From contig NC_090374.1 of NCBI RefSeq assembly GCF_036365525.1, positions 14,921,168-14,985,167 on the forward strand: 64,000 nucleotides of DNA, given 5' to 3'. The stretch's first letter is position 1. Every line of letters begins with the position of its first letter. Both the position numbers and the translations under genes were made by a program. Source of the DNA: Heterodontus francisci (Eukaryota). The notes under the pieces were generated by a model. It did not search any database. It worked only from the letters and a program-made list of their open reading frames with translations, and was not told where the DNA came from. Of the stretch, positions 1-64,000 are shown one piece after another.

Positions 1-1735
1 GCTTCTGCAGATTATGAGATGGCAAAAAAGGCTATTCTCACTGTGTATGAGTTAGTCCCTGATGCTTACGGTCAGAAGTTTAGGAACTTACGGAGATTGA
101 CTGGGCAGACATATTTAGAATTTGAGAGGATGAAGCAAATTATTTTTGACCATTGGATACAGGCATTAAAGATAGAAACCACATATGAGAACCTTTGAGA
201 ATTGATTCTCTTAGAAGACTTTAAAAATGCCATTCCTTCAGTAGTGGGAACTCATATAGATAACCTGAAAGTTTTGAAAGCTAGGCAAGCAGCAGAAATT
301 GCTGATGATTTTGAGCTTGTGAATAAGCCAACCTCTTTTGTCCGTCACCCCCATAAACCTGAGAAGGATAGAAATTGGGAGAGTGAAAGGAAAGCAAGTA
401 GCCGGGGACAAGAAGGAACAGCTGGGAATGCCTCAGGATCACCTCCTCAGGTCAGAAAGGAAGGTGCTGAGGATAGAAGTGAGGTTCGCAAGCCAATGTG
501 TTATCATTGTAACAAAACGGGCCATGTTCGTTCAGAGTGCTGGAAATAGTGAGGTAAACCCATAGGATCTGTTGGGGTATGCAAAGTTAGTGCACAGGAA
601 AAGACTCCGACTGAGAGTATAGCAGACCAGGCTATAGCTTTGATGACAGCTATGAAACCAGATATTAGAACGAAAAGAGTGTAGAGGTTAAGAATAAAAT
701 ACCTGAGAGTTACAATGAATTTCTGTCAAAGGGGTGAGTAACTCCTGTAAGTGAGACAGGAAAACCTATCATTATACTCAGCGACACAGGAGCAACCTAA
801 TCGCTCTTGCTAGAGAAAGATATAAGGGTTCCACCAGAGAGTGCCTTGAACCCTAAAGTTTTACTTAATGGAATTGGCGGGGTGTATATACGCATATCTT
901 TGTATAAAGTATGCCTAGAGAGTGACTTAATATCTGAGATAGTTACTGTAGGTGTTGTCCATAGTTTACCAGTGAAGGGAACTGATCTACTCCGAGGAAA
1001 TGATTTCTGGATCAACAGTATCAGTGTCTCCTAAAGTTACAGAGAAACCAAGTGAAATTAAGGAAATGGAGCAATTACTGGAACAATTTTTCGTGGATAT
1101 TTCCTGCGTGTATAGTTACCCGAGCAATGGCTAAACAGGATCCATTGTTGGAGGTAAAAGGGGCACCACAAATAGATAGCCAAGTATCTGAAACCCTTAT
1201 TTGGGGATTTAGATAATCCAAATGAGTTGTTTAACAGATCGTCTATCATTGCAGCACAGCAAGCTGATCCAGAGATATACCGAATAGCACAGAGAGTTCT
1301 GTCAGAAGCTGAGGAGACAGGAGTCCCAGAAGGCTGTTATATGGCAAACGGGGTTTTGAGGAGGAAATGGAGACCGCCTCATAGGCCTGCAGACAAAGGC
1401 TGGACAGTTGTTGAACAGATAGTAGTACGACCTAAATATCGCCAAGGATTATTAAGGTTAGCACACGACATTCCTTTTGCAGGACATAGGGGAATTTGAA
1501 AGACCAAATCACACATAAGCCTGGTCAGGTTTTACAAAGGATGTGAGACAATTTTGTAGGACATGCCATACCTGTCAAATGGTGGGAAAACCACAACCTA
1601 CCATAAAACCAGCACCGCTAGTTCCCACATCAGTGATTGAGGAACCATTTAGCAGCGTGTTAGTAGATTGTGTAGGAACCTTGCCAAAAACAAAAGCAGG
1701 GCATCAATACATACTTAATATCATGGATATGGTAA
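1..1735 (+). mobile_element. Degenerate Gmr1-like (Ty3/Gypsy) LTR retrotransposon internal region: gag, protease, integrase N-terminus
   Basis: Gag with SCAN-like segment (YELVPDAYGQKFRNL...LILLEDFKN) and zinc knuckle CYHCNKTGHVRSEC. Protease DTG motif at about 783-791. HHCC integrase zinc finger (HDIPFAGH...CRTCHTC) follows the protease directly, the PR-INT order of Gmr1-like elements. Many stops and frameshifts. Confidence 0.85.
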
Positions 1736-1782
1736 CAGTGGGAATGTGAGTTGTGAGGGGATGCAAAGAAGCATCAAGGGGA

Positions 1783-3125
1783 TTACTCTCAATCATCAGT
1801 AAAGTGATGGAAGGTGTCATCAACAGTGCCATCAAGCGGCACTTGCTTAGCAATAAGCTGCTCAGTGACGCTCAGTTTGGGTTCTGCCACAGCGACTCAG
1901 CTCCTGACCTCATTACAGCCTTGGTTCAAACGTGGACAAAAGAGCTGAACTCAAGGTGTGAGGTGAGAGTGACTGCCCTTGACATTAAGACAGCATTTGA
2001 CCGAGTATGGCATCAAGGAGCCCAAGCAAAACTGAGGTCAATGGGAATCAGGGGGAAAGTCCTCTGCTGGTTGGAGTCATAACTAGCGCAAGGTAAGATG
2101 GTTGTGGTTGTTGGAGGTCAATGACCTGAGCTCCAGGACATCACTGCAGGAGTTCCTCAGGATAGTGTCCTCGGCCCAACCATCATCAGCTGCTTCATCA
2201 ATGACCTTCCTTCAATCATAAGGTCAGAATTGGGGATGTTCGCTGATGATTGCACAATGTTCAGTAGCATTTGTGACTCATCAGATACTGAAGCAGTCTG
2301 TGTGGAAATGCAGCAAGACCTGGACAATATCCAGGCTTGGGCTGATAAGTGGCAAGTAACATTTGCGCCACACAAGTGCCAGGCAACGACCATCTCCAAC
2401 AAGAGAGAATCTAACCATCTCCCCTTGACATTCAATGGCATTACCATCGTTGAATCCCCCACTATCAACATCCTAGGGCTACCATTGACCAGAAACTGAA
2501 CTGGAGTAGCCATATAAATACTGTGGCTACAAGAGCAGGTCAGAGGTAGGGAATTCTGAGGCGAGTAACTCACCTCCTGACTCCCCAAAGCCTGTCCACA
2601 ATCTACAAGGCACAAGTCAGGAGTGTGATGGGATACTCTCCACTTGTCTGGATGGGTGCAGCTCCAACAACACTCAAGAAGTTCGACAACAGGACAAAGC
2701 AGCCCACTTGATTGGCACCCCATCTACAAACATTCACTCCCTCCACCACCGACGCACAGTGGCAGCTGTGTGTACCATCTACAAGATGCACTGCAGCAAC
2801 GCACCAAGGATCCTTAGACAGCACCTTCCAAACCCGTGAGTTCTACCAACTAGAAGGACAAGGGCAGCAAATGCATGGGAACACCACCACCTGCAAGTTC
2901 GCTTCCAAGTCACACACCATCCTGACTTGGAACTATGTCGCCGTTCCTTCACTGTCGTTGGGTCAAAATCCTGGAACTCCCTTCCTAACAGCACTGTGGG
3001 TGTACCTAGCCCACATGGACTGCAGCGGTTCAAGAAGGCAGCTCACCACCACCTTCTCAAGGGCAATTAGGGATGGGCAATAAATGCTGGCCTGGCCAGT
3101 GACGCCCACATCCCATGAATGAATT
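1783..3125 (+). mobile_element. 5'-truncated non-LTR retrotransposon (CR1/L2 group): RT C-terminus and 3'UTR
   Basis: QFGF...ALDIKTAFDRVWH, GVPQDSVLGP and FADD motifs. The 3' tail gggcaattagggatgggcaataaatgctggcc is shared with other copies in the window. Confidence 0.85.
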
Positions 3126-3139
3126 AAAGAAAAGACAGG

Positions 3140-4405
3140 CCAAGTGAGTTGGCAGGAACATGGCAGATGGAATATAACGTGGAAAAATGTGGGCCGGAAT
3201 TTGAGGTTGGGTGGGAGGCTCCACCCACCATCCATAACGTCAGGGGCAAGCCCGCCTTCGCCAGGCCTGGGAGCAACACCAAGATCATATGTCCCCCAGG
3301 CCCTAAGTTGGCCTTAGGTGGGACTTCTGCCAATCAGTGGGCCAGCAGCTCTCAGTACCAGCAGCGCTACTGCTGGAACTCCACCAAGATTCGGCAGCAA
3401 GAGGGACGCCGGTCCCGGATAAAGGTTTGTGAGGCTTCACCAGGGACAATTGTCTTGGCTGTTTCACGCCGCCACTGCCCCTGGTAAATTTGTAGTGGAG
3501 TCGGCAAGGCGTCGGGAATGGCACAGCGTGCCTCCCACTCAATTTTACAACTCCCCCCCACCCATGCCACTAGCCCACTCCTGTAGGAGGTGTAAAATTC
3601 CAGCTGTGAAGTTATTCACTTTGCTGGGAAGAACAGAAATGCAGAGTATTTCTTAAATGGTGAGAGATTGGGAAGTGTTGATGTCCAAAGGGACCTGGGT
3701 GTCCTTGTTCATAAGTCACTGAAAGCTAACCTGCAGGTGCAGCAAGCAATTAGGAAGGCAAATGCTATGTTGGACTTTATTGTAAGAGGATGTGAGTAGA
3801 GGAGTAAAGGAGTCTTGCTGCAATTGTGTAGAGCCTTGGTGAGACTGCACCTGGAGTATTGTGTATAGTTTTGGTCTCCTTACCTAAGGAAGGATATACT
3901 TTCCATACAGGGAGTGTAATAGCGGTTTGCCAGACTGATCCTTGGGATGGTCGGATTGAGGAGACTGGGCCTATATTCTCTAGAATTTAGAAGAATGAGT
4001 GGTGATCTCACTGAAGCATACAAAATTCTTACAGGGCTCGACAGGGTTCTTGCAGGTAAGATGTTTCCCCTGGCTTGAGGCGTCTAGAACCAGGGGACAC
4101 AGACTCAGAATAAGAGATAGGCCATTTAGGACTGAGATGAGAAGGAATTTCTTCATGCAGAGTCTGGTGTATCTGTTGAATTCTCTACCACAGAGGGCTA
4201 TTGAGGCTCAGTCATTGAGTATGTCCAAGGAAAAGACTGATAGATTTCTAGACATTAAAGATGTCAAGGGATATGGGGATAGTGCAGGAAAAGGGTGTTG
4301 AAGTGGAAGATCAGCCATGATCAAGTTGATTAGTGGAACAGGCTCAAGGGGCTGAATGGCCGACTCCTGCTCCTAGTTCTTATGATCCTATGTTTCCAAG
4401 TTCCT
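3140..4405 (+). mobile_element. CR1 LINE 3' fragment
   Basis: WQMEYNVEKC..., RTRGHRLRIR...RRNFF...NSLP, and a CR1 3' tail (gctgaatggccgactcctgctcc). Confidence 0.85.
3191..3604. mobile_element. MITE (probably PIF/Harbinger-type) inserted in CR1
   Basis: Termini gggccggaattt / aaaattccagc are inverted repeats. Flanked by tgt/tgt; removing it restores CR1 'aaatgtgaagtt'. Confidence 0.6.
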
Positions 4406-6008
4406 ATGTTCTTTCTGTATTTGTTCTTTCTCTTTGGCCTCATTTGGCTGGTTTAAGACCACTGGGGCTGCTATCACTTTACCTCCAGCCAAATCATCGC
4501 CGAGCTGCAAATCTATTCCGGCCACAGGCAGACAATGAATAATCCCTATTGTAACTGGTCCAGATACTAGTGTAGGTGGATCCAATACAAGAGCACTGAC
4601 ATGTATCCATCTTCAGTGCCTCTTACCAGAACCTTTGCCTTGATTGAGCTGTCTGGTGGAACGGTCATCCTTTTACCCAGCATTAAGGAGTGAGTGGCCA
4701 ATGAATCTCAGAGCAGAACAATGGATTTTCCTGTCTCATTAGAGGGATATGGGACACCTTTCCCTTTCAAACAAAATCCTGATAACCTTCAGGAATCTTT
4801 TCTACTTCTGCTACATCTGGGACAGTATTCTTTGAGGAGTGTATTACAGTGGTTTGGGTCACAGGCTTGTCTGCCTTGTTGCCTACTTGGGCTCCTTTTC
4901 CAACTCAGCTCTGTGAACTCCTACAAAATTTACTGTCTCCCCTTTAAATTCCAGCTTTCACATGCCACGTTTTACTGCAATGGAAACACACAGGTCTGTG
5001 GAAAACATTCCTGCCCTTTGCACTTTATTTCCTTACTGGTGCAGGTCTTCTTGCATTCTCACTTTTGGTTCCCTTTTCACCAGCACCCCATCTTTTATTA
5101 TTATTAATCCACTTTCTGTCCTTCCCAGAACTCTTGCGATTATTATAGATGGGTTTTCCATGAAAAAGGATTTTTGAGTAAGCACATAATCATCTGCCAT
5201 TTCAGCAGCTTCTCTTACCCTTGTAATTCTTTGCTCCTCCATATGAGTCTTTATGTTGAGGGGGATGCTATTTTTAAATCCTTCTCGTAAAATTATTTCT
5301 CTCAAATTTCCATTTGAGATTCTAACTTGAGAGATCGGATCCTGTGAACGAAAGCCATGAGTTTAATTCTTTCAAATTCAATAAAGGTTTGGGCAGGTTT
5401 TTTCCTAGCATTTCAAACCTGCGGCTGATAGGCACGTATGCATTTAAGATCGCAGTTTTAGTCTGTTCTTAATCAGAGGAGCTTTCTTCTGATAACATGG
5501 AATGAACTTCACAAGCTCTACCCACCAATTCATCTTGTACGAGGAGGGTCCAATATTCTTTTGGCCATCCTAGTCTGTATCTATTTTTTCAAAGAAGATA
5601 AAATGGAGCTCGACCTCTTCCTTATTACATTTTGGCACAAATTGTGAGTATCTTAAAACAGCAAAGTTACTTTGCGAATTGTGGATCTAGTTTGAGTGGC
5701 TGGTTGCATTCTCACCTTGTACTTGCAGCCTTTCTAACTCAAACTTTCTCACCGCTTCCTGCCTTTCCTTTTGAAGTTGAAACTCTTCTTCCTCTTTTTC
5801 CTTTTGAAGTTGAAACCCTTTCCTCTTTTCTCAAGTGCAACTCCTCCCTCTCTTTCTGAATTCTAGCTAGGGCCCTGTTTTCAGTATCAGATCCCATGGT
5901 TGCTTCTCCTGGTTCTGGGTTAAAATTAAAATGGCTCACTAGATTCTTCAACATTTTAGGTTTCTTTGTTTTTTGTTTGAAAGTGACTCCCACCTGGGCA
6001 GCTCAGGT
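4405..6008 (-). mobile_element. Gmr1-like LTR retrotransposon (host element): gag-protease remnant
   Basis: Minus-strand frames EIILREGFKNSIP...VREAAEMADDY and post-protease GIIHCLPVAGIDL..GDDLAG, homologous to the element at 1-1735. Confidence 0.8.
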
Positions 6009-7061
6009 TGTTACGACCAGGCGAGGAAGGGATCTCAGGCTCCTCTTTCGCCTCTTCTCTGGGTTGACCACAACAGGGTTTATCTTTTTTTAACACAGTG
6101 ATTTAACTGACCACCTCAGTGAACAATTGCTCCAGTTTTCCTAATATAATTGCAAATGAACCAACAAGACAGGTATTTTTGAGTGTAAACAAGAAAGATG
6201 TAAGTTTATTAACCTTATCACTCTAAACCGGTTAATATTACTAAAATACACTGCGCCTCCATGCCCATATTCACACAAGAGCCACACACACACACACACA
6301 CACAAATAAATTACAGAGGGAAAAGCAAATTTTGGGAGGTTGGAGTAGAATCCTTAATAAATGCAGTTTAAATACTGAATCTCAGTCCCAGAGTCTTTAG
6401 TTGAAATTGTAGTCCTGAAGTCTTCGCTGGGCCATATGCACGGGTCGGGCTGGCTTCTCAGGTTCTGGAAGGCAGGAGAGGGACTTTATCCTTGTCCCCT
6501 GGTTGCTGACTGTAAGGATCTGTAAACTTGTCTTCCACCAGCGTCAGCTTGAGGCTTCTCAGGATCTGTACTGGAGAGAGAGAGAGAGAGATGCTGTTCC
6601 CTAGCTAGATCCCAGTTACTGTCTGGCTTCTGAGTCACCACTCACAAATCTCCTGAGTGGGCCAAGCAGTCATGTGATGTGACCACCTCTTTGTGTTTGA
6701 ATCAGCATCTTCCGGAATGATCTTTGAAATTTTCCCCCGAGCTGTTCAGACATACTTGATAGTGGGAGGTTTGGCTCTTTCAATGTCAATGGATGTCGAT
6801 GGCTTTTGACGACCCCCATTGATAAGGTTATCCCAGATAAATGAATCGGAGAGCATCCCATTGACCTGGCTCGACTGAGTAATCACATCTGTCTCCGGCC
6901 TGATTCTTTGGTGTTTTCATATGCAAATTGTGCGTGGCCAGCTTGGCTGCCAGCTGTTGCGTTTTCAAAAGTTATTTGTAACAATGTCCAGTACAAGTCT
7001 CAGGCAAAGTTCCATATGATGAAATTAATATTTCCATTTGGCATGTGGGGCTTCCGTCACA
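6009..7061 (-). repeat. 3' LTR of the nested element
   Basis: tgttacgacc...ccgtcaca, collinear with 13048-14244. Contains (CA)n and (GA)n tracts. Confidence 0.9.
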
Positions 7062-7249
7062 CCTCTGGACCATGCCGAATGAAATGTGACAATGGATGCA
7101 TTTCATTATAGGAGTTAAAAAAAAGAGAAAACACTGGAAAACACACATGCATTTTTTCATTCACTCTCATCCACTCTGTCATCCACTCAGAAATCTTAAT
7201 ATTGTTGCAGCTTGTCCTTTTTTCCTCTGAAGCAGCAGTGTTGATTTCA

Positions 7250-10200
7250 CAGAATCACAGAATCGTTACAGTGCAGAAGGAGGCCATTGTCTCCGCACTG
7301 GCTCTCTGAAAGAGCAATTTCCTCAGTTCCATTCCCCTGCCTTCTCTCCATAACCTTGCACATTCTTCCTTTTCATATAACTGTCTAATTCCCTTTTGAA
7401 TGCTTCAATTGAACCTGCCTCCACCACATTCTCAGGCAGTGCATTCCAGACCTTAACCACTTGCTGCAGGAAAAAGTTTTTCCTCATGTCACTTTTGCTT
7501 CTCTTACCAAATACTTTAAATCTGTGCCTTCTCATTCTCAATCCTTTCATGAGTGGGAACAGTTTTTCTCTAGCTACTCTTTCCAGACCCTTCATGATTA
7601 TGAATACCTCTATCAAATCACCTCTCAGCCTTCTCTTCTCCAAGGAAAACAGTCCTAACTTCTCCAATCTATCTTCATAACTGAAATTCCTCATCCCTGG
7701 AACCATTCTGGTGAATCTTTTCTGTACTCTCTCCAATGCCCTCACATCTTTCCTCAAGTGCGGTGCCCAGAATTCAACGCAATACTCCAGCTGAGGACAA
7801 TCTAGTGTCTTATACAAGTTCAACAAAACTTCCTTGCTCTTGTACTCTATGCCCTTATTAATAAAGCCCCAGACTCTCAACCTGCCACCTTCAATGACTT
7901 ATGCACGTATATACCTAGGTCCCTCTGCTCTTGCACCCCCTTTAGAATTGTACCCTTTATTCTATATTGCCTCTCCATGTTCTTCCTACCAAAATGAATC
8001 ACTTCACATTTCTCAGCATTGAACTTCATCTGCCACCTGTCTTCCCCTGCCACCAACTTGTCTATGTCCTTTTGTAGTTCTACACTATCCTCCTCACAGT
8101 TCACAATGTTTTGTATCATCTGCAAACTTTGAAATTGTGCCCTGTACACCAAGGTCTAGGTCATTAATATACATCAGGAAAAGCAAGGGTCCCAACACTG
8201 ATCCCTGGGGAACTCCACTACAAACATTCCTGCAGTCCGAAAAACATCCATTAACCACTGCTCTTTGTTTCCTGTTACTCAGCCAATTCCGTATCCATGT
8301 TGTTACTGTCCTGCTTATTCCATGAGCTACAGGTTTGTTCACAAGTCTGTTATGTGGCACTGTATCAAACGCATTTTGAAAGTCCATGTACACTACATCA
8401 ACAGCATTGCCCTCATCAACCCTCTCTGTTACCTCCTCAAAAAACTCGAGCAAATTAGTTAAACATGATTTTCCATTAAGAAATCCATGCTGGTTTTCCT
8501 TAATTAACTCGTATTTGTCCATGTGACTATTGATTTTGTCCCAAATTATTTTTCCTAGAAGTTTTCCCACCGCTGAAGTCAAACTGGCTGGCCTGTAGTT
8601 GCTGGGCTTATCTTTACACCCTTTTTTGAACAAGGGAGTAATGTTTGCAATTCTCCAGACCTCTGGCACCACTCTCGAGTATAAGGAAGACTGAAAAATT
8701 ATGGCCAGTGCCTCTGCGATTTCCACTGTCACTTCCCTCAATATCCTTGGATGCATCTCATCTGGTCCTGGTGCTTTATCCTCTTTAAGTACAGACAGCC
8801 TATCTAATACTTCCTCATTGTCAATTTTAAACCCTCTAGTATCTGACTTGCCTCCTCTTTCAACAATGCTTAGGTTGCATCTTCTTCCTTGGTAATGACA
8901 GATACAAATTTAATACCTCAGCTATGCCCTTTAACTCCATGTGTAAATCCCCTTTCTGGTCCCTAATAGTCCCCACTCCTCCTTTTACCACCCTTTTACT
9001 ATTTATATTCCTATAGAAAACTTTGGGATTCCCTTTAATGCTAGTTGCCAGTCTCTTTTCATGCTCTCTCTTTGCTTCTCTTATTTGATTTTTCACTTCC
9101 CCTCTGGACATTTTATATTTAGCCTGGTTCTCAATAGTATTTTCTACCTGGCATCTGTCACAAGCACACTTTTTCTTCTTTATATTAATCTTTACCTCTT
9201 TTGTCATCCAGGGAGCTCTGGATTTGTTTGCCCTACTTTTCCCCATTGTCATCGACCGGTTTTCCTCCCAGCTTTTAACTCTAATTTATTCGCCCAACTC
9301 CATTCTTCTCCCATTGAAGTTGATTATTCTTACTCTGGATTGCTGTTTGTCCTTTTCCATAGTCAGCCTAAACCTTATGATCCAATGATCACTATCCCCT
9401 AAATGCTCTCCTACTGATACTTGATCCAATCGGCCCACCTCATTCCCAAGAACCAGGTCTAGCAGTGCCTCCTTTCTTGTTGGACTAGCAACATACTGTT
9501 GTAAAACATTTTCGTGAACACACTCTAGGAACTCTTGCCCGTCACTGACCTTTACACTCCTATTATCCCAGTCTATGTTTGGATAATTAAAGACCCCCAT
9601 TATAACTACCCGATAATTTTTGCAGCTCACTGGAATTTTCTTGCAAATTTGTTCCTCCACGTCCTTCCCACTAGCTGGTGGCCTGTAGATAACACTGAGC
9701 AATGTAACTGTATCTTTTTTCTTCCTTAGCTCTAGCCAAATTGATTTTGTCCTCGACCCCTCTGGGACATCCTTTTTCTCCAGCACTGCAACAGTTTCCT
9801 TCAACAATACCGCCACTCCTCCCCCTTTTTCCCTTTCTTACCTTTCCTGAACACCTTGTATCCAGGAATATTCAACACCCAGTCCAGCCCTTCTTTGAGC
9901 CTGGTCTCTGTTCAAGCCTCAACATCACATTTCCACAAGGCAATCTGCACCTGTACCTCACTGGTCTTATTACCCACAGTCCATGCATTCACATACATGC
10001 ACATTAACCCTGATTCAGACTTTATTACTTTCTCCCTTACGCTGACCCCACCTAATAATTTACTATTCCCGACTCCGAGTCGTGGATAGTGATGAGGATT
10101 GTCAGAGGATACAGCAGGATAGAGATCGGTTGGAGACTTGGGCGGAGAAATGGCAGATGGAGTTTAATCCGGACAAATGTGAGGTAATGCATTTTGGAAG

Positions 10201-11820
10201 ATCTGATACAGGTGGGAAGTATACAGTAAATGGCAGAACCCTCAGGAGTATTGACAGGCAGAGAGATCTGGGCGTACAGGTCCACAGATCACTGAAAGTA
10301 GCAACGCAGGTGGATAAGGTAATCAAGAAGGCATACGGCATGCTTGCTTTCATCGGTCGGGGCATAGAGTATAAAAATTGGCAAGTCATGCTGCAGCTGT
10401 ACAGAACCTTAGTTAGGCCACACTAGGAATATTGCGTACAATTCTGGTCACCACACTACCAGAAGGAAGTGGAGGCTTTGGAGATGGTACAGAAGAGGTT
10501 TACCAGGATGTTGCCTGGTCTGGAGGGCATTAGCTATGAGGAGAGGCTGGATAAACACGGATTGTTTTCACTGGAATGACGGAGGTGGAGGGGCGACATG
10601 ATAGAGGTTTACAAAGTTATGAGTGGCATGGACAGAGTGGACAGTCAGAAGCTTTTTCCCAGGGTGGAAGAGTCAGTTACTAGGGGACATAGGTTTAAGG
10701 TGCGAGGTGCAAAGTTTAGAGGGAATGTGCGAGGCAAGTTCTTTACACAGAGGGTGGTGAGTGCCTGGAACTTGCTGCCAGGGGAGGTGGTGGAAGCAGA
10801 TACGATAGCGACGTTTAAGAGGCGTCTTGACAAATACATAAATAGGATGGGAATAGAGGGATACGGTCCCCGGAAGAGCAGAAGGTTTTAGTTTAGGCAG
10901 GCATCAAGATCAGCGCAGGCTTGGAGGGCCGAATGGCCTGTTCCTGTGCTGTACTGTTCTTTGTTTTTTGTACTCTTGTTCTATCTATCTCCCCCAGTAT
11001 TCTGTGCTCCTTGGTTTTCCTCTCTGATACTTGCTCCTGGTTCACACACCCCTGACAAGTTACCAGTTTTGCTTCCCTGCAATCTGAGCTCCCTCTCAGG
11101 TTCCCACCCCCTGACAATTTAGTTTAAACCTTCCCCCAACAGCACTGGCAAATCTCCCTGCAAGGATATTCGTCCGTCTTGCTCAGATGCAACCCGTCCA
11201 TCTTGTACAGGTCCCACCTGCCCCAGAACAGGTCCCAATGCCTCAGAAATCTGATGCGTTCCCTTCTACACCAGTTCTTCAGCCACATGTTCAATTGCTC
11301 AATTCTACTATTCCTCTGCTCACTTGCATATGGGACTGGGAGTAATCCTGAGATTACTGCTTTTGAGGTCCTGCTTTTTAGTCTCCTTCCTAGCTCCCTA
11401 AAATCTGCTTTCAGGACCTCATCCCCCTTCTTAACTATGTCATTGGTACCAATGTGGACCACGGCCTCTGGCTGTTCACCCTCCCCCAGAAGAATGTCCT
11501 GCAGCCGCTCCGTGACATCCTTGACCCTAACACCAGGGGAGGCAACACACCACCCTGGAGTCATGTTTACTGCCATAGAAACGCCTCTCTGTTCCCCTAA
11601 CTAATGAATCCCCTATCACTACTGCTCTTCCACTCTTCGTCCCCCCATTCTGTGCAGCTGAGCCACCTGTGATGCCACAAACTTGGATCTGACTGCCACT
11701 CCTCTGAGGAATCATCACCCTCACTAGTATCCAAAATGGAAAACCGATTAGCGAGTGAGATCATATCAGGGGACTCCTGCACTACCTGCCTGGTTCTCTT
11801 AGATTGCCTGGCGGTCACTC
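7250..11820 (-). mobile_element. Near full-length degenerate CR1 LINE (ORF1 esterase, ORF2 EN-RT)
   Basis: ORF1 SGNH/GDSL-like AVVIGDSLVRG...VVHIGTND. Endonuclease IYRPP...LDLVL...[30 protein letters not shown]1 3' tail near 7250. Confidence 0.9.
10079..10970 (+). mobile_element. 5'-truncated CR1 inserted antisense into the previous CR1
   Basis: WAEKWQMEFNPDKC...TRGHRFK...FFTQRVV, with 3' tail gggccgaatggcctgttcctgtgctgtactgttc. Confidence 0.85.
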
Positions 11821-13047
11821 ATTCTTTGGGGTATGGGGTTACTCTCCCTTTGGACACAATATCCTGATAACATTCAGGGATCTCGTTACATTTTCCTGTA
11901 CCCAGAGCAGACTGTTTCCTGGGACTTACTGCTGTTGCAATTAAAGCCACAGCCTGCTCTGCTGTGCTTTCCATCAGGGTCCCTTTTCCAGCACTGGGCA
12001 GGTGTGCCCTGATTAACCTTATAGGCTTTCCCCTAAGCTGCAACTGGACTCGCTCTGTGCACTTTTTGTTCCTCCACATGGGTCTTTATAGAAAGAGGGA
12101 GAGAGTTTTTCAATTCCTCAAGTAGAATCAACTCTCTGAGGTTTTCATACGTGGGCTGCACTTTAAGGGCCCTTAACCACTGGCCAAAAAACAGCTCCTT
12201 ACTGCTTTCAAACTCGAGGTAAGTTTGATCAGCTTGTTACCGGAGGGTTCGGAATTTCTGGCAGTACGCTTCTGGTACTAGCTCATATGCCCCAATGATA
12301 GCATTTTTAGTCAATTCATAATTTAATGAACCAGCAACAGTGAATAAACCTTTTCCTGTTAGCTTGCTTTGTCGCTGGAGGATCCAGCTCTTGGCCGGCC
12401 ATTTCAACTGTCTCGCAAGCTTTTCAAAAGTTACAAAAATGCTTCCACATCCCCCTCATTGAAACTTGGGATCAATTGGGAGAACTTTATGAGCTCAGCA
12501 CATGGTCCTGAGTTAAGTGCAGTCTCCATATTGGCCATGCTTTCACTGGCCCCACACTGCCCCACCCCACCCCACCCCCAGCTAATTCAAGCCGCCGTAA
12601 CTCCCTATCTTGCTGCTCCTTCTGGAAAATTCTCTCTCTTTCTTCCTGTCTTCCAATTCATGTTTCCTTTGTTCGAATTGTGTCCTAGCTAACATTACCT
12701 TGTCTGAGTCTGACTCCAACCCTGTCTCCGAATCTTCAGGTTCGAGTGAAAACTGGTTGGCCACAAGTCTTAGGATGTCGGATTTCTTACCTCTTGCACG
12801 GAAAGTAATCCCAAACTGCCCAGCCACATTTTTCAACTTTTCCACTTATAGGGCCTTTATCTTATCCCAAGTTACTTCATCCTGGCTTGGGAAAGTACTG
12901 GCCTCGGATGCGGAGATGTTAGTATTCTAGCAACACAAACCACAAGAAAACCTGTATTGATTTTTTTTTTGTTGGGATCAATTTGGTTTCTCACTTCCAA
13001 TTTCTCGTTTGTCTGTGTACAATGCCAGACTAGAGCCCCCAAATTTC

Positions 13048-14244
13048 TGTTACGACCAGGTGAGGAAGGGGTCTCAGACTCCCCTTTTGCCCCTTCTCTG
13101 GGTTGACCACAGCAGGGTTTATCTTTTTTAACAGAGATTTAACTTACCACCTCAGTGAGCGCTTACTCCTGTTCCTCTAATATATTTGCAAATGAACCAA
13201 TCAGACAGGTTTTCTTTCTTGAGTTTAAACAAGAAAGATGTAAGTTTATTAACCTTATCACTCTAAACCGGTTAAAATTACTAAAATACGCTATGCATCC
13301 ATACCCACATTCACACAAGAGNNNNNNNNNNNNNNNNNNNNNNNNNNNNNNNNNNNNNNNNNNNNNNNNNNNNNNNNNNNNNNNNNNNNNNNNNNNNNNN
13401 NNNNNNNNNNNNNNNNNNNNNNNNNNNNNNNNNNNNNNNNNNNNNNNNNNNNNNNNNNNNNNNNNNNNNNNNNNNNNNNNNNNNNNNNNNNNNNNNAAGC
13501 AGAGTTGGGAGGTTGGAATCGAGTCCTTTATAAATGGAATGTAAATACTGAGTCTCAGTCCCAGAGTTTTTAGTTGAAATTGCAGTCCTGAAGATCTCGC
13601 TGGGCCATGTGCACGGGTCAGGCTGGTTACTCAGGTTCTGGAAGGCAGGAGAGAGACTTTATCCTTGTCCCCCGGTTGCTGACTGTAAGGATCTGTAGAC
13701 TTGTCTTCCACCAGACGCAGATTGAGGCTTCTCAGGATCTCTACTAGAGAGAGAGAGAGAGACAGAGATGCTGTTCCCTTGCTGGATCCCAGTGACTGTC
13801 TGACTTCTGAGTCACCAATCACAAATCTCTTGAGTGGGCCAAGCAGTCATGTGATGTGACCACCACTTTATGTCTGAATCAGCATCTTCCGGAATGATCT
13901 TTGAAATTCAGGGCTCTCCTCCTAGCTGTTCAGACATACTTGGCAGGGGAGATTTGACTCTTTCAATGTCAATGGGTGTCGATGGCTTTTGATGACCCCT
14001 CATTGATAAGGTCATCCCAGATAAGTGAATCAGAGAGCACCCCATTGTTCTGACTAGGCTGAGTAATCATATCTGTCTCCAGACTGATTCTTTGGTATTT
14101 CATATGCAAATTGTGCTTGGCCATCTGGGCTGCTAGCTGTTCAGTTTTTAAAAGTTATTTGTAACAATGTCCAGTACAAGTCTCAGGCCAAGTTCCATGC
14201 GATAAAACTAATATTTCCATTTGGCATGTGGGATTTCCATCACA
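13048..14244 (-). repeat. 5' LTR of the nested element (contains an assembly gap at its (CA)n tract)
   Basis: tgttacgacc...ccatcaca, immediately followed on the minus strand by the PBS. Confidence 0.9.
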
Positions 14245-15963
14245 GGGTTTTCAAATCTTCAATACTTAATCAATTTAACTTATCATGTGACATGTCTCCC
14301 TGCTCTTCTGCATGAAATGCGTCCTTTTGTTTCTCGCACCCGAGAAAAGAAATGAATGATATGAGAAAACCTGTTTGTTCAATTTTCACAGTTTTAGAGA
14401 TCCATTTTCCTCCCATTTCCAAATATTTTATTTAAGCAGTTCAGAATCCCAGCTTTGAGCCCCCATTTTGGTATGGACAGGTGGTAACTTGTGTGGGTGG
14501 CTTCCAATTTTCACCTCCCAACTGATTGCGATTGTGTTTTCTTAAAAATGGTGCATTTTTAGGGCCAAATAAACTGACAAACGATAGTTTTCTTGTAGGT
14601 TAAAAAAACACCTATTTTCTTTGGAACAATTCCTGAAATGGTCGCAACCTTCACCCACTCGCACATTCACACATACACAAGAATAGATAGAGAGAAAAAG
14701 GTCGGATGCATTTAAAGTCCAAGGTAATATAAAACTTTGTGGATTACAGAATGCTGTTGAATCATCTGGGGAGAAAAGTCTTCTTTTAAAGGTACAGGCC
14801 TGGTTGTCTGCTTGCTCTTTATTTATTTATTTAGAGATACGGCACTGGAACCACCGAGTCTGTGCTGACCGACAACCACCCATTTTATACTAATCCTACA
14901 TTATCCCCATATTCCCTACCACATCCCCACCATTCTCCTACCACCTACCTACACTAGGGGCAATTTACCTATCAACCTGCAAGTCTTTGGCTGCGAGAGG
15001 AAACCGGAGCACCCGGCGGAAACCCACAGGGAGAACTTGCAAACTCCGCACAGGCAGTTCCCAGAACTGAACCTGGGTCGCTGGAGCTGTGAGGCTGCGG
15101 TGCTAACCACTGCACCACCCTAAATGAACTTAATTCAATTAATTAATTAATTGAATTTAAATTCCACCAGCTGCCATGTTGGGATTTGAACCCATGTCCC
15201 CAGGACATTAGCCTGGACCTCTGGATTGCTAGTCCAGTGACATTACCACTACGCCACCATCTCTCCATTTTTTCTCTCCATCTTGCTGAGGTGTTGTACA
15301 GTTCTATTGGTTAAAACTCAGCCCAAGGTTGGTGGTGTGAATTTGGTTTACCTTCACAGATGGAGAGTCTTAAAGTCACTTTGTAATTTCTCTGCTGTAA
15401 TGGTTGTTCAGTTCTTGCTCAGCAGGGTTCTGCTTAGCTGGATCTCTCTCTCAGCCTCTGGCTGGAAACTGGCTTTCGGTGGTCTTGTCTGGATCTTCCT
15501 CTCTCTCCAGAGGGCTACCAATTAAGGTCAAAATCCATCACATTTGACTTTCTGTTAGGTGGTGCATGGCCCTGTTCCCTGGTGTGAGCACACAATGGAC
15601 CAGGATGTAGAAACCATGGCTATCTATTGACGTCTGAATGGGAATCATTCTGTTATAATGATGCTACTTAACTCATTCATTTTGGTTTGGGCTGTGAGTC
15701 AGTCTGTCTTCTGAACCTTTTGTTAGTTCATGCAGGTAGATAGGAGTCATCAATATGCAATGGGTTCTCCCAGAGCTATTTCAGATGAAGTTAACAAGTT
15801 TAACCCTCCACAGACGGAACTGTGTATTGTCAACACAAGAGGGGGTTCACGTGATCACTACTCCATATTGTCTGTGCAATAATTGTCCTTGTTCTTGTGG
15901 TTCAGTGTAAAAGTTGACTTTTTATTTTCATAATTCCTCCAATTCATTGTTTATTTCAACACA
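14245..15963 (-). mobile_element. 5' part of the host Gmr1-like element: LTR, PBS and gag start
   Basis: tRNA-Pro-type PBS tgggggctc at 14457-14465 on the minus strand. Gag start ...LSIEDLKT continues in frame with (*)AAQVGVTFKQK at 6008. The LTR-like region from about 14470 to 15963 contains inserted SINEs. Confidence 0.7.
14820..15120 (-). mobile_element. V-SINE (HE1-like)
   Basis: Reverse complement of a tRNA head plus V-domain (gggtttccgccgggtgctccggtttcctc) and a CR1-like tail. Confidence 0.8.
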
Positions 15964-15979
15964 GCTCCTTCCAAGCATG

Positions 15980-16340
15980 TGAGGAGAGACTGAAGAAGCT
16001 GGCATTGTCCCCTTAGAGCAGAGAAGGTTGAGGGAGATTTAGTCGAGGGGTTTAAAAACATTGAGGAGTTTTGATAGCGTAAATCATGAGAAACTGTTTC
16101 CATTGGCAGGAGGGTGATATTTTCTTACAGAGTGAGTTCAGATGATCTGGAATGCAGTGACTGAAAGGCTGGTGGAAACAGATTCAATACCAACCATCAA
16201 AAGGGAATTGGATAAATACTTGAAGGGTAAATATTGCAGAACCATGGAGAAAGAGTAAAGGTGTGGGACGAATTAGATATCTCTCTCAAAGAACCAGCAC
16301 AGGCATGATGGGGGAATGGCCTCCTGTGCTGTTTGATTTT
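15980..16340 (+). mobile_element. CR1 3' fragment
   Basis: Degenerate CR1 ORF2 end and 3'UTR (gaatggcctcctgtgctg). Confidence 0.7.
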
Positions 16341-17019
16341 ATTTATAAAATAATGGATAGCTGGAAGTGAATTACAGCCTAGAATCTAATCGAGAGTTCT
16401 GGGGATTGAAAATCCTGTCCTGTTGCACTGACAGTGGGATATTGCTCATCAGACACAGCGCTCTCTGATGACCTCAGGATTTAATACAGGATCAGCTCAT
16501 TTACATACGGAACAACAAATAATATAATGGAGGTGTTTTAGATGATGGAAGTATTTAACAATTTCCTCTGGTGGGGGAATTACAGAACAAGGGAGCATAA
16601 CCTTAGATTTATAGTTAGGCTGTTCAAGGGTTATGTCAGTAAGAACTTCACACAAAGGGTGACGAGACATTTCCTGCGACACTTGCTGAGACATTTGTTA
16701 ATAAGACCTGCCTGTTTGAAGTCTGTGCCATGAAATTTATTCATGTAGTGTTGCCTCTTGTGGTGCTCTGCAGGCTGCCCTTGCTTCCCGGAGACAGGCA
16801 GTCCCACAGGTCACTACCTGTGTGACCCCATGCCCCGTTCTTCATTGATATGTGCGCAAGCAGCAGCATCCCCTGCCAGGGCCTGAACACGTTGAATTGG
16901 CACCATCCTGAAGACAACTGGCTGATGTAACGTCAGGATTCCAAATTTGAACAGCCCAGATCCTGGTAACGCTGAATTGTCCACTCCTGAGCAAAGAAGC
17001 AAGATGGACTCTACAGCAG

Positions 17020-17240
17020 CTCCCCTGCTCTGCTTCAAGTAGTGCAGTGGGATCTTTTACATCCACCTGAGAGCAGACAGGGCCTCGAGTTAACGTCTCA
17101 CCCGAAAGACAGGACCTCCAACAGTGTAGCACTGCCTGAGTACTGGACTGGAGTGATTTTGTGCTGAAGCCTCTGGAATGGGCATTGAACAGACAGCTTT
17201 CTGATTGCAAAGTGAGAGTGCTACACACTAAGCCACAGCT
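17020..17240 (-). mobile_element. DeuSINE (SacSINE1-like)
   Basis: Reverse complement of the Deu core (gagacgttaa..gaggccctgtctgctctcaggtggatgtaaaagatccca) and tRNA head. Confidence 0.75.
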
Positions 17241-17254
17241 CTCACTATAAAGGG

Positions 17255-18340
17255 TTAGCATAACTTCCCTGCTTTTGTAATCTATGTCACTATTTATAAA
17301 GCCCAGGATCCCATATAATTTTTAAAGACCATTATCCACTTCTCCTGCCACTAAGACAGATTTTTATATAGAAATGCCCAAGTCTCTTGTCCGAGCTGGA
17401 AGTGAATTACAGCCTAGAATCTAATCGAGAGTTTTGGGGACTGAAAATCCTGTCCTGTTGCACTGACAGTGGGACATTGCTGTTCAGACACAGCGCTCTC
17501 TACAGCCTCTTTAAAATTGTATTTTTTGTTATATTGCCTCTCCTCATTCTTCCTTCCAAAATGCATTATTGCACACTTCTCGGAATTAAATTTCATCTGC
17601 CATGTGTCTACCCATTTTACCAGTCTGTTTATGTCCTCCTGAATTCTTTACCATTCCCCTCATTTCTTTGTTTCGTGTCATCTGCAAACTTTGAAATTAT
17701 GCCTTGTATACCAAAGTCCAGGTTATTACTTCATCAAAGAACTCAATCAAGTTGTCAGAAATTATTTGCCTTTAACAGATCTGTGCTGGCTGACATTTGT
17801 TAACCCATATTTTTCTAAGTGACAACTAGTTTTGTCTTAGATTATTGTCTGGAATAGTTTCTCCCCCACCCCACAGCCCCCAATCTACCCACTGACATTA
17901 GGCTGACTGGCCTGTAGTTATTAGGTTTATCCCTCTCCTCCTTTTTGAACAGGGGTGTAACATTTACAACCTGCCAGCCCTCTGGCATCACTCCCATATT
18001 GAAAGAGGATTGGACGATTGTAGCCACAGCTTCTGCTATTTCCATCCTTATCCCTCAGGAATCTAGGATGCTTCCCACATCTGGTCTGGGTGACTTTTCT
18101 ACTTTGGACACTGCTAACCTTTCAAGTACTTCCTCTTTATCTCGTTTCTCCGAGTCAATTTCTCTACTACCTCCTCCATTACTGTGACACCGGCAGCTTC
18201 CTCCTATTTTGGGGAGAAATGTTCATTCAGTACCTCAGCCATGCCCTCTGCCTCCACACCATTTATTTTCTGGTCCCTAATCACCAGAACCTTTCCTCTG
18301 ACTATCCATCTACTATGTTTAGAAAGGACTTTAGTGTTCC
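17255..18340 (-). mobile_element. Fragmented CR1 ORF2
   Basis: Minus frames MKFNSEKC and VTPLFKK...NYRPVSL. Confidence 0.75.
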
Positions 18341-18349
18341 AGATGTTTA

Positions 18350-19155
18350 TGCTTGTTGGAGGCCAATCATCTCAGGCCCAGATGCAGGAGATCCTCAGAG
18401 TAGTGTACCAGGTCCAACCATCTTCAGCTGCTTCATCAATGACCTTCTCTCCATCATAAGCTCTGAAGTGGGGATGATCCCTGATGATTGTGCAATGTTC
18501 AGCACCTTTTGTGACTCCTCAGAATCTGAAGCAGTTCAAGCCTGCATGTAGCAAGACATGGACAACATTCAGGCTTGGGCTGATAAGTGGAAAGTAACAT
18601 TCGCACCACAGAATTGCCAGGCAATGACCATCTCCAACAAGAGAGAATCTAACCATCAGCCCTTGACATTCTACAGCATTACCATCGTTGAATACTCCAC
18701 CATCAACATCCTGGAGGGATTCAGAAGAAACTTAACTGGACCAGCCATATAAATACTATGGCTACAAGAATAGATCAGAGATTGAGGGTGACAGTGGTTC
18801 AGTGGTGCTGTCACTGATGTAATAATCTAGAAGCCCAGGCTAATTCCCCTGGGGCATGTGTTCAAATCCCACCATAGCAGCTGGTGGAATTTAATTTCAA
18901 ATAATTGAAAAGAATCTCAAAATAATTGCCACTTTCAAGAATGGTGCCATAAAACTATTATCACTTGCCATTAACAAAAACATTTGGTTCACTAATGTCC
19001 TTGTCTGGCCTATAGGTGACTGCAAACCCACAGCAATGTGGTTGACTCTGAACTGCCCTCTGAAATAGCCCAGCAAGTCACTCAATTGTCTGGGGCAATT
19101 AGGGATGGGGAACAAATGCTGGCCTTGCCAGTGATGCCCACAGGAATTTAAAAAA
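18350..19155 (+). mobile_element. CR1/L2-group LINE fragment followed by a tRNA-derived SINE
   Basis: Same family as 1783-3125 (DNIQAWADKW). SINE from about 18785 has a gttcaaatccc B-box and a gggcaattagggatggg tail. Confidence 0.7.
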
Positions 19156-19461
19156 AACTTTATGTTACCCACTTATATTTTCTCATACATTCTCTTTGTC
19201 TTCTTTCCTTTTTCAGGTCTCCCAAACACTTTCAGTACTGACTCTCTTGGTATAATGAATCAGACATTGATCATAAACCTTCTTTTCCTGTCCCATTTTA
19301 AACTCAATATCTTTAGTCATCCAAGAAGCTGTAGTATTGGATGTTCTTCCTTTCGCCATCCTAGGAATGTTTTTAGCCTGTACCTGAAATATCTCCTCAT
19401 TAAAGGCCCCCATTGCTCACATTCTGTTTCACCTGTCTATCTTGGTTTTGAACCCATCAAC

Positions 19462-19815
19462 TATAAACCATCTGAACCCCTCTGTTATATTCCAGCCTGT
19501 AACTCACTGTTATTTATCCATTATTTAATGTACAAACTACCCAAACCCCTCTGTTATATTCCAGCCTGTAACTCACTGTTATTTATCCATTATTCTATGT
19601 ATAAACTACCCAAACCCCTCTGTTATATTCCAGCCTGTAACTCACTGTTATTTATCCATTATTTAATGTACAAACTACCCAAACCCCTCTGTTATATTCC
19701 AGCCTGTAACTCACTGTTATTTATCCATTATTCTATGTATAAACTACCCAAACCCCTCTGTTATATTCTAGCCTGTAACTCACTCGTGTCTGATGTCTGT
19801 GTATAAACCATCCCA
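19462..19815. repeat. 69-bp tandem repeat, about 4.7 copies, with alternating A/B variants
   Basis: tctgttatattccagcctgtaactcact starts at 19481, 19550, 19619, 19688 and 19757. Confidence 0.95.
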
Positions 19816-19938
19816 ATCTGACCATATGATGTTATATCTGCTGTCACTAGATCACAATCAGTATATTGTCTCACAGTTTGATTTTGAAACAGTATTCTCT
19901 GTCCCTGTGCTGTTTTAATATTCTCTCTCTCTCCACAG

Positions 19939-20322
19939 AGTTTTCTGCTAATGGTTGGACAATGAGCACTGCGGGTGATGTGAGTGTTGAGGAAGGAGGG
20001 TCCGCTGTCTTGCCGTGTACTTTCACTCACCCACACACTGATCAGACGGTCACCGGCTCTGTGATATGGTACAAAGGCCGTTACAATGTTATTTTTAAGT
20101 GTACATATTCTGGTCCGGGCCATTCACAGAGTGAGCTGTGTGAGAATGTGATACAGCAGGACGGCGGGAATCGATTAAGATTCGTGGGGAACTTCAGTAA
20201 CAAAGATGTCTCAATAATGATGGAGCGGCTGATCCGGGCGGACAGCGGTCCTTATCAGTGTCGTGTGGAGCTCACTGTTGGACAATTTCAAACACTGAAA
20301 CTAACGAGTCTGAGAGTGGAAG
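19939..20322 (+). CDS. Siglec-15-like receptor, V-set Ig exon 1 (phase 1-1)
   Basis: Acceptor ttctctctctctccacag|, donor G|gtgagg, 384 nt, open. Protein WTMS...AVLPCTFTHPH...W...FKC...SELC...RFVGN..KDVSI..ERL..AD...YQCRVE resembles the Siglec-15 V-set as recalled (AVLPCTFTHPH, FRC..SELC, YFCRVE). Confidence 0.9.
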
Positions 20323-20344
20323 GTGAGGAACAATATTCAGGGGC

Positions 20345-20600
20345 TGCAGCTGCCCCGATAGCTCAATGGCTAAAGGCTCCACCTGGTCTGGTCCTGAACC
20401 ACATGGGTAAATAAACTCTCAGCAATCCCGGGCTTTGAAAGGGGAATATTGCCCGGGATTCCTGCTCCTGATCACTCTTCAGACACTCCTGCAGGAAGGT
20501 GTCTTATTGGACATTGAATAAGACAATGGGCCAGCATGTGATGCTCTCCACAGTCAAATAGTCCATTGCCACTCATTGACCAGGCTTGTGCTGTAAGGAA
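20345..20600 (+). mobile_element. Old tRNA-derived SINE (LF-SINE-like)
   Basis: ccgatagctcaatgg head and gggattcctgctcctgatcac core. An inverted relative lies at 34350-34575. Confidence 0.45.
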
Positions 20601-21625
20601 GGCCATCTGGGTGAGATCAGTAATAATATTTTAGGATAATGAGCTATTTCAGTTTGGACATTGGGTAAGTGCAGCATGTCCATCTCAGTCTCAGTGCTGT
20701 AGGCCTGCAGTGTCCAGCTCAAAGCTGATTGGACCTGTTCCACCACTTCATATATTCTCAGTGGAGAATTGGCAGGTGGATCACAGGGAGACGATGTCAA
20801 TTGGGTCATTGCTGCTCAGCTCACACTTCAGGGCAGTACCGAGGGAGTGCTGCACTGGCTGAGGTGCCACTTTAACCTTCCTCCAGTGTTGCCCCTCAAA
20901 TCGATTGAATCGTCTGGGCATTTCTGGGACCAATGGGAAATGATATTTAACCGAGACAAATGCAGTGTGATGCGGGTAGGTAGGATCAACACGGAATTCA
21001 CTGAACATTTACAGGGAATAATACAGAAAGTGGCTGAGAGAGAAAAGGATCGAGACTGTTAATGTACACACATCACTCAAAATTCACAACCAATGCAGTG
21101 AAGCCATTGACAAAACAAACAGGGCATTGGGTTGTATTAACAAAACCATTCAGTACAAGTCAAACCACTTCCCACTTTCTGCTAGTCTGAGAAACGTCCC
21201 TGACCTCTTACCCTCTGTTTCCTGTTTTGTCACCATCTTTCAATCTGTTCTGCTACCCGGCCCCCTGAGCCCACAATCCCTGGGATCTCCACTGGCTGAG
21301 TACTACACTGGGCAATGCCTCTACCTACTGGACCACAGGGAGAGCTCAGAACTGAAATAAATTAAAGTTCTCATCAAGACCTGGATTTTGCTGCCTCACT
21401 GTGTGGTGGAGGGAGGTTCAATTGAAACATTTAAAAGGGAATTAGATTGAAATAAAGGAAGAATGTGCAGGGTTTTGGGGAGAAGGCGGGGGGAATAGCA
21501 GGAAGTGAATTGCTCTTTCGGTGAGCCGGTGCAGACATGTTGGGCTGAATGGTCTCCTTCTGCAGTGTAGCAATTCTGTGATCTGTGAAGACACTGATCC
21601 ATTCTAATGTCTGTCCTTTCCTCAG

Positions 21626-21976
21626 CTGCTAGTGGAAATGTCTCAGTGGTGACTGGGACCGAGGGAGCTTCAGTTACATTGCCCTGTATGTTCACACCCA
21701 GGAGTTACCGCACCCTGTCCACTGTTACATGGATGAGGAAGGAGCCCTACCAACACATAGTCACATTCAGAGCCCAATCAAATGGATCTTGGACAACTGC
21801 AAATGGTGGAAATCGGTACGAGCTCATCGGGAATCCACAGGAGGGAAACGCCTCAACCAGGATAAACCAGCTGAGTGTGAATGACAATCACCCTTACCTG
21901 TGTCTAGTGGAATACACATCATTGGACAATTATCAACATCTGATCCAGACTGAGACACAGCTGCTGGTTGTACATG
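21626..21976 (+). CDS. Siglec-15-like receptor, second V-set Ig exon (phase 1-1)
   Basis: Acceptor ttctaatgtctgtcctttcctcag|, donor G|gtaaga, 351 nt, open. G.SVTLPC.FT...W.RKEPY...RYELIGNP..GNAS..I..L...D...YLCLVE. Confidence 0.88.
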
Positions 21977-22054
21977 GTAAGAAACCATTCCCACATTCTC
22001 CAGTGTATAGGGGTTGTACAAGAGGGTGAGCAGTGTAATATAAAACACTCATCA

Positions 22055-22355
22055 GCTGTGGCTCAGTGGTTATCACTCTCACCTCTGAGTCAGTCGGTTG
22101 TGGGTTCAAGACACTCCAATGCAATACTGATGGAATGTAACACTGTTTAAGGTACTGTGTATGAGAAGAGATATTAAAGTAAGGCCTTCTCTGGAAGAGT
22201 ATGGGAGTTGACCTAATGTCCTGGTCAATATTTATCTCTGAACCAACATCATCAAACCATAGTCTGATAATTATCTCATTGCTGTTTATGGGATCTTGCT
22301 GTGTGCAAATTATCTGCTGTGTATCCTGCATTAAAACAGTGACTACACTTCAAAA
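22055..22355 (+). mobile_element. DeuSINE (SacSINE1-like)
   Basis: tgtggctcagtgg..ctctgagtcag..gggttcaag head, Deu-core remnant, acagtgactacacttcaaaa tail. Confidence 0.75.
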
Positions 22356-23074
22356 ACAAAGTTCTGTCATTCACTGACTTCCTGGCTGACCTGCATCTTA
22401 ACTCCATTTAATGAACTTGTTTCTGGAACCCTTCCTACCCTTGTCGAACAAAATCTATCAATCTCAGTGTTGAAATTTTCAATACATTCCCAGCATCAAT
22501 AGCTTTTCCAGGGAGAGTTTCAGATTTCCATTATCCTTTGTGTGAAGAAGTCCTTCCTGACATCACCCCAAACAGCCTAGCTCTAATTTGAAGGTTATGG
22601 CCCCTTGTTCTGGACTCTCCCACCAGAGGAAATAGTTTCTCTCTATCTGTCCGGTGCCAGGGATCGGGACATCGGCTCAGGGCTGGAGAGGAACTTGCAG
22701 TGGGAGGGGGAGGATCCAGTTGTCATCATCCCCATGGGTACCAACAACGTATTTATAGAACCAGGAAAAAGGTTCTGCAAAGCGAGTATGAGCAGCTAGA
22801 AGCTAAATTAAAAAGCAGGACCACAAAGGAAATAACCTCTGGGGTATTACCTGAGCCACGAGCATATTGGCGGAGGGTAAATAAGATTAGATAGTTAAAT
22901 GCATCGCTCAAAGAGTGATGAGGGAGAACTGGGTTTTGATTTATGGGGCACTGGCACCTGTACTGGGGAATGTGGGAGCTGTACCGTTGGCACGGTCTTC
23001 ATCTGAACCATGTTGGGACCAGTGTTCTGTCGAGTCATATAACTAGGGCAGTAGAGAGGGCTTTTACACTAAAA

Positions 23075-25762
23075 GGAAGGATGAATGAGAATGGACAGAG
23101 ACTGCTTGAGTTGTGTACCTATCATAACCTCTGCATCACCAACTTGTTCTTTCACACTAAACCCTGTCACCAGGTTTCTTGGAGGCACCCAAGATCACGT
23201 CGTTGGCACCAGCTGGACCTCATCGTCACAAGGTGAGCCTCTCTAAACAGCGTTCAAATCACACGCAGCTTCCACAGTGCGGACTGCGACACCGACCACT
23301 CCCTGGTGTGCAGCAAAGTTAGACTCAAACCAAAAAAGCTGCATCACTCCAAGCAGTAGGGCCGCCCGCGCATCAACACGAGCAGAATTTCTTATCCACA
23401 GCTGTTACATAAGTTTCTAAATTCACTTGAAAAAGCCCTTCAAAACACTCCCTCAGGGGATGCAGAGACCAAGTGGGCCCACATCAGAGACACCATCTAT
23501 GACTCAGCAATGACCACCTATGGCAAACGTGTGAAGCAGAATGCAGACTGGTTTCAATCTCACTTTGAAGAGCTGGAACCTGTCATAGCCGCTAAGTGCA
23601 TTGCACTGCTGAACGACAAGAAAGCCCCCAGCGAGTTAACATCCGTAGCACTTAAAGCAGCCAGAAGCACTGCACAAAGAACAGTCAGGCGCTGCACAAA
23701 TGACTACTGGCAACACCTATGCAGTCATATTCAGCTGGCCTCTGACACCGGAAACATCAGAGGAATGTTTGATGGCATTAAGAGAGCTTTTGGGCCAACC
23801 ATCAAGAAGATCGCCCCCCCTCAAATCTAAATCAGGGGACACAATCACTGACCAAGGCAAGCAAATGGACCGCTGGGTTGAGCACTACCTAGAACTGTAC
23901 TCCAGGGAGAATGCTGTCACTGAGACTGCCCTCAATGCAGCCCAGTCTCTGCCAGTCATGGATGAGCTGGATGTACAGCCATCAAAATCGGAACTCAGTG
24001 ATGCCATTGATCCTTTAGCCAACGGAAAAGCCCCTGGGAAGGACGGCATTACCCCTGAAATAATCAAGAGTGCCAAGACTGCTATACTTTCAGCACTGTA
24101 CAAACTGCTTTGCCTGTGCTGGGATGAGGGAGCAGTACCACATGACATGCGCGATGCCAATATCATCAACCTCTGTAAGAACAAAGGTGACCGCGGTGAA
24201 TGCAACAACTACTGTGAAATCTCCCTGCTCAGCATAGTGGGTAAAGTCTTCGCTCGAGTTGCTTTAAACAGGCTCCAGAAGCTGGCTGAGCGTGTCTACC
24301 CTGAGGCACAGTGTGGTTTTCGAGCAGAGAGATCCACCACTGACATGCTGTTCTCCCTTCGTCAGATACAGGAGAAATGCCGTGAACAACAGATGCCCCT
24401 CTACGTTGCTGTCATTGATCTCACCAAAGCCTTTGACCTCATCAGCAGACGTGGTCTCTTCAGACTACTAGAAAAGATCGGATGTCCACCAAAGCTACTA
24501 AATATCATCACCTCATTCCATGACAATATGAAAGGCACAATTCAGCATAGCGGCGCCTCATCAGACCCCTTTCCTATCCTGAGTGGCGTGAAACAGGGCT
24601 GTGTTCTCGCACCCACACTGTTTGAGATCTTCTTCTCCCTGCTGCTCTCTCATGTGTTCAAGTCTTCAGAAGAAGGAATTTTCCTCCACGCAAGATCAGA
24701 TGGCAGGTTGTTCAACCTTGCCCGTCTAAGAGCGAAGACCAAAGTACAGAAAGTCCTCATCAGGGAACTCCTCTTTGCTGACGATGCTGCTTTAACATCT
24801 CACACGGAAGAGTGCCTGCAGAGTTTCATTGACAGGTTTGCGGCTGCCTGCAATGAATTTGGCCTAACCATCAGCCTCAAGAAAACGAACATCATGGGAC
24901 AGGACGTCAGAAATGCTCCATCCATCAATATCAGTGACCATGCTCTGGAAGTGGTTCAAGAGTTCACCTAGCTGGGCTCAACTATCACCAGTAACCTGTC
25001 TCTGGATGCAGAAATCAACAAGCGCATGGGAAAGGCTTCCACTGCTATGTCCAGACTGGCCAAGAGAGTGTGGGAAAATGGCGCACTGACACGGAACACA
25101 AAAGTCCGAGTGTATCAAGCCTGTATCCTCAGTACCTTGCTCTACAGCAGCGAGGCCTGGACAAAGTATGTCAGCCAAGAGCGACGTCTCAATTCATTCC
25201 ATCTTCACTGCCTCCGGAGAATCCTTGGCATCAGGTGGCAGGACCGTATCTCCAACACAGAAGTGTTCGAGGCGGCCAACATCCCCAGCTTGTACACACT
25301 ACTGAGTCAGCGGTACTTGAGATGGCTTGGCCATGTGAGCCGCATGGAAGATGGCAGGATCCCAAAGGACACATTGTACAGCGAGCTCGTCACTGGTATC
25401 AGACCCACCAGCTGTCCATGTCTCCGCTTTAAAGACGTCTGCAAACGCGACATGACGTCCTGTGACATTATTCACAAGTCGTGGGAGTCAGTTGCCAGTG
25501 ATCGCCAGAGCTGGCGGGCAGCCATAAAGGCGGGGTAAAGCGTGGCGAGTCGAAGATACTGAGCAGTTGGCCGGAAAAAGAACAGAAGCGCAAGGGGAGA
25601 GCCAACTGTGTAACAGCCCTGACAACCAATTTTATCTGCAGCGCCTGTGGAAGAGTCTGTCACTCTAGAATTGGCCTTTATAGCCACTCCAGGCGCTGCT
25701 CCACAAACCACTGACCACCTCCAGGCGCTTACCCATTGTCTCTCGAGACAAGTAGGCCAAAG
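23075..25762 (+). mobile_element. RTE-clade LINE, 5'-truncated and disrupted
   Basis: NENGQRLLELC...SWRHPRSRRWHQLD endonuclease end. RT PEAQCGFRAERST, GVKQGCVLAPTLF, LLFADD. C-terminal C2H2 (CSACGRVCHSRIGLYSH). Confidence 0.92.
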
Positions 25763-27099
25763 AGTGGGGGGAAGAGATCATGTGAGAGGAGATGTGGTAA
25801 ATCAAATGAAAACGATAAGGTAATCGAGCAGAGTGGCGAATTAAGTAGTGATAACCAGAGTGCGGCAAGCTTAAGAGTGTACCAGCAGAGAAGACCAGAG
25901 ATGGCAGAAATGGTATAAAGAGAGAGTTAAAGGCGCTGTATCTGAATGCACACAGCATTCGTAATGAACAGTTGCTACACTGTATGACAGAGTATACAGG
26001 AAGAAATAAATGGGGCCTGTAAGAAAGGTACTGCAATCACATGGGTGATTTTAATCTATATAGATTGGACGAATCAGATTGGCAAATGTTGCTTGAAAAA
26101 TGAGTTCACAGAGTGTATTTCGGACAATTTCACAGAGCAGTACGTTCTGGAACCAACTAGGGAGCATGCTATTCTAGACCTGGTAATGTGCAATGAGACA
26201 GGATTGGTCATTAACCTCATGGTAAAGGAGCCTCTAGGTGACAGTGATTATAACATGAGAGAATTTCACATTCAGTTTGAAGGGGAGATGTGTGGGCCTA
26301 AGACGAGTGTTTAAACCTAAATAAAGGTAAATACAAGAGTATGCCAGCAAAAAATATAAAATCAGACTGTAAAAGCTTCTACAGGTACGTAAAAAGGAAA
26401 AAGACAAATGTGGGTCCATTACAGGCAGAGTAAGGACAATTTATAATGGGAATAGAGAAATGGCAGAGAAGCTAAATAATTATTTTGTGTCTGTCTTCCC
26501 TGAGGAAGATATAAGAAATTTCCCAGAATTAGAGATCCAAGGGGTTAGGGGGAATGAGGAATTGAAGGAAATTAGTATTAGTAAGAAGATTGTATTGGAG
26601 AAATTAATGGGGCTGAAGGTTGATAAGTCCCCGGGACCTGATATTCTACATCCCAGAGTGTTTAAAAAGGTAGCTATGGAGATAGTGGATGCATTGGTGA
26701 TCATCTTCCAAAATTCTATAGATTCTGGAGCAATTCCTGCAGATTGGAAGGTTGCAAATGTCATCCCACTATTTAAGAAGGGAGGGAGAGAAAACAGGGA
26801 ATTACAGACCTGTTAGCCTTACATCGGTCATTGGGAAAATGCTAGAATCTATTCTAAAGGATGTGATAAATGGACACTTGGATAATAATGATCTGATTGG
26901 GCATAGTCAACATGGATTTATGAATGGGAAATCATGTTTGATGAACCTGTTGAAGTTTTTTGAGGATGTTACTAACAGAATTGATAAAGCAGAGTGGTAT
27001 ACCTGGATTTTCAGAAGGCTTTTGATAAAGTCCCCCACAGGAGGTTGTTTAGCAAAATTAAAGCACATGGGATAGGAGGTAATCTACTGGCATGGATTT

Positions 27100-28267
27100 C
27101 TTTCTTTTTCTTTTTCTTTTGGGCCTCCTTATCTCGAGAGACAATGGATACGCGCCTGGAGGTGGTCAGTGGTTTGTGAAGCAGCGCCTGGAGTGGCTAT
27201 AAAGGCCAATTCTGGAGTGACAGGCTCTTCCACAGGTGCTGCAGAGAAATTTGTTTGTTGGGGCTGTTGCACAGTTGGCTCTCCCCTTGCGCCTCTGTCT
27301 TTTTTCCTGCCAACTACTAAGTCTCTTCGACTCGCCACAATTTAGCCCTGTCTTTATGGCTGCCCGCCAGCTCTGGCGAATGCTGGCAACTGACTCCCAC
27401 GACTTGTGATCAATGTCACACGATTTCATGTCGCGTTTGCAGACGTCTTTATAACGGAGACATGGACGGCCGGTGGGTCTGATACCAGTGGCGAGCTCGC
27501 TGTACAATGTGTCTTTGGGGATCCTGCCATCTTCCATGCGGCTCACATGGCCAAGCCATCTCAAGCGCCGCTGACTCAGTAGTGTGTATAAGCTGGGGGT
27601 GTTGGCCGCTTCAAGGACTTCTGTGTTGGAGATATAGTCCTGCCACCTGATGCCAAGTATTCTCCGAAGGCAGCGAAGATGGAATGAATTGAGACGTCGC
27701 TCTTGTCTGGCATACGTTGTCCAGGCCTCGCTGCCGTAGAGCAAGGTACTGAGGACACAGGCCTGATACACTCGGACTTTTGTGTTCCGTGTCAGTGCGC
27801 CATTTTCCCACACTCTCTTGGCCAGTCTGAACATAGCAGTGGAAGCCTTACCCATGCGCTTGTTGATTTCTGCATCTAGAGACAGGTTACTGGTGATAGT
27901 TGAGCCTAGGTAGGTGAACTCTTGAACCACTTCCAGAGCGTGGTCGCCAATATTGATGGATGGAGCATTTCTGACATCCTGCCCCATGATGTTCGTTTTC
28001 TTGAGGCTGATGGTTAGGCCAAATTCATTGCAGGCAGACGCAAACCTGTCGATGAGACTCTGCAGGCATTCTTCAGTGTGAGATGTTAAAGCAGCATCGT
28101 CAGCAAAGAGGAGTTCTCTGATGAGGACTTTCCGTACTTTGGACTTGGCTCTTAGACGGGCAAGGTTGAACAACCTGCCCCCTGATCTTGTGTGGAGGAA
28201 AATTCCTTCTTCAGAGGATTTGAACGCATGTGAAAGCAGCAGGGAGAAGAAAATCCCAAAAAGTGTG
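27100..28267 (-). mobile_element. RTE-clade LINE 3' fragment with uninterrupted ORF
   Basis: 335-aa stop-free ORF at 27166-28173 (LLFADD to CSTCGRACHSRIGLYSH). A-rich tail appears as a T-run at 27098-27120. Confidence 0.92.
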
Positions 28268-28651
28268 AAAAAAACTAATTGAAACCTACAAAATACTTAA
28301 AGGGATAGACAGAGTAGATGCAGCCATGATGTTTCCCCTGGGTGAGGAGTCTCGAACCAGGGGACACAATTTCAAAATAAGTGGGAAGCCACTTAGGACA
28401 GAAATGAGGAGAGATTTCTTTACTCAGAGGGTTGTGAATCGTTGGAATTCTCTACCCCAGAGGGCTGTGGAAGCTCAGTCATTGAGTGTGTTTAAAGCAG
28501 AGATTGACAGATTTCTAAATACCAATGACATAAGGGGATATGGGGATAATGTGGGAAAAATGCATTGAAGTGGATGATCAGCCATGATCATCTTGAATGG
28601 CAGGGCAGGCTGGATGGGCTGAATGGCCTACTCCTGCTCCTATGTTCCTAT

Positions 28652-31015
28652 GAAGGCAGAGTTATCTAAAGTGAACTGGGAAACTAGGTTAAAAGGTAGG
28701 ACAGTAGAGATGCAGTGGCAGACTTTTAGGGAGATATTTAATAACTCTCAGCAAAGATTTATTTGAGTGGAAAGAATGATTCTTTGAGAAACATGCATCA
28801 TCCGTGGTTAAATAAGCAAGTTGAGGATAGTATCAAATGAAAGAAACACTGTATAAATCTGCAAAGGTTAGTGCTGTGTCAGAAGCTTGGACAGTCTGAG
28901 AGAGAACTAGCTGGTGATATAAAAACAGATTGTAAGGGTTTCTACATGTATTTAAATAAGAAAAGAGTAACTAAAGCTAGAATTGGTTCTCTAGAGTGTG
29001 AGTCTGGGTAATTGATCATGGTAAACAAGGAAATAGCGGAGGTGTTGAACAGGTATTTTGTATCTGTTTTCACTGCAGAAGACTGAGAAAACCTGCCAAA
29101 GATACTTGAAAATCAGGAGGTGAAAGGGAGGGAGAAATTTAAAACAATCACCATCACCAGGGAAAAGCTGCTGGGAAAACTATTAGGCCCAAAGGTTGAC
29201 AACTCCCCAGGATCAGATGGTCTGCATCCTAGGGTCTTAAAAGAAGTGGCTGCAGACAGAGTAGAGGCTTTGTTTATAATCTTCCAAAATTCATAGATTC
29301 TGGAAGGGTCTGAGCGGATTGCAAAATAGCAAATGTAAAATCTTCATTCAAGAAAGGAGGGAGACAGGAAGCAGGAAACTATAGGCCAGTTCGTCTAACA
29401 TATATCATAGGGAAATTGCTAGAATCCATTATTAAGGAGTTTATAGAAGGATACTTCGAAAATCATAATGGGATCTGACAGACTCAACATGGTTTTGTAA
29501 AAGGGAAATCATGTTTAACTAATTTATTAAAGTTCTTTGAGGAATTCACAAGCGAGGTGGATAAAGGGGAATCTGTAGTTGTGGTGTACTTGGACTTCCA
29601 AAAGGTATTTGATAAGGTGTCACATAAAAGGTTACTACACAAGATAAGAGCACATGGTGTAGGAAGTAACATATTAGCATGAATAAAAGACTAGTTAGTT
29701 AACATGAAGCAGAGAGTAGGGATAAATGGGTCTTTTTCAGGTTGACAAGATGTAACAAGTGGAGTGCCACAGGGTTCAGTGCGGGTGCCTCAACTATTTT
29801 AAATTTATGTCAATGAATTGGGGCGGCACAGTGGTTAGCACCGCAACTTCACAGCTCCAGGGACCCGGGTTCGATTCTGGGTACTGCCTGTGTGGAGTTT
29901 GCAAGTTCTCCCTGTGACCGCGTGGGTTTTCGCCGGGTGCTCCGGTTTCCTCCCACAGGTGATAGGTAAATTGGCCATTGTAAATTGCTCCTAGTGTAGG
30001 CAGGTGGTAGGGAATATGGGATTACTGTAGGGTTAGTCGGGACAGACTCAGTGGGCCAAAGGGCCTGTTTCAGTGCTGTATCGCTAAATAAAATATAAAT
30101 AAAAAGAGACCAAATGTATGGTTGCTAAATTTGCCCAGGACACCAAGATAGGAAGTAAGCTGTCAAGAGGACATAAAGAGTTTACAAAAGGATATAAATA
30201 GATTAAGTGAGTGGGTAAAAATTTAGCAGATGGAGTATAATGTGGGAAAATGTGAACTTGTCCACTTTGACAGGAAGCTTAGAAAAGCGGTATACTATTT
30301 AAATGGAGAGAGATTGCAGAACCCGGTGGTACAGAGGGATCTGGGTGTCCTGGTACATGAATCACAAAAGGTTAATATGCAGGTACAGCAAGTGATTAGG
30401 AAGGTAAATGGAACATTGATGTTTATTGCAAGGGAAATTGTGTGTCAAAGTGGGTAAGTTTTACTGCAGCTGGACAGGGCCTTGTGAGACCACATCTGGA
30501 GAACTGTGTGCAGTTTTGGTCTCCTTATTTGAAAAGGATATAATTGTGTTAGAAGCAGTTCAGAGACGGATCACTCGACTAATTCTGGGGATGGAGAGCT
30601 TATCTTATGAAGAAAGGTTGAACAGGTTGGGCCGAGACTTGTTGGAGGTTAGAACAATGAGAGGTGATCTTACTGAAACATATAGGTTCCTGAGGGGACG
30701 TGATAGAGTGTATACTGGGAGGGTGTTTTCTCTTGTGGGGGAGACGAGAACTAGGGGACACAGTTTAAGAATAAGAGCTCTCCCTTTTAAGATGGCGATG
30801 AGGAGAATTTCTTTTTCTCGAACGGTCATTAGTCTGTGGAATTCTGTTCCCCAGAAAGCAGTGGAGGCAGGGTCAATGAGTTTATTCAAAGCTGAGTTAG
30901 ATGGATTTTTGATAGACAAGGGAGTCAAGGGTTATGGGGGGGGGCAGACAGGAAAGTGGAGTTAGGATCACAACCAGATCAGGAATAATCTTATCGAAAG
31001 GCGGAGCAGGCTCAC
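28652..31015 (+). mobile_element. Degenerate CR1 ORF2 and 3'UTR
   Basis: [39 protein letters not shown]. Confidence 0.85.
29819..30100 (+). mobile_element. V-SINE (HE1-like)
   Basis: gggcggcacagtggttagcac...gttcgattc (A/B boxes), V-domain gtggagtttgcaagttctccc...ggtttcctcccaca, A-rich tail. Confidence 0.85.
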
Positions 31016-31234
31016 AAGAACAAATGAAATAGCAGCAGGAATAGACCATGTGACCCGTCAAGCCTGCTCCGCCATTCAATATGATCATGGCTGATCTTGG
31101 GCTTCAATTCCACTTTCCCGCCCAGCCTCAGTCTCAGCCTTAAATATATTCAGTGATGGAGCATCCGCAACCCTCTGGGGTAGAGAATTCCAAAGATTCA
31201 CAACCCCTTGAGTGAAGTAATTTCTCATCTCAGT

Positions 31235-32073
31235 TGTCATACTGGGCCCCCCACCTGCCAAGAATGAGGCACATTAATTTCACCACACGGACATTAAATT
31301 TCAAATTGTTGTTGGGAAGAAGAGAAGGCCTGTGACAATGGGTTACCAGGCCCCTGGCTGGAAAGATATTTTTGGAACAAAGGAGCTATCCCCTGCTCCA
31401 ATACAATCCACAAACAGATGTGGTCAGACCAGTTAGTCACATGACTAACCTGCTTGGTTGGCATCTCGATTTATTTCTGATTTGTACAGTTTTGAACTGA
31501 GAATCTGCAGAAAACTGTTTACTCCCAGACTGAAGAAGACCTCCTGTCTGTCTGTCTGCCTGCTCCCATCGCTTTCTCACCAGCTTCTGAATCCATTGAA
31601 GACACATGAACCCCAAGAGAGAAAAGTCTCCTACAGTGAACAAGGTTTAAGAAGAATACTGGGCCCCAATGAAAAGCAAGATCTGCTTACAAGCAAGGAC
31701 TCTGCAGTGAGTTCGAAGACCTGTAACAAAAACTCTTCAGATATTGCTGTAAGCTTTTACGCTTTATTTCTTCTGCTCTTTTCTGTCCCTATCTGCATGT
31801 GTATACCACGTATGCATGCTAGCATGGGCGCGTCGTGCATCCATAGGCATTAACTGAATTAGAGTTTAAGTTTAATAAAATTTCACTTTTCTTCTTTAAA
31901 CCTAAGAAAACCTGTTTGTGCTGGTTTCATTGCCTCATAATTGGAAAGCTGTGAACAAGAGTTCACCAAGGGAGAGCTAAAAACACAGTGTATTTGAAAT
32001 AAAACCCTGTTACAGTAATACCAGGTGAAGGCCGAAAGGGAATCCTAGACCTCTTTCTCACCTGATCGTAACA
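31235..32073 (+). mobile_element. Solo LTR
   Basis: TGTCAT...CGTAACA termini, perfect 4-bp TSD cagt (31231-34 and 32074-77), internal AATAAA. Confidence 0.88.
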
Positions 32074-32102
32074 CAGTCCTTATCCTGAGACTGTGCCCCT
32101 GT

Positions 32103-33122
32103 TGTTACGAGGGTTTCCATTTTTTGTTATAACTTGAGAATCTATATTTTAAAAACTGAAAAGGATTCCATGGATGCTGGAATCTTCAAGAAGCTGAACT
32201 TTGGATGTTTTTTTATGGGAAGGTCAACAGAAGGTTGACCATTAAACAAATTTTACTGAAAAACATCGGTTTGCAAATAACCCAGCAGGGTGTTTGTGCT
32301 GTGACTCTGAAAAGGATGTTTACAAGGAAATGACAAACCAAGATTTCAGGTTGTCATACAGCCTGCCTCTGGAAAAGTTTTTGTTTCATTTTGAACTCTT
32401 AAGAAAGGCCAGTGGTTGTTTGGCCAAGAACAGAAAGAAATTTGCTTCCTGACCTGCCAGAAGAAAACAGCTCTCTCTTTAAAGAATTCCTGCATCAAGT
32501 TGTATTGTTGCCTCCCTGTATTTGAAGAAATCCTGAATGTTTTCAGAAACCTTGCATCTTTGAAAGAACTTTGCATAGAATGTGCAAGAATTGAAACCTT
32601 TGTTACTGCACATCTGATGTAAGACTTATGCAATGCCTTCCGTAGCTGCATCTCTTGAAAACCTACCTAGACTGTTCATCAACATTGTTGGAAAGAACTG
32701 TTCCAGGACGATTCCCAGTGGCAGCCACCTATTCGCCTTTGGGACACCTCGCCAACACAGAGGACTTCCATACCTTCTCTTCAGTCTCAGTTTTTTATTC
32801 CTTCCAACTGTCACAGTTGTAAACAAAAATCATTTTTTCTCCCGGTTAACCGGTTGTTTATGTGAGTGTGTGAGGGCGAGGATAAAAATAAAGGGTTTTA
32901 ATATTTCAATTCGTGCATATGTTTACTTCATTATTGGTTAAGACTTAGTTTATAATAAATGGATAATTTTGTTGTTTATTAAAAAATATCTGGTTGGTGT
33001 GCTTTATTCTGGAGTAAAATAGATTGGCTGTTTCAGTAAGTGGGAAAATTTAAATACATGTTGTGACCTGTGGAGAAGTGGGACTGAATTAACAGTGCAC
33101 TCCTCCTGCCTCGGTTATAACA
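32103..33122 (+). mobile_element. Solo LTR (different family)
   Basis: TGTTACG...TATAACA termini; CR1 sequence resumes on both sides. TSD is not clean. Confidence 0.75.
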
Positions 33123-33624
33123 TCTTGTTTTAGATTCCCCGCATGGCGGAAACAATCTCTCAGTGTCTACCCGATCCAGAACTTTCAGAATCATGTACAT
33201 TTCAATGAGATGCCTCACATTTTTCGAAACTCCAGAGAATGTAGTCCCAATTTACACAGCCTTTCATCATAGGACAACCCCCTCATCCCAGGGACCAATT
33301 TAGTGAACCTTCGCTGCAACCCCTCCAATGCAAGTATATCCTTTTTTAAATGTGGAGACCAAAAATGCACACAGTATTCCAGATGTGGTCTTGCCAAAAC
33401 CCTGTACAATTGTAGCAAGACTTCTTTATTCCTGTACTCCAATCCCCTTGCAATAAAGGCCAACATGCCATTTGCCTTCCTAACTGCTTGCTGTACCTGC
33501 ATGCTATCTTTTTATGCTCGAAGGGTGACAGTATTAAACCTTTTCATTGTAAATACAACAGTATTAACTTGTCACTGTAAATACTACTGTATTAATCCCT
33601 GTCACTGTAAGTTTTTTTAATAGA

Positions 33625-33912
33625 GTCATAGAAAGATACAGCACCGAAACAGGCCCTTCGGCCCACCGAGTCAGCACCGACCATCAACCACCCATTTATA
33701 CTTATCCTACATTAACCCCATATTCCCTCTCACATCCCTACCTTCCCTCAATTCTCCTACCATCTACCTACACTGGAGGCAATTTTACAATGGCCAATTT
33801 ACCTATCAACCCTCAAGTCTTTGGCTGTGGGAGGAAACCGGAGCACCCGGAGGAAGCCCACACGGTCACAGGGAGAACTTGCAAACTCCGCACAGGCAGT
33901 ACCCAGAATTGA
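33625..33912 (-). mobile_element. V-SINE (HE1-like), 5'-truncated
   Basis: V-domain and tail in reverse orientation, similar to 29819-30100. Confidence 0.8.
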
Positions 33913-34140
33913 ATTTCTACAGGATTAATCCCTGTCAGTGTAAGGAACTATATTATTCATACACTCCAATTGCCATTTTCATTCACAGTCCATACTCTTC
34001 GCTTAATTGAGGTCCATCACGATATTTCTGTCCTGCAATCGAGATTCACAATTATCCACAGACTTTGATTAATTGTCTCTGCATTGTTGGTCTCTCACCT
34101 TTGCTTGTCTCTAATTTGATTTCTTTCTCTTTCTGTTCAG

Positions 34141-34240
34141 CTGCAGAGACTTTCCCCATTGCGATATTGTGCATTCCACTTGGAGTGAAACTCCTCGCCC
34201 TTATAGTGATGTGGATTATTTTGTTGAGGGATAAATCCAG
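34141..34240 (+). CDS. Siglec-15-like receptor, transmembrane exon with intramembrane Lys (phase 1-2)
   Basis: Strong acceptor ctaatttgatttctttctctttctgttcag|, donor CAG|gtatgt. Encodes AAETFPIAILCIPLGVKLLALIVMWIILLRDKS(R). Phase matches the V2 exon. Confidence 0.85.
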
Positions 34241-34349
34241 GTATGTAATATTGCTGGGAGACTCTTGTCTTTAAATGCCTGAAGCTTGATTCATGGGTGA
34301 GCTTTGGTGGTGATTCAAACACTTGAGCCATTCTGGTCGATGAACAACC

Positions 34350-34575
34350 ACACAGTGCATGTCCAGCAGAGGTCGCTGGATCCCAGCAGGATCAGGAACC
34401 CTGGGCAATGTTTCTTTCCCTATCCCAGTAGCTCTTGGACCAATTGGAGAGCCCCGACTGCAGCCCAGCTGGGATTGGCTAACTCAGCCCAGACATGGGA
34501 TGGAAACTGGCCCCTTTCTGGTCTGTATGATTCAGCTCCTCACAGCAGGAACTTGCTGAGCTATCGGGGACCTGA
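34350..34575 (-). mobile_element. LF-SINE-like element
   Basis: ggctaactcagcccagac..ggaaactgg..ttctggtctgtatg..tcag..ctgagctatcgg resembles the LF-SINE head in reverse. Confidence 0.5.
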
Positions 34576-35159
34576 TTAAATCTCCCAGACCACCTGTATT
34601 CACTATTGTCTAGTTTAATCTGCAAGGTTAAGCCCTCAGGGCATATTATGGTTCAAAACTGATTGAGTTGAATTTGATTGCAGTGCTGGGTTATTGACAG
34701 TCAGATTCCTGTTCACTTTCCAACCTCAGTCTTTCCCCAAGGCTTTCTGGAAAACACCAACCACTCACCTCAAGACCCGGAAAAAGAATAAAACACTCTG
34801 GGGATTGGCTGCTGTTCAGATGATGAGAATGATGGTTATCACAGTGTTGAAAATGATTTGCAGTTCCCTTTGACTCAGTTTTTGGTCACCTGTCCTCATA
34901 TCTCCTCATGTGACTCGGTGTTCCATTTTGCCTGATTGTGTTCCTGTGAAGCACATGTTAAAAGTGCTATATAAATGCAAGCTTTTGTTCTTGCTATATA
35001 AACAAAGTGACTCCTGACATCGCAGCGGTCTGCTGACATAATCAGAGCGCTCCAAGCTGTGAACATGTGCAAACGGTCGCCTGCGCTGAGATGCTGCACA
35101 TACTCAGCCTACGTCTTGCCAGGACTAACTGGTGCATGCGAAGGAAAACATTCTCCCCC

Positions 35160-35640
35160 CTCGCCCACTCACTCCCCACTCCTCGCTTCCAGCCACCCTG
35201 CTCTCCAGCTGCTCACTCCCCTCTTCCGCCCACCATCCTGCTCTCCAGCTGCTCACTCCCCTCTTCCGCCCACCATCCTGCTCTCCAGCTGCTCACTCCC
35301 CTCTTCCGCCCACCATCCTGCTCTCCAGCTGCTCACTCCCCTCTTCCGCCCACCATCCTGCTCTCCAGCTGCTCACTCCCCTCTTCCGCCCACCATCCTG
35401 CTCTCCAGCTGCTCACTCCCCTCTTCCGCCCACCATCCTGCTCTCCAGCTGCTCACTCCCCTCTTCCGCCCACCATCCTGCTCTCCAGCTGCTCACTCCC
35501 CTCTTCCGCCCACCATCCTGCTCTCCAGCTGCTCACTCCCCTCTTCCGCCCACCATCCCGCTCTCCGCCGCTCACTCCCCGCTTTCCCCTCACCATCCCG
35601 CTCTCTGGCCACTCACCCCCCCACTTTCCCCACCCCCCCC
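35160..35640. repeat. 40-bp C-rich tandem repeat, about 9 near-perfect copies plus variants
   Basis: Unit ccatcctgctctccagctgctcactcccctcttccgccca. Confidence 0.95.
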
Positions 35641-35829
35641 CATCCCTCCAGATGCTAGCTCCAAGGCCCGCTGCTTCCTTCCTCTCGGCTACTCGATCCC
35701 ACATTCGATCGTTCCTCACCGCACTGCCCAGAGAAGCCAGGTGGGCCTGGAGGGGTGATGGAACGATATTGGAGTGAGTGGCCGAGAGGATGGAAGCGGC
35801 GCGGCCTGGAGCTAGTGTCTGGAGAGATG

Positions 35830-36690
35830 GTGGGGTAAGCGGGAAGTGAGCAACCGGAGAGTAGGAACCGGGGGAAGCGGGGAGTGAGCAGACGGAGAGT
35901 GGGATGGGGGGGGAAGTGGGGAGTGAGCGGCCGGAGAGTGGGATGGGGGGGGGGAAAGTGGGGAGTGAGCGGCCGGAGAGTGGGATGGGGGGGGGGAAAG
36001 TGGGGAGTGAGCGGCTGGAAAGTGGGATGGGGGGGGGGAAAGTGGGGAGTGAGCGGCCGGAGAGTGGGATGGGGGTGGAAGCGGGGAGTGAGCGGCCGGA
36101 GAGTGGGATGGGGGGGGGGAAAGTGGGGAGTGAGCGGCCGGAGAGTGGGATGGGGGGGGAAGCGGGGAGTGAGCGGCCGGAGAGTAAGATGGCGGGGGGG
36201 ATACGGGGAGTGAGCGGCCAGAGAGTGAGATGGGGGGGGGGGGGGAAGGGGGAGTGAGCGGCCAGAGAGTGAGATGGGCGGGAAAGCGGGGAGTCAGCGG
36301 CCGGAGAGTGGAATGGGGGGGGGAAGGGGGAGTGAGCGGCCGGAGAGTGGGATGGGGGTAGAAACGGGAAGTGAGCGGCTGGAGAGTGGGATGGGGGGGA
36401 AGCGGGGAGTGAGGGGCCGGAGAGTAGGATTTGGGGGAAGCGGGGAGTGAGCAGCCGGAGAGCTTGATCGGGTGTGGGGGCGAAGCAGGGATTGAGCGGC
36501 CGGAGAGCTTGATCCGGTGTGGGGGGGAAGCAGGGAGTGAGCAGCCGGAGAGCAGGATGGGGGGGGGGGGGGGAAGTGGGGAGTGTGCAGCCGGAGAGTG
36601 GGATGGGGGGGGGGAGCGGGGAGTGAGCGGCCGGAGAGCAGGATGGGGGGTGAAGCGGGAAGTGAGTGAGCGGACAGCGGGATGGCACTG
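35830..36690. repeat. About 40-bp G-rich tandem repeat, about 20 copies
   Basis: Unit ggggagtgagcggccggagagtgggatg(g)n(a)aagt/gc. Confidence 0.95.
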
Positions 36691-37087
36691 AAACCTCACT
36701 GAATTACGGAGGGTGTGCAGCACTGTCAGAGGTGCTGTCCTTCTGAGAAAGTTTAAACAGTGCAACGTTCTCCGAGTATCAACCAAAACATGTCCATTGT
36801 CTGCTGTCATGTTTGCTTATGAAATGACAGTCACTGCTCCTAAAGTAATTCACTTTAGGTGAATTAAGATGACTAGCTACTAAATAACTGGCGCATGCGC
36901 AGGAGGGAGGGGAGACTGTTGGGGGTGGGATGGCGGTGGCAGCATGACAATATTTGAGTGGATCTTTGGGTTGAAGTTGTTTATCTGTGATAAACAGATA
37001 AACCATCATTAATCCTGGCAGCTGCCTGAACGTCGCAGACACTGATGTTACAGTGGAACAGGCTGCATTTTCGCATGTGCTAGTACT

Positions 37088-37101
37088 GCGCCACCTGATG
37101 G
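37088..37101 (-). promoter_or_regulatory. CTCF-like motif
   Basis: Minus strand CCATCAGGTGGCGC differs from the consensus CCASYAGRKGGCRS at one position. Confidence 0.5.
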
Positions 37102-37331
37102 TTGCGTTGTCAGCAAACGCCGCCCTTTATAAATGCAAGTTGTTGTTCTTGCTGAAAACAGGAACAACAATCAGACCCATTGTGTCAGTGTTTAACACTG
37201 ATAATCTAATCTGTTTTTAAATACATGGGGAATCCTATGTAAACAGCTGCAGGTTGTATATGGCGGTTCTGAAAATGCTCTTATTTTACTGTTAATATGG
37301 CTCATTTTATTTAATCTTGTTTTGTCCCCAG

Positions 37332-37347
37332 AAAGGAGCAGGACTGA
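37332..37347 (+). CDS. Siglec-15-like receptor, terminal coding exon ((R)KEQD*)
   Basis: Acceptor ctcattttatttaatcttgttttgtccccag|, phase 2: A AAG GAG CAG GAC TGA. Followed by non-TE UTR-like sequence that is duplicated downstream. Confidence 0.7.
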
Positions 37348-37539
37348 TCCATCGCAGGAGGCTGAGAAACTGAATGTTCAAACCGCAATATAAACCTGTT
37401 CCACTCGCCCTGCACTGAATCTCATCCAGCAATTTAAACTGGACTTGCTTTGGTCATCATTCACTGTGTGATCCTGGGTACTGAGTACAAAATTCTTCCT
37501 GTTAATCAGCTATTCAGCAAGGTTCTGCATCACACTGTG

Positions 37540-37705
37540 ATGATCATTTAGACTTAGTGGGACAGTGTAACATGGGTGATAGCGAATCAACAGCCCGATT
37601 TAAATCCCTGACATTGGCTGGAATGGAAATAAAAATGGGGAGAGATATAAAACAGGCTGCTGATTGGCCGTTTTACACTATCACACAAAGTCCAGATGAC
37701 CCCGT
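37540..37705. mobile_element. Small MITE in the receptor 3'UTR
   Basis: Imperfect TIRs gatcatttagacttagtgggacagtgtaa / ttacactatcacacaaagtccagatgacc. Absent from the paralogous UTR at about 42435. Confidence 0.55.
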
Positions 37706-38129
37706 TACTCTGAATGGAATCTGAATGTGAACATTCTCAATATCAGTCTGTCTAAATGGCCAGGCTTTATTTATGGTGTAAACAGTGGGAGAGCTCATGG
37801 GGCAGAGGTGACTGTGAGTAGGACAGGTTTGAAACCCCAATTATTCCAGCTGCTTTGCTCAGGGAACTGGCTGCTGTTTCTAGCTCTTCGGCTGTGATGG
37901 GAGATTCTGCTGGAGGTCAGTCAGCTTTCAATAACTGATCTCAGAGTGAATCTGTGCTTTTACTGTCAGTCGATCAAAGTTACATGATGGAGCTGCAATG
38001 ATTGTGAACACTGTACACAATCCTGGTAGCTCCATCATGTAACTTTCATGTGCTCTTGTGAAGTTCCTTTGGGACAATTCGCTACATTAAAGGTGTTATA
38101 TAAATGCCAGTTATCGTTGTTGCTTCTAC

Positions 38130-39265
38130 GAGGTGCTCTTAGTGGCTGGGAGCTTGGGCGGAGGAAGTCTGCTGAGCTTCAATTCAGACGGACACTGCGG
38201 ATGGCACTCTGGGCCTCGAGGGCTGGGCTGGAGATTGCACCATTCGGCCTGGGCTGCAGCATTCTGGGCAGCAAGGGCACTGGCAGAGTGTTTGGGTTGG
38301 ATGCAGGAATGCTGTCATCATGACAGGGAACAGCAGGCTCCTCTTCTATGGAGCCACTGCCGGTCTCCCAGTGCCTCAGGAACCCTCACCATCTGCTGGA
38401 GAACTGTTGCTGAACTGCTGCATTGATCTGGAATCCCATTTCAACAGTGGCACCCAGAGGTATATAATGGCAGCAGACTGAGACTCCAAGGCAGCAGTCT
38501 GTGCTGTGTTGGAAGCTCAGATTGTTAATCACACGCTCCAACAGGTTGGGTTCCGCCTGGAATGAATGAGCTCCAAAATCTGTGCAAAGCCCTGTGCCAA
38601 GGTTGGGGACTGACTCCTCCACGCTCCTTGATATTGTGCCCAGGCTTTTGGGCAGGATTTCCAGTTTACCGAGTACTTTGTTGAGCACGCCCATCAGCCT
38701 TCATCTGTAGCCTGGCTCATCCAAACTCCTCACCTGAGTTGTGTGCAGCAGAACTGTCTGCAACCTTCCCTCCGGCGAGCTGGCACATATGGGATCCTCC
38801 AACTCCACAGCTCCTTGTGCCCGTGTTCCCTCATCTATACTAGCGTCTGAAGTCCACAGAGAGTCAGTCTCTGAGCTGCGAGAGTGAAATCAAGCAACAG
38901 TACTTCATCATCATCCATCTCTTCTTCCTCCACTGGCTGAACAGATTCTTCTTTGTGGGAGCTGAAATGAAAAGGCGAAAGGGTTAAGGTTGTGATTTGG
39001 TGAGAGGAGTGAGAGTGCGCTGACACCAGCTGCAATGTTTCATTCAGTCTGAGTGGGATGGGGAAGAAGTGAGGACCGAGAAGGAAGATTAGGTTTACAG
39101 AAACCCTGATCATTGATCTCTCCAGCTTCACCAATCACCACAGCTTTAGTGATGCCCCTTCCCATTCCCAGTATTGCAAGAATTGTCTGTTCCAGTTTCC
39201 TGGTGCTGCCTCCTGTTATCCCGCACCTTCTCCCACAAGGAAGAGAAAGTTCGTTAATGAGTGTT
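38130..39265 (-). mobile_element. Degenerate PIF/Harbinger-type transposon Myb/SANT-protein gene remnant
   Basis: Minus frames EKVRDNRRQHQETG / EQTILAILG, an intron-like acceptor tttcatttcag before an acidic segment, and a coiled-coil SLGTISRSVEES. Resemblance is from memory only. Confidence 0.45.
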
Positions 39266-39269
39266 CAGC

Positions 39270-40655
39270 NNNNNNNNNNNNNNNNNNNNNNNNNNNNNNN
39301 NNNNNNNNNNNNNNNNNNNNNNNNNNNNNNNNNNNNNNNNNNNNNNNNNNNNNNNNNNNNNNNNNNNNNNNNNNNNNNNNNNNNNNNNNNNNNNNNNNNN
39401 NNNNNNNNNNNNNNNNNNNNNNNNNNNNNNNNNNNNNNNNNNNNNNNNNNNNNNNNNNNNNNNNNNNNNNNNNNNNNNNNNNNNNTATCTGTATGTGTGG
39501 TGTGTGTGTGTCTCTGTTTGTATATCTGTATGTGTGGTGTGTGTGTATCTGTGTTGTGTGTGTGTCTGTGTGTGTGTATTTGTTTGTATATCTGTGTGTG
39601 TAGATTGTGTGTCTGTGTGTGTGTGTATCTGTGTGTATCTGTGTCTGTATATCTGTGTGTGTGGTGTGTGTGTCTGTGTGTGTGTATCTGTTTGTATATC
39701 TGTGTGTAGATTGTGTGTCTGTGTGTAGATTGTGTGTCTGTGTGTGTTTGTGTGTGTGTGTGTGTATCTGTGTTGTGTGTATCTGTCTGTGTGGTGTGTT
39801 TGTATATGTGTGTGTGTGGTGTGTGTGTGGTGTGTGTGTATCTGTTTGTATATCTGTGTGTGTGGTGTGTGTGTATCTGTTTGTATATCTGTGTGTGGTG
39901 TGTGTATCTGTGCGTGTTTGTGTGTGTGTNNNNNNNNNNNNNNNNNNNNNNNNNNNNNNNNNNNNNNNNNNNNNNNNNNNNNNNNNNNNNNNNNNNNNNN
40001 NNNNNNNNNNNNNNNNNNNNNNNNNNNNNNNNNNNNNNNNNNNNNNNNNNNNNNNNNNNNNTGTATCTCTGTGTGTGTCTGTGTATGTATGTGTGTGTAT
40101 CTGTTTGTATATCTGTATGTGTGGTGTGTGTGTTTCNNNNNNNNNNNNNNNNNNNNNNNNNNNNNNNNNNNNNNNNNNNNNNNNNNNNNNNNNNNNNNNN
40201 NNNNNNNNNNNNNNNNNNNNNNNNNNNNNNNNNNNNNNNNNNNNNNNNNNNNNNNNNNNNNNNNNNNNNNNNNNNNNNNNNNNNNNNNNNNNNNNNNNNN
40301 NNNNNNNNNNNNNNNNNNNNNNNNNNNNNNNNNNNNNNNNNNNNNNNNNNNNNNNNNNNNNNNNNNNNNNNNNNNNNNNNNNNNNNNNNNNNNNNNNNNN
40401 NNNNNNNNNNNNNNNNNNNCTGTGTGTGGTGTGTGTATCTGTGCGTGTTTGTGTGTATCTGTTTGTATATCTGTGTGTGTGGTGTGTGTGTGTATCTGTG
40501 TATGTGTGTATCTGTGTGTGTGTATCTGTTTGTATATCTGTGTGTGTGTGTGTATCTGTTTGTGCGTCTGTGTGGGTGCGTATCTCTGTGTGTGTCTGTG
40601 TATGTATGTGTGTGTATCTGTTTGTATATCTGTGTATGCGTCTGTGTGTGGTGTG
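39270..40655. repeat. (TG)n-rich complex microsatellite with assembly gaps
   Basis: gtgtgtatctgtttgtatatctgtgtgt-type motifs interrupted by N runs. Confidence 0.95.
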
Positions 40656-40967
40656 AGTTATGGGTGTAACCTTTTCTACAATGCTGAGTGTGAGAGTGTG
40701 ATGTCAAGCCTGTTCATTGAAGTGTTCAGTACTGAGTAATAGAAATTGTGGGTAAGTGGGGGATAGGGATGATGTTAATTCAGCCACTGATGTGGCTAGA
40801 AGTGCAGCTGTCATTTGAAGTTTGATCTTAACTCAACAACTCTTGTCAGATAATTGAACTTCATCGACACTGTATCCAGGTACATGGCTCCACATTCCTT
40901 GTGTTTAGCTCCTCTGTAATCTCCTCCCCTTGCTTCCTCAGCATGTGCTATGAAGTTTCCCTTCTCC

Positions 40968-41320
40968 TCAGGGATAGAGGATGCCCCATTCCTTCTCCTG
41001 AGGATATCCCTCCTCCACCTCCAGACCACCCATTTCTCCTCAGGGATGGAGAATGTCCCTCCTCCACCTCCACCTCCAGCCCACCCACTTCCTCTCAGGG
41101 ATAGAGGATGTCCTTCCTCCACCTCCAGACCACCCACTTCCTCTCAGGGATAGAGGATGTCCCTCCTCCACCTCCAGACCACCCACTTCCTCTCAGGGAT
41201 AGAGGATGTCCCTCCTCCACCTCCAGACCACCCACTTCCTCTCAGGGATAGAGGATGTCCCTCCGCCACCTCCAGACCACCCACTTCCTCTCAGGGATAG
41301 AGGATGTCCCTCCTCCTCTC
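40968..41320. repeat. 49-bp tandem repeat, about 7 copies
   Basis: cagggatagaggatgtccctcctccacctccagaccacccacttcctct at 41096, 41145, 41194, 41243 and 41292. Confidence 0.95.
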
Positions 41321-41974
41321 CATTTCCGACACCAAGGCCTCCAGTGCAGCATCAGGGAAACTTTATGTCCGCACTCTCCCAGGCTCAGACATTTGTGATA
41401 GGTTTCATTCCACTTCCTCACACCACATCCAGAAGACCAATCCACCTCCTCTTTAAGAGGTACTGACTATCTTTAAATGGTGTGGGTTACTGGTATAGTA
41501 ATTGAATATTGAATTGTGTTCAGGTGATGGGCATTAACTGGGGATTCACTTGTCTTTACATAGGAGCAGACTGAAACTGTGGTAATGGGGATCAGGAGGT
41601 GCATGCTTGTAAAACGTATCTTGGTAAATAAAAGCTTACAAGTGCGTAAGGTTTGGGCTCCAGTTCTATCCTTCAGGACCCAGCTTTCTGGAACACAAGA
41701 ATGTGTATTTGTGCAGCACAATCTACGGATGTGGGTTATTTGTCGAACGCCATCCCAACACTCCTCCTCCTCCCCGCTAATCAATTTATCCCCCATAGAG
41801 GTTGATGGACATTCTGACAATACTGGAAGCTGATGCAGCATCTGTCCTTCTCACTTGATGCTGTGGTTTGTCCCTCTTTTTTCCAACAGTTATATAAATA
41901 TCCCTAGTCTGTTAGTCAGCAACACTTTGCTCTCTTTTTCAAATCAACATGAAGAGACTTCCAGTTAGCTAGTA

Positions 41975-42062
41975 AATTCAGGAAGATTTATAAACTGATT
42001 GTGGGCAGGTTTCGCAGGAGGTGAAGGAACGCTTTGAGCAACTTCTGTATTTCAGTTTCATG
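41975..42062 (+). promoter_or_regulatory. Putative immune-gene promoter: ETS GGAA, TATA-like TTTATAAA, ISRE-like TTTCAGTTTC
   Basis: caggaag at about 41979, tttataaa at 41987-41994 and tttcagtttc at 42050-42059, upstream of a Kozak ATG. Confidence 0.45.
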
Positions 42063-42654
42063 AGACAAGAAGCAGAGTGAGAAGGACGAAATACTGAAGA
42101 GTTGGCGATGGGTTCTCTCTACGTTTGGCTTTCCGCTGTCTTATTGTCGGTCACGGTACGGAGTTACAGAAGGTGCTTTCGAATAATAACTGTTCAAATT
42201 CATTTTGTTGTTAAAGTCATTGAATGGTTACAGCACAGAAGGAGGCAGTTCAGCCCACCGTGTCTGTGCTGGCTCGCTGCATGAGCAACTCAGCTAGTCC
42301 CACTCCCTTGTCCTGTTCCCATAGCTTTGTAAATATTTTCTCTTCGGGTGTTTAGCATTCACTGTGTGATCCTGATCCAGAGTACAAAGTTCTTCATGTT
42401 AAACAACTCTTCAGCTCGTCTCTGATCACACACTCATTTCAAATGGAATCTGAAAATGATCTTTCCCAACCTAAGTCTGTATAAATGCAGGTGGTTATAA
42501 ATTCTGGTGCAGCCATTTCGGGAAAGCGGGGGCCTCAAGCTACTGCCCTGTGTTAATGCTGAGTCCTGAGACTCTCCCAATATTCAGCCTTAAGGTTCTC
42601 TATAATGGAGCAGGTGAGGTACAAACAGCAGCTGTGCTGAGGAACCTGAGGGTG

Positions 42655-42760
42655 TGACCGCGGCCCACGTATCCAGTAGTGACCTCAGTCCATGTATCCA
42701 ATGGTGACCACAGCCATGTATCCAATAGTGACCACAGCCCACGTATCCAATAGTGACCCA
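42655..42760. repeat. About 25-bp tandem repeat, 4 copies
   Basis: gtgacc(a/g/t)c(a/g)g(c)cca(c/t)gtatcca(a/g)t(a/g). Confidence 0.85.
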
Positions 42761-42790
42761 GTAATAATCTCTGGTTGGACCTATTCCTGC

Positions 42791-43643
42791 TGTTACAACC
42801 TCAAGCTCAAGACAAAGCCCCCAATCAAAATATATGATTCTGATTGCAGTGGGAGAAACATACTTCCGTCCCTCTACAGATCGCCTAACATATCACTTTA
42901 AACTTTCCAAATTAAATAAAACCAGAGCCAAACTGACCATCTATTAACTGCCGAATGAGGCTAACAAAACCAGGTGTCTTTAGATCAACAAATTAACTGT
43001 TTAATTAGAAAAAATAAATTCTTAAAACACTAAGATATAAACAACATTTAAAATAGAAAAAAGTATTCTCCTTGCAGATTTACCCTCCTGCCAAAGTGGA
43101 ATCTTCCAATGTGGAACTGACCGAGGTTGATTGAAGTCCTCACAGTCGTCCAATGGGGATAGAAAAAATGTCCAACATCCAAAACATCAACTCATCTTTC
43201 ATCCGGTGATGGCCTCAGCCAATCAACAACTCGCAAGCACTTCAATTAATCAATTTATTTTAGAATTTTGAGGGGTGAAAAAGTGATCAGCCTAAAATTC
43301 ACCTTCCTTCAGTTTAAATTACCAGAGATCTCTGTTCCAATCATGCTGGTCCAGCTGTCTGTCTTAGAACAGTCTATTTCAAAATAAAAAGCCAGTTCAA
43401 ACAGTTAATCACAACAATGTATATTTAGCCTCAGTTTCTGAGTGGCTGTATCTGGGGCAACCATGATGCACATTTGAAGCTAGCTGTTCCACTCTGTAGG
43501 GTTGTATCCAACGGCAACTAAAATGCATCTTTTGACTCACAGTCCCCGGAACCCGTTGCCTTAAAGTTGGCCTGATCCTTTTACAGCCTTAAAGGCACAC
43601 CGCAAACTTCCCAGAAAAGAAAACAAACTACAGGATCATAACA
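42791..43643 (-). mobile_element. Solo LTR
   Basis: TGTTACA...CATAACA termini, 4-bp flanks ctgc/ctgg. Confidence 0.75.
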
Positions 43644-43972
43644 CTGGCGATTTGTGACATTTGGCCAGTTGCGCATCCACTTTAGTCAAGTGTTGTTGGT
43701 TAGGAAAGGCCAAGTAAAATATTTCAATATTTCAGTTTTTGTTTTGTAGAATGCAACAATTTTAGGGCCAAGAATTAAAGCAGAATTTATAAATCAAACG
43801 CTAACTGGGTAACCCAATTCCTGAGAGTTTTCTTTGGGGGGGGGGAGGTGTTACTGCTCAACCTTTTCTCTCTACCAGAGGTACCAGAGGGAACCAACCC
43901 ATGTTCAATCCTTTTCTCGCTCACATTCTTGACATTTAACTCACATTCCTGGTGTTTTCCCCTTACATTCCT

Positions 43973-44618
43973 GGGCTGTAATTTTAGGTCACCCCCACCA
44001 TCGAGCAGGGTGGTGGCAGGGCCGCTCCTGACACCTTCCCGCCCCCCTGCAATTTTATGTGGGGTGGTGGTGAGAAACAGCCCACCCATCCAGGCCAATT
44101 AACTGCCACTTAAGGGCCTCCTCCCACCGCCACTATTATTTTACAGCAAAGGCCCCAAGCACACTGCCAGCCAAACGCTGGCTGCGTTATTATGGGCTGG
44201 AAAGGGAGTTCTCCTGATTGGGCACCTTGTGCCCCACAGAGGGCCCCCCCCACGACCCAACTCCACAACACTTCCCCCTCACCGCCCCCTACCCAACTGC
44301 CTCGTCGGGGCCTGGCTGATTGTCCCTGGTGAGTCCCCAAAAACTGACTTTAATTCCGGGCACAGACTTCCTCGTGCTTCCGCTGGCTGGGTGTAGTCTC
44401 AGCTGTGGCCACCACTCCCAGTGACGCTGCTGGGACTACAGCCGATTGGCTGGCAGCTCCATTAGGCGGGACTTCCTGCCTAAAGCAGGTCGAAGTCCTG
44501 CCCGGGGCCAATTAAGGGCTTGGGAAGTGAAAAGTCCTGGCTTTGCTCCCCCCGGGCAGCCACCCCCAACTTTTCGGCCGGTGGGTGGGGCCTCCCGTCA
44601 AACATAAAATTCCGGCCT
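43973..44618. mobile_element. GC-rich MITE (PIF/Harbinger-type TIRs)
   Basis: TIRs gggctgtaatttta / taaaattccggcc, related to the element at 3191-3604. Confidence 0.65.
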
Positions 44619-44839
44619 TGATGTTTTTCCTTCGCGTTACTAGCGTTTACGGGTGTGACGGGAGATTCTGCTGGAGGTCAGTCAGCTTTCAATAACTGAT
44701 CTCAGAGTGAATCTGTGCTTTTACTGTCAGTCTATCAAAGTTACATGATGGAGCTGCAATGATCGTGAACAGTGCAATAAATAATTCTTTGTGCATGTAC
44801 ATTGATTCCTCTTTAGCATGGACTTACATGACATTTCAT

Positions 44840-47800
44840 AAAATCATACAACACAAAAGGCAGCCATTTGGCCCATCATGCCTATGCTAACTCTTTGAGC
44901 TACCCAATCAGTCCCACTCTCCCCATAACCTTGAAAAATTTCCCTTTCAATTATCTATCCAATTCCCTCCTGAACGTTACTACTTAATCTGTTTCCCTTT
45001 CAGGCAGCACATTCCAGATCACAACAACTCCCTGTATAATAGCATTTCTGCTCTCCCTCTGGCCCTTTTGCCAATCAGCTTAAATCTATGTCCGTTGCTT
45101 AGTGACCCCTCCCCTCCCCCACCCAATGGAAAGTTTCTCCCTATTCACTCCATCAAAACTCCATGAACACTTTTACTAAATCTCCCTTAATCTTCTCTTC
45201 TCCAAGGAGAGTGCCATTTCTCCTCTTTACATAACTGAAGTCTCTCAACCACACTACCATTCTAATAAAACTCACTACCCTCGCCAAGGCCCTGATTTCC
45301 TCGCTAAACACAAACCTCCAGCTGAGGCCTAACCAGTGTTTTATAAAGATTTAGCATTTGAGATGACAAAAAGTGAGAGTATGTGATAACGATCTGGGGT
45401 GAGTTCATTACTAGACACGTGCAATTTTTTCCAATTAAATATTGAGAAGACTGAAACCATAGTTTTCAGTCCCTGTTCCGTACTCCTTTCCTTTTATTTG
45501 TCTGAGATTAAGCCAGTCTGTTCCGAACCTTGGTGTCCTACTTGATCCAGAGATGAGCTTCTGACCTCATATTCATCACTAACATGACCTTGGTAACATC
45601 GCCCAACTCAGCTCATCTGCTGCTGAAACCCTTGTTCATGGTTTTATTAGCTCTAGATTTGACTATTCCAACACACACCTGGCAGGTCTCCCACATTCAA
45701 CTCTCCGTAAACTTGAGGTCATCCAAAACTCTGCTGCCTGGGTCTTAACACACACTAAGTCCTGTTCTCCTATCATCCCATGTGCTCACTGACCCACATT
45801 GGCTCCTGGTTAAGTAACAACTTGATTTTAAAATTCTTGTTCTTGTTTTCAAATACCTCCATGGTCTCACCCCTATCTCTATATTCTCCTCTCGCCTCAC
45901 AACCCTCCAAGATATCTGTGCTTCTCTAATTCTGGCCTCTTGAGCATCCCAATTGTAATCACATGGCTGTACCTTCAGCTGCCTCGGCCCTAAGCTCCAG
46001 AACCCTCCCGACACTTCTCTGCCTGTTCACCTTGCTTTCTTTCTTTAAGACACTCCTTAAAACCTACCTCTTTGACTAAGCTTTTGGTAACGTGAAAGAA
46101 TGTGAGTGGAAAACACTGGGAAAAGGTTGAGCAGCAGCATATCCTAATTAGAGTTTTTTTGCTCAATAGAAAAAAAGTTACATTTTGAAAGGGAACAAAA
46201 CCTCTATTAGGGAAATAGATAGGTGTGGGAGCAATAGATTTATGGTGAATGGGGAAGGCAAATGGGAGAGACAGGAAATTGGAGGATTAAGAGTTTGTGT
46301 AAGTGACAGTGTATTAAGATGAATATTAAGCTTAGAATCATAAAGCACACCCATTGTGTATTGGCTCTTTGAAAGAGCTATCCGATTAATCCCACAGCCC
46401 CCGTTCTCCCTCACAACCCTGCAAATTCTTCCCCTTCAAATATTTATCCAATTTCCTTTACTATCAAATGTGCTTCCACCACTCTTTTAGGCAGCGCATT
46501 CCAGATCACAACTCACTGCATTAAAAAATTTCATCTTGTTTATATCTAATGAAATTAAGGAACAGCAACGTTTGTGTTGTGACATATTAAAAATGGTATT
46601 TGTACTATACAGAATAATCAGTTGCATAACTTAAGTTTTAGTTTTTAATTTAATTAAAAATCACAGCCAAGGGTTAAGTAGTAAATGGGTGAAATCCTCG
46701 CAGTAGAGTTTGCAGCTGACTGAAGTCTGGTGTTTAAACCCATTTTCTTATTCGTGATTTCTCAAGGCCTGTTGTTGAGGGAAGTTGCTGTCAGAGTGTA
46801 GGTTGGCTGCCCCTTGTGGATACCTGTGGTTATCAGCAATGCTGATTGCAGCCGATGCTTTTCTACTGGCGGTTCCTCATTTCTGAGTCGTTGGTGTTTA
46901 TCTCTACCCATCATACTGTAGGTCTGTCATGCGGATTAGAGGGAATGGCAGTCAAAAGTTGAACTTGCCAAGTTGTTCCTTGGACAGGTCACTGACTTGT
47001 TCTGTCTCAGTTAAGTTAGTGTCACAGCTCAATGCTTCCCCCATGTTCCTCTCAAAGAAACAGTGCGATTTTTCAAATGCCCACCTCTGTCCCAGTGGAA
47101 GCAATTCAAGAGAAAACTCCTTTACCTGGAGAGCAGTTGGAATGTGGAACTCAGTACCATGGGAGTGAAACTGGATAAACACATGAGGGAGAAAGGAATA
47201 GAAGGATATGCTGATAGGGTAAGGGGCAGAAAGCTTAGAGGAGATTTGAGGAAAAAGTTTTTCACCCAGAGGGTGATTGGAATCTGGAACGCACTGCCTG
47301 AAGGGGTGGTAGAGGCAGGAACCATCACAACATTTAAGAAGAATTTAGATGAGCACTTGAAATGCCATAGCATACAAGGCTACAGGCCAAGTGCTGGAAA
47401 ATAGGATTAGAATAGTTAGGTGCTTGATGGCCAGCACAGACAGGATGGGCCGAAGGGTCTGTTTCTGTGCTGTATAATTCTATGACTATGAAGATGGGTG
47501 GGAGGAGGCTCATGTGGAGCATAAACACCAGCATACATCAGTTAGGCCGAATGTTTCTGTGCTGTGAATTTTATGTAATCGTACACATGGCCTATTTCAA
47601 AATTATACAGGGTCCCCCATCCCCATGGCAACATTGAGGCCCCAGCCTTACTCAAAATTTAACGAGCTACTGATACCATCCGCTGGATTGAAGCCTGAAG
47701 ACTGGACAGGGGTGGCTGTCAGCAAAGTGAGGGTGAGGGGTCCGAGGATTGAAGCAACTCCCATTCTTTTCATTTTTCACTGCTGCTGCATTTACCTTTG

Positions 47801-48500
47801 GTGGGGTCTCTTTGACTTTGTCTGTGTTTTTGATTGAAGTCCGCATGGCACAGGCTCGAACTGGCTCATAGACCCTGATCTCCATATTAAAAGTGACCTG
47901 TCGCCTGAACCAGGTGGGCATTTTGGACACCTGGCAGTCGGCCTCTTTCATCGCCAGCGTTATTTGAGACAGTGAGGCTGCCAATGCTAATTTGAGATCG
48001 TTACTGCCGCATTGACTGACCCCTGTTCTCGCAGGCCTACATTAGCTCCCAAGCTGGCAACACATCAGTGTTAAAATGCTCATCCTTGTTTTCAAAATCC
48101 CTCCACGTCCTCATCCCTCATTTCTGCAATCTCCTCCAGCTCTACAACCCTGCGAGATACCTGCACTCCTCGAGTCCGGGCCTCGTGCCCACCCACAGTT
48201 TTCATCCCCCCCCACCATAGGTTGCTATGCTTTCAGCTGTTGAAGCCCTAAGCTCTTGAATTCCCTCCCAAAACCTCTCTGCCTGTCTCTCCTCATGTAA
48301 GATGCTCCTTCAGATCGATTTCTCTGGCCGTTAAGTCAACCACATAGCGTAGGACTGGAGTCACATGTAGGCCAAATAAGGTAAAGATGGCAAGTTCCCT
48401 TCCTTGAAAGGGCGTTGCTGAACCACTCAGGAACGTTAAGAGCAGGAGGAGGCCATTGTGCCTGCTCTACCAATCAATTAAATCATGGGTGATCTGTATC
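44840..48500. mobile_element. Cluster of old CR1, L2, MITE and SINE fragments
   Basis: CR1 3' ends (44840-45360, 46350-46530, 47100-47580) and L2-type RT C-terminus (SRFDYSN..LAGLP...IQNSAA at 45650-45745, also 48060-48310). Confidence 0.65.
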
Positions 48501-48519
48501 TTAATTCCATTTACCCATC

Positions 48520-49337
48520 TGTCATGCGTACAAGTACTGTGACGCTAAAAAAATAAGAGTTAAAACTGAAGAGTTATCAAAACTCAGTCTTTTAAAAAAT
48601 GGTCCTTTCTTTTAAAAAGTGAACAATGTGCTCCAAAATGGCCACCGAAGGAAAAGGACTTGGCCTTTGTATCTTCAAACTGTCTGACAGGAACAAAAGA
48701 ATACCTTCAAAGCTAGGAAGTGTCAATTGCACCCATCCTACACCCATGCTGAAATATTCCCGAATTGGGATCTTCTGAAACAAAGAAATTGTGAAGTGGT
48801 GCCACCATAACCGAATTAATCTTATCCTGAACCCTTCGAGACACTTTTGAATTGAATGGGATCTAATAAAACAAAAGGTGGTGTGAAGTAGCCACATCCT
48901 GGTCCATTGTCGGGCACTACAGGAAAGAAAATATCTGTCTCCCAGCACAGGCGAGATGTAACAAATTTTTACTTTAAAAGGCCGTTCTAGAGAAGAGAGA
49001 GAGAGAAGAGGAGGCATCAGAAAGAAGCATCCAAGAAGCTTGTTCCCAGAAAAGTGGCTGAGAGGTCTAGCCTGAAGGGACGCGCCCTGCTTAGAATTCT
49101 ACATCGACGCTCTATACAGCAGTGAATTATAAGTGATCCACTGTCTTCAACCGAACTTTCAACCAAGAGAGAAATCTACAAACCCCTCAGACTTCAGAGT
49201 GAATTCAACAGGTTTACCGTGACCTCTGAAACCTACCCCGCTTACAAGTACTTACCCCTTTTCCTCTCAGTCTCGTGTGCGCGCGTGCGAATGAGTAAGT
49301 GAATGCAGTCCCAGTGATTATGGGTTAAGGCATAACA
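48520..49337 (+). mobile_element. Solo LTR in a CR1 tail
   Basis: TGTCAT...CATAACA termini. Flanks catc/aacc are each one change from cacc. CR1 resumes as ctttgctccatatccc. Confidence 0.65.
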
Positions 49338-50939
49338 AACCTTTGCTCCATATCCCTCAATATTCTGACCCAACAAAAATCTATCGATCTCAATTTTGAA
49401 AGCTCCACTTGACCTCAGCACGCACAGGCTTTGGGAGAGAATTTCATATTTCTACTTGTGCGAAAAAATCCTTCCTGATTTCCTTCCGAATGGCCTAGCT
49501 CCAGTTTTTACATTATGCCTCCTCGTTCTTGATTCCTCCAGCAGAGGAAGCAGTTTCTCTCTGCAGTAATGGGCATTTTTTCTGGCACATACCCTACAAA
49601 TGATATTAATTCAATTCAATTTCACAACTCACCCTGATGGAATTTGAACTCTTAATCGTTGGGTTGCTCGTCTAATACTACAATCACTAGATTTGAGAGG
49701 CTGTAAAGACTTATTGCATGATTGACTTTTTCTTCCACTTTTTAAAAAAAAAAGATATTTCCTCTTCAGTGAAACACCCTTTAACACCAGAGGTTGGTAC
49801 ATTATAGAGGTAATGGACACATTACAAAAGTGATTAGGTATTTCAGAGGTGTCCCAGTGGAGGTGGTCAGGTTCATTACAGATGTGAACATTTTACTGCA
49901 TAAGGAATCTGCTACATTAGAGAGGAGCAGATATGTTACACATGGTGACCAATGCATTACAGAGGTTCTCCAATGTATTAAAGAGGTGCACTGGACCACC
50001 TCTAAACAGTGCCCAATCACCTCATTAAGGGAGGCACAGGGTTTCCTGGAGAGGCATTGGAAGGGTGAATAGAACTCCTGCCCCCTCACTTTCCCTTCCC
50101 CCAGGCTGCTGTTAAAACACAGCCTCTCTTTCTTCCCCACCCCCTCCCCCCAAGGCCCGTATATGGGAGTTAGGAAAAACTTTGGAATTGCAGGCACTGC
50201 AAGGATTAACACCCCTTCTCTCTACCACCCCTCCCCTCAGTGTCTATGAGAGGTACATGACTCCCTTGCGAGACTGGAACTGTGAGGGTTAATGCCGCAC
50301 CGCCTTTCCTCAGTCTATAAAAGTGCATTGCTTATGCTGGCATTGCAAGATTTGAGACAAAGTCCCAACAGCAGTGACAGGATAGAGGAAGTTAGCACGC
50401 TCTCCAAAGAAAGTCTTTTAATTTCTCCTCGGTGCAGACAATGGAATGGCAGTAATCTCATTTTATATTAAGGCATATTTACTGAATCGATAATCAAAAT
50501 ATAAAGACATGAATTCTCATCAGTACAGTCATTGGGACAAGACCAAAAGTTTACACTGAAGATTCCATTACACCACAACACTGTGGAAATTGTTACTTGA
50601 TTATACAATTATCATATCCTTGGAACAAATTGCGAGACATAATTCTTTGACAATCATCGACTGGTGATAAAATGGTTTTCCCTGATATCAGTGGGTAATT
50701 GGAGTACATAGTTCCTGCAAACATCCCAAGGCCACTTTTGCAAAGTCAAATGCATTCTGAGTTCGAGCTGAAAACATTTTGTGCCGATTTTTCTTCCTCC
50801 TCTGACCCCTGCAGACTTCAACAATTTGCTGGGGCCCAGGTTTGACAGGACAGACCCTTCAGCCTATCCTGGGCCCCAATCAGCTGGACTGAGGCCCAAC
50901 ATTGCCACAATAATTCAGCAACTTTATCAAAAAAGAGAA

Positions 50940-51382
50940 AGACGTGCATTTGCCTAATGCCCTCCATGGCCACCGAACATCCTAAAGTGCTTTATAGCCA
51001 ATGAAGTACTTTTAAAGTGCAGTCACTGTTGTAATGTAGGAAACACAGCAGCCAATTTTCACACAGCAAGATCCCACAAACAGCAACGTGATAACCACCA
51101 GATAATGAGTTTGTGATGTTCATTGAGGGATAAATATTGACCAAGGCAGAGAATTCCTCGGCTCCTCTTCAAAAATAGTGGCCATGGTTTCTTTCATATC
51201 CACCCGAGGGGGCAGCCGATGCTTCAGTTTAATGCCACATTTGAAAGATGACGGCTCAGACAGTGCAGCACTCTCTCTGTACTGGACTGGAGAGTCAGCG
51301 CTGATTTTTGTGCTCAAGTCCTGGAGTGGGACTTGAACCCACAACCTTCTGACGCAGAGGCGAGCGTGCCCACTGAGCCACA
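50940..51382 (-). mobile_element. Full-length DeuSINE (SacSINE1-like)
   Basis: Reverse of the tgtggctcagtggg...gggttcaagtcccactccagg head, Deu core and L2-like tail. Confidence 0.85.
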
Positions 51383-51544
51383 GATGTTATCTGAAAAAGG
51401 CCTTTCATCACAGTGCTGTACATGGGATCTTGCTGTGCCTACATTACCAGCAAAAACACCAAGTAAACTCCTTTGCTGTGAAGCGCTCTTCGAATGTCTT
51501 GAGGATGTGAAGGGCACTATATAAACACTATTTCATTTTTTTTT

Positions 51545-52875
51545 TCATTCATGGGATGTGGGTGACGCTGGTTAGGCCAACATTTATTGCCCATCCCTAA
51601 TTGCCCTCGAGAAGGTGGTGGTGAGCTGCCTTCGTGAACTGCTGCAGTCCATGTGGGGTAGGTATATCCACAGTGCTGTTAGGAAGGGAGTTCCAGGATT
51701 TTGACCCAGCGACAGTGAAGGAACGACGATATAGTTCCAAGTCAGGATGGTGTGTGACTTGGAGGGGAATTTGCAGGTGGTGGTGTTCTCAAGCATTTGC
51801 TGCCCTTGTCCTTCTGGTTGGTTGAGGACACGGGTTTGGAAGGTGCTGTCGAAGGAGCTTGGTGCATTGCTGCAGTGCATCTTGTAGATGGTACGCACTG
51901 CTGCCACTGTGCGGTGGTGGAGGGAGTGAATGTAGATGGGGTGCCAATCAAGCGGGCTGCTTTGTCCTGGATGGTGTCAAGCTTCTTGAGTGTTGTTGGA
52001 GCCGCATCCATCCAGGCAAGTGGAGAGTATTCCATCACACTCCTGACTTGTGCCTTGTAGATGGTGCACAGGTTTTGGGGAGTCAAGAGGCGAGTTACTC
52101 GCCGCAGGATTCCTAGCCTGTGACCTGCTCTTGTAGCCACAGTATTTATATGGCTACTCCAGTTCAGTTTCTGGTCAATGGTAGCCCCTAGGATGTTGAT
52201 AGTGGGGGATTCAGCGATGGTAATGCCATTGAATGTCAAGGGGAGATGGTTAGATTCTCTCTTGCTGGAGATAGTCACTGCCTGGCACTTGTGTGGTGCG
52301 AATGTTACTTGCCACTTATCAGCCCAAGCCTGGATATTGTCCAGATCTTGCTGCATTTCTACATGGACTGCTTCAGTATCTAAGGTGTCATGAATGGTGC
52401 TGAACATTGTGCAATCAGCAAACATCCCCAATTCTGACCTTATGATTGAAGGAAGGTCATTGATGAAGCAGCTGAAGATGGTTGGGCCTAGGACACTACC
52501 CTGAGGAACTCCTGCAGTGATGTCCTGGAGCTCAGAAGATTGACCTCCAACAACCACAACCATCTTCCTTTGTGCTCGGTATGACTCCAGCCAGCGGAGG
52601 GTTTTCCCCGATTCCCATTTACCTCAGTTTTGCTGGGGCTCCTTGATGCCATACTCGGTCAAATGCTGCCTTGATGGCAAGGGCAGTCACTCTCACCTCA
52701 CCTCCGGAGTTCAGCTCTTTTGTCCATGTTTGAACCAAGGCTGTAATGAGGTCAGGAGCTGAGTGGCCTGGCGGAACCCAAACTGAGTGTCAATGAGCAG
52801 GTTATTGCTAAGCAAGTGCCGCTTGATGGCACTGTTGATAACACCTTCCATCACTTTACTGATGATTGAGAGTAG
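51545..52875 (-). mobile_element. CR1/L2-group LINE 3' part, same family as 1783-3125
   Basis: 273-aa minus ORF with [10 protein letters not shown]...FAD, and the same 3' tail. Confidence 0.88.
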
Positions 52876-54824
52876 TATATCACCGTTCCTCCACTGTCGC
52901 TGGGTCAGGCATACCTAGACCCCAAGGACTGCAGCGGTTCAAGGTAGGTCACCACCACCTTCTTAAGGGGTGAAGATGGATGACAACATGGGGGGTGGAT
53001 AATGATAACCTTCTTGTGGCCCACCCTGTTACGCGATCACAGAATGGTTACAGCACAGAAGGCCATTCAGCCAGTCATGTCCGTGCTGACTCTCAGAGCA
53101 ACTCAGCTAGTCCCACTTCCCCGCCGTTTCCCCGTAGCCCTGCAAATTTTCTCTCTCCAGATAATTATCCAATTGCCTTTTGAAAGCCATAATTGAATTT
53201 GCCTCCAACACCTAGAAAACAGATCAAAATTAAGGTAATTTCAAAGGATGCCAAACTGTTGCGAAATCAACCTCCCAGTGAGAGTGACAAATCGGCAATT
53301 CGGGATGGGCAATAAATGCTGGCCTGGTCACAGACACCCACATCCCATGAATATATAAACAGATTCACTATAGATGTTGAAATGACCTGTGTACACATAT
53401 AAATATTTACACAGATTCACACCGTTCTCAACAATCAGTGCAGTGTTTACTGTTGCTCGCCTTTATCGAGTGTATTTTATTCTCACTAAAGATGTAGCCT
53501 TGACTATTTTCTCCAGCAAAGGGCGGCCACTGTCTGACCTGCTCAGAGAGACACTGCAGCTCAGACGGCCAGTTAGTCTCCTCCTCTCTTCACTTCACGC
53601 ACACGGCGCCCAGTTTCCAGAAACGTGGAAATTGGAGGGCGGAGAGGAGCGCTCAGTGCAGATGGAGAGTCAGGCAGACGAAGGACATCAGCCTCATATC
53701 CTTTCAATGCACACGAATCTGTGCAGCTGTTTGGTCAGGCAGACAAAGTTGTTTTTCTCCATCAAGAATTGGATGAAAAAAAACCATGGAACATTACACT
53801 GCACCATTTTACAACTCGACATCGATAGCACTAACACTTTACTCACTAAAATAATCACTCGCATTGAACACATTAAGGTCCAGGAGCCTAACCCACAGAG
53901 GAAACAGTCACATGGTAAACTGACACACAACATGAGGGAATAAATGAACTCACCAATCACAAGGGACCCAAAGTGGTCACTATCTAGGAGCCAATGTGTG
54001 AAAAAGCAGCTGATTAAATGAAACTGTTGATGAAAGGAACTTTTTTTTCCAGAGGTACAGCCAAAGTCTTCCTCAGGCTCATCAAGCAGTCTCAAAGCTT
54101 TGCTGCCTGGGATGGCAAACTGTAAAGTATAACCAGAATTTGGCCCATGACTAATTCCAAAACTAAAACACACAGAAGCTGACAAGATATGAAAAGGGTC
54201 AAAACACACTCACCTAACAGAAATCATATCTATCTCAATTTTGAAAACTCCAATTGTGCCCAGCATCCACAGCCTTCTGGGGAGTGAGTTTCAGTCGCAG
54301 GTTTTTGTGTGAATAAGTCTTTCCCGATTTCCCTCCCAGAAGACTCTAATTGAAAGTTGTGTCCCCTTGTTCTCGATACCCCCATGAGAGGAATTAGTTT
54401 CTCTGCATCTACCCTTTAACATTCTAAACACTTCAATCAGATCATCCCTCAGCCCTCTAAGCTTAAGGGAGCATAAGCCAAGTTTATGTATCTTGAAGTG
54501 TATCAGAACCTGCGAAATCAGCAGTGGCCTTGAAAACCTCTTAGTCATAGAGTCGTACAGCATAGAAACAGGCCCTTCGGCCCACCGCGTCCATGCCGAC
54601 CATAATGCCTATCTATACTAATCCCACCTGCCTACATTAATTCAATATCCCTTTATGCCTCGCTCATTCAAGTACCTGTCCAGATGCCTCTTAAATGTCA
54701 CTACTGTTCCTGCCTCCACCTCCTCCTCAGGCAGCTCATTCCAGATACCCACTATTCTTTGCGTGAAAAATTTACCCCTTTGATCCCCTTTAAACCTCCT
54801 CTTCTGGTAACAAGCCTGCAGTCT

Positions 54825-55720
54825 TTTTAATTTATTCATGGGAGATGAGCACCACTGGCAAGACCAGCATTTATTGCCCATCCCTAATTGTCCTCGAGAA
54901 GGTGGTGGTGAGCCACCCTAAACTGCTGCAGTCCATGTGGGGGTAGGTATACCCACAGTGCTTTTAGGAAGGGAGTTCCAGGATTTTGACCCAGCGACAG
55001 TGAAGGAACGGTGATATAGTTCCAAGTCAGGATGGTGTGGGGCTTGGGAGGGGAACTTGCAGGTGGTGGTGTTCTCATGCATCTGCTGCCCTCGTCCTTC
55101 TAGTTGGTAGAGGTTGCAGGTTTGGAAGGTGCTGTCAAAGGAGCCTGTGCATTGCTACAGCGCATCTTGTAGATGGTACACACTGCTGACACTGTGCATT
55201 GGTGGTGGAGCAGGTGAATGTTTGTGGATGGGGATCCAATCAAGTGGGCTGCTTTGTCCTGGATGGTGTCGAGCTTCTTGAGTGTTGTTGGAGCCGCACC
55301 CATCCAGGCAAGTGGAGATTATTCCATCACACTCCTGACTTGTGCCTTGTAGATGGTGGACAGGCTTTGGGGAGTCAGGAGGTGAGTTACTCACCGCACA
55401 ATTCCCGTCCTCTGACCTGCTCTTGTAGCCACGGTATTTATTTGGTTGGTCCAGTTAAACATTTGGTCAATAATAACCCCCAGGATGTTGATGTTGGGGG
55501 ATTCAGCAACGATAAAGCTGTTGACTGTCACGGGGAGATGTTTGGATTGTCTCTTGTTGGAGTTGGTCATGGCCTGGCACTTGTGTGGCACGGATGTTAC
55601 TCGCAAATTATCATTACAAGCCTGAATGTTGTCCAGCTCTTGCTGCATGGGGGCAGGGACTGCTTCAGTATGTGAAAAGTTTCGAATGGCAATAAACACT
55701 GTCCAATCAGCAGCAAACAT
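54825..55720 (-). mobile_element. CR1/L2-group LINE 3' fragment
   Basis: GAAPTTLKKLDTIQDKAA and the same 3' tail. Confidence 0.8.
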
Positions 55721-55884
55721 CCTGATGTTTCAGCAAATTCAGAGTTTGGATACTTGTTTCGTCAAACATTAAAAGGTAATGGAGGCAAGGGGCTAATTGG
55801 AAAACAAAAATGGTGGCCCCCCCTGTCACGGGTACATATCACAAACAGAAATAATTGCAGCCCACACTCCTAATGTCTACAAAT

Positions 55885-57320
55885 GTCAGTCATTTACAGC
55901 ACAGGTGGCCATTCGGCCCATCGAGTCCATGCCAGCTCTCCGGATCTACTCTGTCAGTCTCACTCCCCCGCTCGATCCCCGGAGCCCTGCTAGTCCCTTT
56001 CCTTCAAGTGGCCATCCAATTTCCTTTTAAAAATCATTGTCTCCACTTCCACCACTCCTGTGGGCAATGAGTTCCAGGTCATTACCACCCACTGTGTAAA
56101 AAAGCTCTTCCTCATATTCCCCCTGCATCTTTTGCCCAAAACTTTCAATCTGTGTCCCCTAGTCCTTGTAACATTGGTTAATGGGAACAGATTTTCCTAT
56201 CTAACTTATCTAAGCCAGTCATAATCTTGTGCACTTTTATATCTCCCCTTAATCTTTGTTCTAAGGAGAACAAACCCAGCTTTTCCAACCTAACATTGTA
56301 AAGTCCTCCATCCCTGGAACCATTCTGGTAAATCTACTCTGCACCCTCTCAAGGACCCTCACATCTTTCCTAAAGTGCGGTGAACTGAACTGGACACAGG
56401 TTGGGGTCTAACCAGAACTTTATAAAGCTTCAGCATAACTTTCCTGCTTTTGTACTCAATGCCTCTATTTATGAAGCCCAAGATCCCATGTGCTTTACTA
56501 ACCAATATGTCCTGCCACCTTCAAAGATCGCTGCACATGCACCCCCAGGTCCCACTGTTCCTGAACATTCATTAAGTATATATTGCCTCTCTATTCCTTC
56601 TGCCAAAATGCTTCACCTCACACTTGTCTGTATTAAATTCCATCTGACACCGCTCTGCCCATCCTGCTAGCCTATCTATGTCTTGTTGCAGGTGGTTCAT
56701 ATCACTGTTTTCCATACCTCCAAGTTTGGTGTCATTGGCAAATTTTGAGATTCTGCTCTGTATTCCATGATCCAAATCATTTACATCTAGCAAAAAAAGC
56801 AGTGGTCCCAGCACCGACCCTCGGGGAACACCACTGTCTACATCCTCCTGTCTGAAAAACAACCATTTACTACAACAAAAACTCTTGTTTTTGGATTCAT
56901 CTGGATAGACTGGGGAAGCAGCGATTGTTCTCCTTGGAGCAGAGAAGGTTAAGGGGAGATTTAATAGAGGTGTTAAAATTATGAGGGTTTTTGAAAGAGT
57001 AAACATGAAGAAACTGCTTCTACTGACAGGAGGGTCGGTCACCAGATTCTGAATAATTGACAAAAGAACCAGATTGGAAATAAGGTGAATTATTATTATT
57101 AATTTTTTTAAACTGAGTTGTTGTGATCTGGAACGCGCTGCCTGAAAGGGCAGTGGAAGCAGATTCAATAGTAACTTTCAAAAGGGAATTGGAGAAATAC
57201 TTTAAGGGAAATCATGCAGGGAAATGGGGAAGGAGCAGGGGGGTGTGGAACTGACTGCATAGCTGTTTCAAAGAGACAGCACAGGCACGATGGACTGAAT
57301 GGCCTCCTTTTGTGCTATAT
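55885..57320. mobile_element. Two CR1 3' fragments: minus 55885-56880, plus 56900-57320
   Basis: Minus [13 protein letters not shown]...FANDTK, and a plus-strand CR1 3' end. Confidence 0.75.
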
Positions 57321-58082
57321 GATACTACTGGCTGTAGCCTGCTCATCTCTTGTCACAGTTAGCACAAGAGAGAGGCATACAGCAGATTGGAACAACACTA
57401 GGACAATGTTCACGTACAGGGAACGCTGCACGACATTGTAACAGACAGAATTAGATCGCTGTACCTCCAAACACCAAATTAAAATGTTACTCAATGACAC
57501 CCGAAGATCAACTTAGAAATTCACACCATTTTCAGTACAAACATGTGTAGGCATCAGACCAGGTGAGTAAATGGTCAGATGTGGCAGCAACAGTTCAATA
57601 CGCAGGTGTGCCAGGTGCAGTACAGACACAGTCTCACAACCTGACTTCAGCCACACTGTGCTGGACGGGCATACAACTCACTACCATCGTGTTGCGCAAC
57701 ACTGGAAAGCAATCGGGGCAGTTGACCTCAACGAGTCCTCGGAAACTCAGTTCCTAGCAACCAGCGAAAGGGTGGTCTCGGATTGTTTAATCTCTAAACC
57801 TATTTCCAGTGAGCTCTGTTAGTCCCAAATGCTCAGTGTCTGGTATTCCTTTTAAAATAGCACAACTCCTAGTCCCAGGAAAGCCAAGTGGATCCATAAA
57901 GCCACTGCAGTTTACAGCACAGCAGTCTGCCATTGTGCCTGCTTATGTCCTACAACGCTAAGCAGTTCATATCCTGCAGGGCAATACATGTCACGCTGAT
58001 GCCAATCATGTTAGCCAGAGCAGCTATGATAATCATGTGACCTTGTCACTGCTTTGATAAGAAGCTTGTGGTTAGACGAGAT

Positions 58083-58495
58083 GGTGGCATAGTGATGATG
58101 CCACTGGACTAGTAATGCAGAGGCCCAGGCTAATGCTCCAGGGACATGGGTTCAAAACCCATGACAGCTGGTGGAATTTAAATTCAATTAATTAATAAAT
58201 GCAATTAATTAACAAAAAAAATCTGGCATTGAAAGTTAGTCTCTCAGTAACGGTGCCATGAAACTATCGATTGTCGTAAAAAATCCATCTGGTTCACTGA
58301 TGTCCTTAAGGGAAGGAAATCTGCCATCCTTACCTGGTCTGGCCTACATGTGACTCCAGACCCACAGCAATGTGGTTGACTCTTAACTGCCCTCTGAAAT
58401 GGCCTAGCGAGACATCAGTTGTCAAGGGCAATTAGGGATGGGCAACAAACGCTGGCCTTGTCAGTGACGTCTACATTTCATGAAAGAATTTAAAA
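58083..58495 (+). mobile_element. tRNA-derived SINE with a tail shared with the CR1/L2-group LINE
   Basis: ggtggcatagtg...ggttcaaaaccc head and gggcaattagggatgggcaac tail. Other copies at 58500-58822(-), 59900-60310(-), 63715-64000(-) and 15120-15265(-). Confidence 0.8.
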
Positions 58496-61324
58496 AGCCC
58501 CCTTCTTGAATCACTGGTAGCAGTTTGATATGATGGAATGGCTTTCTGCGTCACTTCAGAAGGCAGTTAAGAGTCAACCACGTTGATGTGGGATTGGAAT
58601 CACATTTTGGCCAGACAGGGCAAGGATGGCAAATTTCCTTCCCTGAAGGACACTAGTGAACCAGATAGCTTTTTCTGGCAATCTGGTAGTTTCAAGGTCC
58701 ACTATTACTGATATCAACTTCCCAATCCAGATTCCTCAGCTGCAGTGGTGCAATTATAAACTCATGTCTCTGATCAGGTCTCTGGATTACTAGTGCAGTA
58801 ACATAATCACTGCACTACCATACTCTTTAATGAACCTGCTGGGCTTTTACAGCAATCTGACAGCTTTCATGGTAATTTATGCTCACCCTGGGGGCAGCCA
58901 GATACTCTGCTGATTGGTTATTCCCATGCTCCAGAATATTCCGATGGTATGATTATCGACCGTGCATTTAACATGCCCTGGTGAGAATCCAGATCCCATT
59001 ACAACATGTTCTCCAGTCACACAGCACAACATAAAACTGCATCAAATGCTAATGTTAGCGGCACAGCCACATTGAATTATAAACACTGCCTCTAAGCAGC
59101 TGAAATTTCACAACTTGACGAGACCAACAATCTACTCAGAGCACAAACACTCAGTATGATTTACTTTGCGCACAAACGCGCTACATAATACTTTGCGGTG
59201 CGCTCACTGCATGCTCTGCACGTGCCCATGGTACGCACTGAAAGTTTAACTTGGTTAGGCCAAACAATATACTTTGAGCTCAAATACACACTTACACACA
59301 GTACAATATACTTCGTGCACCTGCACAGTACAGTATAGTATAGTATGTGCATACACACAGGACAACATACTTTGGACACTATGCCATACTTTGCCTGAGT
59401 GCCTAATGTACGACATATTTTGTGCTCACACAGTACAACATGCTATGTACACACACAGTATGTTCGCTGTAAGTCAATAGATAAAATATGTTGGCATGAC
59501 ATCCTTACAGTATGCACATCTTAAACTGTTGAAACGCATGACCTAAAAACTCAATATGGCTCTTGCTAAAGACATATTTTAAAATTAGCATAGAATAAAA
59601 ATTAAATCACATTCGTAAACTACAGTACATTATTGTAAAAGTTCCATGTGTACGATAAATTAAAATTCAATTATCTGTACCTTGTGAGAAATGGTTCTCT
59701 TTCGTGTACAAACTTAACCCAACAATGGATTCAGAGTTGAGACCACCCAGCCTGTGATGATTGGCTGACTGGTGTCCAGTTTAAAATGCCCCTTTGGGTT
59801 CAGAGTTCAGCCCTCTCAGCTGTCCAAGCAAAAAAGGGCCTCGACTAAAACAAATGCACCGTTACGGCCGCGTTTGAATTTAGTGCAGAATTGCTATTTT
59901 AAAATATTTATTCACAGGATGCGGGCGTTGCCACAAAGTCCAGCATTTATGGCCCATTTCTCGTTATACTCAGGAGGTGGCGGTGAACCTCCTTCTTGAA
60001 TAACAGAGACAAAGCGGCTTGCTGGGCCACTTCAGGGACAGTTGAAAGTCAATCACGTTGGCGTGAGATTGTAGTCTAATATAGACCCAGACCAGGTAAG
60101 GAGGACAGGTTTCCTTCCCTAAGAGACTTTGGGTTTTTAACGACAATCCAACAGATGCTTGCTCACCTTTATTGACACCAGCTTTTTATTCCCAGATTTT
60201 TTCCCCTCCTAATTCTCAAACTGTCATGGTGGGATTTGGTCTCACTTTCTTTGGATTATTAATCCAGGCCGCTGGATTTTCAGTCCAGTAACAAAAGCAT
60301 TGCACGGCTGTATCCAGTTCTAGGTTGAGGGAAGATTGACAAATTTACAAAAATTGAAAAAAAAATAAAGATTCCCACTGTAAAAAAAAAGGATTTTTGC
60401 ATTGCCAAAATTTGCAGAGTGATCACAAGAGGGTGTAAGGCAAGACCTCAGTTTGGTATTTAGCGTTTTGCTGTTTCGCCATGTGATATCAGAGCGTGCT
60501 CACACAGGAGAGAAGACTGAACAGAAGTGTACAAGACAAGGATGGTCATTACATGTGATGCGAGTTACAGACCAGTACTCCATTCAGAGCTGGGCAGTTG
60601 TTTGGCATAGATCCCTGGTAACAACCAATTCACAAGAAGCACTTGGCCATTCGAAAAGATGCTTAGCAACGAGCAACTCTTTCAACCTCAGTGGGACAGG
60701 CAGAGATGCTTATAAAAATTAGAGACACGGAAATCAGTTGGGCTGCCAGGGGAGCACATTCTGCCCTGGCCAGGGAGAGTTGGTGCTTTCACATTCAGTG
60801 AGCTGTTTATTTTTTTTTTTGAATCGTATGCAAGATGAACTTAAAGGGATTGTCCCAGGTGATTCCCATCAAACTTGGTGATCTTTACATTTTTGACCTC
60901 TTCTGCAATGGGAATAAAGCAACTTACAAATAGAACCAACAGGGTTGGTTTGGCCTGGTTCCACAGAGATTGCCTGATCACAGTCAGAACATGAAGGAGT
61001 TTCGTTATTGCACTACCCAGGGCTAGTACACACAGGGCAGTGGGAATCAAACTTCTATTAGACTGCTGAAAGTGAGCAAATAACTACACATAGCCACGAC
61101 AGACCTGAATTTGTAGCACCGTTGAAATTAGATCACCTGCATAGAAATCTAGAACGCCTCCGAGCTTCTTGATGCAGTCTGCATCTGGGTGGGTATTATC
61201 GGCCTGATGGATTCAGACTTGGGACAGAATGGGAACGGCAGTGACACAGGCTTCAGGGGGAGGGAAGCTGCGTAATGAGGCAGCTTGCTATTCTGTGCTA
61301 GATGTTAACAAGATCTCTTTCTCC

Positions 61325-62118
61325 AAACACAAAAGCAAAACACTGCAGGTCCCGGAAATCTGAAACAAGAACAAAAATTGCTGGAAACAAACAGTAGGTC
61401 TGGCAGCATCTGCGGAGAGAGGAACAGAGTTAATGTTTCAGGTCTATGACTTTCATCAGAACCAGGAAAAGTCAGAATAAAGTTAAGGCTATGGGGATAG
61501 AGCGGGGAATGGGATTGCTCTACAGAGAACTGGCATGGACCTAATTGGCCGATGGGCTCCTCAAGTGCTGTAATGTCTCTGCAAAAATGACAGGTGATTT
61601 TAATTCTCCATCTGACTCCCACTCAGATTTCTGTCCTCAGCCTCCTGCAGTGTTCCAATGAAGCTCAATGCGAGCTCGAGGAACAGCACTTCATCTTTCA
61701 ACTGGGCACTTTACAGCCTTCCAGACTCAACACGGAGTTCAACAATTTCAGATCATAACCTCGGCCCCCATTTTCTTTGGTTTGTTTTGTTTTCTCATTT
61801 TTTTCATTTTCAGATGGCAGCTGTTCATGATCCTGCCATTCACACCTTCTCTAGACACATATTGTTTCTTTATTTGTTTTATTACCACTCTCTTTGGCCT
61901 TGCACTGTAAAACCCTTTGTCATTTAATCTCTCCTGCCCTATCACAGACCTTCCCTTTTCTTCTCCCCCACCTCCCCTCTTTCACTTGCTCAAAACCTCA
62001 CCCATTTCTAACTTTTGCCAGTTCTAATGAAAGGTCACAGACCTAAAATGTTAACTGTTTCTCTCTCCATGGATGCTGCCAGACCTGTTGCGTGCTTCCA
62101 GTATTTTCTGTCTTTGTC
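61325..62118 (+). mobile_element. Penelope-like element 3' fragment with inverted pseudo-LTR
   Basis: GIY-YIG C-terminus SVLSLLQCSNEAQCELEEQHFIFQLGTLQPSRLNTEFNNFR at about 61630-61752. Segments 61330-61465 and 62019-62118 are inverted copies. Confidence 0.8.
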
Positions 62119-62219
62119 TTTTGTTTTTCTCATCTGGCTCTGAATTATTAGGAACAAAAGTGTAGGACAGTCAGCTCATTGAGAATGTTCCAATAGTGCC
62201 CACAGGGCAGAACTCCCCA

Positions 62220-62450
62220 CCTCTGCTTCAAAATAGTGGTTGTAAGCTCGTTCACATCCACCTGAGGGGGAAAACGGGGCCATCAGTTTAAAATCTCATC
62301 CAAAGAAAGGCATATTTGATAGTGCTGCACTCCCTCAGTAGTGCATTACAGTGTCAGCCTTGGATTTTGTGCTCGGATCTCTGGCGTGGGACTTGTACCC
62401 ACAACCTCCTGACTCAGAGGCCAGTGTGCTACCCACTGGGTCGCAGCTGA
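62220..62450 (-). mobile_element. DeuSINE (SacSINE1-like) 5' part
   Basis: Reverse of the head ctctgagtcagga..gttgtgggtacaagtcccac and the Deu core. Confidence 0.7.
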
Positions 62451-63418
62451 CATCTAACTAATTAAATATAACTCCGTGGGAGCAGTGGAAATTTAATCTC
62501 CAATTCGCTGCACCGTAGACTGAATGGAGCTGGCAGATTCCCCACACTCCCAAACCCCCTCAGTCTCATCAGAAGGGGGCAGATATAGGCTAAGAAGTCA
62601 GAAAGGGAGAAGGATTTGTGCGTCTCATCAAAATAGGTTACAGAGCAGCAATAATGGAAATCTTGGGGGAATGAGGTGACGGGCTCTTGATTGGGTTAAG
62701 GGACAACTGAAATATAGAATGAGCTTGCACCTTAGCTACAGAGCTACAAGTGACGGGCATCTGCCAGCAGGAAGAGGACAGTTCCTGTCTGTCACTATAA
62801 AACTCACAGCTATTTGTGCTTCTTAATCCAGAAAATGCCAAATAAAATTAAAAATTGTTCACCCGACACACAGCCCAAAAGCTGAGGAAACAAAACTTCC
62901 AAATTGCCTCTCACCCCACCCTGGATTCCAAACCTCCTGAATTTGGCCGAGTAGCAGCTTTACAGAACGACTCAATGATGAAAATTTTACAAAAAAAAAT
63001 AAAATAAAATAAAAACCTGGCCCAAGCAGATGAATGGCAACGTGCCGCTAAATGAGGGCAGAACAAAGCGACATTTGTCAACGTTTAACTGTTTGGGTAG
63101 AATCCAGTGGTTGCCATGGCACTGCCTGTCAACCTGAGATATATCTTGGCTCAATGGCAATTAGTTAGCTATGATCATTCCACCACCCCCCTCCCCCCTC
63201 TTCCCATTTATCATTCATCCAGTTACGCACGTGCTCCAAACTGTAGCAAATGCAAACTGCAATGAGACGGGGGACGGGAGCTTGTCAATAATCCACGAGT
63301 GGGTCCGTCGCTGGTCCTGCGGGCTTTGCTTTCCGAAAATTGGTGGAAATTTTTACTCTGCCAGAGGATATCCCGACACCGTCTACACGCGGAGGAAGTA
63401 ACCGTGCAGGATCCACCC

Positions 63419-63598
63419 TCACAGTGACGTTTCCTGCAGGATCTCTGCCACATGATCCTCTTTCCCAATTTCCACCTCCTTGGACGGCTCAGCTCTGAAC
63501 ACCTGCTTCTCCTCACTCCCTGGAGTGACGCCTTTGCTTATCACCCCATTGGACTCTTTGTACGGCACAAGAGAATCCTGCAAGCTGGGTTCATTTCT
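63419..63598 (-). CDS. SLC5A6: Sodium-dependent multivitamin transporter, last coding exon
   Basis: Minus-strand acceptor ctgatttctgttcttttccccgcccctttcttgccaatacag|, phase 0, encoding RNEPSLQDSLVPYKESNGVISKG...AEILQETSL*. The ILQETSL PDZ-binding end and P.K..NGV match the human SMVT C-terminus as recalled. Confidence 0.78.
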   Translation of the reverse strand, partial: RNEPSLQDSLVPYKESNGVISKGVTPGSEEKQVFRAEPSKEVEIGKEDHVAEILQETSL

Positions 63599-64000
63599 CT
63601 GTATTGGCAAGAAAGGGGCGGGGAAAAGAACAGAAATCAGACAAACTGGTTTCACAACCAATTGACATTTAAATCAAACATTAGCATACAATTGGGGAAT
63701 GCCTCAAGATTTTTAAAACTCATTCATGGGATTTGGGCGTCGCTGGCTAGGCCAGCATTTACTGCCCATCCCTAATTGCCCTTGAACCACTACAGTCCAT
63801 TTGGACTTCGTAGCAGTTAGATACAACTGAGTGGCTTGCTAGGCCATTTCAGAGGGCATGTAAGAGTCAACCACATTGCTGTGGGTCTGGAGTCCCATGT
63901 AGGCCAGACCAGGTAAGGACAGCAGATTTCCTTCCCTAAAGGACATTAGTGAACCAGATGGGTTTTTACAACAATCGACAATGGTTTCATGGCCATCATT

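What the first reader, a model, noticed from the sequence alone, without database searches (positions are those of the whole stretch)
19939..37347. Siglec-15-derived activating receptor with a non-canonical V-V-TM(Lys)-short-tail architecture
Seen: four phase-compatible exons (1-1, 1-1, 1-2, 2-stop) splice into a stop-free reading frame of about 283 aa. It has two V-set domains, almost no stalk, a TM helix IAILCIPLGVKLLALIVMWIILL with a central Lys, and a tail RDKSRKEQD with no tyrosine. The 12-kb V2-TM intron is almost entirely TE and shows no C2 exon. Known: Siglec-15 is V-set + C2-set + TM Lys (GFKALL) that pairs with DAP12, and Siglecs normally have one N-terminal V-set. Inference: a cartilaginous-fish Siglec-15 offshoot in which the V exon was duplicated and C2 lost, giving a purely adaptor-dependent activating receptor, possibly part of a lineage-specific family.
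Basis: partly seen in the sequence, partly recalled or inferred. Interest (0 to 1): 0.85.

Follow-up and report, generated by a model that had tools for sequence, protein, structure and literature searches.

The report
Shark Siglec-15-like paired activating receptor
This is one copy of a large shark and ray gene family descended from the sialic-acid receptor Siglec-15, with two V-type domains, a lysine in the membrane span and almost no tail; it has near-identical inhibitory sister genes, which matters because Siglec-15 is a lone, conserved gene in other vertebrates.

Summary
Four canonical, phase-compatible exons encode V-set, V-set, a Lys-bearing TM helix and the tail RKEQD.

- **Splicing:** transcript contigs of the species show the V1-V2 splice in four runs. 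One contig joins V2 to the exact start of the TM exon.
- **V1:** Siglec-15-type. It has the essential Arg, the extra Cys pair and FTHPH, and human Siglec-15 is its best solved match (E 2e-16).
- **TM exon:** it carries the PLGxK motif shared by teleost, bird and mammal Siglec-15.
- **No C2 or ITIM exon** was found anywhere in the window.

The interpretation needs correcting on four points.

1. The V-V tandem is not new to this offshoot. Its V2 is sister to domain 2 of V-V-C2 proteins of chimaera, sharks and rays, so only the C2 loss is specific.
2. The gene belongs to a multigene family found in every elasmobranch genome sampled. Activating, ITIM-bearing and soluble forms have 89-94% identical V1 domains within one species, like Siglec-5/14.
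3. RefSeq already predicts this architecture (a Heterodontus francisci "Siglec-15" of 333 aa, with an identical TM exon). I found no paper describing the family.
4. This copy has no leader exon in the window. At five diagnostic positions every RNA contig carries a paralogue's letter, so its own expression is unproven.

DAP12 pairing and sialic-acid binding are inferences.

The parts
19939..20322 (+). V1 exon (phase 1-1). A Siglec-15-type V-set domain with 4 Cys, the FTHPH motif, and Arg in YQCRVEL.
   Evidence: Translation. Pfam V-set 48.1 bits. Human Siglec-15 7ZOZ E 2.1e-16 with the Arg and both extra Cys aligned. Spliced to V2 in RNA contigs.
20323..21625 (+). Intron 1 (1303 nt, GT..AG).
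   Evidence: Joint 20320>21624 (cut +2) in all four runs. Depth is near zero outside a repeat-like block at 21390-21543.
21626..21976 (+). V2 exon (phase 1-1). A V-set domain with Leu in place of the Arg (YLCLVEY), 2 Cys and 3 N-glycosylation sequons.
   Evidence: Translation. Pfam V-set 55.5 bits. Clade with domain 2 of chondrichthyan V-V-C2 proteins, 100/97. Of 88 family V2 domains, 81 have Leu at this position and none has Arg.
21977..34140 (+). Intron 2 (12.2 kb), largely retrotransposon-derived, with no C2-like exon.
   Evidence: RVT_1 ORFs at 23700-24968 (+) and 27169-28173 (-). No C2 hit by tblastn.
23174..23232 (+). Alternative 59-nt cassette exon taken from a LINE fragment. It reads GFLEAPKITSLAPAGPHRHK and breaks the frame towards the TM exon.
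   Evidence: The loose end behind 21978 in run X1, TTCTTGGAGGCACCCAAGATCACGTCG, matches this place. RefSeq model P0022 has the same junction.
34141..34240 (+). TM exon (phase 1-2): a short stalk, then the helix IAILCIPLGVKLLALIVMWIILL with Lys, then RDKS.
   Evidence: Translation. The loose end behind 21976 equals its first 19 bases. It is 100% identical to the TM of H. francisci P0241. The PLGxK motif is shared with Siglec-15 of other vertebrates.
37332..37347 (+). End of the coding sequence in the TM isoform: R(split)-KEQD-stop.
   Evidence: P0241 and P0007 have the same tail.
37332..37393 (+). Second reading of the last exon, ...SRTDPSQEAEKLNVQTAI-stop. It is reached either by skipping the TM exon (a soluble form) or through an AG 4 nt downstream (exon start 37336).
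   Evidence: Translations. The tail of H. francisci P0235 is identical, and the soluble forms of Pristiophorus (P0003) and Heptranchias (P0026) are similar. No read evidence in this species.

Best explanation
The locus is a member of an elasmobranch multigene family that descends from the Siglec-15 lineage. It encodes the activating half of a paired-receptor system.

Shown: the exon chain; two V-type domains; a membrane Lys in the Siglec-15 PLGxK context; a tail of about 9 residues with no tyrosine; and ITIM-bearing paralogues in the same species whose V1 domains are 89-94% identical.

Inferred mechanism:
- V1 keeps the F-strand Arg and the extra disulphide of the Siglec-15 sugar-binding domain, and binds a sialylated ligand.
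- V2 has Leu at that position and sits almost directly on the membrane, so it acts as a spacer or second contact surface.
- The Lys recruits a DAP12- or DAP10-type adaptor that supplies the signalling motif.
- The ITIM paralogues see the same ligands and signal the opposite way.
- Skipping the symmetrical exons or shifting the last acceptor gives soluble or longer-tailed variants.

Evolution: the ancestor was V-V-C2-TM(Lys), as still found in chimaera, sharks and rays. This subfamily lost C2 before sharks and rays split. Amniote Siglec-15 has a single V domain.
For: - Exons and domains.
- Splices: V1-V2 in four runs, and V2 to TM in one contig.
- Siglec-15 signature in V1: with residue roles from PMC10264397 and PMC7226832.
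- TM motif alignment.
- Same architecture in other species: Rhincodon, Amblyraja, Leucoraja, Rhinoraja, Mobula, Hemitrygon, Narcine and H. francisci.
- V-V-C2 relatives: Pfam and phmmer.
- Tree: V2 clade sister to long-form domain 2, 100/97.
- Long and short forms sit on the same chromosome-sized contig in Heptranchias, Mobula hypostoma and Narcine.
- Activating and inhibitory V1 domains interleave in one H. francisci clade, and the label needs at least 7 changes on the family tree.
- AlphaFold model of the closest full-length paralogue, P0241: two confident beta-sandwiches plus a TM helix, pLDDT 81. The best fold matches are tandem-V proteins: JAML, scFv, pIgR and VCBP3.
Against: - No signal-peptide exon lies in the 19.9 kb upstream within the window.
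- This copy matches no RefSeq protein exactly. The best are 94% in V1 and 95% in V2.
- At 20027, 20177, 21838, 21892 and 21906 every RNA contig carries a paralogue's letter. The spliced contigs may therefore all come from sister genes. Contigs drop rare variants, so this does not show that the copy is silent.
- The runs are only guessed to be RNA, although the contrast between exon and intron depth and the GT..AG joints fit RNA.
- The position of V1 relative to bony-vertebrate Siglec-15 is unresolved in the tree. Two groupings that would fix it were not rejected: p-AU 0.37 and 0.34.
- Ligand and adaptor are inferred from other species only.
Confidence: 0.6

Rival explanations
1. This particular copy is a recent, 5'-truncated or silent duplicate (a pseudogene in the making). 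It still has open exons, and the function lies in its annotated sister genes.
For: - No leader exon in the window.
- Not among the RefSeq proteins of the species.
- All RNA contigs carry paralogue letters at five diagnostic places.
- A neighbouring family remnant at 42108 shows that the cluster does decay.
- V2 is joined to a frame-breaking LINE cassette in one contig.
Against: - All four exons are open with canonical splice sites.
- The TM exon is 100% identical to that of an annotated gene.
- Introns here are long, so the leader may lie upstream of the window or in the 175-N gap at 13322-13496.
- Contigs cannot show absence.
Confidence: 0.27
2. It is simply the shark orthologue of Siglec-15: one conserved gene whose second domain happens to be V-like.
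For: NCBI names several of these proteins Siglec-15. V1 and the TM carry the Siglec-15 hallmarks.
Against: - There are many copies per genome, at least seven in H. francisci, with activating, inhibitory and soluble forms.
- V-V-C2-TM(Lys) genes, closer in architecture to Siglec-15, coexist on the same chromosomes.
- V1 forms its own elasmobranch clade.
Confidence: 0.06
3. It belongs to another V-type innate receptor family (TIM, CD300/pIgR, NITR, skate MDIR or JAML), and the likeness to Siglec-15 is superficial.
For: - NCBI names include pIgR-like, HAVCR1-like and JAML-like.
- V2's best solved sequence match is TIM-2, E 1.4e-09.
- JAML is the best fold match for the two domains together.
Against: - V1 scores 63 bits on Siglec-15 against 29 bits or less on TIM, CD33 and the rest.
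- V2 also hits the Siglec-15 V domain, at E 2.7e-09.
- The TM motif is of Siglec-15 type.
- Identity to JAML is only 18%.
- No protein named MDIR is among the 90 homologues, which include three skate genomes.
Confidence: 0.03

Closest known systems
Siglec-15 of bony vertebrates (human Q6ZMC9, structure 7ZOZ)
   Same: The N-terminal V-set has the canonical disulphide, the extra C'-C'' disulphide, Arg after the F-strand Cys, and the FTHPH stretch (PMC10264397). The TM Lys sits in a (P)LGxK context. In Siglec-15 this Lys is needed for DAP12/DAP10 association (PMC7226832, citing Angata 2007).
   Different: The second domain is V-set, not C2. The tail is 9 residues, without the YEN motif of tetrapod and lungfish tails. 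The family is multicopy with ITIM-bearing sisters, whereas Siglec-15 is listed among the highly conserved Siglecs (PMC7226832).
Chondrichthyan V-V-C2-TM proteins (Callorhinchus XP_042192165, Mobula hypostoma XP_062903801; also the ITIM form of Heptranchias, XP_067838218)
   Same: Tandem V domains, with domain 2 forming a clade with this gene's V2 (100/97). A Lys is present in the TM of the Callorhinchus and Mobula proteins. They lie on the same chromosomes as the short forms.
   Different: They keep a membrane-proximal I/C2-type domain. Their domain 1 forms a separate clade from this family's V1.
Primate paired Siglecs: Siglec-5/14 and Siglec-11/16
   Same: An activating member with a charged TM residue and no signalling tail, an inhibitory ITIM member, and nearly identical ligand-binding domains within one species (PMC4042635, PMC5701461).
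   Different: The primate pairs are CD33-related Siglecs with V-C2n ectodomains, and gene conversion has been shown for them at DNA level. Here the lineage is Siglec-15-like, the ectodomain is V-V, and conversion is only suggested by mosaic protein patterns.
JAML (AMICA1) and other tandem-V receptors
   Same: Best structural match for the two-domain ectodomain (Foldseek E 4e-15).
   Different: 18% identity, no TM Lys, and a different signalling tail. This is fold-level likeness only.

Membership tests
Siglec-15 (orthologue) | N-terminal V-set domain with the essential Arg on strand F (human R143) | tested here: met
   YQCRVEL aligns to human YFCRVEF. The role of R143 is described in PMC10264397 and PMC7226832.
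Siglec-15 (orthologue) | Extra C'-C'' disulphide (human C95-C104) besides the canonical pair | tested here: met
   V1 has 4 Cys, and FKC...SELC aligns to human FRC...SELC. This is shown by sequence only.
Siglec-15 (orthologue) | Second extracellular domain of C2-set type | tested here: not met
   The second domain is V-set at 55.5 bits. No C2 exon is in the window. A paralogue's model shows two V-type sandwiches.
Siglec-15 (orthologue) | Lys in the transmembrane helix | tested here: met
   IPLGVKLLAL. The PLGxK motif is shared with teleost, bird and mammal Siglec-15.
Siglec-15 (orthologue) | One-to-one orthology (phylogeny, single copy, synteny) | tested here: inconclusive
   V1 forms its own elasmobranch clade with an unresolved backbone. 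A clade of V1 with the long-form domain 1 is not rejected, p-AU 0.37. H. francisci has at least seven paralogues.
Siglec-15 (orthologue) | Sialic-acid binding and DAP12/DAP10 association | not testable with these tools
   Needs binding and co-precipitation experiments.
Paired activating/inhibitory Siglec-type receptors | Activating and ITIM-bearing genes of one species share near-identical ligand-binding domains | tested here: met
   The window's V1 is 94% identical to P0241 (activating) and 89-93% to P0244, P0240 and P0001 (ITIM). All H. francisci V1 domains fall in one clade with the two types interleaved.
Paired activating/inhibitory Siglec-type receptors | The activating member has a charged TM residue and a tail without a signalling tyrosine | tested here: met
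   the tail is RDKSRKEQD or RDKSRSRTDPSQEAEKLNVQTAI, with no Tyr in either.
Paired activating/inhibitory Siglec-type receptors | Ectodomains kept alike by gene conversion | not tested
   Only mosaic protein patterns were seen. The paralogues' DNA was not obtainable.
Skate MDIR family | Sequence membership | tested here: inconclusive
   No protein named MDIR, and none from Raja eglanteria, is among the 90 homologues of a skate family member. No MDIR sequence was in hand for a direct comparison. From my own knowledge, MDIR domains are reported as I/C2-type.

The most novel reading that the evidence does not exclude
In cartilaginous fishes the Siglec-15 lineage is not a lone conserved gene. It is a fast-turning-over cluster of tandem-V paired receptors with activating Lys-TM, inhibitory ITIM and soluble forms. 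Ectodomains are homogenised within species, and the sugar-binding Arg has been lost repeatedly (absent in about 20 of 79 V1 domains). On this reading the cluster fills the role that CD33-related Siglecs play in mammals, which would push the paired-Siglec strategy back more than 400 million years.
Probability: 0.5. Interest if true: 0.7.

Novelty: new variant of a known kind. Interest (0 to 1): 0.55.

Why it matters
Siglec-15 is treated as one of the few Siglecs conserved across vertebrates, and it is a drug target in bone disease and cancer.

A Siglec-15-derived family in sharks and rays that has two V domains, lacks C2, and comes in activating, inhibitory and soluble versions would show three things:
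- The ancestral gene had a tandem-V ectodomain.
- The lineage can behave like the fast-evolving CD33-related Siglecs.
- Paired sugar-sensing receptors are old.

It also gives a natural experiment on what the second domain and the tail contribute. For this one locus the gain is smaller. It is an unannotated extra copy whose own expression is not shown, and RefSeq already predicts the same architecture in sister genes.

Tried and rejected
- **Leader exon:** I searched upstream with tblastn (word size 2), a blastn of the paralogous leader, and a motif scan. None was found. The only leader-like exon lies downstream at 42108.
- **C2 or ITIM exons:** searched anywhere in the window; none found.
- **Reads:** The TM-to-tail junction and the soluble junction were not tested with reads. 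The runs are contigs, not raw reads, and their RNA status is a guess.
- **V1 placement:** placing V1 against bony-vertebrate Siglec-15 failed. The backbone is weak and the AU tests do not discriminate. No named TIM, CD300, NITR or MDIR sequences were in hand for a wider tree.
- **Literature:** searches for Siglec-15 with shark, cartilaginous, elasmobranch and elephant shark, for DAP12 in cartilaginous fish, and for MDIR found no description of this family. The library lacks most subscription journals.
- **Joined exons:** The RefSeq paralogue P0241 stood in for the structure model.
- **Not attempted:** The third homologous-protein search and the protein atlas were not used.
- **Bacterial-type scan:** the promoter and terminator scan at 41800-42300 is not meaningful for a vertebrate and found nothing.


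Full report
**What is in the sequence**

- V1: 19939-20322.
- V2: 21626-21976.
- TM exon: 34141-34240.
- Terminal coding piece: 37332-37347.

All have AG/GT borders and phases 1-1, 1-1, 1-2 and 2-stop, and none has an internal stop. Both Ig exons pass Pfam's V-set threshold, at 48.1 and 55.5 bits against a cut-off of 26. The TM exon reads AETFPIAILCIPLGVKLLALIVMWIILLRDKS, and the tail ends RKEQD. A tblastn of V1, V2 and TM against the window finds no further copy of any of them.

**Is the exon chain used?**

The four runs that hold the stretch come from one sample and are kept as contigs. Their type is only guessed as RNA. They behave as RNA: depth is in the hundreds to thousands over both V exons and near zero over most of intron 1.
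- A GT..AG joint at 20322/21626 is present in all four runs.
- One contig runs from 21976 into CTGCAGAGACTTTCCCCAT, the exact start of the TM exon.
- Another contig runs from the same donor into a 59-nt LINE-derived cassette at 23174-23232.

One caution is important. At 20027, 20177, 21838, 21892 and 21906 every contig carries another letter than the window. These changes give NRFRF, GNPKEGN and NHTYLC, as in the annotated paralogues. Loose ends at 20074 and 20081 spell the NRDSWDY insertion of those paralogues. The contigs therefore prove the splice pattern for the family, not for this copy. Contigs drop rare variants, so silence is not shown either.

**What the domains are**

V1 matches the V domain of human Siglec-15 (7ZOZ) at E 2.1e-16 and 63 bits. 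The next solved chains (TIM-1, CD33, TIM-3, sialoadhesin) score 29 bits or less. The alignment keeps three things: the FTHPH stretch, both cysteines of the extra C'-C'' disulphide, and the Arg after the F-strand Cys. In human Siglec-15 that Arg makes the salt bridge to sialic acid, and replacing it abolishes binding (PMC10264397, PMC7226832).

V2 matches TIM-2 (E 1.4e-09) and the V domain of Siglec-15 (E 2.7e-09), but not its second domain. It has Leu at the Arg position and only two Cys.

When the TM is aligned on the Lys, the motif (P)LGxK followed by a Leu-rich stretch recurs in sharks, rays, a notothenioid teleost, birds and mammals. Both ends of the protein therefore carry Siglec-15 hallmarks.

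**Relatives**

Searching V1 alone (a read-through ORF was given as the reference so that longer proteins were admitted, and only the V1 part was scored) and then a skate family member returned 90 proteins from elasmobranch genomes. NCBI names them in many ways: uncharacterized, Siglec-15, -10, -12, pIgR-like, HAVCR1-like, CD33-like, JAML-like and A33-like.

The same V-V-TM(Lys)-short-tail protein is predicted in Rhincodon, Amblyraja, Leucoraja, Rhinoraja, Mobula, Hemitrygon, Hypanus, Narcine and Heterodontus francisci.

The window is evidently from H. francisci or a very close relative.
[quoted passage not shown] Its TM exon is 100% identical to the window's and its V1 is 94% identical.
- P0235 has the same ectodomain and TM but the tail RSRTDPSQEAEKLNVQTAI.
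- P0240, P0244, P0248 and P0001 replace the TM and tail with an uncharged TM and a long tail with several ITIM-like motifs (SCTYAEL, SCTYASI, NVIYAAV).

No listed protein is identical to the window's exons, so this copy seems unannotated.

**Origin of the two V domains**

Lungfish Siglec-15 (425 aa), a Callorhinchus protein (414 aa, once named Siglec-15) and a Mobula "Siglec-15" (402 aa) are V-V-(I/C2)-TM(Lys). Amniote Siglec-15 is V-C2-TM(Lys).

I built a tree of 51 V domains with IQ-TREE under LG+C20.
- The family's V2 domains form a clade (100/99).
- That clade is sister (100/97) to domain 2 of the V-V-C2 proteins of Callorhinchus, Heptranchias, Mobula and Narcine.
- The family's V1 domains form their own clade (100/98).
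- Lungfish and salamander tandem V domains pair within their own lineages.

So the chondrichthyan V-V tandem predates the split of elasmobranchs and chimaeras. This subfamily's own change is the loss of C2. Both sharks and rays have the short form, so the loss came before they split.

The backbone that would place V1 relative to bony-vertebrate Siglec-15 is weak. Holding V1 with the long-form domain 1 costs 2.3 log-likelihood units (p-AU 0.37), so that grouping is neither shown nor rejected.

Long and short forms lie on the same chromosome-sized contig in Heptranchias, Mobula hypostoma and Narcine.

**Paired-receptor character**

On a tree of 79 V1 domains, all seven H. francisci sequences (three activating, counting the window, and four ITIM) form one clade with the two types interleaved. 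Hemitrygon shows the same pattern. The activating/inhibitory label needs at least 7 changes on the tree, 3 of them forced by well-supported branches.

This is the pattern of Siglec-5/14 and Siglec-11/16, where gene conversion keeps the ligand-binding domains alike (PMC4042635, PMC5701461). Here conversion is only suggested by mosaic protein patterns. For example, P0240 shares the window's ELTVGQFQT stretch but carries the NRDSWDY insertion.

The Arg of V1 is present in about 55 of 79 family members and replaced by H, G, N, S, Y, K or Q in the others. V2 never has it.

**Isoforms**

All ectodomain exons are phase 1-1, and RefSeq models in other species skip V2 or the TM exon. The window's last exon can be read in two frames.
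- RKEQD-stop after the TM exon.
- ...SRTDPSQEAEKLNVQTAI-stop.

The second frame is reached in two ways: V2 joined directly to 37332 (a soluble form, as predicted in Pristiophorus and Heptranchias), or an AG four bases downstream (exon start 37336), which gives exactly the tail of P0235. Neither variant was seen in reads here.

A contig also reads through the V2 donor at about a twentieth of the exon depth. That reading ends GKKPFPHSPVYRGCTRG-stop.

**Structure**

Instead the closest full-length paralogue, P0241, was folded with a 37-sequence alignment. The result has mean pLDDT 81 and pTM 0.74, with two beta-sandwiches mostly above 90 and a helix over residues 301-332. Foldseek's best two-domain matches are tandem-V proteins: JAML, single-chain Fv, pIgR and VCBP3. 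This confirms that both domains are V-type.

**Mechanism and status**

The most likely reading (about 0.6) is an activating receptor. V1 binds a sialylated ligand and the TM Lys recruits a DAP12- or DAP10-type adaptor. It is opposed by ITIM sisters with the same ligand face and tuned by soluble variants. The ligand and adaptor steps are inferred from Siglec-15 of other vertebrates.

The main rival (about 0.27) is that this copy is a 5'-truncated or silent duplicate. No leader exon lies in the 19.9 kb upstream. There is a 175-N gap at 13322-13496, and family introns are long, so the leader may lie outside the window.

**Novelty**

The architecture is already in RefSeq predictions. I found no paper on Siglec-15-like genes of cartilaginous fishes in the library searched. 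I rate it a new variant of a known kind.

The scan's first-stage notes had already flagged the Arg-less V2 on this window, the leader remnant at 42 kb, and a second V-V copy on another piece of this genome.

Noticed in passing
window 42021-42172, with 42356-42487 and 44636-44774: A leader-type exon on the + strand (MGSLYVWLSAVLLSVTVRSY) with upstream 5'UTR-like sequence, 59% identical to the first exon of RefSeq paralogue P0241. It lies 4.7 kb downstream of the receptor's stop. It is followed within 200 bp by collinear copies of the receptor's 3'UTR: 37458-37535 at 82%, 37713-37758 at 80%, and 37876-38013 at 93.5%. At the expected phase-1 exon end the next letters are GA, not GT; the nearest GT would give phase 2. 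It looks like the remnant of a paralogue whose V1-to-tail part was deleted, or an assembly collapse.
   Followed up: partly
window 23174-23232: A 59-nt cassette exon taken from the endonuclease region of a LINE, read in a non-LINE frame (GFLEAPKITSLAPAGPHRHK). It is joined to the V2 donor in one transcript contig and in RefSeq model P0022. It shifts the frame relative to the TM exon, so the product would be truncated.
   Followed up: partly
window 21977-22029: Reading through the V2 donor gives GKKPFPHSPVYRGCTRG-stop. The first eight residues are identical in a Hemiscyllium model (P0005) that also reads through. A contig covers the exon-intron border at about 5% of the exon depth. It may be a third, intron-retaining soluble form, or just unspliced RNA.
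   Followed up: no
window 35168-36685: Two large G/C-rich minisatellite arrays sit in the TM-to-tail intron, with periods of about 40 and 39-81 nt and 11 and 20 copies. They produce long, spurious Pro/Ser-rich ORFs on both strands.
   Followed up: no
window 19475-19784: A 69-nt tandem repeat (4.5 copies, 95% alike) ends 155 bp upstream of the V1 acceptor.
   Followed up: no
window 39270-40700: A TG/CA-rich simple repeat is interrupted by three runs of N (216, 132 and 283 bases). Assembly in this part downstream of the gene is uncertain.
   Followed up: no
family proteins P0026 and P0205 (Heptranchias) and others: The sugar-binding Arg of V1 is replaced in about 20 of 79 family members, often by His, and several of these are soluble or activating forms. 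This recalls the repeated Arg loss seen in primate CD33-related Siglecs.
   Followed up: partly
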